Of a stretch of 64,000 nucleotides of DNA, positions 1 to 64,000 are shown piece after piece; position 1 is the stretch's first letter, and the number at the start of each line of letters is the position of its first letter. The notes under the pieces were generated by a model. The model was not told the DNA's origin, searched no databases, and worked only from the letters and a program-made list of their open reading frames with translations. The DNA lies in the NCBI GenBank assembly GCA_964016885.1, contig OZ024741.1, positions 112,468,001-112,532,000 of the forward strand, in the 5' to 3' direction. Made by a program: the position numbers and the translations under genes. The stretch comes from Eledone cirrhosa. Lineage: Eukaryota.

Positions 1-379
1 GATGTATGATGGATGTGGTGAGGTGAAACATCTTTTAAACATTTAAGAACTAGCTGTGAAAATACTGATGAAAGTAATAAAATGTTGTTTGGTGCAAATA
101 TTTTAAAAAATTTTCATCATACTCTCACATTCAGCTTAATAAAATTATTTATCCATGAACTTTGAAGAAAGTGAATTCAACCGAAATATATATGTAGTTG
201 AAAATATTTCTTTATCTGATTGTAGGTACATACACTCATTAAAAAAATAATTTGCACTAAACAACTTTTATTTAATATTTATTTTTGGCAGTATTTTTTC
301 ATAATGCTTTTACTTAGTACTTTAATGATTCAAAATATATACACGATTTCACATCAAGAATCTATAACCCATATATATA

Positions 380-2469
380 CCCCAGTCTCCCCCACATCGA
401 CCTAATAGAGGGACCGGCAGTGTTAGTCGAAGGTAGTATAATAAGTAAGGCAATCAAAGATATGAAGATGGGTAAGGCAGCTGGGCCTTCGGAAATAGTT
501 GCTGAGATACTGAAAGCCTCTGGAATGGTGGGACACACCATGGTCACCCGGATAGTAAACCAAGTCATACAGAATGGGGTTGTTCCGAAGGACTGGCGTA
601 GCAGCATCATCATTAACTGTTACAAGGGTAAAGGAGATGCCCTAGATAGGAGTAACTATAGAGGCATTAAATTAATCGACCAGGTCATGAAGGTCACGGA
701 AAAAGTAATAGCGCAACTAATCAGAGAGAGAATTGACCTAGATGAAATGCAGTTCGGTTTTGTATCAGGCAAAAGTACCACAGACGCTCTTTTCATTGTA
801 CGACAACGACAGGAGAAGTACCTAGCTAAAAGTAAACCCCTATACTTAGCTTTTGTTGACTTGGAGAAACCCTTCGACAGAGTCCCCCGTTCCTTTATCT
901 GGTGGGCTCTTAGAAAACTAGGTGTTGACGAATGGCTTGTGAGAGCTATAAAAGCCATGTATAAAGAAACAGTCAGCAAGGTTAGAATTAACAACGAATA
1001 TAGTGAAGAGTTTAGTGTAAAAGTTGGTGTTCATCAGGGCTCTGTTCTTAGCCCCCTACTATTTATTATTGCCCTTCAGGCTATAACAGTGGAGTTCAAG
1101 ACCGGCTGCCCATGGGAACTCCTATACACAGATGATCTAACGCTCATAGCTGAATCAATGGCCGAGCTAGAGAAGAAATTCCAAACATGGAAGCACGGCC
1201 TAGAATCAAAAGGCCTTAAAATTAACCTGGCTAAGACTAAAGTTCTAGTTTGTAGGAAAGAAAATAAGGCGCCGGTCCCTTCCAGGAAATGGCCATGCTC
1301 AGTGTGTAGGAAAGGCGTAGGTAGAAACTCCATTTTATGTCCCAAATGCAAAGTATGGGTGCATAAAAGATGTAGTGGGATCACAGGTAAGCTAACTAAG
1401 AACATAGATTTTACATGTGGCCGGTGCTCTGGTGCAATAAGTAGCAGCAAGTGCCCACAAAATACTAGCTCTTTCAATTGCGCAGAGGGTTCTATAGAAA
1501 TAGTGGACAGCTTCCGTTACCTGGGTGACAAAATCAGCAGTGGGGGAGGATGCTCTGAAAGTACAGTAGCTAGAGTCAGAACTGGATGGAAAAAGTTCAG
1601 AGAGCGTATACCACTATTAGCCGCTAAAGGGTTCTCCCTAAAAATGAAAGGCAGGTTGTATGATGCCTGCATACGAACAGCAATGTTGCATGGCAGTGAG
1701 ACCTGGGCATTGTGTGCAGAGGATATACGCAGACTAGAGAGGAACGAAGCTTGCATGCTCCGCTGGATGTGTAATAGTAATATACGTGAACGGCAAAGCA
1801 TAAACGAACTAAGGAAAAAATTAGAAATAAGAGGGATCAGATGTTGTTTACTCGAGAGAAGGCTACGTTGGTATGGTCACGTGATGCGCATGAAAGACGA
1901 CAGCTGTATAACAAAGTGCAGGGCAATAAAGATAGACGGTAGCCACGGAGTAGGCAGACCCAGAAAAACCTGGGACGAGCTGATAAATTCCGACCTCACA
2001 CACTTACACCTCTCCAAGACAATGTCACTGGACCGAGACCTTTGGCGGTACTCAGTAATAGAGAAGACCCGCCTTACCTAAATACAAAGTAAAACCTACT
2101 ACAGTCAGTAGGCATCGCTAACAAAATACACCCCGTCCCACCACCCCACCCCATCCACACCGCCCCTTTCAATGTAAAGTTATGTTGGTGCCACAACATC
2201 CAGGCCGAAACAAATGAGATCATGTAGGTGTCACGACAAAAAAACACACAGTCCACGCTGTAATGTGGCCATGTAGGCAACACGGTAAAAACCTCCCAGC
2301 CCCACACTGTAAGTGTGGTTGGTTTTAGGAAGGGCATCCAGCTGTAGAAAACCCGCCAGACAGTCCTATGCGAGCAAGACAATCACTCTTGCCTCAAGTG
2401 GGAAAACTCCCGTCCAAACCCATGCAAGCGTGGAACACGGACGTTAAACGATGATGATGATGATGATGA

Positions 2470-2473
<4 letters not shown>
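380..2473 (+). mobile_element. RTE-clade LINE, 5'-truncated, young copy
   Basis: Contains RT ORF 420-2081 and a 3' UTR ending CCCATGCAAGCGTGGAACACGGACGTTAAAC(GAT)n that runs into (TA)n; near-identical to 11213-12557. Confidence 0.95.
420..2081 (+). CDS. RTE LINE reverse transcriptase (partial ORF, no endonuclease) with internal PHD-type finger
   Basis: Motifs NYRGIKL, QFGF, FVDLEKPFDRV, GVHQGSVLSPLLF, LLYTDD (YADD variant), FRYLG, RLRWYGHV, GRPRKTW; C4HC3 cluster at 1296-1427. Confidence 0.9.
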   Translation: MLVEGSIISKAIKDMKMGKAAGPSEIVAEILKASGMVGHTMVTRIVNQVIQNGVVPKDWRSSIIINCYKGKGDALDRSNYRGIKLIDQVMKVTEKVIAQLIRERIDLDEMQFGFVSGKSTTDALFIVRQRQEKYLAKSKPLYLAFVDLEKPFDRVPRSFIWWALRKLGVDEWLVRAIKAMYKETVSKVRINNEYSEEFSVKVGVHQGSVLSPLLFIIALQAITVEFKTGCPWELLYTDDLTLIAESMAELEKKFQTWKHGLESKGLKINLAKTKVLVCRKENKAPVPSRKWPCSVCRKGVGRNSILCPKCKVWVHKRCSGITGKLTKNIDFTCGRCSGAISSSKCPQNTSSFNCAEGSIEIVDSFRYLGDKISSGGGCSESTVARVRTGWKKFRERIPLLAAKGFSLKMKGRLYDACIRTAMLHGSETWALCAEDIRRLERNEACMLRWMCNSNIRERQSINELRKKLEIRGIRCCLLERRLRWYGHVMRMKDDSCITKCRAIKIDGSHGVGRPRKTWDELINSDLTHLHLSKTMSLDRDLWRYSVIEKTRLT

Positions 2474-2514
<41 letters not shown>

Positions 2515-2910
2515 CACACACATGCGAGCACATATATATATGTATATATAGGTATAACTCAGTTTATGTTACTTTGAGTTTCATCATTTTTTAAGGTAAG
2601 GTGGGTTTTTTAAATATTATATGGCCTTGTGTTATATCCATTGATGTTATATCCATTTATGTGGGTCTGCCAAAAATATCAAACCATAAAATATCAAACC
2701 ATAAAAACACTAAAAACATATATATGATGGAGCTGTATGGTGTAAGCACATTAAAGTACGGCACTAGGGGTGCCTATTAGTTGTTTTGTAGGGGGTTTAA
2801 TTTGATATTTGTCATTTTTCACTTAAGCCTTGACTACTTGAACCTATTAAACATGTAGGGTGAGGTATTCCTGTATATAAGACTTATCTTATCATTATTA
2901 GATGAATAAA

Positions 2911-3533
2911 CCTGAGTTCAAATGCCGCCACAGTTAACTTTGCCTTTCATCCTTACGGGGTCGATAAAATAAAGTACCAGTCATGCACTGGGGTCGATTT
3001 AATCGACTTTTCCCTCCCCCAAAATTGCTTGCCTTGTGCCTATATAAGAAACCATTATTAGAGAGGTAAAAAAATTACCTTGTGGTATTTTTACCAGCTC
3101 TTTATATTTCAAATCCATCTGAGGGCAACTTTGACTTTCATCTTTAGTGGCTTGATAAAATCAATTAATAGTTAAATACTGGGGATGATATATTTGAATT
3201 TCACACCACCTCTAAAGAAAAACAAATCCAGCTGGCTTTGTGCCTAATGTTGAAACAATTATTATTTTTATCATCGTCATCATTATTTATTCCCCATTTA
3301 TTCTATCACTCCATGTTCCTTATTATTAACTACTGATAGAGCAGTAGATTGGCAGTCATTAGAGCAGTATTTGTTCCAGCTTTGTACATTCTGAGTTCTA
3401 ATCCCACCAAGGTCAACTTTGTTTTCATTCTTTCAAGGTTGATAAAATAAAGTACCAGTAAATTACTGTGGTCGAAATAATTGACTGTCCTCTCCCCATA
3501 AATTGCAGGTCTTGTGCCTAAATTATAAATCAT
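2911..3533 (+). mobile_element. Three head-to-tail degenerate SINE copies (family B, ATT tail)
   Basis: Recurrent GAGTTCAAAT..AACTTTGCCTTTCATCC..GATAAAATAAAGTACCAG..TTGTGCCTA..ATTATT, also seen at 26790-27240, 36525-36730 and 54906-55826. Confidence 0.75.
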
Positions 3534-4018
3534 TTTTAAACTGCATTATTTTAACTGTATTCAATATTTGTTATTATTCTTACTCATTATTATATGTAAT
3601 CTTAGCAATTTTCTCTGGCTTAATTGTTTAATAATTATTAACACAATTCTCATACTTAAGAAATATTTTCCTGATTTTTTCTTCTATACCAATCAATTAT
3701 AAAATATACATATCTACTCAACTGAATATACAAATCCCATTATTTCTTAATGTTTTTTTTTTATCATATACTATTTTTTTAATGATAGACAGCACTTACA
3801 ACATTTTAAATTGTGATTGCAATTAATTCCCCATTTAGTGTACGTTAGCTTAAGTATCTGCCCTATTTAATTATTTAATAATCATTAACTTAATTTTCTT
3901 AGAGAAATTATATAACCTTATGTAACTTTCTTTTTAACTTCAAACTTTTTCTCATGATTTTTCTTCTTTATTCATCAGTTTTAAAACATACTCAATTTAG
4001 AATTTTAATCTCTAATTG

Positions 4019-4362
4019 AAGGTGCATGGCTTAGTGGTTAGAATCTTGTATTCAGAATTGTGATGAGTTTAATTCCCAGACAGGGTATGCATTGTGTTCT
4101 TGAGAAAAACACTTTATTTTACATTGCTCCAGTTCACTCAGCTGTATAAATGAGTTGCGACATCACTGGTGCCAAGCTGTATCAGCCTTTGCCTTTCCCT
4201 TGGACTACATCGGTGACACGGAGAGGGGTGACTGGTATGTATATGTGATTACTGGTCTTCCACCAAAATACCTCGCCTGGACATGTGCCTTGGAGGGGAA
4301 ATTTCTAGGTGAAAATCCCATGGTCATTCATGACTGAAGCAGGTCTTACTCTTTTTACCCTT
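4019..4362 (+). mobile_element. tRNA-derived SINE
   Basis: A-box-like TGGCTTAGTGG, degenerate B box, then shared core CTTGAG..ACACTTTATTT.ACATTGCTCCAGTTCACTCAGCTGTA also present at 17884. Confidence 0.75.
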
Positions 4363-5027
4363 TAATCTCTGATTGCAATTAAAACAAACTGCCTAATACA
4401 TCTTCCACAAAACACAGCCATATCTATCTAACTGTCTTCTTTCTGTCTTCATTCATTATATATATTTGATGTACATATATGTTTCGATTCTGATCTTCAC
4501 TGCAACTGATCAATCCTTCAGTCAAAGATGATTATAATGAATTAAGGCTCCAAGCTGCGAAACACGCATTACATGTGATTATGAATAAAATATGTTAAAC
4601 TGAACTTCAATCTCTCATGCTTAATATATATATATACATATATATATATATATGTATATGTATGTAATGAAGTAACATAAAATTGGCAGAAACTCAGTAG
4701 CAGAGAGTAGAGTTTGACTCGTTCCTCTTCTCCTTATTACCACTCAATCAACAAATCAATAGACAAACAGATACTCGCATGTGTGTTGTGAAAATAATAA
4801 GACTTTTATTTGCATTTTTTTTGCATCTGTGTTTGTCTAGTCATTTCTTAAACAATATATATATATATATATAATTAATAAATCTGTATTCCAATGTTAC
4901 TAAGTAGTCGCATTGGATGGAATCACCGACGTCGGAGATTGCTCAACGTATAATAAAATGTGTTTTAAAATCCGGAGAAAATATGAAGAAGTTTATGAAA
5001 CGGAAATGCGGGTATAAAGAATTTATT

Positions 5028-5144
5028 AGGTAACAATTGTTTCTATAGTGTATGGGTTACCTATACCTCGCTATTTGTATAATATAAAAATATTATCATA
5101 AATCGTAGGTACACTGTAAGAAAACACACCATGTCGTCAGACCT
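5028..5144 (-). ncRNA. Type-I hammerhead ribozyme motif with expanded stem II
   Basis: AGGU-CUGACGA-c-AUGGUGUG...UACACUAU-a-GAAA-CAAUUG-UU-ACCU: stem I AGGU/ACCU, palindromic stem III AACAAUUGUU, GUU cleavage triplet. Confidence 0.7.
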
Positions 5145-5556
5145 TTGTGGTAGAATGATATGAAAATATTTTATACACTAGATATAAGAGAAAGAAGGAG
5201 GTAGGAAGGGAAGAGGAAGAGGGAAGCGAGTAAGGGGGAGGGAGTCTTAGGATTTAAGACTGTCAGAGTAGCAGAGATTGTAAGGAGAAAATGTTTTGGC
5301 AGCAGTTAGCTTAATGAGGCATGTTAGGGTTGGCGGGGGAAGTAAATTCTTCTAGTGGTGTTGTTTGGACAAAATTTAGTTGAAGGGGTCAAAGTAGTAC
5401 AGAATTACAGACAAGTTATTGGGGCTATTATAGTAGCAGGTTATTTCTAAAGGGGTCCCAAAAAAACAGTGTTTAGTACTATTATTATAGAAAGCCATAT
5501 CGTGTGTATAAACATATAAAACAAAAATTTGCAAACGGTGGTGTAAAAAGGTAACA

Positions 5557-7410
5557 TTACATGCATTTAAAAAAAGAAAAAGTCGTTTTCAAACGATGGT
5601 TACAGTAAAGTGAACGTTCAATTTTGCTGTTCAAAAGTTTGTTTTCCGACGTTAAAATGCAGTATATCTCCATATTGCATAATTTACAGAATCGATGATT
5701 TTGCTTATATGCATGCGCAGATTTAATAATTTGCCAATCAAGGGAGAATGCTTGATTGTTCCTCCGAAGCTGCCAGGCTTTATCGGCGAGGGTTGTTACG
5801 GAGCGCATTTTCTCATGCCTGATCGAAGATCGATGTTGGTATAGGCGAGCTTTGAAAGATGTTGCGGTACATCCGACGTAATACCATTTGTTGGTTCCAG
5901 AATTTATTGTACATCGGTAGACAATATTGCGTTCTAGGCACTGGTTATTCAGTGGGCACGTACCTGGTTTGGTGCAGTTACAGTTATTTTTATGTTTTGC
6001 AGTAGTATCCTTGATAGTTTGGTGGGGATGTAGTTGCGTGTTAGTGCGTTGTATGTCGCTATGCTGGTGCGCTGTGTCATTAGGGATGTACTTATTTAGT
6101 ATTGTTGAGTTGAGTTTTTAATTAGTTGTTCTATGTTAGGTGCAGTGGAGTATGAGAGTCTAATGGTGCGCGAGTTTAAGATTTTATAGTATTTATGTGA
6201 AGTTGTAAAGTGTTTATTGATCAGTGTATAGAATTGTGAGATAATCTTAGTGCTAATAGAAATATTGTACACGGGGTTATACCATATGTACTCTCTACGT
6301 CTGACTCTATTTGTTGGTTTGCACTTATTAGTATGCCTATTGATGTGTCTGTGTGGTGCAATACTAGTTTGACTTAGATGTGGTTTATTCATAGTACCTA
6401 TGCGGTTATCATCTAGATATTCTATTTTCTCGCAGTAACCAGCTTTTCTAAGTGCGTCATTATAATATTCAGCATGCTCGTTGAAGGTCAGCAAATTAGA
6501 GGACAGTCGGGAGATCTTTATGGATATATTTTTAAGGATAGATTTAATAATGGAATGGGGATGGTTCGATTTTACATTAACGTACTTGAGATTTTCATTA
6601 AGTTTGTGAAATGGCTCTATATTACCGTTATTAAGGTTGAAGGTGACATCCAAGAAGTTGACCACCTTAAGATTGTGTTCGAAGGTAATATTAAGCCCTA
6701 GTTCTAAGAAAAGTTTCCTAATGTTTTTACGTCGCCTTTCTAGGTTTTGTTTGTTCATATTCTTGACTAATAGAAGTGTATCATCGCGGTAGATTCCACC
6801 GTGGAGGTCAGTAAATTCGCTCTGGAGTCTGTGGGCTATATAGATTCCAACCAGATCCGTAACCTCCGACGAATCATTAGAACCCATCGTAATGTCAAAT
6901 TCCGAGGGTCTATCTCTGCGGACCCAATAACTATTTTCAAAATGAACTACTGTGCGTCTAGCTTCAAGTATAATATTAATTTCCTCGTTTATGAGGTCCG
7001 AGTTAGCCTTAGCGAATGAGAGGGCCTTAGGCAGGGTTTCAGGTGAAATAGAGGAATAGTATTCATCTATATCGAATTGAATAAAAGAAGATTTGTTTTT
7101 GTCACTGATGTTATTGAACCATCTTATTGCCTGTTGAGTATTACCCCATAATTTAATATCTACCTTAGCCTTAACTTGGGGGATAATACGATCTAATATG
7201 TACTTACTGATTCTACCTATATCAGACTTTGAAGGACATATTAATCTAATTTTAGGGTTAGTATCGAAGTTAGCCTTATGGTCCTTCAGATTAAAAGTCG
7301 GTGTACTGGAGAAAGGGGTACCGTTCTGTCGTCGATTTTCAGTTTCTTAACAATATCACATGCTGCGTTATTAATGTTGGTTAGTGTAGTTGCGTTTGTT
7401 TTTTTGTACT
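5557..7410 (-). pseudogene. Disrupted PLE RT plus GIY-YIG endonuclease ORF
   Basis: ORF pieces 6096-6887 and 5557-5808 extend upstream without ATG; frameshifts near 7320 and 6110. Confidence 0.85.
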
Positions 7411-7567
7411 TCTGACGACATGGTGTGTTTTCTTACAGTGTACCTACGATTTATGATAATATTTTTATATTATACAAATAGCGAGGTATAGGTAACCCAT
7501 ACACTATAGAAACAATTGTTACCTAATAAATTCTTTATACCCGCATTTCCGTTTCATAAACTTCTTC
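7411..7567 (+). repeat. Inverted pseudo-LTR copy carrying the HHR without the 5' arm of stem I
   Basis: Reverse complement of 4985-5141. Confidence 0.92.
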
Positions 7568-7672
7568 TTCATATATATATATATATATATACATACACGT
7601 ATACACATAGTAGATTTTTGTTTATATTTTCTTTTAGGCATATTTGTGTGTATATGTTTGTGTGAGTCGGCA

Positions 7673-7714
<42 letters not shown>

Positions 7715-7887
7715 GGTTATAAAGATTTTTTTAAATTTATTTATGAAACAAGAACAATGGTGCTAAACAATCTATTGATTGCAGATTAGGCATATTTTGT
7801 AAGGATTGTTTTTGCCTTTGGCTTTTCTTTTAGCATTTTATCATTTTGTATATTACTTTCACAAGAACTTTATTTGCGTATATGTGT

Positions 7888-8001
<114 letters not shown>

Positions 8002-8185
8002 GAGTGCGTGTGTAGTGAATATGTAGAAAATCCACAGATCTAATGAGCTATTGATTCCAGAGCCGCATGCAATCATTTCCAATCATACCTTGAGCAGAAC
8101 AATTGCAAAACTCATGTCACATGCTCCTTAATATTATTATTAATGCACTGGATAATTGCTGGCCTTGTGCCAAAAGTAGAAACAA

Positions 8186-8742
8186 TTATTATTATTATTA
8201 TTGGAGTCTCAGTCATTGATGTTATTTAACTTGAAAATTTGTTCAAATGAACATCAAGCTGTTACCTGCAGCCTCAGATATTCAGGACATATAGCAGGGT
8301 TCTTGTTCCCAGCACGCATGCCTTTTGAAGTGTTCCAAAAAGGGGGCTGGACTAATGTTCTTTAACCATCCTTGAAAACTCTTTGAGATAATACCTAGTG
8401 CTCCTATGACAATTGGGATGAACTTGATCTCATGACAATCCCAAATCCTTTTTACCTCCCACTTTAAATCCTGGTATCGGTTAATTTTCTCCTTCTCATT
8501 TTCTTGCACACTCATGTTAAAGAGGCAGGCTACATCTACAATCAGGCACGATCTTTTTTCCTTGTCAAAAACCACCTGGTCAGGCCTATTGTGTTCTAAC
8601 TTCTTGTCTGTCTGTATCCTGAAATCTCATAGCACCTTCACTTGATCGTTTTCTATCACTGACTCTGGCTTATGCTTATACCACTCCTCAGAATGTGGTA
8701 AATTGTTTAGTTTGCATAAATGCCAGTGAATCATTGCAACTT
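8186..8742 (-). mobile_element. R4/Dong-type non-LTR retrotransposon 3' fragment (restriction-like endonuclease)
   Basis: Minus strand reads HWHLCK..WYKHKPESVIEN..DFRIQTD..NRPD..IVDVAC..EKINRYQDL..IPIVIGALG, followed by a (TAA)n tail. Confidence 0.82.
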
Positions 8743-8744
8743 CT

Positions 8745-9075
8745 AATGTCAAATTCCCCTGAATATCTACTGCATATGTAGTTTTCCCTACCTGTTAGTT
8801 TGCCTGCTATCCCACTACACCTTTTGAGTACCCAAGATCTGCATTGTGTACATTCATATTGAACATGGCCATTTCCCTGATGGAATCAGAGTTTTGTCCT
8901 CTTTCCTACTTATCAATACTTTAATCTTACTTAGGTTCACTTTCAGTCCTCTTGATTCCAGCTGCTGTTTCCATGGCCAGAATTTATTCTCTAGCTTTTC
9001 TCCTGATTCTGCTATAAGTACTGGATCGTCAGCGTAGAGAAGTTCCCATGGGCAGCCAGTCTTAAACTCCTGTTA
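8745..9075 (-). mobile_element. Old RTE LINE internal fragment
   Basis: EFKTGCPWELLYADD..LESRGLKVNL..PSGKWPCS, homologous to the ORF at 420-2081. Confidence 0.85.
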
Positions 9076-9090
9076 TGGAGTACATATACA

Positions 9091-9189
9091 CAAGGTGTCC
9101 CAAAAGAATGTATACACACTTTGATTACCTGTACAGGCATTATTTATTAGAATGCTGTTGAAGTGTATAGATTTTGGCAGGACACCCTG
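9091..9189. mobile_element. Tc1/mariner-type MITE
   Basis: Termini CAAGGTGTCC / GGACACCCTG with TA on the right flank. Confidence 0.6.
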
Positions 9190-9190
9190 T

Positions 9191-9237
<47 letters not shown>

Positions 9238-10294
9238 GTGGTCTTTTGCAGTTTCCATCTACTAAATGTCATACATAAGATAATGGAAGGCACTTACCGA
9301 AGTTTCTGTGCAGTGAGAGTGAACCCCAGACCTTGTGGTTGTGAAGCAAAGACCTTAACCGCACAGCCATGCCTCCACCTATACCTTAATGCCTTTCTTC
9401 TCAAATCTCACATTTATTAAAGTCGGTATGGTGATTAATTTAAATGATTTTAAACATCATTTTTAAACTGCTATTATTCTATTAGAGTTACATGTTAAGT
9501 GCAGAATTCTTTGTTTTTAACTTGGGTATTTGTATTTGAAATGTTAGTTTCCATTTTTTTTTTTTCATTAATGGAATTAAAATTTTGTTTTATGCTTCAT
9601 TCTATCATATATCCTACCAAATTCATTTATCATTTCCCTTAGAATAGTCCTTGAATTTGACAAAAAACTTGTTTGTAACAGATATAATTGGTGGGTAGGT
9701 AGAAGGGCTGATAAAAAGTGGTATGCTATGTTAATGTTAATCTATTTAAACATAATGCCAATAATTTTTTTTATAAACATCCAGTACAAATTTGAAAAAA
9801 AATTACTTCAGTTTAAAAAAATGAAATTTTCAAATTTATATCATTATAAAGTTAAATTCAAATATAATTAACTAAAGGTTAAAGACATTGCTTAAATTGA
9901 TATGAATAACAAAGTGTGTATTCAATTCATTTCAAATGGTTTAAAAAGATAAATTTGTATGAAATATAAAGAAGCAAAAGGCAATAAGTCTCATAAGAAA
10001 TGAATATGCTTCCTTTTATTTATATGGTAAATGGCTGTGTCTCATCATAATCATAATCCATGGGATAGAACAGGTAAATGAATCATATGGAAATAAAAAA
10101 AAATAAGTCTGAATTACAGTTGATATTATTTCTACTAATAAGATATTTTAAGAATAAATTCTGACATGGCTTGTATGGCTGGATCTCCTTCATAACACTA
10201 ATCACTTCACAGCATGTACTGGGTACATTCTACTGTGGTAACACCACTACTGCCAAACAGGGGAGACTATGTGCATTCTACTGTGGCACCAGAA

Positions 10295-10735
10295 ATTATT
10301 CATCATCATCATCATTCTGCATGGGTTGGATGTGTCCTCTCCAGCACAACCTCCTACCATTCATTGTCTTCCTTTGTCATCTACTCTGTCTCTTCTTTGG
10401 CCTTCCTCTACTGTTGTTACCTTCCGCTGGGATTTACTGGCAATTCTTCACCTAACAAAATAATCATCCATATGCATCACAGGTCCACACCAGTGAAGTC
10501 TTTTCTCTTGTGCCCTACATCTGAGTCTCCTTATACACAATTTTTCTCTGTTCATCCAGTTGTACACTTTGCTATTGCACACCCATCAGGGCATGCTGGT
10601 TTTATTTTTCTCAGCTTTCACATATTCTTTAAATTCACAGCCATGTCTCATCACTATGCAACATTGCACATCACACACACATCATACAGCTGGTCTTTGG
10701 TTCATAGAGAGAAACCTTTTGTTAGTAGCTCCCTG
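10295..10735 (-). mobile_element. Degenerate RTE 3' fragment
   Basis: (ATC)n tail, GCATGGGTTGGA, and AGAGAAACCTTTTGTTAGTAG matching the KGFSL region. Confidence 0.7.
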
Positions 10736-11162
10736 ATATTCTCCATTATGCTCTTATTCTAGCTACTATTATAAAGTAGAAATCTTTTCACTTGATTCCA
10801 AAGTTATTATATGAAATAAATTTCCTAATGTAAGTAGACAAAAAAAAAGAGCCGCAAGTTATTTAAGGAAAATTATTTTTTCCCTTTATTTATAAATGAA
10901 TGTAATGGAGACAAGAATAAGTCTGGAGTATGTTTATTATTATTTTATTTGATAGTTCTAATAGACTAAAAACAATTTAATATGAAATTTAAAAGTAAAA
11001 ATGAATCAATAAAAATATCTGTTTTGGTTGAAATGTTATATAGTTTGTAATACTGCGACTGAAAGGAGTCAATGCAATTAAAAACTAATGCTAAAATATT
11101 TGGTGTGATGAAAGGCATAACCTATTAAAGAATTATGGAAGAAAAACACACACATATATATA

Positions 11163-11203
<41 letters not shown>

Positions 11204-11212
11204 CTAGTTATA

Positions 11213-12557
11213 TAAAGTTCTAGTTTGTAGGAAAGAAAATAAGGCGCCGGTCCCTTCCGGGAAATGGCCATGCTCAGTGTGTAGGAAAGGCGTAGGTAGA
11301 AACTCCATTTTATGCCCCAAATGCAAAGTATGGGTGCATAAAAGATGTAGTGGGATCACAGGTAAGCTAACTAAGAACACAGATTTTACATGTGGCCGGT
11401 GCTCTGGTGCAATAAGTAGCAGCAAGTGCCCACAAAATACTAGCTCTTTCAACTGCGCAGAGGGTTCTATAGAAATAGTGGACAGCTTCTGTTACCTGGG
11501 TGACAAAATCAGCAGTGGGGGAGGGTGCTCCGAAAGTACAGTAGCTAGAGTCAGAACTGGATGGAAAAAGTTCAGAGAGCTTATACCACTATTAGCCGCT
11601 AAAGGGTTCTCCCTAAAAATGAAAGGCAGGTTGTATGATGCCTGCATACGAACAGGAATGTTGCATGGCAGTGAGACCTGGGCATTGTGTGCAGAGGATA
11701 TACGCAGACTAGAGAGGAACGAAGCTTGCATGCTCCGCTGGATGTGTAATAGTAATATACGCGAATGGCAAACCATAAACGAACTAAGGAAAAAATTAGA
11801 AATAAGAGGGATCAGATGTTGTTTACTCGAGAGAAGGCTAAGTTGGTATGGTCACGTGATGCGCATGAAAGACGACAGCTGTATAGCAAAGTGCAGGGCA
11901 ATAAAGATAGACGGTAGCCACGGAGTAGGCAGACCCAGAAAAACCTGGGACGAGCTGATAAATTCCGACCTCACACACTTACACCTCTCCAAGACAATGT
12001 CACTGGACCGAGAGCTTTGGTGGTACTCAGTAATAGAGAAGACCCGCGTTACCTAAATACAAAGTAAAACCTACTACAGTCAGTAGGCATCTCTAACAAA
12101 ATACACCCCCGTCCCACCACCCCCACCCCATCCACACTGCCCCTTTCAATGTAAAGTTATGTTGGTGCCACAGAATCCAGGCCGAAACAAATGAGATCGT
12201 GTAGGTGTCACGACAAAAAAACACAGTCCACGCTGTAATGTGACCGTGTAGGCAACGGGGTAAAAACCTCCCAGTCCCACACTGTAAATGTGGTTGGTGT
12301 TAGGAAGGGCATCCAGCTGTAGAAAACCTGCCAGACAGTCCACGCTGTAATGTGGCCGTGTAGGCAACACGGTAAAAACCTCCCAGCCCCACACTGTAAA
12401 TGTGGTTGGTGTTAGGAAGGGCATCCAACTGTAGAAAACCCGCCAGACAGTCCTATGCGAGCAAGACAACCACTCTTGCCTCAAGTGGGAAAACTCCCGT
12501 CCAAACCCATGCAAGCATGGAACACGGACGTTAAACGATGATGATGATGATGATGAT
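11213..12557 (+). mobile_element. RTE LINE copy 2, 5'-truncated, with about 113 bp duplicated in the 3' UTR
   Basis: ORF 11277-12056 nearly identical to the C-terminal half of 420-2081; (GAT)n tail. Confidence 0.95.
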
Positions 12558-12634
12558 ATATTATAAAGTAGAAATCTTTTCACTTGATTCCAAAGTTATT
12601 ATATAAAATAAATTTCCTAATGTAAGTAACTCTA

Positions 12635-12670
12635 CTTTTGAAAAGCAGAAGAACTGCGAAACCGGTAAAG
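12635..12670 (+). ncRNA. Minimal hammerhead-like motif with variant core
   Basis: CUU-UUGAAAA-GCAG(AAGAA)CUGC-GAAA-CCGG-UA-AAG; palindromic stem III ACCGGU, followed by AATAAA. Confidence 0.5.
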
Positions 12671-12829
12671 GAACCAAATAAATATATATATTTCTTTTAA
12701 AATAAGACTCCAGTTGCATTTTCGATTTCATCTTTTTTTCTTTATACTTTCACTCATGTAGGACACCTCGGTTATTTTTCATTTTGTAAAAAAAACCTCA
12801 CTTTCTAATATATATATATATATAAGCAT

Positions 12830-13160
12830 TCAGTAATCAGAAGAAGGGAAGTAGGTGTAAAAGCCAAACTTGCTATCTTCAATTCAGTATTTGTGCCAGC
12901 CTTTACTTATGGTCATGAATCTTGGGTGATGACTGAAAGAATATGATCACGAATAAATGGGGCTCCTTCAAAGGGTCTTTAGAGTAATGTTACTCAATAG
13001 ATTGCATAGCTTGGAGATCAGGCAGTCACTCCAGGTAGAGTCACAACTTCCTCTAGCTGAGAGATTATAGCTCTGGTACATGTGGTCAAAATGCCTAAAG
13101 AATGAAAGAGCGTTTGAGGAATCTGCCTCTACAGCTCTCCCAGGAATAAGTGGGAGAAGG
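12830..13160 (+). mobile_element. Rex3/Expander-like RTE fragment
   Basis: KAKLAIFNSVFVPAFTYGHESWVMTER; related pieces on the minus strand at about 25400-25790 and 26400-26760. Confidence 0.7.
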
Positions 13161-16100
13161 AGTATATATCATCATCATCATCATCATATATATGTATATA
13201 TATATATATATATATATAATCCCTTTTACATCTGCTTTTCTACATTTGCACACACACTCACACTCTCACACTCACACTCTCACACACACTCACACTCTCT
13301 CTCGTTATTTACAATTAAGAAGCAAGAAATATGTATTAGAGACAATGTGTAAATTATATTAAATAGAATTATACCTTTTAAGCAACATGCAAAGGTAATG
13401 TACATTTGGGTAAACAAAGAAGTGAAAATAAATGTGTATCTCTTAATAATGTGTATGTGTGTAAACTACCATTTAATATTAAGAAAATAATATTGAGTTC
13501 CAGAACAATAGAATTATTAAACCAAGTTCAACAACATATAAGGTCTCAGTTAAAAGGAAATTGTGTGATAATGAATTATTTGGAATAAAATCTAAATAAT
13601 AAAACATTGCAAGATATTAAAAGAAGATTAAAATAAAATGGGTAATATTACTAATTAAGAAAAGAAAGTATATTGAAAATCATGAAACACGAAGTTCAAT
13701 GTATAATGAAAGTTCTGGGTTTAGTGGTTATTGTTATATAATAAAAGTAGGGAAATTATAATGGTTAAAAAGCAATAGCTGTTTGTGATAATGCAGTGTT
13801 AATTCAAGCAGCATTGAACTTTATGTTGGAAAATATCTATGAAAATGAAAAATGAAATAAAAAATATAATAATGTGAAGAAGAATTAAAATACTAGAAGA
13901 AATTGTGACTACATATTCAATAAATTATTACGTTTTTGGAAATAGAATAGTCTCAAAGTGTTTTAAAGCACTGAAGATCCCATGTCTGCAAGACAAGACA
14001 AATTCTGATTACTGGTGAATTAACTAAACGTTGGACAAAGAATTTTACATGTACCAAATAGAAAAAAACAGATGTAATAATTAAGTGGCAGCTATGAAGT
14101 TTTAATCAATGAAAATTTACATTATGTATGCATAGTGGAAATGAAGATATTAGTTCAAGTACTAGTGTTAGTTTAACCTGATGTTTGCTAAGCTTGATGG
14201 CAATTTTCAGTCTTATAAGACCTCCCCAGCAAAGCACAGCCTGTTAATTTACTTACACACCACAATAATACTATTACTCTGCATAATATTAATAAATAAT
14301 AATTTGATGAGGCTGATAGTAATACAATCAGTGAGATTTTTATATAGAATATTTTATAAGCCTGTGAATAGGATGTATTTACATTCCAATTGTTTTTAAA
14401 ATGATGATGGGTCCTCTGTTGGTTTTGAAGATGAGCATTCAGTTGTTCAATCCAATGAAAGACCACCATAGGAATTTATGTGTAAGTGTTTGAGTATTCC
14501 ACAGACAAGTGTATTCTTCATTTAATTCTCAAATCAGTGACAAGACTGGACCTTTAAATTACACAGATTCTGTCAATTCAGTTCTATTTCAGTTCTATTT
14601 CTAAGGCTTGGGTCAATCTACAGCTATCATAAAGAAGGATGCTCAAGATGCCACGAAATGGAATTAAATATAGGACTAAGTGTTTACAAAGAAAGCTTCT
14701 TGACCCTAAAGCCCTGTCTTTTTCATAATAAACATAGCAACATTAATAAATAACACACCAAAAAAAGAATAATATTTAAAAAAAGAAACAAAATAATCTT
14801 TACATTTCCACAAGAATTTCTATACAGAAACAATATAAATTATGTAAAATTCCTATTATTTCAAGAGTTAGTGCTTAGTGTTTCATAGAACATTTTGCTT
14901 TTCTTATTCATTTCAGAAACAAAACAGTATCTTAATTTGAAATCATAATATTCATATCTTATATAAGAATCAAGCGTTAAATATAGAAAAGGGAACTCAT
15001 TTTTAAAATGCCCACTTCTTTCCAAAGGATGTTTTCCCCAAAGAGTAAGGGAGTGACATGATTATTAGGAAATCTAAGATAACGGAAAGAAGTTGCTTTT
15101 CTATTTTTTACAGGCTACATTTAAACATCAAAGTAGAGCCCAAAGTGTAAGATATCTTCAAACAAAAATTGAAACTGTTACCACAAACAGCAACAAATAT
15201 ATTTATGTATTCTGCAAGAAGTTATTGGGATTCTATCTCAAAATAGTGATGCTCCAAGCACAATTCATATCAAAGGATATTTGTTTGTTTTCAATTCTAG
15301 TTTTCAATTTTTACTTTTTTTTTGTTTCTTTTAAAATTTTGATATACTCAGAAGGATTTGTTGGGAAATTGGTAAAGTTGTTAGGGAAACGAATTAAATA
15401 CCTCAGTATTTGTTCTAGCTCTTTGTGCCCTGAGTTCAAATCAAGGCCAAATGAGGCCAACTTTACTTTTAATCTCTTTGGGGTTGATAAAGTATCAGTC
15501 CAGAGACAATGGATTAGCAAAAATGTTAAAGCATTGGTTGGGTTGCTTTGGGAATCTGTTTCAGCTCTGTTTTCTGAGTTCAAATACTGCTTCCTATCAC
15601 CAGGTTTCCGCCAGTTGTAACCAGTAGATAGTATTAGCAATGGAAAGACAAATGTAAACATTGTGTCCTTGGTTGAATCTGACTATCAACATATTTCTTG
15701 TTTCTTTGTTTTAGTTTTAGAAGGATCTGTGATATATGATGCATACAAAATTAGAGCTTGATGGAAATAACATAAATTCAAGTCCAAGCCTACAGCATTG
15801 CATTGTAACTTAGGATGAGAGAAATGACTCTAGATAATTATAGTGGCAATGTACCAAATATAAACTAGCAATAAGGCTTGAATTTATGACCATATAACCA
15901 ATTTTTCACTACATATCTATGTATCAGAAGTATTAGGCTCTCAAATAATCACTTTTTTATTTTTTAGTATTAAGTCATAGCTGAATAATATTTATTTTTT
16001 TAATTTATTTTACTGGGATCGATATGATCAACTCAAGATCTATTCAAGGCTAAATTATTGGTCTTAATCAAACAGTAAACATAAACACAAACATGGCTGG

Positions 16101-16281
16101 ACACCCTGAATATATATATATATAAATATATGTGTGTATATGTGTGTATGCATTTGTGTATGTTTGTGTGTATATATATATATATATATATGCAAAAGTT
16201 CTATTTAAAATTATTGGGATACAACAAGTAAATATTTTATAACTGATATAAAACACTCGACAAGTTTTTGGAGTAGATATA

Positions 16282-16385
16282 CGATATTAAATAAATGGAA
16301 ACTATATTTATAAAACCATATTTATTTCATTATACATATTTCAGGGATACCAAATTAAAATATGGTATGCCTTCATTTAATATCG
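16282..16385 (-). mobile_element. Tiny PLE-terminus-like element with truncated HHR and inverted tip
   Basis: Homologous to 57208-57300; retains AUGA-stem II-GAAA-UAUGUA-UA; ends CGATATTAAAT / ATTTAATATCG. Confidence 0.7.
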
Positions 16386-16421
16386 TATATATATATATAT
16401 AATGCATACACACACATACAC

Positions 16422-16452
<31 letters not shown>

Positions 16453-17354
16453 CACTGAACAGTTTCTATCTACCAAATTTTACTCAACCTAAGGCTAAAG
16501 AAGAAGATATGTGTTCAGAATGGAATTGAACCTGGAACAACAGGACTGCAAAACAAACTCCTAAACCCCATACCCATGCCTAACAATAGCAAAACAAAAC
16601 ATATATAAAGTTTATAAAAATATGGCACATAAGAGGATTAAAATTATTTTACTGACAATCAAAATTGAGTTTTAGAATTCCAGCTTGTTAGTACTTAGCT
16701 TTACTCTTACATATTTCTTGTATTAATTCTTCCCATCTACTTATATTCTGTATACTGCTGATTCTTGGAATTTCTTATGAACATCTTATGTTTTTCTTAT
16801 GCAGTGTAACTTGTTTTCTTTGAAGAATATCATGCATGTGTGTGTGTGTATACGTGTGTGTGTATATACGTGTGTGTGGTTCAATATTTTAGCTTTTAAC
16901 ACTAATAAATCATTGTTCAGCTCAGCTCTGTCCTTCGTAGTCTTGCAATTTATTTTTTGCTCATTTTTTTCTATTTGTATATGTTTAAGATCCATTATTC
17001 TCTGCCAATATAGAGGAGATGGATTTGTTTTGCAAAATTGTGTATTTGCATATTCTTGGAGCCAGTATATTTATAGCCACATCTTTCTACCTTTCACTTA
17101 TATGAACCATTTCTATGGAATGGATAAAGGCTCTTATTTTTCAGCCAGCTTGAATAATATGCTTAAAGTAACAACACAATCTATATTGTACATCCTTTTT
17201 GTCTTTCTGTCAGAGAAACTCTACAATCTGTCAAAAACTACTAAAATTTTCATTTATAATTCTTGGAACACAAATATAAGATAAAAACATGAATGTGTGC
17301 ATGTGTGTGTGTGCAAATGGTCTAAATATTCAAAAGGCAATCTCTATCAACAGT

Positions 17355-17415
<61 letters not shown>

Positions 17416-17883
17416 ATATTTCTCTTTATGTGTGTAGTATATATATATATATATATACACACGGAAATACTTGGTTTGGTGCCTGAGTGTACCAACAGGA
17501 GTCAGAGACCCCTAGTTCTTGTCAGGACATCAATCTAGGTGAAGGAAAATTCTGATGTAAAACCTGCACCTCGATGGCAGCCAATTATGTTGACCTGTTC
17601 TGCTTTTTGAATACTTGTCACAATTGTTCAGAGATTGGGATTGGTCCAGTGAAGGTCTTTTTTAAAAGAGATTCAAGCAAAAGCATCACTTGATTTAAAC
17701 AACTTTCACGTGTGTTGCGTAAACATGGCTTTTTGTTTTTCCTTTTGTGGCACCATATGCAGAAAGGGATCTAAGTCCTAGGCAGGGCTAAAAGTCATAT
17801 TCGTGCCATTCCAGTATGAGAAAAAAGGTCATGGGATGGCATTTCTTAAAACTGAGATGCAGCCATAATATATAAACATATAT

Positions 17884-18233
17884 GGAGGCACATGGCTTAG
17901 TGGTTAGAGCATTGGCCTTGCAATCGAAAGGTTGTGAGTTCAATTCTCAGACCGGGTGATGTGTTGTTTCCTTGAGCAAGACACTTTTTATTTCACATTG
18001 TTCCAGTTTACTCAGCTGTAGAAATGAGAATATAGGGACTGGGGTCCATATCATTCCACTGCAAAGTGGTCGTGGAGGGGCCACGGCAAAAAAGCACCCA
18101 GCACTCACTGCAAATGAGGTTGGTGTTAGGAAGGGCATCCAGCTGTAGAAATCAAGCCAGCATCAGTTCCCGTCCCACCCTTGCAAGCAGGGAAAAAGTG
18201 GACATAAAATGAAATGATGAAATGATGATGATG
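17884..18233 (+). mobile_element. tRNA-derived SINE with RTE-derived tail (family A)
   Basis: A box TGGCTTAGTGG, B box GAGTTCAATTC; tail GTTGGTGTTAGGAAGGGCATCCAGCTGTAGAAA..(GAT)n shared with the RTE 3' UTR. Confidence 0.88.
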
Positions 18234-18263
18234 TATATATGTGGGTGTATATGTATGTATATA

Positions 18264-18299
<36 letters not shown>

Positions 18300-18300
<1 letters not shown>

Positions 18301-18560
18301 TTTACTTGTGGCCATTGCACAGGAAACAAGTGCTATAAAATTCTTGGAAGGTTCCGTAGAATCAGTTGATAGCCTCTGCTACCTCGGTGACAAAATAAGC
18401 TGTGGAGATGTGTGTGCTGAAAGTATTGTAACCTGAGTGAGAACGGGATAGAAAAAGGTCAGGAAACTACTAATACTGCTAACTACAAAAGGTTTTTTCC
18501 TTCAAAATGAAGAGCAGATTGTATGAAGTGTGTAGATGTACAACAATGTTACATGGTAGA
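18300..18560 (+). mobile_element. Old RTE internal fragment
   Basis: EGSVESVDSLCYLGDKISCG..AESIV, homologous to the RTE ORF. Confidence 0.75.
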
Positions 18561-19030
18561 ATAAAACAAAGCCAAACAGTGGGACTGAAACTGAAACCAC
18601 TTATTTGTGAAGTGAACTCCTTAAACACACAGCCATGCTTGCAGTTAACTTTATAAAATTCCATCAAATTCTTCTGATGAAGTGGCAAGTTGATTCATGA
18701 TAGATCCAATGTTATTTGATCCATCATGATTCAATTAACAAGTGGTGCATGGAGCTCTCAGGTTAGGAGATAATGAATTTACAGTGTTAAGAAATTAACA
18801 GCATTGTAATGATCTTTGAAAAATGATTTTCACAAAATGATTTTCACAAAGCATGCAGGAAAGAAGAATTTGGTTTCAAAGTGCTTTTAGCATTGATAAT
18901 AGAAATAGTACTAGGGAAATCTTGTGGAACATAGATCAAACTCACCCATTCTTATAATGTATCAGATGATGGCCAGTTGAGATGATGGATTTTCTTTCTT
19001 TGTGGATGTTCACTTGAAACAACTGGTTTG

Positions 19031-19116
19031 AAGTTTAAAAGAAAATATGAACACTTAAAACCATGCTGCTTTGTAAAGCAGCATGGTTTTAAATGTTTGT
19101 ATTTTCTTTTAAACTT
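19031..19116. repeat. Fold-back palindrome with 42-bp arms
   Basis: Arms 19031-19072 and 19075-19116 match at 39 of 42 positions. Confidence 0.9.
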
Positions 19117-19313
19117 TGTATCATAATTTTATGTAAAAATATTCCAAACACTAGAAAATTGGTTATATTACAAATTCCTCCCAAATTCTTGATGATTTTT
19201 AAAATGAATTGAAAATCACAGGCAGTGTCTTTCATTGGAAAAGTTTAGTTTCTTGAACTGAATCAATGACTATCATGTTTGTGCTCGCTTGGAACCACAT
19301 CATTTTTGAAAAT

Positions 19314-19358
19314 AAAAAAGAGGAAAGGAGCTGATGATCAGCTCCTTTCCTCTTTTTT
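19314..19358. repeat. Perfect palindrome with 22-bp arms
   Basis: AAAAAAGAGGAAAGGAGCTGAT-G-ATCAGCTCCTTTCCTCTTTTTT. Confidence 0.92.
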
Positions 19359-19473
19359 TGCAATATTTCCATTTGCAATGTTAGGTAGAAAGAACAGAAT
19401 TTGAAATCAGAGCACTCAAATCATATCACATACTGTAATGCTCCTGAATTAGTACGTCATTGACCTTCTAAAG

Positions 19474-19790
19474 CAGTTGTTCCCAACATTTTGTGGACCA
19501 AGCCCCACCTCAACATCTCAAAAGAATTATGCCCCCTTTTGATATGAAAATGGTGATGATCAACGGGGAAGTGTAAATGAATTCATATATATGCACAATA
19601 ACATATATGGAGGAGGTGAGGTAAGAGTTTCTGGCAGTAATGTATACCAAAGTTGTCTTAGTGTAAAATGAATAAGATAAAACCTGAAGTTTGTTCTCAT
19701 TAACATCATTTTCAAATTGCACCCCCCCCCCCAACCTCTAAGTATTAAAATTGACCCCCGTGAGGCTTGGACCCATGTTAGGAATCACTG
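19474..19790. mobile_element. hAT (Charlie-like) MITE inserted into a SINE
   Basis: TIRs CAGTTGTTCCCAAC / GTTAGGAATCACTG; 8-bp TSD TTCTAAAG / CTCTAAAG. Confidence 0.8.
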
Positions 19791-22700
19791 CTCTAAAGAA
19801 TGAAAAGCAATGTTGACGTCAGTGGGATTTGAACTCAGAGCACAGTTAGAAAATAGAATTACTGAGGCATATAATACATCACTCTAACGACACTGCCAAT
19901 TCACTTTGTAAAGCACGAATTGAAATGTATGAATGTTCAGGTTGCTATTTCTTTACCTTTGTAAATCTCAATCTATGTGTGTTGTATAGAAATTAATATA
20001 TAGATAGTTTCCATTCTTAGATAATAAATTCCATGTTATAAAATAGGTGGAGATGGTGGTGGCCTATAATTTGCCATTAGATGCAGTGAGAGACAAGTGA
20101 AGGCATGTCTCTTTCTTAAATAAAAAACAAAACCCCAAAAAGAAGAAACATATAATACAATTTGTGTAGTAGTAGAACTTGAATTTGTTTCTTTTATATT
20201 AACGAAATCAGAATCTAAATTTCCTCTCAGCCATTTGTCAATGAAGACACAATCCTGGTGAAAAGAAGATTGACAAAAATTTGACAATGAATCTGAATAG
20301 ATATAAAAAAAGATCCCCAAACGTTTTACTGATAACAAGTAGGGAACAATGATTGCTTCAAAGCCATTGGTGAAAGCTGGTGCCATTTGGAAATAAAGGG
20401 TTAATAAATGCATATAAAATCAGATTTGATATAGATGGAATTTATAGCAGCATTAAACATGTCTCTGAAAATATTTCTTTATTTTCTCATATATATATAT
20501 ATATATATATGTGCACACGCATAAACACACACGCACACACACGCCATTATATAGAAATTGAGGAAGAATCCATGCATGTTGTTGGATCAATAAGTGCTGC
20601 CTGTTTTTTGTGATGACTAAAGATAGTTTTCTTTCAATATAGTATAATTCAACTATCCATTTTGTTGCTGTTACTGCAGCTATTTTGTTGTTCTTGTTAT
20701 TGTTCATATTATTAGTTTCTTTTACTGATATAAAATTCATCAAAAAATGCCAGAGTATCCCAATCGATAGCAAAGTAAAAACAAAAATACAAAATAAAAT
20801 AAAATACAACAAAAAAGAAAAGGAAAGGAAAAAGACGAACATTATAAGAGTAAACCCCCACTCTCTGCCCAAAATAGAAGTGACAAAAGTAGTTGAAGTT
20901 GTGAAGGTATTTTAATTGTTATATTTTTTCACTTGCAGCCTTAACTCATTAGGCTCATTTTATAATCACACTTTAAAAGCTAGTACTATGTAGATGAAGC
21001 AGTAGCAGCAGCAGTGGTGGTAGTAATAGTAGTAGTTTTCCTGGTAGTTGGAGTGGTTGTAGTGTTGGTGCAAATAGGTGAGGTAGTAATAGTGTAAGTG
21101 TTGGTGGTAGTGACAATGGTGCTGGTAATAGTAGTTGTAGTAGCAAGACCATCCTCTTAAGGGTAACAGTCCAAACTGAATACATCCCATTTCTTTATGT
21201 TCACCTGAAACTGTACCTAGTTCTACAATTCTAAGCTATTTATTTTAAAGTGTTTATATTTATCTAGATAAGGTGGCAAATTGGAAGAATCATTAGAATG
21301 TTGGCCAGAATGCTTTCCAGTATTTGTTCAAGCTCTCTGTACTCAAATTCCATTAATATCAACTTTATATTTCATCCTTTCAAGCTTGCTAAAAAGGTAC
21401 CAGTTCAGTATTGGTATTAATATATCTTTCTCACTTCTACTCTATCACTCTCGCCTTCTCTGGAAGTAGCAAGTCTTCAGCCATGGAGAAGAGAGGGGCT
21501 TTGCTAGATTATAAAAATGCTTAAGATATGCTGTATATTTCTATGGTGCCCAAAAGATTCCACCAAGAGTTATGGGTTTCTACATACATCTATATATTAC
21601 TAAAAGTCTGTGATAGCTTGCTTGCTTGCTTGTCTGTAATATAATACAGCCCAAAGGGTGCATAATGAGAAAATACTTTGAAAGGAAGTTGCCCCTGAAA
21701 TGGGAATACAAATGGAATAAAACAAGTTTTGCATTAATCGGAGCACGGGTTCCCAAGATATGGGTTTTCTGGGTACCTTCATAAACAGAGAGAGAGAAGG
21801 ATAGAAAGAAAGAGATAGTAGTTGTGAGAGAGTAGATTGAAAGAGAAACATAGAGAGAGGAAGAGGGGGAGGAGAATGGAAGAGAGAGAGCTGGTGGTGT
21901 TGTTGTGTATATACATATATATATATATATATATGTGTGTGTATGTGTGTATGTGCCTATGACCAGTGTATATAGATCAGACACCCACATATATATATAT
22001 ATATACATACACATATACATATATGTATATACAAACATACACATTTATATATATATACACATACACACATGTATATATATGGGCCTTCCAGTTTCCTTTC
22101 ACATTATATACATGTGCGTGTATATTTTAATTATTTAAAAATTATTTTTAAGTGAACATGATTTAAAAAAATATATTTTGACGTGAATGTGACCCAACGA
22201 GTCACGGGTGGTCTAGTATATTACTAGAAAAAACCTACCATCATATTTTGATGTAATAAACTTTATGTTCTAAACACCAATTTGATAATGCAAAAGTTTA
22301 TTACATTACTAAATTGCTTCAAACAAATTCTTAATTAATTTCAGATTGCGATGAAATTTATAGGTAGTATCTTTTATTAGATATATGGTAACAAAAGGTC
22401 TTAAGAGAAAACAAACCAAACTACTTCAAATCCACTATTTTATGGTGGAAAACATTACAGGTGCAGATGATATTGTTTATAATTTTAGTGTAAAACATGA
22501 GCAATGAAGTATGGAAATTCGGAGAAGAATTAAATTCATTATTTAACATGTGGCATTGTTGGAGTCTGGACATATGAATGGTTGCATGGTTAAGAGGTTT
22601 GCTTTTTAATCATGAGGATCTGGATTTAATCCCAGTGTGTAGCATCTCAGGTCAACTCAAGCTTTGTGTGTGAAATTGAGTAGGTGAAAACTGTATGGAA

Positions 22701-25700
22701 GTTTGCCTGATGATTGAATTATGCTGATTTGGCTGGGAAGTTATGTTAAGGGTACACTTGCTTGTGGAATACATAATAACTTACATGCTAGATCATGAGT
22801 AGTATTTTCTCTTGATTGGAAATCTAAACATTCTTTGTTTAAACTGGTGGAAAAATCATTACTAGCTTTTAAGTGGTGGTTACATAGAGATAATGAGTTC
22901 TGAAAACAATTGGTTAACATTAAAATACAACCAACAAGTTCAGAAATGTAGGTGGTTCATCATCATCTAGTTGAGCATTCTCAGATTCATCTGCCTAAAT
23001 CATGCCACATATCACAATCCTGCATAACACCTAAGAGGTCACCATAACAACATCCCAAATCTGTATATTTCTGACCATTGAAAGCCTTTTCTGGGTGTCC
23101 AACACATTCATAGCCATGGTTTTGGTGTTCATAAAGCTATATCATTGAGTTCTTATGTAGCTGTCCAACAAGCATCATCATTTAATGTCCACCTTCCCTG
23201 TTAGCAAGGGTTGGATGGATCTCCAGAGACTGAGTCAATACTCAAATCTCTCAGATGTACCAGGGCCCGAATCTCACTTAAGTTCCCACATTCTACTGAA
23301 TGCTCAGATGGGCAGGGGTCCCACATATCACTTACATAGGCACCAATTCTCTACCAAATACATTTTATTGTGGCACTAGCATGAGGGAAGTGACTATGAC
23401 TTTGATTCAGCTGAAAGACTTTTAACCCTTTGTTTGGAAAATTTTGTAAGGCAATATGGTTTTCCTATCCCCAACCACATTACATAGTGTATTGGCTGCA
23501 TTTATTGTGAACATTACCAAAACTAAGAAGGTTAAATGTCTTTGATACAGCTGATGAGTCTTCCTCATGCTTTATTTGGCAGTGATAGTACGGTTGATGC
23601 CCTTTCTATCATCAGCCACTTTATAGAGTATTATAAAATGCAATGTTGTTTTACTATTAGTTATTTCTTTCTGAAAATAATATTAGAATTCAACTAAAAC
23701 ATGGATTTCATGTTTACATCTCATCTATCTCAGCCAACTAAAGTTCACAACTCATAGAAAGATTTTAATGTATATGGCAGGATTTCAATTCCTGACATTT
23801 TGGGTTAGTATTTCAACACTTTGGCCAGTCATTCCTTCATTCCATCAAAAAGGAGAAAAGGAAAAAAAAATTGTGATGTGCCATATACCACATATCTCTA
23901 CAGACACCCAGCGTAGTTCTTCTTTTCCCCATTAGGAAGAACTGCAGCAGCTCATTGCTTGAAGTGAATGCATAATAAGTAATATCTTTTCCTTTTCATA
24001 ATGTCAAGCTGTAATGACAAGACCAACAACGAAATCAATATTTTGTATCCATTATGCCTCAGTTGGGAAAAATTTGAATATCTAAATATGTAATATCTCA
24101 AATTCTTGAACATTATTCCAATGCGTATGAACAACGTATTCCAATAGTAAAATAACGAGGTAGCTCTCACAAGGCTGTCATAATGTTTTAACATTTATTG
24201 GAATGGATTGTTAATATAGATATTGAATTGAAACACATTTTTCAAAACAACTTTTACAGTTGCCATTTAAAAATTAATGTATAGGTGCAGCCATAGTTTT
24301 GTAGTTAAAGAGTTTACTTTGCAACTATGTAGTTTCAGGTTCACTCCCACAGTGTGGAACCTTAGCTAGATGTCTTCTGCTATAGCCTTAAATTGACCAA
24401 TGCCATGTGAGTCAAATTTGCTTGACAGAAACTGCAGAAGCTTGTTGTGTGCGTATATGTGTCCATGTTTACATTTGTATCTGTATAAGAGTTTCTGTCC
24501 TGTAGCCTAGCAGTTTGACAAAAAGAGATTGATAAAATAAGTACAAGACTTAGAAAGCATAATTAAAAAGTTTGATATGATTGACTAAAATCTCTTCAAG
24601 GTGGTTCCCCAGTATAATGAAAAAAACTAGTAAAAGATGTTTGGTAGTTCTACACAATGCATGAGCTGTTGAATATAGAAAAAAACAACAAAACAACCGC
24701 AACTTACATTTAGCTGTTCTTCAGTAATATTTAATATTTAAAACTGCAGCTCAGTTTCCCAAGGTCTGGTTACGGAGTATTGAAATACTTAGAAAATTAA
24801 CTCAAGGTTAAATTATGTAAATGGCAACATATCCCATTAATTTCACTTAATTGCGTATTCAACATTTAAAAAAATCTACTTCAGAGCTGAATATATTCAA
24901 TACAATAGCTGAGCTTGTATAAGATTTCTGTTCATACTACCTATATGATAAAAAGAAAGAAAAGAAACAGCCAAAAAGAAAAAAAGGTTAGGGAAAATTC
25001 CACACCTTTGGTTGGACACTATATCTTAGCTGCATGCCTTGGTTAAGATAGCCAGTGTTGTCATGGAGAAGAGCCAGCAACACATGCTACATCAGCCATT
25101 TCTGCCTCTTGTGTAATGGCCTCATCTCCATTTGTAGTAAAAAAGACAACAGTACAGTCCAGAAGGAATCAAGGAAACTGAACTAGAAATAAACATACAT
25201 CATAACTTTGTTTCCTCTTCCATATTTTCCTGAATGGGCAGTTGGGGTAGATAACTCAGACATGCCTTCTTGAGTCCTATTTGAAGCAAACATCTCCACT
25301 TGATCGGGATAGTTCCCCAAGTGAGACTGACCAGGATTATGGATCTTATCCAACCATTTTGTTCATGGTTTACCTCTGTGTCTCCTGTGGGTTGGCCTTG
25401 CCTGTAAAATATGATATGTCATTCTGTCCTAAGACATTGCAACCACATAACCATAGCACCAGACCTATGATCTCTGAATACAGAGAGGTAGATCCACCTG
25501 GTGTGACACACTTATGTCTGATCTACAGCCCTATTGAGTATCATTATTCCAGAAACCATTTCAGCTGTTTGTATTCATATTTTATCAGTCACCCATGATT
25601 ATCATTACCCATGATTCCTGATCATAGGTAAAAGTAGGCACTAATATTGAATTGAAGATAAGGAGTTTGGCCCTTACACCTACCTCCCTCTCTTCTTCTG

Positions 25701-28557
25701 GTGACCAAATCCAGAAGCTGAAAAATACTTTGACCTCAGATTCACCTCTAAAAGATGATTTCTTCCAGTATGAATGCTTCACTTCCCACATCACAATGAC
25801 AGTAAATAAATCATTGACTTAAATAGGTCACCTGTAACCTACCACTACTACTATGCTATTTTTAATTGCTGTTGTTTGGATGGCAACAGGTGTATCATCA
25901 CTATATTTAATTCAGATAAATAATGTATACAAACATGTTTAGTACTTATTTCCTATTGCAATTGGTGAACAACAACCTCGTTGGTTACTGGTTTCCCCAC
26001 TGATGGATGAATTATTGGTTACTGTTAAAACATAAATAAGGATATACATGACTGGTTAAGATGACTGGTAATGTCTTTAAGATTATATGTTAGCCTCTTA
26101 GCTGAAAAATCATGGAGTAAGTATATGCATACATATATCATCATCACCATTTATCATTCATTTTTCCATGCTAACATGGAATAGATGATTGTCCTGTTGT
26201 GAGACAAGTCAGATCAGATGACTGTGTCTTTCTCAATCAGAACTGTTTCTGGCTTGGTTTTTATGGCTGGATGCCTTTCCTAATACAAAATACATTTACA
26301 GTATGTAGTGAGTGCTTTTTATAGTGGCACCAAGATGATCACTACAGAGTGTAGGCTAGGTGCTTTTTGGCATAGGGGCAGAGTCCTCAAACATTCCTTC
26401 CTATGAGTCTTGTCAAAGCCAACCATCACCAGTTGATCAGGCTGTATCACCAAATGTGACAAGCCAAGCTCATGGATGTTACCCAACCATCTGGCCAGCT
26501 GGTTTGCTGATAAAATCTGTGAAATTATTCTTTCTTGAGACATTCTAACCGCATGCCTGTAGTATCGGAGCTGTTATCTCTCAATTTGGTGAAGTAGCAG
26601 CTCTACCTGGAGTGACTTCTGATTCCCAAGCTATGCATTCCAAGTTACTCCAATAACCCTCTGGAGTAACTCCATTTCAGCCACTTGTGTTCCTGACCAT
26701 ATTCTTTAGGTCATTAAACCAAGATTCATGACCTTAGTTAAGGGTTGGCATGCATATTGAATACAAATAAAAGCAATCCAGTAAGATTGGGAGAATTAGT
26801 GTTCTTGATGGAATGCATTGCAATATTTCTTTATGGCCCTGTATATTTTGGTTTCAAATACTGCGAAAATTAACTTTGCCTTTCCTCCTTTTAAAGTTGA
26901 TAAAATAAAGTACCCGTCAAATAATGGGGTTTCTTTAATTAATTTTACTCTCCTACTAAATTTACCAGCCATGTACTTAAATTAGAAATCAATATATCCT
27001 TATAAAAATATCTGTAGGATTAGCAGGATCATTGGTGCATTAGATAAAATGTATTGCAGCATTTTTATTGCAGAAGGGGGCGGGGGCTCTACATTCTTAT
27101 TTCAAATTCTGCCAAAGTCAATTTTGCCTTTCACCCTTTGGGTGTCGATAAAATAAAATGCCAATCAAGTACTGGTTTAATTTAATTGACCTCCTCCTGA
27201 CCCCCCAAATTGCTAGCCTTGTACCTAAATCAAAAGCAGTATAATGAGCAATGTAATTTTATGTTGGTCTTTCTCACCCCAATTTAACATCACTTCAAAA
27301 TTATCTGTCATCACTGTAACTGTTAATTTTGCTAATTTATGAAGTGGCAACATTGAAGACTGTAAATTTATCTTAGACTACAATATTTTTTTCGTGTTTT
27401 TTTCTTTAATGACTCTCTTAAATAAATGCATAATCTCCTGTGTGTGTGTGTGTATGTGCCTGTAGGGAGAGAGAGAAAAGGAGAGGGATAATATTTATGT
27501 CAAAGTAATTACAAACTGGTGCTAGGATTTAAAATACACGAGATAAGTTTTAATGAGTAAAAATGTTGTGAATACATATATATAAGCATACACCTACACA
27601 TATGTATGTGTGTGTATATATAACATACATAAAACAAAATAAATGAAAAAAAGAAAAATATACAACAGAAGATAATTGTTGTGACTTGCACTTAAAAACC
27701 AAACACCTAAGTCATTCACAAAGCGTCAGTGTCATTCATAACCATATTGATGTGTGTAAACACACACACACATATACAGAGAGATAATGTATTTTATGTT
27801 AGTTATTCAATTCATTAAGGTGATCGATTTTGGACAGTTGTTAACTCTAGCATTTAAACTAGCCATATCCTACTAGAATTCTCTCAACACTTTCTGTTCA
27901 AACCAGCTGCTCATGCTGATATTAAGGTATTGTTCTCAAAATAAATTATATCAAAATCTCATAGATTTGATATTATGTGAGATAATTATGTAAGATAAAG
28001 TCTTTACCACAAATATACAATAGTTTATATAAAGAGTTAAAGCATTGGATGTTTGTTCCTTGTCTCTGAGTTCTGTGTTCAAATCTTACTCATGAATCAC
28101 TTTGCCTTTCATCGTTATAGCCATCACATCCTGGATGTTCCACTGTATCAAGGGGAAGAAGGCTGTGAGAGTGCTTGTGGCTGAACTACCAAGTTATACT
28201 CAATTACGAGTAAAAGCTGTAGTATTAGTAGTGTTTAACTCATATGTTGAGGAAAGATGAAAGTGGCTGCTTGAGAAGAATAATACAAACAGTCACACAC
28301 ACTCAGATAATATAGTATTTTATTTTAGTTTTTCAACTTGTGACATATTGAGGGTGGAGGATACTAAGAAAAGTGATGGAATTATATGGAAAGATGTATA
28401 GGAAGACCAAAAAGACATTGTTAAAGATGATGGGGGAGGAAATGAATGCCATGGTCTTGTATGGGAGTGGTGGTGTAGGTAATAGGGTAAAAAAGAGAAG
28501 TTTGACATTGGGCCCATATTGGCAAACCCATACTTTAGCAAAGGAAAATTGCCTTAA

Positions 28558-28774
28558 CCCTTTAGCATTTAAGCCGGCTGTATCCGGCCAGAATTCTGTC
28601 AACTTTTTCTGTTCAAACCAGTCATAACCTGCCACTCATACTGATGCTAAGGTATTATTCTCAAAATAAATAACATCAAAATGTCATAGCTTCAATATTA
28701 TGTGAGATATTATGTGAAATAAAGCCTTTACCATGAAAATACAATAGTAAAAATGTAATGTAAATGCTAAAGGG
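28558..28774. mobile_element. piggyBac-type MITE
   Basis: TTAA-CCCTTTAGCATTTA...TAAATGCTAAAGGG-TTAA; sibling at 37076-37296 and a decayed one at about 27841-28020. Confidence 0.85.
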
Positions 28775-30084
28775 TTAACCCTTTCATGACCACATTTCTA
28801 ATGAAATACACTCTATTTCAATTAATTAATGAAGTATTTTGAGGGATTAAATTAGATTATTAATTATTTCATTACTAAGATAGTAATTTAATATAGGGTT
28901 CTCTTATAAAATTATGCTGGAAGATTTTAATTTAAATTGGAAACTTTTAAAATGAGTAGTTTTATTTCATGGAACCAAAGCTGGTTTTGGCCAGCTTGAT
29001 AATGAAAGGGGTAAATTGCTCAGTATAGGGGAGTGGAAAATTGATTGAGTCCTATATTGAGGAAGGATGGAAGAAACTGGGTGGGGTGAGGGGAATAATG
29101 GAAAGTAATGTGGAAGGAAATAGATGAAGAGGAAGAAAGCCAAAAAAGACATGGTTAAAGACAATAGAGAAGGAAATGAAAGCCAAGGTTTTGGTGAGGG
29201 TGTATTGTAGAAGATAAGGAAAATGGAGAGGTTTGTCATGGGGCTCTTCAGCTAGGTAATTTCTGCTTTTACAAGGAAAATAGCCTTAAAACGCCCATTA
29301 TTATGTTGTTCTGTATCATATTCTCTTCTCTATAAGTGTCTGATTATTCTTACTCATGCTGCTGCTTCAATATTTGTTTTCTATATATGATAAATCATAT
29401 CAGAATAAAGGTTAGCCATGTTCAAATTTGCTGAGATAATTAAAATGAGATGTTTTTGTATATTTTTTCTTTTACAAAATTATCAAATTAAGTTAATAAT
29501 GAACTTTGATTTTTCTCAATTAAATATGAATGTATCTAAATAAACTGGAATCAAGAGGAAAATAATCATATATATACAATTATTTAATTTATTTGTTTAT
29601 TTGTATGAATAACATGCCTCAGAATACATAAAGTATCAGAGGAGTGAGAAAATATATTCCAGTAGTTTCGGTGTTTTCTTTGGGTGAAAAGGCTTTCAAA
29701 GCTTCTAAATAAGGCTTGTTGTCATTTAGTGTTGAGTAAATCTCATCCTAATTGTTTGGTTCATATTACCTGGTTGGATTGATGACTATTGGAAGCTGGT
29801 GACTGCTGGTAAATAAGAAAACCACTCATGGCTAATCGTTGCTGTTGAAGACATTTTTGATTTGTGGCTACCAGCAACTAACCAGGAGGCACTTCATTAT
29901 AATGAGCAAAAGTATTCTCCCTTGTTACAGATAGGAATTCTGCAGAACAAAACTTTCTCTATTCTGTCTCCTGGGCCCATGGGGCAGCCTATATGTGGGC
30001 TTCCCCACACTACCCAGGCTCATATCACTAGAGAAGCGATATTAATGGGTTTCACCAAATCAAGTGTTTCCTTGCTTTTATAGC

Positions 30085-30087
30085 TTT

Positions 30088-30158
<71 letters not shown>

Positions 30159-30178
30159 ATACTACTACTACTACTACT
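30085..30178. repeat. (TAC)n microsatellite
   Basis: Directly visible. Confidence 0.95.
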
Positions 30179-30879
30179 TAGACACCAATTATGAAAGAAT
30201 TGATGTATTATGTAAAATCTTGGAATAAATGCCCCAGTAATTAATCTTTGGACTGTATGATTGTAAATTCAACATCTTAAACCCTAAACTACATGCAGGG
30301 TTGGATTATAGCAAGTAAAAGTCCTGGACTAGAGAACATGTTTGGATCCCACCACCTACTCACAAGAAACCTAGTGAAATATTAGCTTACATATTGATTG
30401 GTGCTAACATTCCAGCACCAATCCATAGAAACCTCTAAAACCGAGGGAACACCCAAAGAAATACATTTTGTAATAATTGTAATGTTTTAAATTTTGATAA
30501 AAATGTTATATTTCATACTATATCTTCATATATATTTTAATGGGACAGTGGCTCTGGACTATGAAGCTAAGCCATATGTAAATAAGGTGTTAGCCACACA
30601 CATTCATATACCTTTTCCCATACCTTGTCTCTCTCTCACCCCACTACCATACCATCTGAAACCTTTCTACTGCTTTCTTTACCATTCTAAAAGATTCCTC
30701 CTATCACAGAACAGAACATTATCAATGATTTTCATACTTCTAAATATCAGCTACACCCACCTCCTTCTTTCACCCAAGATCACCAAAATATAATGATCTG
30801 TGTGTATTCCAAACCTTGCCTTACAAATTTCATCCCGCTTTTCCACTAACCATTTCACTATTTTTTAACCAATGCCAGC

Positions 30880-31820
30880 TCCTCTTTCACCATCACTTCT
30901 GCCACACCACCATTATCAAAATCATCACCTACAGTGTTTTTCTCCTTGAATCTTCTGCACCCCTCTAGTCAGTACCACAACTAAGCACCAACACCACCAC
31001 CACTAAGCACCATCATCTACCACCTCCAACACAGCTACAACAGCTGCCACCACCTCAACTACAATTACCAACACTTCCACTATTAAACATCATCATCTCC
31101 AACAGCTGTTACCATCACCCTCACCACTAAAACTATCAATACCATGACCAGTATCAGTACTGGCACCCCACCAGCACCAATACCACATCCAGCATAACTA
31201 AAACTGTTTCTACCATCACCACATACCCTCTACACTGCAATTTCAACTGCCACCGCCACAACTGCAACTATCACCACCATCACCAACACCACAACTACAA
31301 CAATCATCATCACCATTATCACAATCACAACAATCACTATCACTATCACCATCACCAACACCACCACCACAACTACAACAATCCCCACCACCTTCCCACA
31401 TCCATCCTCCTCCTTCTTACCTCATATTCTCAATCACCAGATATACCTTCAAGGGGCATATGTTTTGTTATTTGTTTATTTATCATTTGTTGCAATCAAC
31501 ACACCCGCCACTCTACGCCCCACTCAACACTACTCCACCTTCTACTCAACTTGATCTCCTTCTTATATCACTGTTTATTTTTCATTCTCCAGTACTCCCT
31601 TTCCATCCTCCCTCCATTCTTTATCACCACTACCACTTACACCACCACCCACACCACCAACACCACTACCCAGTACACCCCCACCGCCACCCCTACACCA
31701 GTGCCACCACCTACACCACCATCATGCCACAACAATAAACTCTGCCACCACAACTACCATGCCACAACAATAAACACCACCACCACCATACAACAATAAA
31801 CACCACCATCACCACCACTT
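30880..31820. repeat. Degenerate CAC/CAA/CAT trinucleotide low-complexity tract
   Basis: Directly visible; all frames interrupted by stops. Confidence 0.85.
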
Positions 31821-34800
31821 CATTTCCTGTCCTAAATGCTGCAATTAAATTCCCACAGATTAATTCGGATAATTTTCTCATCATCTTCTTCCGGTTCATC
31901 TTTTACTTTGTCTCTGCTATGGCTGTTGTTGTTGTTCTCTTATTTTTCATTCTATATTTCTTATTCTTATTATTAATGTTTGGCCTTCATAAACCTAATT
32001 TTATGTTTTGTTTTTAATTTTCATTCATCGATTTTACTGAATTTCTATTCTCTATACTTCCTACTTTCTCCTTCTTTTCTTCTTTCCTCTTCTTTTCTTC
32101 TTCCTTTCTCCTTCTTTTCTTCTTTTTCATCTTTTTTTCTTTTTCTTCTTTTCTTTTTCTATTTGTCTTTTTTTATCTCCTTTTAAATCAGCATTTCTTC
32201 TTACTTTCTTTTCATATCTATTTTTTGTGTGGTTGTGGTGGTGGTGGGGGCGTCCTTGATTCTATGATTTTCAAAACTACTTTAACTGTTGAATTTCACT
32301 GATATATATATTTTTTTAGTTAAATTTTGCCCTCTTTCTATCATCCTTTTTCCTTATTATTTTTGATTTTCTGTATCTTTGTTTCTGCCATTTTCCCCAA
32401 ACATCTCTTCTTTCGTTGTTTTTTTTCATTACTTCACATTTTTATTCTTATTTCCGTTCTTCTGTTTAAAATTTATTATTTTTATTATTTGCATGAGGCG
32501 AAATATTTCTGAATATTAATTTTTAACTCTTTATATCTTTCCAAATAAATTCAAATTCCATTTCCCCTATCACCATCACCAACTCTACATTACCATTTCA
32601 CCATTTTATACAAGCAATGAATTGAATGAATTACAACTCATTTACATTTTGTTTATTTCCTTCCAGTTTTGGTAATTTATTTCTTATTTTTTTATTTACA
32701 TATTTTTGAAAATATTTGTCTTTATCAAACTAAAGGTAGAAAGTTAGTATTTGTGTATGGATTTCAGCCAAATTGAGAGAGAATTTTATTACTCATAGTC
32801 TTGGATTGAAATTATAAGTGAAATACAAAAAAAATATTATTCCTTCTTTAATAAGATTATAAAATTCTCAATACACCTCGGAGTCCTGTATACAAGCCAA
32901 ATTAAGATGGATCATATAGTCAGGCTAAACTTTCTAAAGTGGAAGTAGCCAACTAGATAGAATAGACACAGGTTTTTATTTTCATAATACTTATCTTAAC
33001 CTTTTTACATTCTTTTTCTAGTTTTCTATGGCTAAAATGTTTTGATTTTATTACTCATGGGCTTTAGTTGAAATTAGAAGTGAAATGCAATATACTGTAT
33101 ATATATATATATAATTCTGAATAAACCCTAGAGCCTTGTACACAAACCAAATTAAGATGGATCACATAGACAGGTTAAACTTTCTAAAGTGTTAGTAGCC
33201 ATCTAAACAGAGTAGAAATGTGTTGGGGGGGGGGGGGGGGGTTATAATTTTTATTTTTATTTGTTATATATCCATTTTCCATTCTTCCATAGCTAAAATG
33301 ATTTATTTGTCAAGACAACTATTTTTACTGTGAAATGCCTACCACTAACTATTTAGCTAAGAAGTAAAAATGGAACTTGTTTTCTGTTTACTCAGACAAA
33401 ATAGAACAAATATATTAACCACTTTTATTACCATATTTCTAATGAAAAACACTGTCTATGATATTCAAATAATTATCAAAATAATCAAGAACTGTTTGAA
33501 ATAAAGAAGATGCCAGAGAACAATAGACACTGCACACAGGAATGTAAACAACAATGTACATAAAAGAATTAGGAATTTGCTTTGTATAAAATAATCTACA
33601 TGATTATGTGAAGACATAAAAGCCTTATATTAGAATGTGTAATATGTGGGGGATATGAACTTGTGACTTACTTTTCATGAAGAAATGATAAAAGCAAAAA
33701 TGAGTAAATACACAATTGAACTTAGAAAGTGATATTGGGTGGTATCAAAATATTTTCACAAATGGTGCTTGTGCAACTTTGGTCATGGCTGACTATGAGT
33801 TTGCATCTGGAATTTTCTTCTCCAAGACACAAGCTTGGGTAAGATGTTTTGTGGAAGACGAGTAATGTTGATACAACCTGGCACTAATGATATCACAGGC
33901 AAACTCAGAGAGAGGGATGAAAGAGATACTGGAATGCTCTAACAATTTGGCACATCCATATTCACCACCCTGGACTGCTACTTTATTGATTCTAGAAGGA
34001 TAGAAAGCAAAGTTGACTAAAATGGAATTTGACCTCAGCATACAGTGATTTGGAATAAATGTAGAGAAGCTTTTAATCTAACTATCTAATGATTCTACCG
34101 ATTTACCTTATAAAGCTATAATATTAATATACTTGTACGTATGTTATACAGTTAGAAGAAACATTAAATTCAAAACCTGAGTGGGTAGTGTTCATCAAAG
34201 TGAAAGTAGTAATAGTGTGAGGCAGAATGAAAATAGAACTAGCAATAGGTTGAGGCAGATGAAAGAGAAGGCCATTTACTTATAGTAGGTTATGTGATTG
34301 GAGGAAGAAGTAAACAAAAGAATGTTAGTCCAAGGCAAGTGGTAATAGTAAGAAAAGTGCTCAAATGCACACAAAAATGTTAAATTGGTAGCATTATCAG
34401 AAGGAATATTGGTTAATGAGAGTGGTGGGATTATGTTTGAGTGTTTGGGCATTTGTGTGTGTGTGTGTGTGTGTGGTGAGGTCAGTATGAATATTGTTTA
34501 GGTTGCATATTTCTATGTTGTAATTGAAAGTTAACACATTCTGTACTATGCAGTAAAAGTATGCTGTAATATTAACAAATTGAGAGACTTATCTTCCATA
34601 AGTAAAATATTTATTTCATATATATACTAGTTTATTTTTGAGCTGTGGAATTTCCACAGGTCCAGCTACTGTTTATAGATACATATACATATATATACTT
34701 ATGCTCCAATATACCTATACTCCAATGCTCTAATAAATCTGTCATTTTGCCACCTCTCTCTAGAGAAAGAGAGAAGAGAGAGAGAGAGATGTATGTTTGT

Positions 34801-35867
34801 ATATTCATGCTCATATGCATACATACATTTTAATTTAATGTCCTATATGATTCTGGCAATTTATTATATATATATATATATATATATATCATCATCATCG
34901 TTTAACGTCCATTTTCCACGCTAGAATGGGTCTATATATATATATACACAGAAGTAGTTTAATTCAACCCTCTATGACTCTGCAAAAATGCCACCTGAAG
35001 TTCATGAGCATATCACATTGAAAGTATCCAGTATCAATTAATCACCCTAAGTTAATCAATATTGAACCTAATTAGTACTTCGAACCACTTGTTATTATGA
35101 AACCAAGGTGTCGTCAGCATCTATATTTTTTATTGACATTTCATTGTACTTGTAAACATTTAATGACATTAAATTAAAAATTATATTACAAAAAAAAAAG
35201 AAATTCTAAACACCCTAGTGATAGTCAGCATCGACAAAAATCTGTATATAAAGTTTGCAAATATAAACATTTTAGAAACTGTAGTTCTTCCATCCCTCAG
35301 CATCAACCATGTTCATATTTGTGTTGTGAACATTAATGAAACAAAATTATATTAAATTGAATTGAAAGTGTGTGTACGTGAGTATGTTTTTGCACTCAAG
35401 CATATGTCTGTGCATATGCGTCCATGTCAATATAACAAAGTGCATTTGTAATTGTTTGTGTATGCATGTACACTAACATATGCATGTACACTAACATATA
35501 CACATTGTGTATATGTTAGTGTGTTTGTGTGTGAGTGAGTTTGTGTCTGTGTCAATGTTTGTGTATGTGTGTGTGTTTGTGCATTCATGTGCCTCAGTGT
35601 GTTTGCAATGTGTGTGTACAGGTGTGTATAAGTATTTGTGTGCATGCAGGTTTATCTGTGTGCATGTATGTTTATATGTGTGTGTGCTTATGTATATGTC
35701 TGTGTTTATATGTGCATGTGTATTTGGATGCATGCATGTGTTTCTGTGTGTGTATGTGTATGTTTGTATGCTTTTGCCTTCATAATAATATTAAATAAAT
35801 CTCAGGTGTCATTATTTCTCTCAGTCTCAGTATTAACTGCAATTTTCTTTCCTTTCTGCACCATCAG

Positions 35868-35945
35868 GTTGACAAACGATCCTTGGTGACTTCCATGACA
35901 ACCGCTATATGCTTGTTATGGAATTTTTCATTGGAGAATACAAAG
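35868..35945 (+). CDS. Candidate 78-nt exon of unknown host gene
   Basis: Polypyrimidine tract plus CAG acceptor, open frame VDKRSLVTSMTTAICLLWNFSLENTK, weak AAG/GTGGCT donor. Confidence 0.2.
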
Positions 35946-37075
35946 GTGGCTTCTTGTTGCATTTCTTTATGTATTTCTTTACAACATTTTATTGTCTAAA
36001 TAGAAACAAGTTTGCTATACCTGTGTGAGCACACAGAAAGTAAAGAGCTGGAAGAAATATGAAAATCATTTTGTTCAACTCTCTACCAATTCTGCCTCTC
36101 CACTATCCTGGACTAGTAGTTTATTTTGGCAGGATTTGAACAGCGATCATAAAAAATCAGAACAAAGATGAAAATCGTTTTGCTCAATGCTCTTCCAATT
36201 CTGAGAATCTACTTGCATAGAGTGCTACTTTATTTTATTGAACCGAGCTCTAGAAGGATGAAAAGTAAAGCTGACTTGAGTGGGATTTGAATGTAAAGGG
36301 CTAGAAAAGTTGACCTGAGTGGGATTTGAATGTAAAGAGTTAGAACAAATCTTGAAATGTGTTTTGTCGAATGCACTTCTTTCATCTACTAATACCCCAT
36401 TTTAACCCTTTCATTTACTTATTTCTAATGAAAGACATTGCTTATGATTTTCAAATAATTTTGAAAATAATCAGAATTTGGAGAAATTTAATATAAAAAA
36501 TCTTTTTGTTATTAACCTGGTGTTCAGGGCAGTGAATTGACAGTCATTAGAGCATTAGACAGCAGTATTTGTTCTGGTTCTTTATGTTCTAAATTCAAAT
36601 CCTGGTTAGATCAGCTTTGATTTTTATCCTTTCAAGGTTGATAAAATAAAGTATCAGTCAAGTACTGAGGCTGATTTCATTGAATCCCTCCCCCTCCCTG
36701 AATTACTGACCTACTGACTTGTGAAATAGTTATTATGCTGGTGTTTAGAACACAAATTAAGCAATGTTCTTACATAAAATCATAATGGAAGGCTTTTAAA
36801 TAAATATAAAACTTTTTCATAAACAGTTAGTATTGTATAACAAATGGTAATTTCAGGAAGTTTTGTAATAAAAGCATTAGCCCCAGCATGGTCACAGCTT
36901 CTCGACTGGAACACATAATAGAGCAATAGAGTAATGTGATTATAAACTGTAATAATCACATTTTCTTACTGGACATGCTTTCTTATTCCAAAGTCAATAT
37001 TCAAGGAGAATCACAGAATTCTTTCTGCAAATATATTTTCAATTATTTCATTTTAAAATAAAGACATACTATTAA

Positions 37076-37296
37076 CCCTTTAGCATTTACATTACTCTAT
37101 ATATACTCTCATATTTTCATGGTAAAGGCTTTGCCTCACATAATTATCTCACATAATATCGAATCTATGAGATTTTGATATTATTTATTTTGAGAACAAT
37201 ATCTTAACATCAGCATTAGTGGCCAGTTACAGCCAGTTTGAACAGAACGAGTTGAGAGAATTCTGGCCAGATGTGGCCGGTTTAAATGCTAAAGGG
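37076..37296. mobile_element. piggyBac-type MITE, opposite orientation to 28558
   Basis: Same TIRs and TTAA flanks. Confidence 0.85.
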
Positions 37297-37729
37297 TTAA
37301 AATTATAAATTCTTTGAGGGACCCCCTCCCCATATCCTGAATTGAAGCTTACTTATGTGTTAGATTTACTCCATTGGCAAGTTCAACATTACCAACTAGC
37401 CTTTAGGGCTTTTAGAAGAGTCTGATTTATTGCAAATTTCTGGACATATTCCTTCTTCACTTTCTCCTACTAGTCATGAAGGGTAGCAAAGAAGTATAGA
37501 CACTAACCCTTTCTGATGCACTAAATAGCAAAAAATGCAATAAGACATATCCATGTGACATTGATAAATATCTAAATTCATCCTATAATTTTCGAAGACT
37601 TATTATGTACCTTTATACAGGAACATTTAATACACCTGCACGCTGTACTACTACAACTTCCACCATATGTGCATGATATATTTATATCAACAGAAATAGG
37701 CCTGAAAATGTTACTATGAGAGATTTATG

Positions 37730-39357
37730 AATGTAGAGAATGAATAGGACAAGAAACTACCCCCAACTTACCCAAAAGAGGGACCACCTATTGAAGTTGA
37801 TAGTTTTAAGGTCAAGGAAATAAAAAATAGTAAAGCTGTGGGACCATCAGAAATAGTTGCTGAGAAATCATTGGGAGAGGTAGGATTCAAAATTGTAACC
37901 CATATAGTAAATCAAGTAATATATGACTGAATCATATCCAATGACTGGTGCAGCAGTACAATCATAAATTGTTACAAGGGTAAAAGTGATGCTCCAGGAA
38001 GTTATGAAAGTGATGGAAAGAGTTATAGTGGAACTAATTAGAGAAAGAGTCAAATTAGACAAGATGGAGTTTGGTTTCATGCCTAGGAAAAGTACTACAG
38101 ATATTCTCTTCTTAGTGGGGCAACTACAAGAGAAGTTCCTAGCCAAAAATAAGCCACTATATTTAGCTTTGTTGATCTAGAGAAGGCCTTTGACAGAGTA
38201 CCTCGATCTATTATCTGGTGGTCCTTAAACAAATTAGGTGTAGGAGAATGGCTTGTGAGAGCAGAGCAAGCTATGTATAGAGGAGCTGTCAGTAAACAGA
38301 AAGTAGAAAATGAGTTTAGCGACGGATTCAAGGTACAGGTAGGAGTTCTTAAAGGTTTAGTTCTTAGCCGACTGATAGTCATCATAGTTCTTCTGCCCAT
38401 AACAGAGAAGTTTAACATGGGTTGCCCATGGGAGCCTCTCTATGCAGATGAAACCAGAATCCTTCTAGCTGAAACCAGAATAGAACTAGAAAATAAATTC
38501 TGATTATGGAAACGGAATTTGGAATCAAAAGGCTTGAGAGTAAACTTAGCCAAAACTAAAGTGCTAGTGAGTAGGAGAGAAGGCAAGATCCAGATTCCCC
38601 CAGGTAAGTGATCATGCTCAATATGCAGAAAAGGAGTGGGCATAAACTCCATACAATGCACAAAATGTAAATCTTGGGTACACAAAATGTAAATCTTGGG
38701 TACACAAAAGAGGTAGTGGGATAACGGGTAGACTAACAGAAAGGGAGAACTTTGCTTGTAGAAGATGCACAGGAAAAATCGAGAGGAAGACAGCTAATGA
38801 TATAAACAATTTTTAGTCACAGGAAGGATCCATAGACGTGGCTGATTGCTTCTGCTCTCTAGATGACATAATTAGCAGCAGAGGATGGTGTGCTGAGCTA
38901 GAATAAGGATAGGATAGAAGGAGTTTAGAGAACAAGACCTACTCCCACTGTTGATCACAAAAGGTTTCTCCCTACGTACAAAGGGAAGGCTGTATGATGT
39001 GTGTGTGTGCAATGCTGCATGGTAGTGAAACAAGGGCTGTGACTGCAGAGGACATGTGTAGATTGCAGAGAAATGAAGCAATGTTTCGAGAAGACTGGAT
39101 TGGTATGGACATGTGATGCTCATGGACAATGGCCAATGGGCGAAGAAATGCCAAGAAATCCCAGTGGAAGGAAGCCGCAATAGAGAACAGCCAAGAAAGA
39201 CCTGGGCTGAGGTTGTGAGAATGGACCTAAAATTGCTAAGACTAGTAGAGGAGGTGCCGAAATAATGTGACAAGTGGAGAGATACCATACTGAGAAGAAC
39301 CTGTCCAACCCATGCTAACATGGAAAAGCGAACATAAAAATGATAATGATGATGATG
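37730..39357 (+). mobile_element. Old degenerate RTE LINE
   Basis: VMKVMERVIVELIRERV, MEFGFMP, DLEKAFDRVPR, GCPWEPLYAD, PHD remnant, (GAT)n tail; multiple frameshifts. Confidence 0.9.
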
Positions 39358-39927
39358 ATATATATGTGTGTGTGAAAGAATAAATGAATTGTAAAAATAG
39401 ATGGAAAAAAGATGTATCTATATTGATCGTATATATATATTACCTTTTCTCTTTCTTCTCGAAAAATAAGATTGAGGTAATAATAATAATATTAGGAAAT
39501 GGAAGTTAAAAAATAGGAGATTGGGAAAGCAAACCTTATAAATTTTAATTCTCCTACAAACAGATAAGCAACTTGGAAAGGAATGTTGATTTTAACTTTT
39601 GAGATAACAATCTATGTGTGCATAACAGAACGCCAAGGAAATAACAAATTCTTCACAGCCAGATCAATAGAAATTTAAAAAATGTAAACATTTATGATTC
39701 AACATCTGCAAGAGTTAGAGTTGCTAGCAGATTGCTTCAGAAGAAAATAGCTCCATAGACAAAGGCATTGCTGTGTGGTTAAGGAGCTTGCTACTCAACC
39801 AAATGGTTTGGCATTGGTTTAGTCCCACTGAATGGCAAGCTTGGGCAAGTGTTTTATACTATATAGCCTTAGATTAACCATTGCTTTGTGAGTGAAATTT
39901 GGTAGAGGGAAAATGATTAGAAACCTA

Positions 39928-40790
39928 TCATCATCATCATAACCTTTTTACATCCATTCTTCCATGCTAGCATGGGCTAGATGAGTTGTACTGTTATGGG
40001 CAATGCTAGGTCAGGTGACCATGCTTTGCTTATACAGAATTAATTTGGCTTGGTTTCTACAGCTGGATGCCCTTCCTAATGCCAACCTCATCTACTGTAA
40101 GTACTGGGTTTTTTGTTGTGATACCTCCACGACCACTTTACAGTGTGGACAGGGTGCTTTTTGTTGTGACACCTACACAACCACTTTACAGTGTGGTCCG
40201 GGTGCTTCTCGTCATCATACTTACACAACCCCTACACAGTGGAGGGTGAGTAGTGGTGGGGCAGTGGATACTGTATATATGCTTCAGCTTCAGCCTGTTC
40301 CCATGGGAAGTCGGGTCTTCTGTATTACTGCATAACACCAGAGATCTCAGTCCTGCATCATCACATTTGAGAGGTGCAATTGGGTAAGGTCAGCTTTTAT
40401 CACCTCATCCCAAGTCTCCCTGGGTCTTGTCACTCCAAGGCTTCCATCGACTTTGAGTGCTCTGCACCTTTTTCTACAGCTGTCATCCTTCATACGCATC
40501 ACATATCCATGCCAGCGTAATCTCCTCTCTTGCACACAACATTTGATACTTCTTATGCCTAGTTTCTCTTTCAGTTCGCTTATGCTTTGCCATTCACATA
40601 TATTAATATTACACATCCATCGAAGCATGCAAACTTCATTTCTTTCCAGCCTATGCAAGTCTTCTGTACACAGTGCCCATGCAACATTGCTGTTCGTATG
40701 CACACATCATACAGTCTGCCTTTCATTTTGAGGGAAAAACCTTTTGTAGCTAGCAGTGACAGTAGCTCCTTGAACTTCTTTCATCCCGTT
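39928..40790 (-). mobile_element. RTE LINE 3' portion
   Basis: ORF 40347-40703 ERNEVCMLRWMC..ERRLRWHGYVMRMKDD..RPRETWDE; 3' UTR and (ATC)n. Confidence 0.9.
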
Positions 40791-43090
40791 ATATATATAT
40801 ATATATATCATCTTCATCATGATCATTTTATGACTACTTTCCATGCTAGAATGGTTTGAATGGGTCAACAGATTCCCTAGCTACATATTGTTTATAAGTT
40901 TCATATTTCGGCATGGTTTCTACAGCTGGATCCTCATCCTTTATCCCGACAACAGCAGTAAGAAGCTTGTCATGTTCTCAGCAACACTGAAGAGTCCTTC
41001 CTATTCTATATTGTCTCCATTTAATCATCAATCACTTTACTGTGGCACCAACACAATATATATATAATTTGATTAGTATTGCAGGATGCAACTACAACGA
41101 TGTAAAACTTGAAATAAAATTATACTTACACACATCCATATACACATACACACATATATAGACACACACACACATATATATGCATATATACGAGGGTGTC
41201 TGTGTCCATGTTTACTATTTGTTTATGTCTTGTAACTTAGCAGTTTGACAAATAGAGATTGATATATTAGGTACCAAACTTGAAAATAAAAAATCAGGAG
41301 TTGATATCTTCAACTACATCTTTGAAGTTGCTACCCCAGCATGGCCACAGTGCAATAACGGAAACCGGAAAAGAATAAAATTTATGATTTACTCTTTCAT
41401 TACCGTATTTCTAATGAATTTCTTTGCATTTTAGTTACTTTAAGAATTTGGGAAGGATTTATTAAAATTACAATTTCATTAAGATGGTGTTTGTAACACA
41501 TAAAATGTTCTTAGAGATATGCTGGAAGACTTCTTTGAATTGAAGGATCGCAGCTCTGATATTATGGGGATGTGGCTTGAATATCCCAGGAAAGTATTGC
41601 TGGACAGATTTTATGGATAAAACCAACCCTGGGATAGACTCTAAACAAAATGTTTGAATAACATACATAAGCTTGGCTGGTCTTGCTTGGGGATCCAAAT
41701 GGATCAATTGGAGATGGTTGCTTCTGACCTGGCCGACTGGACTGAGTACTTAAGGACTCTGCCCCAACGACCTTTCCAGAAATAAGTAGGCGAAGAAGAC
41801 GATTTTAATTGAGGTAGGAACATTTTAAAATGGGTGGTTTTGTTTCACAGAAACAGAAGCGATGTTGCTTGTGTTTGTATCAAAAGAGTTAACAACTATA
41901 AAATTTAGGGACGCTAACAGATTATTTCATCTGAAAATAGTACCAGGAGTTGAAATGATACTGCTTTCAGACATCACAGTTCAAGGAAAATGGCGTCCAT
42001 GTTTGATGAGATCAAATATGTTGAAAGAAAGAAAGAAATAAAGTTGGCTGTCTTAAAAGGAGACACCATTTACTACTTGATTGAACACAGAGTTGTTGAG
42101 AACATATTTTTGTTGAAACATCTGTCTTGTGTGTGTACGAGTGTATATAGGTGTGTGTCTAATCCTTGCTACCAGGGGAAATAGATGTTACATGATGATG
42201 GTACAAACACACACACACATTATACATCATCATTTCTACATCTATTTACCATGCTTGCATGGGTCAGATGTATTCTCTTCATCACAGCTTCTCCACTTAT
42301 CCCATTACATTGCTCTCTCTTTCTCCCCCCCCTCTCTCTATATATATATGTGTGTGTACATATATATATATATATGTACATATAGATATAATATGTTATA
42401 TATACAGATATGAATACATACATACTTATGTATGTCTGTATACTTAGGTTAAAAAGAGATAATACACATCAGTTGATTCAAAAACCATTTCCTTTGAATC
42501 TTCAGTTGACTGAAAGGCTGATTGAACAACAAAACTGTGGCCATGCTAGAGCACTACCACAAAGTCAATCATATTGCCCCTACTACAGATTTTCTTTGTT
42601 GAATGGTTAAGTTCTTGATAGAAACACACACACATCCCCACACCTCTATATCTTTACAAACATTTAGCAAGCAAGCTAGAAAAACCCATCTTGTGTATGT
42701 GTGTACACACACGCACACACAAAATGGGCTTTTGCAGTTTCAGTCAACCAATTTTATTCATAAATTCTTGTCTAACTCAAAACCACATTGTTGGGAAGTA
42801 ATCTCAGACTCATTAGTTGTGTCAGACATGACAACTTCTCTTATGCTGGTGCACACAGTAGCACATAAGACTGTACATAAATGGGATGCAGAACCCTGGT
42901 CTGTCTGGGAGGTCAGTAGCCCTTCTTCAAGACTGACTTTATCGAAGATAATCCTTCCTACCTTGCTAATAGGGAAAGCAAATGTTAAATGACAATGATG
43001 AGGATTATGTTGATATATATAAATATATACAAAGATATGTCGGGTTAAAATTTGTTTTTGTGAATCAATGTGCAAACAAAGTAACACATT

Positions 43091-43122
<32 letters not shown>

Positions 43123-44118
43123 ATTATAACTACATGCACACATACACACACGTAACTGGCATCCCATTGGTTATGACAACAAGAGTCTCAGTTGATACGA
43201 ACAACAGAAATAGATGTACAAGTGGTTGTACATACCACAGACATGCATACGATAACATAGTTCTCAGGGAGATTCAACATGACATAGAACACGACAAGGC
43301 TAGCCCTTTGAATTACATGTGCAAATCATTTTTGCCAGCTGAGTGGACTGGAACAATATGAAATATGTCTTGCCCAAGGACACAATGTGCCATAGGGAAT
43401 CAAAATCATGACCTTAGGATCGTAAGGCCATTTTCTTACAAAACACATAAAAAATCATAGGAAAAAAATGAATTTCATCTTCAAAATTCTAACCAACTCA
43501 AAATTCTAACCTAACCTATCAAATAACTACCATTAAAATTAAAGATCATTTTACCATTACTCCTGTTTCTGAGAGAGGGTATAATAGTAAAATTTAACGC
43601 ACACACTAACATGATTTGGAGATTCAGCACCCTAAAGTTGGAAACAAATCTCAGATAAAAATTGAAAAATTGTGTTGTGTGGTTTTCATTTCAATCATAA
43701 AATGATTCTGTAATTTATGTAAATCATAGATGCTCAGATATTCACATGGTCTACTCTTATAATAATTTAAACAAATAAAAATATATATTTAAAGTTAGAA
43801 AAGGAAATGAGACTGATATATACAAAATATAGGCAAAATAATGTATTCAGTTGGACTGTAATTAATATTGTTTCTTGTAAGATTAATAAATAAATGCTTG
43901 CTTTCATGCATCAATGTATTTGCTATTTCACAGTTACATTTTCTTATACGCATCCAGGAAAATACATTTGTTTTTATAAATTCACTCTTTCTTATTGGTT
44001 CATATGTTGAATATTAAGAATTTTAGGTGGTATGCATGAGTAATACATTTAAACATAAACACATTTTCAGAGTTATGCACATAAAGTATGCTGCATATTC
44101 TCATGTATTTGAATTCTT

Positions 44119-44155
<37 letters not shown>

Positions 44156-44536
44156 GTTAAGGTAAGGGTTTGGATAGAGTTTATAGTGTTTGTAGAGAGA
44201 CTTCCACTGGTCTGACAGTTAGTGTGCAGCAGGGGAGAGAGGAGGGTCTCTCCCATAAGTGTTCTTACTCCTATGGACAACCACTGGTTAAATTCCATAG
44301 AGTGTTGTCCATGGTGTGGTGTTGTTGTTATCTTGAGTGTTCCACCAGTCTTTAGGGATGAGTTGGGTCCTCTGGTAAGCTCTGGTAATAAAAATGAAGT
44401 GGAATTTCTAGTTCAATGTGTTGCTATGTGCTTTTTGATGCAGGCAGAGCATATGAAGCCATCACCCATTTATTGCTTCAGTGTAAAAATATGTGTGTAT
44501 ATATATAAATATGTATGTATGTATATATATATATAT

Positions 44537-44856
44537 AATTCTCAGACCGGGTGATGTGTTGTTTCCTTGAGCAAGACACTTTATTTCACATTGTTCCAGT
44601 TCAGCTGTAGGAATGAGATGATAGGACTGGGGTCCCTATCATTCCACTGCAAAGTGGTCGTGGAGGTGCCACAGCAAAAAAGCACCCAGCACTCACTGTA
44701 AAGTGGACGTGTAGGCGCCACAGAAAAAAAAAGCACCCACCACTCACTGTAAATGAGGTTGGTGTTAGGAAGGGCATCCACGTGTAGAAATCAAGCCAGA
44801 ATCAGTTCACGTCCCACCCTTGCAAGCAGGGAAAAGCAGACGTAAAATCATGATGA
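44537..44856 (+). mobile_element. SINE family A, 5'-truncated
   Basis: Homologous to 17943-18233. Confidence 0.85.
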
Positions 44857-45603
44857 TATATATATATATATACATATGTGTGTGTCTATATATTCATACA
44901 ACATATATAAATTATATGGGATTTTTCTTCAAAACACCAAAAACACATATACAGAACAGGCATTCAAAAGAATCTCTCATAATGCATACTTATTCACATT
45001 CATATTAAATGGAATCTATTATTTAACTCTGTTACTGCCGCTAGCTATAGCAGAATATCTACTTGATGCTTAAAGGTGAATGTCCATTCTGCTGTTCTTT
45101 CAATCTATGCTGAAGCGCTATACTTGAAATGTTAAATGGAGTCTCCTTCTTTTCCTTCAGCATTCAATTATTTGTTGTGTACTCCTGAACATATATATAT
45201 ATATATCTTTGTTATTTAGAAATGACTTCTACAGGACTAGAACTGTTTCATTTGTATGAAATTAGCAGGAAAACTACAAATGTACTGAGTACCTTTATCA
45301 TGTGGTCACACCCACCCCAATGCCTACAGGGAATTCACCCATTATATATATATAGTTTGATGGTTTGTAACTTTCTTACCATCGGTTCTCCAACTTGAGC
45401 ACTCAATGCTGGGTCCGTTATAGTATAGTATGTGGTGTTGTACATTTGGTGTTACACTACAGTTTTTCTCCTTTATAAGCACAATAATGTGTAGGAAGTA
45501 TCATCATTAAGTTTAATCACAATTGATTAGCTCAATCAGGCCTGACTCTAGAATCATCAGACTCGTGGATTCCTTAATACACACACACACACATATATAT
45601 ATA

Positions 45604-45715
45604 TGAATTTGTTTTGCAAAATTTTTGATATGAAATCATGTGTTGAAACAAATATTGTTATATTTGGGAGGGTCATATTGTTATAATATTGCCAGAAATA
45701 ATAAAACACACTTAC
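45604..45715 (-). mobile_element. Solo fragment of the PLE pseudo-LTR tip
   Basis: Matches the reverse complement of about 63120-63215 (TGAATTTGTT..GAAATC.TGTGTTGAAAC..ATATTGTTATA.TTGGGAGGGTCAT). Confidence 0.75.
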
Positions 45716-45787
45716 TGTTTGGTTTGGATTTCGTTTCTGTATATTTTATATCCCTCCACAAATATAAATAAACAAATAAATATATAT

Positions 45788-46361
<574 letters not shown>

Positions 46362-46532
46362 TCATTTTTTTGAGCACTTATTGAATTATTTAAGGTGTAT
46401 GAGCTAGATTAGTTTAGCCTCAGTCAGTGCTGGAATTACCTATAAGCCTCAGCTTAGGGATACACACTCTTGGGGTCTCATTTAAAAAAATATATTTTCA
46501 TTAGTTTTTATTCTTCAACACTAAATCGTCAG

Positions 46533-46578
<46 letters not shown>

Positions 46579-46628
46579 ATTAATACAAGATCGGAGGCCA
46601 TATTTAGTTGATTCAGGTTTATTTAAAA

Positions 46629-46690
46629 CTCTGTTATACATATTTCACTGAGGACTATCAGTTATGATAGCCTGAGCTCTTCAGACAAAG
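46629..46690 (-). ncRNA. Type-I hammerhead ribozyme motif (solo)
   Basis: CUUUGU-CUGAAGA-GCUCAGG CUAUCA(UAAC)UGAUAG U CCUCAGU-GAAA-UAUGUA-UA-ACAGAG. Confidence 0.85.
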
Positions 46691-47409
46691 CCTAAAATAA
46701 AGCTCCTAAGAAACCTCTAATTTGGGAAAATCCAATAATTTCCCCCCAAAAAGATTTTTTTCCATGATACACAGGGCTGGCCGAATGCATGGTGTTGTTT
46801 CTTCAACGGGCGGCCCCTGTATAATCTCAAGAATTTTGGTGGAAGTGTTGGTCAGTTTAGGAAGTAACTAAAACAGCTGGTAGCCCTTCTTCCTCCCTGC
46901 TCTATTAGTAGCTGTTGTAGTAGTAGTGACATCCATCTCCTTCCAACCCTTTATTGTCCACAGGTCTGCAACAACTCTGAATATTATAACCGATACCAAA
47001 AATTAACCACATAAAAAATTAAACTAATTAATTAAGAACAAAAGGAAAGGTTAACCCCATACTTTAGCAGAGAGCGAAAGAGAGCTTCGGACAGAAACAT
47101 GAACTTTCCTCTCTAAATATGTATGTAAAAACTAATAATTTTTCTTCTCCATTTTATTATTTATCATATAAATATGCAATTTAGCTGCACTTTACACTTC
47201 CATCGTTGAAAAGCATATAATGCTGAAACCATTACCACGATTAAATGCGGAAATCCCCACTTTATAAATAAATGTTTTGATATTATACTGAAAAGATCCC
47301 TCCACCATTTTCTACTGTATTTTTTTCCTTTTTACTATTTGTATATATATATATCAACTTGTGTGTCACATTTATACATTCCATATATATATACACATAC
47401 AGGAAAAAA

Positions 47410-47545
47410 AGTAGAGTGGGTAATAGGAAAAGAGTCAGGACCCCAACGGCTGAGCTGCAGCTGTTTTGACAGCCAGATCTAGCTCTTGAAAAGGCTGGAG
47501 CTCAGCCGTCAGGGTCCTGACTCTTTACCTATTACCCACTCTACT
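47410..47545. repeat. GC-balanced fold-back element (MITE-like hairpin)
   Basis: AGTAGAGTGGGTAATAGG..AGAGTCAGGACCC..CGGCTGAGCT and its reverse complement; arms about 50 bp. Confidence 0.85.
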
Positions 47546-49511
47546 ACCCTAAGGATTGAGTACTCTGATGCATTATGGTCCACCTGGTATCTTACCACAC
47601 CTTCTTTGTACATATACATATGAATAAACACACACACACATATCATGTATAATTTAGATATTTTTTACCCAAATATTTTTAGAGAAGAGCCTCAGGAGGT
47701 GTAAGTTCGGCCCTGACCTCAGTGCATGACAGCCCATCTAATCAATGTAAACATGAAAAATAGGCATTAATCAGTGATGATGGTGATATATATTTAGTAC
47801 ACTGCATATTCATTTACAGTCATAAAAATATCTGTGAGTTGGTCAAATATTTTTTGCTGTTATATCAAGAGAATATACAGTCCTATTTCATTTTATCTGA
47901 TTATTGAACAATTTCATAGAAGAGATTCTTCAAACTGCATGATATGGTGCCAGGAAGTTCTGTTATTCCTATTGGGGCATACTGTTTCCAATGAACTATT
48001 GGCTTTTTAGAAGATACTACTAATTTTGATTGGCGCCATGTAGTCATCAATCCAGCCATTCATCCATCTATCCATACATGCATTCAGTTTGCAATTCTCT
48101 GATGGTTTTCTTAAATCTAATGAGGTGTGTTAAAGAAACGAATGCGTGCTTGTGCACTCTACATGTATATTTAAGTGTGAATCTATGCATGTGTGTGTAT
48201 GCAGGCATGCACATCTATTTGTGTGCTGTATGTGTGTATGTATGCATGTGCGTGTGTTGTATAAGTATGTGTATATATGTAAAGTATTTATTCATGCATG
48301 TGCATGTATATATGTGTGTGTGCATGTGTAGGTGGGTTTGTATGCATGCATGTTTGTGGATGTATATGCATATGTAATGTTTGTAGTATATATATGTATG
48401 CATGAATGTGTGTGTATATGTATGTGTCTTTATGTATTTGCGTGGAAATTTATGTATATATGTATGTATTCATATGTGCATATCTATGCATATGTGGGGA
48501 TACTTATGTACACAGGTCGATTTGAATGTATGTATGTGTGTGAATGTGTAAGAACCATGTGAAAAGTAAATATACTCATGCGCACATAAATGTATGTAAA
48601 AGCTGAATGGTTAAGAGAGAGAGAGACCTAATGAGGGAAATGAGGCAGAAAAGAGACAGAGAAAGACAGGCAGACAGACAGATAGGGCAGAGAAACAGAA
48701 AGATAGAGAACCCCATAAACACACATATATACGAATTAAAACACACTCACAGAAACACACACATAGGAAGTACCCCCCACCCGCATCCACACATATGGTT
48801 GCATATATCTACTGGTGATCCAATGTTCTTTCTTCTGTTTTTGTCTCTTCTCTTCCTCTCATCCTTGATCTAATTATAGATAGATAGATAGTTTGAATGA
48901 TATCAAATCCTATCAAGCTAAACACACCATCCTTCTCTATCAAATAATTATATCACTGAAGTTAAGAGCTACATGTAAACCCTTTATTGTTTTTCTAAAT
49001 ACTTTTTAGCTCTTTTACTGGTTTCAATCATTAAACTGCAGCCATGTTAGGGCACCACCTTAAAGGGATTTAGTTGATCATATCGACCCCAGTGCTTACT
49101 TTTTTTTCAAGTCTGATGCTTATTGAATTGATTTGTTTTTGTTGAACAACTAAGTTCCAGGACATAAACACAGAATGGTGAATACATCCACACACCTATA
49201 CATATCCTCCTCATCATCATCACCCCCACCACCACTACCACTATCATTTACCATCTATTTTTGATGCTTGCATGGGTTAGACGAGTTTTTATTCTATGAG
49301 ACTAACCAGGTCAAGTAAGCATGTCTTGCTCAAACATCTGTTTGTGGCAAGATTTTCTACTGCTAGATGCCCTTCCTAATTCTAACTACACAAAAACATG
49401 TACTGCAAGCTTTTCTTGTGTCACCACCATAATGGCTTTACAGGGTAGACTGGTTGCATTTTTTCATGGCACCAGGATGACCACCTAATAGGCTTGACTG
49501 GGTGAACTTTA

Positions 49512-49663
49512 TGTAAAGCTGCCAATATACAGGTTAACTATAAAATAGTTTAATAAATCACACAATTAACCCTTAAAGACAGAAGAAGTCATATACAGCT
49601 GTCTACTTTTTTTTCTATCGTCAATTTATTCAACTATAGTTAACCTGTTTTGAGACAGCTTTA
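49512..49663. repeat. Degenerate inverted-repeat (MITE-like) element
   Basis: GTAAAGCTG..ACAGGTTAACTATA / TATAGTTAACCTGT..CAGCTTTAC. Confidence 0.55.
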
Positions 49664-49805
49664 CAAAAGGTAATGTACATTCAAATTTGCCTTACACTTT
49701 GTAAATGATTAATTTTGCTTATATATATATATTTATATATACAAGCAAATTATAAACGTAAACATCTAAGTATGTTTTTGAAACGGTGCGCGAGTTTGAA
49801 ATTAG

Positions 49806-49926
49806 AAATTAGAAATTATAAGCTTTCACCGTATTTTAGACTAAAGAAATTTCTAGCCTGATAGTGGGGTTTATAACCCTCGGAGAAAAATGGAAAAATA
49901 CGGTGAAAGCTTATAATTTCTAATTT
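49806..49926. repeat. Small element with perfect 32-bp inverted termini
   Basis: 49806-49837 is the exact reverse complement of 49895-49926; abuts (TA)n. Confidence 0.85.
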
Positions 49927-49927
49927 A

Positions 49928-49979
<52 letters not shown>

Positions 49980-50238
49980 CTTGGAGAATGTCTGCAGACA
50001 ATACAACACTCTCTTTTCACTTTTCAGTTTTTGAACATGCTATTCTCTTTTCCCTATCTTCTATGATGAGTATGGGTTCTTCGTAACCCTGTTTTGAAAT
50101 TCAGTTGATGTTATCTGATGAGACAATCCCGTCTTGCATCAAAAATGGATGATGGAGCTGGGCATTGAAATTTGTATAATCATTTCACTGAATTTAAATT
50201 TACAGCATATCCTCCAGTCCGGCCTTCTGTTATTGTTT

Positions 50239-50308
<70 letters not shown>

Positions 50309-50842
50309 GGTATGGCTTAGTGGTTAGGGTATTTGGCTCATAGTCGTAAGGTGGTGGCAAGACACTTCATTTCATACTCAGGTGCCAAAAATGAGTTGTA
50401 CATGTAATTCGAAGGGCCAAACGTATCACCCTCTGTGTCACATTGAATCTCCCTGAGAACTAGGTTAAAGGTACTTGGTCTGGGAAATTCTCAGTCACTT
50501 GCAGGTTAATTTCATGAACAGGTTGTTCTGTTGATCATATCAAGTGGAACTCTTGCCACTTTGACTGATGTCTGCCAGTTAACTACACAACAATCCCAGC
50601 ACCTCATACATTCAATGTTATATTTTGTCAGCCAGTCTTTGTAGTTTCAGGTATTAATGAAGAAACAGTGGAAAATATAAAGTTAGTGAAGGACAAGAGT
50701 TGTTAGAATATGAGACAGTTGATGTATGATGTGCAGGAAAGGAGAATGAAATGAATGTAGACAAGAATGATTGTAGGAGAGGAGCATAGCATCAATATAA
50801 ATCACTCTGAGAAAGTAACAATGACATAAACTCAAGCCCTAC

Positions 50843-50961
50843 CTGTCATATCCAAGAACTGCATAAGTTTGATGCATTGAAGATCAGGGGTTTGAGTCAA
50901 AAGGTTGGATACTGAACTCAGTATTAAGTTATCAAAATACAAAAGCTTTAGGGTAAGTTTT
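50843..50961 (-). CDS. Candidate 119-nt exon of unknown host gene
   Basis: TTTTCAG acceptor, CAG/GTAGGG donor, open frame KLTLKLLYFDNLILSSVSNLLTQTPDLQCIKLMQFLDMT; no recognisable homology. Confidence 0.22.
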
Positions 50962-51526
50962 CTGAAAATTGGATTTTGTGGCATTACGTATCTATTGTGT
51001 GTATTTGCTATGTTTAGAATCAGTACACTGTATCCTGTAGGCCTTAAAAGGCTGGTTGCCAGAAAGAGCATTTGGCTGTAAAACATTAACTAAAAGCCCT
51101 CCAGGCTAACCCCTACACTAGCAGACAACACTTAAAAAATATATGTATGCATACATTACAACATCGTCATTGTCTTACATATGCTTCTCAATGCTTGCAT
51201 GGGTTGGATGTGTCTTTTCTAGTACAGCTTCCCATCACTCATTGCACTCTTTCATCATCTCTGTGAGCCTCAGCAATTTGGCTCTACTCTCACAACTTCT
51301 ACTTAGGTCTTTCTTGGTCTTCCACTGCAGTTTCCTTCCGCTGGGAATTCTCAATACTTTGTCACCCAACAATAATCATCCATTTGCATCACATGGTCAC
51401 ACTGGTGCAGTTGTCTCTCTTGTTCACTACTTTTGATTTCCTATATACCAAGCTTTTCTCTCACTTCTATGCTTTGTCATTCATGCATGAATGTTATATA
51501 AAGCTGAATAATATTATATATTCCCT

Positions 51527-51838
51527 TCATCATTTCATCATCATTTCATTTTATGTCCACTTTTCCCTGCTTGCAAGGGTGGGACGGGAACTGATTCTGG
51601 CTTGATTTCTACAGCTGGATGCCCTTCCTAACACCAACCTCATTTACAGTGAGTGCTGGGTGCTTTTTTGCCGTGGCACCTCCACGACCACTTTGCAGTG
51701 GAATGATTTGGACCCCAGTCCCTATCATCTCATTTCTACAGCTGAGTAAACGGGAGCAATGTGAAATAAAGTGTCTTGCTCAAGGAAACAACACATCACC
51801 CGGTCTAAGAATTGAACTCACAACCTTTCGATTGCAAA
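51527..51838 (-). mobile_element. SINE family A
   Basis: Near-identical to 17884-18233 in reverse orientation. Confidence 0.88.
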
Positions 51839-52373
51839 TCCCTTAATGATTACATAACAAATTATGTAGTTGCTTTTGTTATGGCTTAACATTAAGTTTA
51901 CTCTGATTGAACAAACATAAGTACAAAAGCAATGCAACTAAGACACTTTTGACTTTCTGTCTATCAGTCAGATACTACATCGTCCAATGTATTCCTTTTC
52001 CATCTAAAATTGTAGTGTGTGTCATTTGAAGGAGATTTGCTATTTCTAGCTGGTCAAATGATTTTGTAGCTGGTTTGTTATAAATTATGTTATCAAATTC
52101 TGTGCAACTAATGCAATGGGATTCAGAAAAAATATGTGTCTTGTCCTTGTGTAAGAAAATATCATGAATTTCCAAGAACTAAAGTCAGAAATCATTTGCA
52201 ATAGTTTGATAGAAATAGAGCTAACTCCTATCATCAACATAATGTAATCAATTCTAAATATGAATATGGAAGAATATCTTGGGGAAGGAATTTAGATTTT
52301 AGGTGCTTCTTTGGTTAGAAAAAAAAACAAAACTATCACACCATATGGTAATGTTACAGCTCACGTAGGTTTA

Positions 52374-54905
52374 GTTAGTCTCTTACAAAGTTGAATCTTA
52401 TAGTTGGTTTCTTGGGTGTTTTAATGAGAGACACCAGTTATATCATGAAAATGACTCTTTATATTTCGTTAGTCTCTTACAAAGTTGAATCTTATAGTTG
52501 GTTTCTTGGGTGTTTTAATGAGAGACACCAGTTATATCATGAAAATGACTCTTTATATTTCGTTAGTCTCTTACAAAGCTGAATCTTATAGTTGGTTTCT
52601 TGGGTGTTTTAATGAGAGACACCAGTTATATCATGAAAATGACTCTTTATATTTCGTTAGTCTCTTACAAAGCTGAATCTTATAGTTGGTTTCTTGGGTG
52701 TTTTAATGAGAGACACCAGTTATATCATGAAAATGACTCTTTATATTTCGTTAGTCTCTTACAAAGTTGAATCTTATAGTTGGTTTCTTGGGTGTTTTAA
52801 TGAGAGACACCAGTTATATCATGAAAATGACTCTTTATATTTCGTTAGTCTCTTACAAAGCTGAATCTTATAGTTGGTTTCTTGGGTGTTTTAATGAGAG
52901 ACACCAGTTATATCATGAAAATGACTCTTTATATTTCGTTAGTCTCTTACAAAGTTGAATCTTATAGTTGGTTTCTTGGGTGTTTTAATGAGAGACACCA
53001 GTTATATCATGAAAATGACTCTTTATATTTCGTTAGTCTCTTACAAAGTTGAATCTTATAGTTGGTTTCTTGGGTGTTTTAATGAGAGACACCAGTTATA
53101 TCATGAAAATGACTCTTTATATTTCGTTAGTCTCTTACAAAGCTGAATCTTATAGTTGGTTTCTTGGGTGTTTTAATGAGAGACACCAGTTATATCATGA
53201 AAATGACTCTTTATATTTCGTTAGTCTCTTACAAAGCTGAATCTTATAGTTGGTTTCTTGGGTGTTTTAATGAGAGACACCAGTTATATCATGAAAATGA
53301 CTCTTTATATTTCGTTAGTCTCTTACAAAGTTGAATCTTATAGTTGGTTTCTTGGGTGTTTTAATGAGAGACACCAGTTATATCATGAAAATGACTCTTT
53401 ATATTTCGTTAGTCTCTTACAAAGCTGAATCTTATAGTTGGTTTCTTGGGTGTTTTAATGAGAGACACCAGTTATATCATGAAAATGACTCTTTATATTT
53501 CGTTAGTCTCTTACAAAGCTGAATCTTATAGTTGGTTTCTTGGGTGTTTTAATGAGAGACACCAGTTATATCATGAAAATGACTCTTTATATTTCGTTAG
53601 TCTCTTACAAAGTTGAATCTTATAGTTGGTTTCTTGGGTGTTTTAATGAGACACCAGTTATATCATGAAAATGACTTTTTATATTTCGTTAGTCTCTTAC
53701 AAAGCTGAATCTTATAGTTGGTTTCTTGGGTGTTTTAATGAGAGACACCAGTTATATCATGAAAATGACTCTTTATATTTCGTTAGTCTCTTACAAAGTT
53801 GAATCTTATAGTTGGTTTCATGGGTGTTTTAATGAGAGACACCAGTTATATCATGAAAATGACTCTTTATATTTCGTTAGTCTCTTACAAAGTTGAATCT
53901 TATAGTTGGTTTCTTGGGTGTTTTAATGAGAGACACCAGTTATATCATGAAAATGACTCTTTATATTTCGTTAGTCTCTTACAAAGCTGAATCTTATAGT
54001 TGGTTTCTTGGGTGTTTTAATGAGAGACACCAGTTATATCATGAAAATGACTCTTTATATTTCGTTAGTCTCTTACAAAGCTGAATCTTATAGTTGGTTT
54101 CTTGGGTGTTTTAATGAGAGACACCAGTTATATCATGAAAATGACTCTTTATATTTCGTTAGTCTCTTACAAAGTTGAATCTTATAGTTGGTTTCTTGGG
54201 TGTTTTAATGAGACACCAGTTATATCATGAAAATGACTTTTTATATTTCGTTAGTCTCTTACAAAGCTGAATCTTACAGTTGGTTTCTTGGGTGTTTTAA
54301 TGAGAGACACCAGTTATATCATGAAAATGACTCTTTATATTTCGTTAGTCTCTTACAAAGTTGAATCTTATAGTTGGTTTCTTGGGTGTTTTAATGAGAG
54401 ACACCAGTTATATCATGAAAATGACTCTTTATATTTCGTTAGTCTCTTACAAAGCTGAATCTTATAGTTGGTTTCTTGGGTGTTTTAATGAGAGACACCA
54501 GTTATATCATGAAAATGACTCTTTATATTTCGTTAGTCTCTTACAAAGTTGAATCTTATAGTTGGTTTCTTGGGTGTTTTAATGAGAGACACCAGTTATA
54601 TCATGAAAATGACTCTTTATATTTCGTTAGTCTCTTACAAAGCTGAATCTTATAGTTGGTTTCTTGGGTGTTTTAATGAGACACCAGTTATATCATGAAA
54701 ATGACTCTTTATATTTCGTTAGTCTCTTACAAAGCTGAATCTTATAGTTGGTTTCTTGGGTGTTTTAATGAGAGACACCAGTTATATCATGAAAATGACT
54801 CTTTATATTTCGTTAGTCTCTTACAAAGCTGAATCTTATAGTTGGTTTCTTGGGTGTTTTAATGAGAGACACCAGTTATATCATGAAAATGACTCTTTAT
54901 ATTTC
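52374..54905. repeat. 94-bp tandem minisatellite, 27 copies
   Basis: Unit GTTAGTCTCTTACAAAG[T/C]TGAATCTTATAGTTGG...GACTCTTTATATTTC; three units are 92 bp. Confidence 0.97.
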
Positions 54906-55826
54906 CTAGGAGGATTAGCAGTATTGGTAGAGCATCAGCCACCATGTTTTGCAATATAGAGTAATGGCCCTTAACATTTTGAATTCAAATCCCGCTGAAG
55001 TTAGCTTTGCCTTTCATCCTTACGGGGTTGATAAAATGTAATGCACTGGGGGTGATTTAATCGACTTTCCCCTCCCCTTCAAATTGCTGGCCTTGTGCCT
55101 AAAGTAGAAATAATCATTGTTATTGTTATTAGGGCAGTGGATTGGCAGTATCGGTAGAGAGTCAGACACCATGCTTTGCAGCATAGATTTACCGTCTTTT
55201 ACGTTCTGAGTTCAAATCCCACCATGGTTAGCTTTGCCTTTCATCCTTACAGGGTCAATAAAATAAAGTACCAGTGTCGATTTAATTGACTTTCTCCTCT
55301 CCCCAAATTGCTGGGCTTGTGCCTATAGTTTAAATCATTATTACCATTATTAGAAGGGCGGTGGATTGACAGTATTGGTAGAGGGTCGGACGCCATGCTT
55401 TGGTGGATTGACAGAATTGTTAGAGCATCAGGCAAAATGCGCCGTGGTATTTATTTAAGACTCTTGATTTCAAATCGAATGTAAAGAGCCATAAAGAAAT
55501 AAATCAATCCAAGGTCAATTTTGCCTTGGTTCGATAAAACAAAATATTAATCAAGTATTTGGATTGATTTAATAAACTTTGCCCTTCCTCCAAATTTGCT
55601 GACCTTGTGCCTAAATCAGGAATCATTATTATTGCTATGGATTGGCAGTATCGGTAGAGGGTCGGACGCCATGCTTTGACGCATAGAGTTACGGCCCTTG
55701 CCATTCTGAGTTCAAATTCCGCCGAGGTTAACTTTGCCTTTCATCCTTACGAGGTCGATAAAATAAAGTACCAGTAATGTACTGGGTATTTGCTGGCCTA
55801 ATGCCAAAAGTAGAAACAATTATTAT
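54906..55826 (+). mobile_element. Head-to-tail array of about five family-B SINE copies
   Basis: Repeated GGATTGGCAGTATCGGTAGAG..GAGTTCAAATCC..GCCTTTCATCCTTAC..TTGTGCCTA..ATTATT. Confidence 0.85.
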
Positions 55827-55941
55827 TGCTATCATCTAGCTGTTCTATATTATGTGTTCTGTACATATTAGTTCCATTACACTGTCACTTTCTCTGTTCA
55901 TCTATATTTTTTGCCATAAAACACACGCACACTCACACAGG

Positions 55942-55998
<57 letters not shown>

Positions 55999-56333
55999 TC
56001 TCTATCTCTCTATGTGTGTATCTCTATCACCCGGACACACTTTATCACTTCGTCTCTCTCTCTCTTCCTCTCTCTCTCCCCCTTTCTTTCACACATACAA
56101 CACAACATGCTATCTCTTTCTCATTCATTGTTTCACTTCTTTTCACACTGTGTAGTGAAAAGCAAAAATAAAATAGAAACGAAAGCAAACAAAACATTTT
56201 TATGTATAGTTTCTTCTTTATTTATTATTTTTCTTTGTGTACTTTATATCAGTTCTTAAATATTTCTTAAATTATATTTTTTCTATTTTTTCTTTTAGGT
56301 AAACAATGATTAACTTCTGACAATCTTCGTTAC

Positions 56334-56411
<78 letters not shown>

Positions 56412-56503
56412 GTCTGTATGCATATGGTATGGTGTCTGATGTTCTCTACCCTGGAGACAGTCAGTCCTGCAATAAGTTTCCTTTTTTCAATACAGTAAGT
56501 CTG

Positions 56504-56540
<37 letters not shown>

Positions 56541-57207
56541 GACAAAAATAATAATTAAAAAGTCAAAATATGAAGAAAAAAAAATTATTAATAAAAAAAA
56601 TGTTTTCTCTCATCATTGATGTTATCGTTAATGTTGATATAAGGGATGGTGTTGTGGGACGGTGTATTCTGTTTGCTATATATCATCAAGCAGTAGTTTA
56701 TGATTATTTTTATAGATGTTTTCTATTGTTTCTCTGTTTTATTTTATTTGTGTTGTTTATACATTTGTGCATGTATGTCTGCATGACTACTGGAGTATGT
56801 GTGCTTATATGTAATGTATTTTGTTCGATATATCTGAGAAAATGTATATAAATGAGTGGTGTGTATGCATGTGAGTGTGTATGTAAATATATAATCGGTG
56901 TATTTCTTTCAACATATTTGAGAAAATCTGTACGGATGTATATATATATACATAAATAAGGGATTGTATTCAATGTGTCTGAGACATTGTCTATATTGGC
57001 CAGAAATATGTATTTGTGCTTGTGTTTATGAAGAAATAAAGAAAATAAAGCTTCTTTCCTTCTATTGTTGTATAATTTAATATGTATTCATAGAATGGGA
57101 ACACAAGTGAAACCCCTTAAAGTAAAATTGATTATATAACAAAATATTTTATATATATGCATATATATATATATATGTGTGTATATATATGCATATATAT
57201 ATATATA

Positions 57208-57459
57208 CAATATATTAATAAATTGAAACTATATTTATAAAACCATATTTATTTTATTATACATATTTCAAGGGCAACAAGGCAAATTATGGTGCGCTTT
57301 CATCAGATAAAATACAGATTTGTTTTATAAATAAATATTGACATACCCGGAAAAAGACAACCTTAACGGTTGGAGCTTCCCTGACTTGGTTGCCCTTGAA
57401 ATATGTATAATAAAATAAATATGATTTTATAAATATAGTTTCCATTTATTAATATATTG
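57208..57459. mobile_element. ORF-less fold-back mini-element built from an HHR-bearing PLE-like terminus
   Basis: 71-bp inverted arms 57208-57278 and 57389-57459 with 2 mismatches; complete HHR on the minus strand. Confidence 0.8.
57250..57314 (-). ncRNA. Type-I hammerhead ribozyme motif
   Basis: UAUUUUAU-CUGAUGA-AAGCGCA...UGCCCUU-GAAA-UAUGUA-UA-AUAAAAUA; 8-bp stem I, canonical core, AUA triplet. Confidence 0.88.
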
Positions 57460-57472
57460 TGTATTTACTCCA

Positions 57473-57540
<68 letters not shown>

Positions 57541-59425
57541 CAAGAGGACCAAGAACAGATCCCTGTGGTACACCAGATGACATCTCATATGGTGAAGAAT
57601 GCTGTCCTAGAACCGTGACTACTTCCTTTCGGCTGAGAATGAAGGATTTCAGCCAGTCGAAAAGATCATCCCTCACACCCATTGCAGAAAGTTTTGCCAT
57701 AAGTCTTTTGTGTGGCACAGAATTAAAAGCCTTAGCAAAGTCAAGGTAAACAACATCCACCCATGAGCCGCTGTCAGTGATCCGGGTGATGTCCTCAAGG
57801 AACTCGATAAGCTGATCACAGCAGCTGGAGTTAGGGATAAATCCAAACTGTGAGGGCCGGATGAGGCTGTGAGAGCTCCAGAAGTTCCAAAGTGTTTCTC
57901 TGACACAGGATTCCATCAGTTTGGCCATACAGCTAGTAAGACTGACTGGACGATAGTTGACAGGTGACATGCGGTTGCCCTTTTTGAACAGGGGAATGAC
58001 ACTGGCAGTTTTCCACTGCTCCGGAGTAGCACCATTGCTGAGACAGTATTGAAAGAAAAAAGAAAGCTGGCGCAAAAGGAAATCCCCGCCACGTTTGAGA
58101 AGCAGGTATGTCACACCATCAAGACCAGGGGAGGCATAGTTGCGCTTATTCTTAAGGTGACGTCGCAACATTGCAGGTGTAAATTCCATAGTTGTTATGG
58201 AATTTGATGGTGGAGATGGTACATTCTGGTTTTCAACAGTAAAAATACTTGCATAGCACTCAGCAATGAGTTCTGCGCATTCCTTGGGATCGTCAGTGAT
58301 CTGGCTTGTGTGGGGATTGCGAAGAGAACCAACTGGAGAGTGAGGTCTCTGCTTTGAATGAACATATTTCCAGAACACCTTACTGTCAGGATTGGTTGCG
58401 ATGCACTGTTCAAATTCAAGCACTGCCTTCTTTGTCACTTGCTTGAGATGGTTAGAAGATTTATTCCGCTTTTTTCTGTTGGCATCTGATCTATGCAGTT
58501 TATATTCCCGTTCAGCGTTCCGACGTTCTTTCCTGGCAAGTCGGACCGCTGAAGTTTCCCAGATTGCACTTTTGGGGTGGTTATTTTTCCGCTTCCGTGG
58601 CACTGATGCTGCACACGCTATCCATATTGAGTCCAGGATGCTCTGGAGTATAGAGTTCACATCTCCAGAGTTATACATCTCATGCCAGTTTGGGCGCTGT
58701 AGCTCAGTGCAGTACAAGTTCCAATCCGCCCTCTTCCAATCAAAGCAAGCAGATTGGAGATGGCTCTGGTTTTTGTTGCTGCCCTCAAGTGCCAGATTGG
58801 CAATGATCATAGCATGATCAGAGTCGCCTAGAGGTTCCTCAGTAGTACAACTGATAACCACTTCAGGAGTAGTGGTGAAGATCAGGTCCAAAGTGTTGTC
58901 ACCTCTTGTTGGAGAGGTGACTACTTGTGACCAGTTTGAGTCCAGCACTAGTTCAAGGAAATCGTTTGCACCCTGTGGCCAACGAAAGGTTTCCCAATCG
59001 ATCTCAGGATGATTGAAGTCACCTGCAATAAACACATAAGTGGCTGTTTTCTTGGCAGCAACTCTGAGGATATCGCAAAGCTGTGTGTCCTGATGGTAGT
59101 TTGGGGGGCGATAAACAACACCAAGCAGAAGTGTTGACATAGTCATACGTATGTCACAGAAAAAAACTTCTTCCTGTGATTCGTTCAAATCAACGCAAGG
59201 AATTACCGAAAAGTTTGAACGAACGTAGACCATCACACCACCACCACGGCGGTTAATGCGGTCCTTGCGGAAAAGGTTGTACCCAGTAATGGTGAAAACC
59301 CCATCACAGAGTAAGGAATGTGCCCATGTTTCCATGACTGTGATGAAGTCAGGGTCGATGCTTCTGACGTAGGATTCGAACAGATGTATCTTGTTGCATA
59401 AACTGCGAGCATTTAAGGACAACAA
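57541..59425 (-). CDS. LINE ORF2 N-terminal part (APE endonuclease plus RT up to GVPQGSVLGPL)
   Basis: NARSL, ETW, GGGV, VYRPP, GDFN, TLDLIFT, SDH, NYRPVSLTS, QFGF, YLDFAKAF, GVPQGSVLGPL; uninterrupted. Confidence 0.9.
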
Positions 59426-59481
59426 TTTGTACCCTGCTCGCAGTCTATGATGGTGTGTAGAGGGTGGCAGGTTGTTCTGGT

Positions 59482-59786
59482 TTAGTTTCCCAGAGTTGTA
59501 GCAGTTTTTACATTGCCAGTTATTGTGGGTAGATCACACTCAGACCAGCTGGTATCTCTCTTCCACGTTTCACCAGCCTTGACAAACCTCCAGACCTGCC
59601 CATCATCACTCAGACTGAAACTTTCATCTTGTGCTGAGTTCCGATTCAAGGAAGCTGCAGTACGTAGTTTTGGACGTACATGGGGTGGTAGGCCTGGGCG
59701 TGTTCGGAAGGTAATCCGATTTTCACGCCCAGCTTTAGCAGAGGCCAGATGATATGAGGTTGCCTCTGCGGGGTCCGAGAAAGACA
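59482..59786 (-). CDS. Probable LINE ORF1 C-terminal fragment
   Basis: Open frame ending ..TLGN* just upstream of ORF2 in the same orientation. Confidence 0.55.
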
Positions 59787-60653
59787 GTGGCATATATTAA
59801 TGACATAGATGCCAACTTACAGAATGCCACGGTACTAAAATATGCAGATGACATCAAGCTGTACCTTGAAATCAAAAGGACTGATCCTGAAATTTACAAT
59901 TCTTTCCTACAATCAGACCTGGACACAATGCAGCAATGGATCACAGACTGGCAACTGAAGCTGGCTGTGGACAAGTGTACCACCATGCATTTTGGAAGGA
60001 AAAATCCAGCGTCCACATACTCTCTCCACAACACTGACATCAAAAAGTCCTCTTGTGAACGTGACCTGGGCATTAATGTCAGCAACGATTTGCGTTGGAC
60101 AAAGCATGTCTCTAAGATTGTCAAGAAGGCCGAGGGTGTCTTGGCATCACTCAGCAAGACCTTTGTTAGCCGCTCTCCAGCCATCTATTTAAAACTGTAT
60201 ACAGCTATGGTGCGACCACACTTGGAATTCGCATCATCAGTCTGGAACCCCTATCTTGCTCGGAACATTGACCTCCTGGAAACTGTTCAGAGACGTGCAA
60301 CCAAGCGCATACCCTCCATCAGACACCTACCATACTCTGAACGCCTTGCTTCCCTGGGTATGGATTCATTGAAGCTCCGACGTCTGGCAATGGACTTGGT
60401 GAATACCCACAAAGTTTTTAACCATCTCGCCAACTGCAACCCTGAGCGCCTCTTTGATCTCCATGTGTCTAACACACGTGGACATGCCTACAAGATAAGA
60501 AAACAGCACAGCTCCCATGACTTTCGCAGACATTTCTTCACGCTCAGAGTTGCTGAAGCATGGAACAAACTGCCTGCGTCAATTGTTAGCTGCCGAGACA
60601 CTGCATCCTTTAAGACACTCATGCTTCCCGAAATACGCCAAAACTACACCTGA
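59787..60653 (+). CDS. LINE ORF2 C-terminal part (RT YADD and thumb)
   Basis: VAYINDI, KYADDIKL, ERDLGI, LYTAMVRPHLEF, VWNP, VQRRATK, TRGH..K, FFTLRVAEAWNKLP. Confidence 0.9.
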   Translation: MAYINDIDANLQNATVLKYADDIKLYLEIKRTDPEIYNSFLQSDLDTMQQWITDWQLKLAVDKCTTMHFGRKNPASTYSLHNTDIKKSSCERDLGINVSNDLRWTKHVSKIVKKAEGVLASLSKTFVSRSPAIYLKLYTAMVRPHLEFASSVWNPYLARNIDLLETVQRRATKRIPSIRHLPYSERLASLGMDSLKLRRLAMDLVNTHKVFNHLANCNPERLFDLHVSNTRGHAYKIRKQHSSHDFRRHFFTLRVAEAWNKLPASIVSCRDTASFKTLMLPEIRQNYT

Positions 60654-60930
60654 TGTACCCCTTCCATACACATGCACACATGTGTGTATCATGACTCGTG
60701 CACTGTTCATTTTACTGATGTTTGTGCATTGCCCTATGTACTGTACATGCACTTTTTTGATGAGTTGTGGTGCACCTGGGCACTGTACACAATATTTCAT
60801 TATTGTTATTGTTATTATATCATGACTCATACACTGTTCATTTTCCTGACATTTGTACATTATTCTATGTACTATACATGCACCTTTGATGAGTTGTAGT
60901 GCACCTGAGCACTGTACACAATAATTTCAT

Positions 60931-60986
<56 letters not shown>

Positions 60987-61119
60987 ATACTTTGGGAGGG
61001 TCATGTTGCCAATAAGAAACACACGCACCAGTTGCTTTCACTTCAATTTATTATTATAATAAATTTATAAATTTCTGGTTGGTTGGTTGGTTCCACAACC
61101 AGATAGTTATTTATATATT

Positions 61120-61162
61120 GTCATAGTTCTTTCGTCACACACTCTGTGACCTCTTCAGTGAC
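61120..61162 (-). ncRNA. Minimal type-I hammerhead ribozyme (3' pseudo-LTR)
   Basis: GUCA-CUGAAGA-G-GUCACA(GAGUG)UGUGAC-GAAA-GAAC-UA-UGAC. Confidence 0.88.
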
Positions 61163-61363
61163 TGGGGATTCCTTTCTTTGTTTCTGTGCCTCTCCTTTGT
61201 CCTGTCCTACGCCATTTTGTTTCTGTGTGTGTGTTGTGTGCTCAGTCTGCGCATGCGCCACATCCAGGTGTCTGTGTGTGTTTGTGTTCATTTATTTATT
61301 TGTTTATTTACATGTTACTGGTTGGTTGTTTGTTCTATGTGTGTGTGTGTTTTCATTTTGTCC

Positions 61364-62809
61364 TTAATTGTAAGTTGTGATGTTGCTGTTCCACTCATAT
61401 TTTCTATTTAATTTTGGTTGTAATTCTTTTATGTTTATTGCCTCTGTAATTTGTCTAAACATTGCGTCTTTTCTGTGTGTAGATTCTATTTTTATTTCTA
61501 TGTTCTCTAATTTACCCTTGTGTTCTATTTTAGCATGTTGGTAGAGTACAGATGATTCTTTACTATCTTGAAGGTCTCGCCAGTGTTCGTTTATCCGTTC
61601 CCCTACACTACGAGCTGTCTCACCTATGTACACTATATTTTTGTCTCTACATTGTCCTTCAGTACATCTTATGCTATACACTACATTTCTAGTTTTACAG
61701 TTAATATGGGGGCTTATTTTACAGGTTATACATTTCTTATCTATACATGAGGGTCTTTGGAACGGGTATGTCTTGCTAATAAGTGTTTTTACGGAGGTAC
61801 CTGGTCTTTCTACTATCTTAATATTGAGTTTATGTTTATTTAGGGCCCTTCTAAATTTGTAAGCTAATTCACCTCTAGGGGTTGTATCGATGAACATTAC
61901 ACTCTGGTATTTATTGCTATCATACCATGAGTTTATTCTATTAGCCTTGTTCCTAGTTCTTTCTATACTATTCCAAAATTTGCTCCTATACAAGGGGCAG
62001 GTCCCATTTATGTCATGATTTACCATTTTTTCCCATTTGGTTCTGGCTCCTCTATACACTCTGATTTTATCTCTCTGATTGTAGCCAGAGAACTGCATAC
62101 GGTGGATGAAGTGTTGTATGTGTCTCTCTAGTTCTTCGGGGTTGCACATGCGGGACACGTTTCTCATCACCCGTACCAAATCCGCAATCAGTATGTTGAT
62201 TTTGGTATGGTCCGAAACGGCCGAGTTTCGGTGGATCAGATGTTTGGAAGTCATGGGTTTGGCATAATGGGAATGGAGGATTTGTTTTTTGTTATTAATG
62301 GTATCTAACCAGAGCTCTGTGTCTAGTACAGGTAATCGATGGTTGGGGTGTTTACTTGGGTAGTCTATAGTAACTCTAATGCTCCGGTGGATGGAGTTAG
62401 CTATTTACTGGATGCTTTCCATTGTGTTTTTCTCTAGTTCCTGACTGTTCTCTAGTGGGGGTGTCTTAACTACGATCTTTATATCATCAACGTAGCGGGA
62501 GTACATTATCAGGGTTAAGGGGTCTTCTAATTGTTCTTTAAGCTTAAGTTTAAGTCTACTGTCCCACCATACCATGAATAAGTTAGCTATGTCGCCTGCA
62601 ATGCTAATACCAATGGCTGCTCCTTCCTCTTGGGCATATGTTTTTCCATTAAATTTGAACATATGTTCCTTAAGGGTTAGTTTTATGCTGGCGCCTACCG
62701 CATGTGCAATCATTTTCTTCAGTTCATCGTGGTTTTCGGGTGTCCGTATGACTCTTGTCCACCCGTTCCATCTATCTGTGTGGGTTTTCTTGGCCATTGA
62801 GGTTATGGT
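61364..62809 (-). pseudogene. PLE RT plus GIY-YIG ORF with a single in-frame TAA
   Basis: ORFs 62405-62959 and 61364-62254 are in the same frame, separated only by the stop at 62405-62407. Confidence 0.85.
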
Positions 62810-62982
62810 AGGCGACATAGCTAACTTATTCATGGTATGGTGGGACAGTAGACTAGAACATAAACACACACAGACACCCGGATGTGGCGCATGCGCAGAC
62901 TGAGCACACAACACACACACAGAAACAAAATGGCGTAGGACAGAACAAAGGAGAGGCACAGAAACAAAGAAAGGAATCCCCA

Positions 62983-63025
62983 GTCACTGAAGAGGTCACA
63001 GAGTGTGTGACGAAAGAACTATGAC
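62983..63025 (+). ncRNA. Minimal type-I hammerhead ribozyme (inverted pseudo-LTR copy)
   Basis: Identical motif on the opposite strand. Confidence 0.88.
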
Positions 63026-63218
63026 AATATATAAACAACTATCTGGTTGTGGAACCAACCAACCAACCAGAAATTTATAAATTTATTATAATAATAAATT
63101 GAAGTGAAAGCAACTGGTGCGTGTGTTTCTTATTGGCAACATGACCCTCCCAAAGTATAACAATATCGGTTTCAACACACGATTTCAGATAAAGAATCTT
63201 GCTAAACAAATTCAGAAA

Positions 63219-63258
<40 letters not shown>

Positions 63259-63420
63259 CAATTACAGAGATAGCTTAACGCTAAACTCCGACTGGTAACC
63301 ATCTCACTCAACAAACATTAGGTTATATGTTAGTATAACCCAATTTAAGTGTTTGGGGTGCTAACTATATGTATTTTGTGGAAAGCCAGTTGTATTATTT
63401 TATGAGATATAATTAAAGTT

Positions 63421-63477
<57 letters not shown>

Positions 63478-63482
<5 letters not shown>

Positions 63483-64000
63483 AGGTTAATAATAACGTTC
63501 GCGAAAATGAAAGTAGGTTTTCTGACAAGTGAATGTGTTTGTTTGTTTTTTTACAATGAAAGTCACGATACAGTTTGTTTATTTACAACAGGTCTCTATA
63601 GTGATATGGTGTTAATTAGTATTGCGTGTGTGATTATGTTTTCTTTTTCTTTTTTTGTGTATTGTGTGTACGGAAAATGACATTGTGTGCTGAAAGAAAT
63701 ACATTTTTTTAAAATAAATACATAGTTAGACGTTTGTTGCATATAACATATAAATTGACGTACCTTATCAACATCCTTATTAGACCGTATAAATAGCTGA
63801 AATGCAGTTGATCATCTCGCCAAATTTGTTGGCACCAACTCTCTGCCGCCAAAGAAATTCGGCTAAATATGAGGGGAATAAATCGTCGCTTGTCCCATGT
63901 TGTCGACGAAGCTTTTTCTTCGCACGGCTCCAAGTGTTCTCTATGAGTTGTGTGTGCACATTAGGGTCTTCAGGATCGACAAAGTTCCGTTGGTGCACAA
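63478..64000 (-). mobile_element. Merlin (IS1595/ISXO2-like) DNA transposon, 3' end; continues beyond the window
   Basis: ORF 63780-63998 VHQRNFVDP..VHTQLIENTWSRAK..G..SYLAEFLWR matches the C-terminus of IS1595-family DDE transposases; probable terminus GGCATAGG directly after (TA)n. Confidence 0.82.

Follow-up and report, generated by a model that had tools for sequence, protein, structure and literature searches.

A 64,000-nt stretch of the Eledone cirrhosa genome (hereafter the window) holds hammerhead-like motifs in which two cytosines face each other at position 4 of stem II, raising the question of which genetic element carries these motifs and whether the unpaired C is a functional part of the fold.

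Motif copies in the window

Direct inspection located three minus-strand loci reported in an earlier note, each with GAAA-UAUGUA-UA (Table 1), and at all three it bore out the reported stem II: pairs 1-3, C-C at position 4, then renewed pairing. Stem I pairs as reported at both complete loci (46629-46690 and 57250-57314). As support for a family they amount to less than the three examples claimed: 57250-57314 and 16325-16375 are closely related (84% identity over 104 nt), leaving about two independent examples, and 16325-16375 is without CUGA and stem I. Stem I of 46629-46690, with its 6 bp, is in part peculiar to this copy; the pairs most common in the family add up to 4 bp.

Table 1. Hammerhead motifs and associated repeat copies in the window
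Feature	Positions	Strand	Details
Hammerhead motif, type I short-stem-III, lineage F5	46629..46690	-	Core CUGAAGA 46684-46678; GAAA 46646-46643
Stem II of the F5 motif	46677-46647	-	C.C at 46674/46650; predicted cut after A17 at 46635
F5 repeat stub bearing the 46629..46690 motif, old, ORF-less	46575..46990	-	3′ end at (TA)n run
Hammerhead motif, lineage F2	57250..57314	-	Core CUGAUGA 57306-57300; GAAA 57269-57266
Stem II of the F2 motif	57299-57270	-	C.C at 57296/57273; predicted cut after A17 at 57258
Inverted 5′-truncated copy of the 57250..57314 element end	57386..57472	+	3′ arm of stem II, GAAA-UAUGUA-UA, tail
Truncated motif, lineage F1	16325..16375	-	Stem II (C.C at 16369/16346), stem III; CUGA box and stem I absent
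Decayed member of a further lineage (L210-related)	50115..50178	+	Position 4 is A.C; stem III is UUUGUA

The window copies are ORF-less stubs and probably relics. The stub around 46629-46690 has an AATAAA 13 nt past the predicted cut site, and its best other copies are 83-88% identical. The truncated locus at 16325-16375 is an inversion junction, joined to an 11-nt inverted 3′ end, and its insertion (about 16190-16387) lies between (TA)n runs. Together with 57250-57314, the plus-strand copy at 57386-57472, missed by the earlier note, forms an inverted-repeat arrangement typical for Penelope-like insertions; the decayed plus-strand motif at 50115-50178 had also been overlooked.

Single window copies folded no better than shuffled sequences (z = -0.94, -0.48 and -1.70), and an Rfam scan of the window returned no hammerhead match at E values up to 5. 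The same scan missed an ordinary minimal hammerhead at 61118-61166, indicating that it is insensitive to this class. Support for the motif is comparative rather than thermodynamic. Within 57212-57352, three contig runs showed no variant at or above 3% at the two C positions, and 16 other sites varied; the contigs are silent on expression and cutting. A second organism (four contigs, depth 2-4) was too thin and was left out of this variant check.

Host elements and abundance

Judged by sequence, the motifs lie at the 3′ ends (pLTRs) of Hydra-clade Penelope-like retroelements and belong to a known ribozyme class, predicted to cut as dimers. In complete elements, a first motif lies about 180 nt ahead of an ORF for RT and GIY-YIG domains. 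This ORF is followed by a long 3′ UTR of 0.8-1.9 kb and then by another motif, oriented like the first and 3.3-4.0 kb away from it; the spacing from motif through ORF to motif was 4,034 nt in L225, 3,857 nt in L221, 3,676 nt in L300 and 3,334 nt in L351. ORFs were also enclosed by 7 of the 11 inverted motif pairs examined. A terminal-repeat location was found for lineages F1, F1c, F2, F3b, F6, F9, F11 and F12, with F1 and F2 representing two of the window loci. Lineage F5 (46629-46690) may share this location, judging from its inverted pairs, AATAAA and (TA)n ends; no linked ORF turned up in 39 copies examined. ORFs beside F7 (L224), F13 (L334), L104 and F5 (L108, L521) were dismissed as neighbours, lying outside the inverted pair or in other branches, and the final tree was built without them. 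That the motifs belong to the ends of a described retroelement class had gone unrecognised in the earlier note.

Six long ORF copies were compared with the Hydra-clade motif definitions given in the available part of PMC8557442. All read RT, then a C-terminal nuclease, with DKT in 6/6, YRDD in 5/6, the CxCX5C linker in 4/6, and the nuclease signatures CxxC-E and CxH in 5/6 and 6/6, respectively, the linker and nuclease misses falling in mutated copies. At the N-terminal RWK site, four of the six have RWR and the two F12 copies lack RW[KR]. The closest named protein homologues are from Argonauta hians, Hydra vulgaris and Watersipora; a Pfam search of the Hydra-type ORFs gave no family. (TA)4 occurred within 120 nt of 181 of 297 motifs; for 150 of these 181 it started 45-64 nt past the cut site. 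We rejected a non-LTR retrozyme, in which each short, tandemly repeated unit has a single canonical type I hammerhead: the copies here are scattered, occur singly or inverted, and are linked to coding elements.

Genome-wide, the pattern matched about 112,000 times (13 to 210 in controls), a load of about one motif per 27 kb; one local duplication was seen among the motif copies (L106). The UAUGUA form alone gave 31,861 matches against 13 in the reversed control, an excess far above chance. Stem III proved not to be invariant, as had been claimed, since the genome holds at least four high-copy palindromes: AUAUAUAU (48,677 matches) exceeds AUAUGUAU (31,861), and AUGCGCAU and AUGAUCAU dominate another 32,008. 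Each of AUAUGUAU, AUAUAUAU, AUGCGCAU, AUGAUCAU and AUACGUAU pairs with itself at 8/8 positions, and cofolding likewise joined the stem III palindromes. Across classes, AUAUGUAU with AUAUAUAU also reached 8/8, whereas pairing with AUGAUCAU stopped at 5/8 and was poor with AUGCGCAU at 6-7/8; the cross-family heterodimers suggested earlier are possible, on paper, for AUAUGUAU with AUAUAUAU only.

The catalytic core (CUGANGA, GAAA, U16.1 and H17) is present, also downstream of ORFs reached by protein homology. Both stems were found in 79/90 own-genome matches versus 4/120 viral-contig matches; the latter, passing a loose stem test, were taken as chance, and none of 16 metagenome matches had stems. 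A search for C.C combined with a 6-nt stem III whose first base is other than U gave 1,071 matches, with no paired family among the 100 matches listed; the reversed control for this pattern (6,820 matches) was unusable.

Position 4 of stem II across lineages

We compared 20 natural representatives, one per lineage, which are related, their states not being independent; covariation shuffles did not model this relatedness. Position 4 has a 5′ C in 20/20 lineages, facing C in 17, U in two, A in one and G in none. Around it, stem II pairs 2, 3, 5, 6 and 7 are paired in 20, 20, 19, 20 and 19 lineages and covary, with 3-4 standard pair types each at pairs 2, 3, 6 and 7 and two at position 5; stem I pairs 1-4 are paired in 20, 19, 20 and 19. 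This stem II register is 82% paired, and slid registers, including one with an extra unpaired base between A9 and pair 10.1, were rejected at only 30-44%. Pair 10.1-11.1 is A-U in seven lineages, G-U in six, U.U in two and the canonical G-C in only five; a U.U first stem II pair is known from an active natural hammerhead (PMC3088659, available in part). Loops come in at least eight lengths and are unalignable, and stem II hairpin stabilities lie between about -2 and -13.5 kcal/mol.

Among individual copies, C.C occurs in about 27,000 of the 31,861 UAUGUA-class matches and in 96 of the first 100 UAUAUA-class matches listed, and C-G copies, 393 over the UAURYA classes, are rare, scattered mutants. 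An apparent family with G-C at position 4 turned out to be another hammerhead that has a long stem II and was misread by the pattern. Inspection by eye found no conserved G in the flanks or core able to pair with the 5′ C. The earlier view that the structure is under selection is upheld by the covariation of stems I, II and III in active lineages. Its reading of position 4 as a conserved C-C was right about constraint and too strict about identity, as high-copy C-A and C-U lineages exist; free variation at this position, set beforehand as the refuting outcome, was not found across the 20 lineages.

Such constancy could be an inherited accident, if the C.C came from a single ancestor, the element seldom mutates C to G and there has not been enough time for erasure. 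The lineages probably do share one ancestor (the eight ORF-linked ones are monophyletic with only 75/62 support), and the two partner-base changes, to U and to A, are of kinds that commonly arise in an AT-rich genome. Sister families without the mismatch thrive as well, mismatch-free relatives having spread in the same genome (the family at window positions 5557-7346, with 66,031 first-look candidates, L385/L510 and L293). Yet while neighbouring pairs changed repeatedly on both sides, loops became unalignable and proteins diverged to about 40% identity (down to 38-44% in about 135 aligned nuclease-domain residues between ORF-linked mismatch lineages), the nominally unpaired Cs stayed in 20/20 and 17/20 lineages. 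We consider the accident quite unlikely.

Alternatively, the mismatch may be kept only to weaken stem II, giving slower folding or cutting, or RT read-through, and thereby preserving uncut template with no specific partner. Natural C-G mutant copies are 6-11 kcal/mol more stable than their family's typical copy in three of five usable comparisons, in which other sites differ too; inserted ends retain the whole motif plus a further 45-64 nt; and stabilising stem II of another natural hammerhead by one pair lowered its activity (PMC3088659). Weakening would, however, work with any mismatch at any step, whereas 20/20 lineages, across the whole range of hairpin stabilities, keep the same position and the same 5′ C, and we regard this explanation as unlikely.

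A candidate mechanism and known systems

We lean towards a weak, dimer-assisted and likely protein-assisted hammerhead fold in Hydra-clade terminal repeats, in which the unpaired C would be a specific recognition point and not a random defect. A transcript running from one terminal repeat to the next would carry two motifs, and their two 8-nt palindromes could form a shared helix III, giving a double hammerhead. Cutting would be slow or conditional, because complete inserted ends reach 45-64 nt beyond the cut site and the copied RNA would have to be uncut or re-joined. The C.H mismatch (H = C, U, A) may present the 5′ C to a partner, with the element's own RT-nuclease protein as first-ranked candidate; second comes contact with RNA, either stem I or the A-rich 3′ strand of that stem. 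Counting against recognition, the partner base has changed to U or A in lineages that are successful, and stem I shows no change to match.

The precedent for a protein partner is Poseidon-Ac of the green anole, whose hammerhead cut only once the element protein was added and whose uncut RNA is the main template (PMC11167929, available in part). For the Anolis element a protein-binding site has been proposed within the first 172 nt of the ORF, which we count against a protein acting at the unpaired C, and ribozyme mutants left its insertion unaffected. The latter would also suit a former ribozyme that now serves, in hammerhead shape, as a structural signal for packaging or for placing the RT start 50-60 nt downstream, as would the weak 10.1-11.1 pair in 15/20 lineages, a monomer stem III of just 2 bp and the poor in vitro cutting of minimal Penelope hammerheads (PMC4209133, available in part). 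Nevertheless, the catalytic boxes and a non-G at position 17 are retained in families found by protein homology rather than by pattern, and stem III is kept palindromic through compensated changes, which fits dimeric cutting; a purely structural signal appears very improbable.

Returning to an assisted, cutting hammerhead, a bolder version is possible, if doubtful in our view: the unpaired C would be a handle by which the element's RT-nuclease protein recognises or switches on the ribozyme, and the stem III palindromes would act as a dimerisation code sorting more than 100,000 motifs into compatible and incompatible classes. To our knowledge, minimal hammerhead variants have no recognised tertiary contact. 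Penelope-like hammerheads cut poorly alone and one needs its element protein, the context in which a fixed C is of interest. A single non-core base fixed across lineages with about 40% identical proteins offers a precise test of folding or recognition aids, for which natural C.C, C.U, C.A and rare C-G versions are at hand, and the natural set of stem III palindromes allows homodimer and heterodimer cutting to be compared directly.

Lünse, Weinberg and Breaker (2017) reportedly described Penelope-like hammerheads with a diminished, palindromic stem III and dimer-dependent cleavage. The diminished palindrome and the Penelope-like association are common to the motifs here, for which dimer dependence is predicted. 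These short-stem-III hammerheads are summarised in a review (PMC6765202, available in part). The min-HHR in metazoan Penelope-like pLTRs (Cervera and de la Peña 2014, PMC4209133) share the type I core, long stem II, short stem I, a short palindromic stem III predicted to need a dimer, the pLTR location, abundant solo and inverted copies and a large number of sequence families within one genome. In their consensus, A9 is followed by an unpaired base and G10.1-C11.1 is conserved, whereas our motifs have no extra base and an A-U, G-U, G-C or U.U as pair 1. By our reading, C.C at position 4 occurs in 0/56 of the example rows there, which include one U.U and one C.A. The highest vertebrate counts quoted in the available part of that paper lie near 4,000 and 9,000 per genome; the roughly 112,000 matches here represent a load more than 10 times the highest. 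We found no description of a C-C mismatch in hammerhead stem II or Penelope elements in the literature compared, Lünse 2017 lying outside that comparison.

With the Hydra clade (Craig et al. 2021, PMC8557442), the elements share DKT, the CxCX5C linker, a C-terminal GIY-YIG-type nuclease with CxxC and CxH, (TA)n targets, a hammerhead near the 3′ end and inverted 5′-truncated copies. Published units are generally below 3 kb, in contrast to 3.3-4.0 kb with a 0.8-1.9 kb 3′ UTR here; RWK and a stem III starting A-C there correspond to RWR and A-U here, and the Hydra rows in File S2 have a position-4 mismatch in 0/26. Poseidon-Ac (Frangieh et al. 2024, PMC11167929) likewise has a pLTR hammerhead that lies 5′ of the points where reverse transcription starts, and its genomic copies retain the uncut motif and end at fixed downstream points. 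It belongs to another clade, and its ORF starts inside stem II, unlike the ORFs here, which start about 180 nt 3′ of the cut site; for Poseidon-Ac, protein assistance was measured, and we infer it here.

Stem II position 4 in the window and across lineages

A check of all three stretches bore out the stem II reading of the earlier note, with an unpaired C facing C (C.C) at position 4. The locus at 16325-16375 is 84% alike to 57250-57314 over 104 nt; fusion to 11 nt of the element's own 3' end, in inverted orientation, accounts for its missing CUGA box. Rfam hammerhead models did not match the window loci, and single copies of the motif folded no better than shuffles. LINE remnants also occur, two with an RTE-like RT and PHD finger; one with endonuclease-RT adjoins the 57.3-kb hammerhead locus.

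Features of the window (stem II pairs from position 1)
Feature	Position	Strand	Detail
Stem II, lineage F5	46629-46690	-	G-U, C-G, U-A, C.C, A-U, G-C, G-C
Stem II, lineage F2	57250-57314	-	A-U, A-U, G-C, C.C, G-C, C-G, A-U
Stem II, lineage F1	16325-16375	-	A-U, G-C, G-C, C.C, A-U, U-A, A-U
Inverted partner of 57250-57314	57386-57472		
Hammerhead of Hydra-type Penelope-like element	5028-5144	-	element at 5557-7346 (-)
Inverted ends of that element	4985-5141 / 7411-7567		
Other-type Penelope-like element	61364-62983	-	motifs 61130-61158 (-), 62987-63015 (+)
Tandem array	52370-54905		about 27 copies of 94-bp unit, 98-99% identical
LINE remnant	318-2081	+	
LINE remnant	11208-12056	+	
LINE remnant	57524-60653	-	

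We then compared 20 lineages, one natural copy each, hand-picked from 340 motif instances in fetched loci deliberately enriched for exceptions; the core served as anchor for the columns, which made a fitted alignment unnecessary. The conserved C-C of the earlier note was strict on the 5' side only, with C in 20/20 lineages; the 3' base was C in 17, U in 2, A in 1 and G in none. Stem II positions 2, 3, 5, 6 and 7 were paired in 20, 20, 19, 20 and 19 lineages, against means of 14.5, 8.9, 15.1, 13.6 and 12.8 in shuffles, which take no account of relatedness. Pairing at position 1 (18/20) was not above the shuffled level (p 0.08). In stem I that level was exceeded by pairs 1, 2 and 4 but not by pair 3.

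Genome-wide, the 5' C was absent from 1,747 of 31,861 UAUGUA-class matches, and the 100 listed appear to be scattered mutants, deletions and internal re-matches; a U.C variant, found at 7 sites among the matches listed, may be a small subfamily. Another 3,070 carried the 5' C with a partner other than C; about 65 of the 100 listed, counted by eye, form one C.A subfamily, implying roughly 2,000 C.A copies. The remaining about 27,000 (85%) were C.C. In the UAUAUA class, C.C was present in 96 of the first 100 listed, with 45,589 C.C matches in a wider search; the UGAUCA family has C.C and the UGCGCA family C.U. C-G occurred in 393 matches over the UAURYA classes, those listed being variants of families usually C.C. 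Allowing any U....A stem III, a search for a non-C 5' base yielded 11,819 matches (control 2,613); the 100 listed contained unrelated repeats and decayed copies, and follow-up revealed no paired family among them.

Parsimony makes C.C ancestral, with C.U and C.A derived. Its persistence by inheritance alone is improbable, as this would leave the persistence of C unexplained; that the mismatch merely weakens stem II is also unlikely, if slightly less so, since pure weakening accounts for neither the fixed identity nor the fixed position of the C. The case for selection lies in two nominally unpaired Cs outlasting repeated flanking-pair changes and complete loop turnover in an AT-rich setting.

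Stem III classes and dimers

The assembly (3.0 Gb) is animal-type and rich in TA microsatellites. The pattern CUGANGA-N8-38-GAAA-UAUGUA-UA gave 31,861 matches (reversed control 13), the same frame with UAUAUA 48,677 (control 163) and with U-B-N-N-V-A 32,008 (control 210); the first 30 loci listed for the last comprised the UGCGCA family (16) and UGAUCA or a close variant (14). Together these come to about 112,000, of which a few per cent are chance or double matches; the searches used slightly different spacer ranges. Stem III, called invariant in the earlier note, is thus not so, and UAUAUA, not UAUGUA, is commonest. What is conserved, via compensated changes, is self-complementarity of the 8 bases A15.1-U16.1.

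Forced 8-bp duplexes gave -2.2 kcal/mol for AUAUGUAU with itself, -3.2 for AUAUGUAU with AUAUAUAU, -3.2 for AUAUAUAU, -10.5 for AUGCGCAU and -7.2 for AUGAUCAU self-duplexes. AU-rich forms made 5/8 pairs with AUGAUCAU (+4.5, +5.3 kcal/mol) and 7/8 or 6/8 with AUGCGCAU (-0.1, +5.7 kcal/mol). The cross-family heterodimers proposed in the earlier note work on paper only among AU-rich motifs, about 80,000 in number; a simpler dimer partner would be the other motif that the transcript itself carries.

The carrying element and predicted cutting

Inverted motif pairs 2-4 kb apart enclosed an RT plus nuclease ORF (at least 150 codons) in 7 of 11 fetched. Four copies (L225, L221, L300, L351) hold the whole unit: a motif, an ORF whose start is about 180 nt past the predicted cut, a long 3' UTR, and a same-direction second motif 3.3-4.0 kb on; most are also flanked on the 5' side by an inverted copy. 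Searching with the protein brought up 232 relatives (identity 33-44% among the 120 matches listed), and DKT, CxCX5C, CxxC and CxH motifs with (TA)n targets match the Hydra clade definition in the consulted part of PMC8557442.

Counting a lineage as ORF-tied where a motif pair encloses the ORF or at least two copies lie at one distance, we found eight: F1, F1c, F2, F3b, F6, F9, F11 and F12. F5 resembles them in layout, but no linked ORF turned up in 39 copies examined. Protein identity was 69-84% among F1, F1c and F2, 45-58% among F12, F3b and F9 and between these and F1 and F2, and 38-44% for F6 or F11 versus the rest (about 135 residues). The eight fall on one side of a weakly supported branch (75/62) in a tree of 18 rows and 301 columns, two rows being less than half filled.

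In 19/20 lineages the predicted cut is followed within 1-14 nt by AATAAA (for example 57258-57253, minus strand), so cutting would part the ORF from a candidate polyadenylation signal. Among 297 copies examined, 181 had a (TA)4 run within 120 nt, starting 45-64 nt past the cut in 150; together, these placements argue that the copied RNA is intact across the cut site. Layout, covariation and fixed C are direct observations on the elements. Cutting would probably be slow and helped by dimer and protein, at some stage trimming unit-length RNA or taking off its tail; the unpaired C would be a putative recognition point. In the consulted part of PMC4209133, the activity of minimal Penelope hammerheads is low and was detected for multimers, not for single motifs; as excerpted from PMC11167929, the hammerhead of an anole element needs that element's protein in order to cut, the main template is uncut RNA, and reverse transcription begins at internal sites downstream.

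Families without the mismatch and known hammerheads

The 5557-7346 element family has 66,031 first-look candidates. Its hammerhead at 5028-5144, which beats 197 of 200 shuffles in folding, combines a branched stem II domain of 90 nt with stem I AGGU/ACCU and a palindromic stem III, ACAAUUGU; this form is present in 5 further copies. In a second repeat family (L385:1501-1620, L510-L512) the stem II domain spans roughly 90 nt, stem III is ACACGUGU, the cut triplet is GUC and the inverted pairs end at (TA)n. Such long domains would be missed by usual hammerhead descriptors. The hammerhead in the 311-bp inverted ends of the 61364-62983 element is of the ordinary minimal kind, with G10.1-C11.1 and an extra base after A9. 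L293 (two copies), L035:14, L382 and L383 belong to further families of fully paired hammerheads with stem III ACUAAUUAGU or ACCACUGGU, without position-4 mismatch.

The hammerhead class is already known. Searches of paper texts outside Lünse et al. 2017, the likeliest source for such a mismatch, found no published C-C mismatch in this context. In this genome, no position-4 mismatch is present in the 5557-7346 element, in the families L385/L510 and L293, or in the minimal motif at 61118-61166. C.C occurs at position 4 in none of 26 Hydra rows in the consulted File S2 of PMC8557442 and, by our reading, in 0/56 rows of Figure S3 from the part of PMC4209133 consulted. These absences in other families and published rows argue that the C.C mismatch is a variant of particular lineages, not a hidden rule of the hammerhead class.
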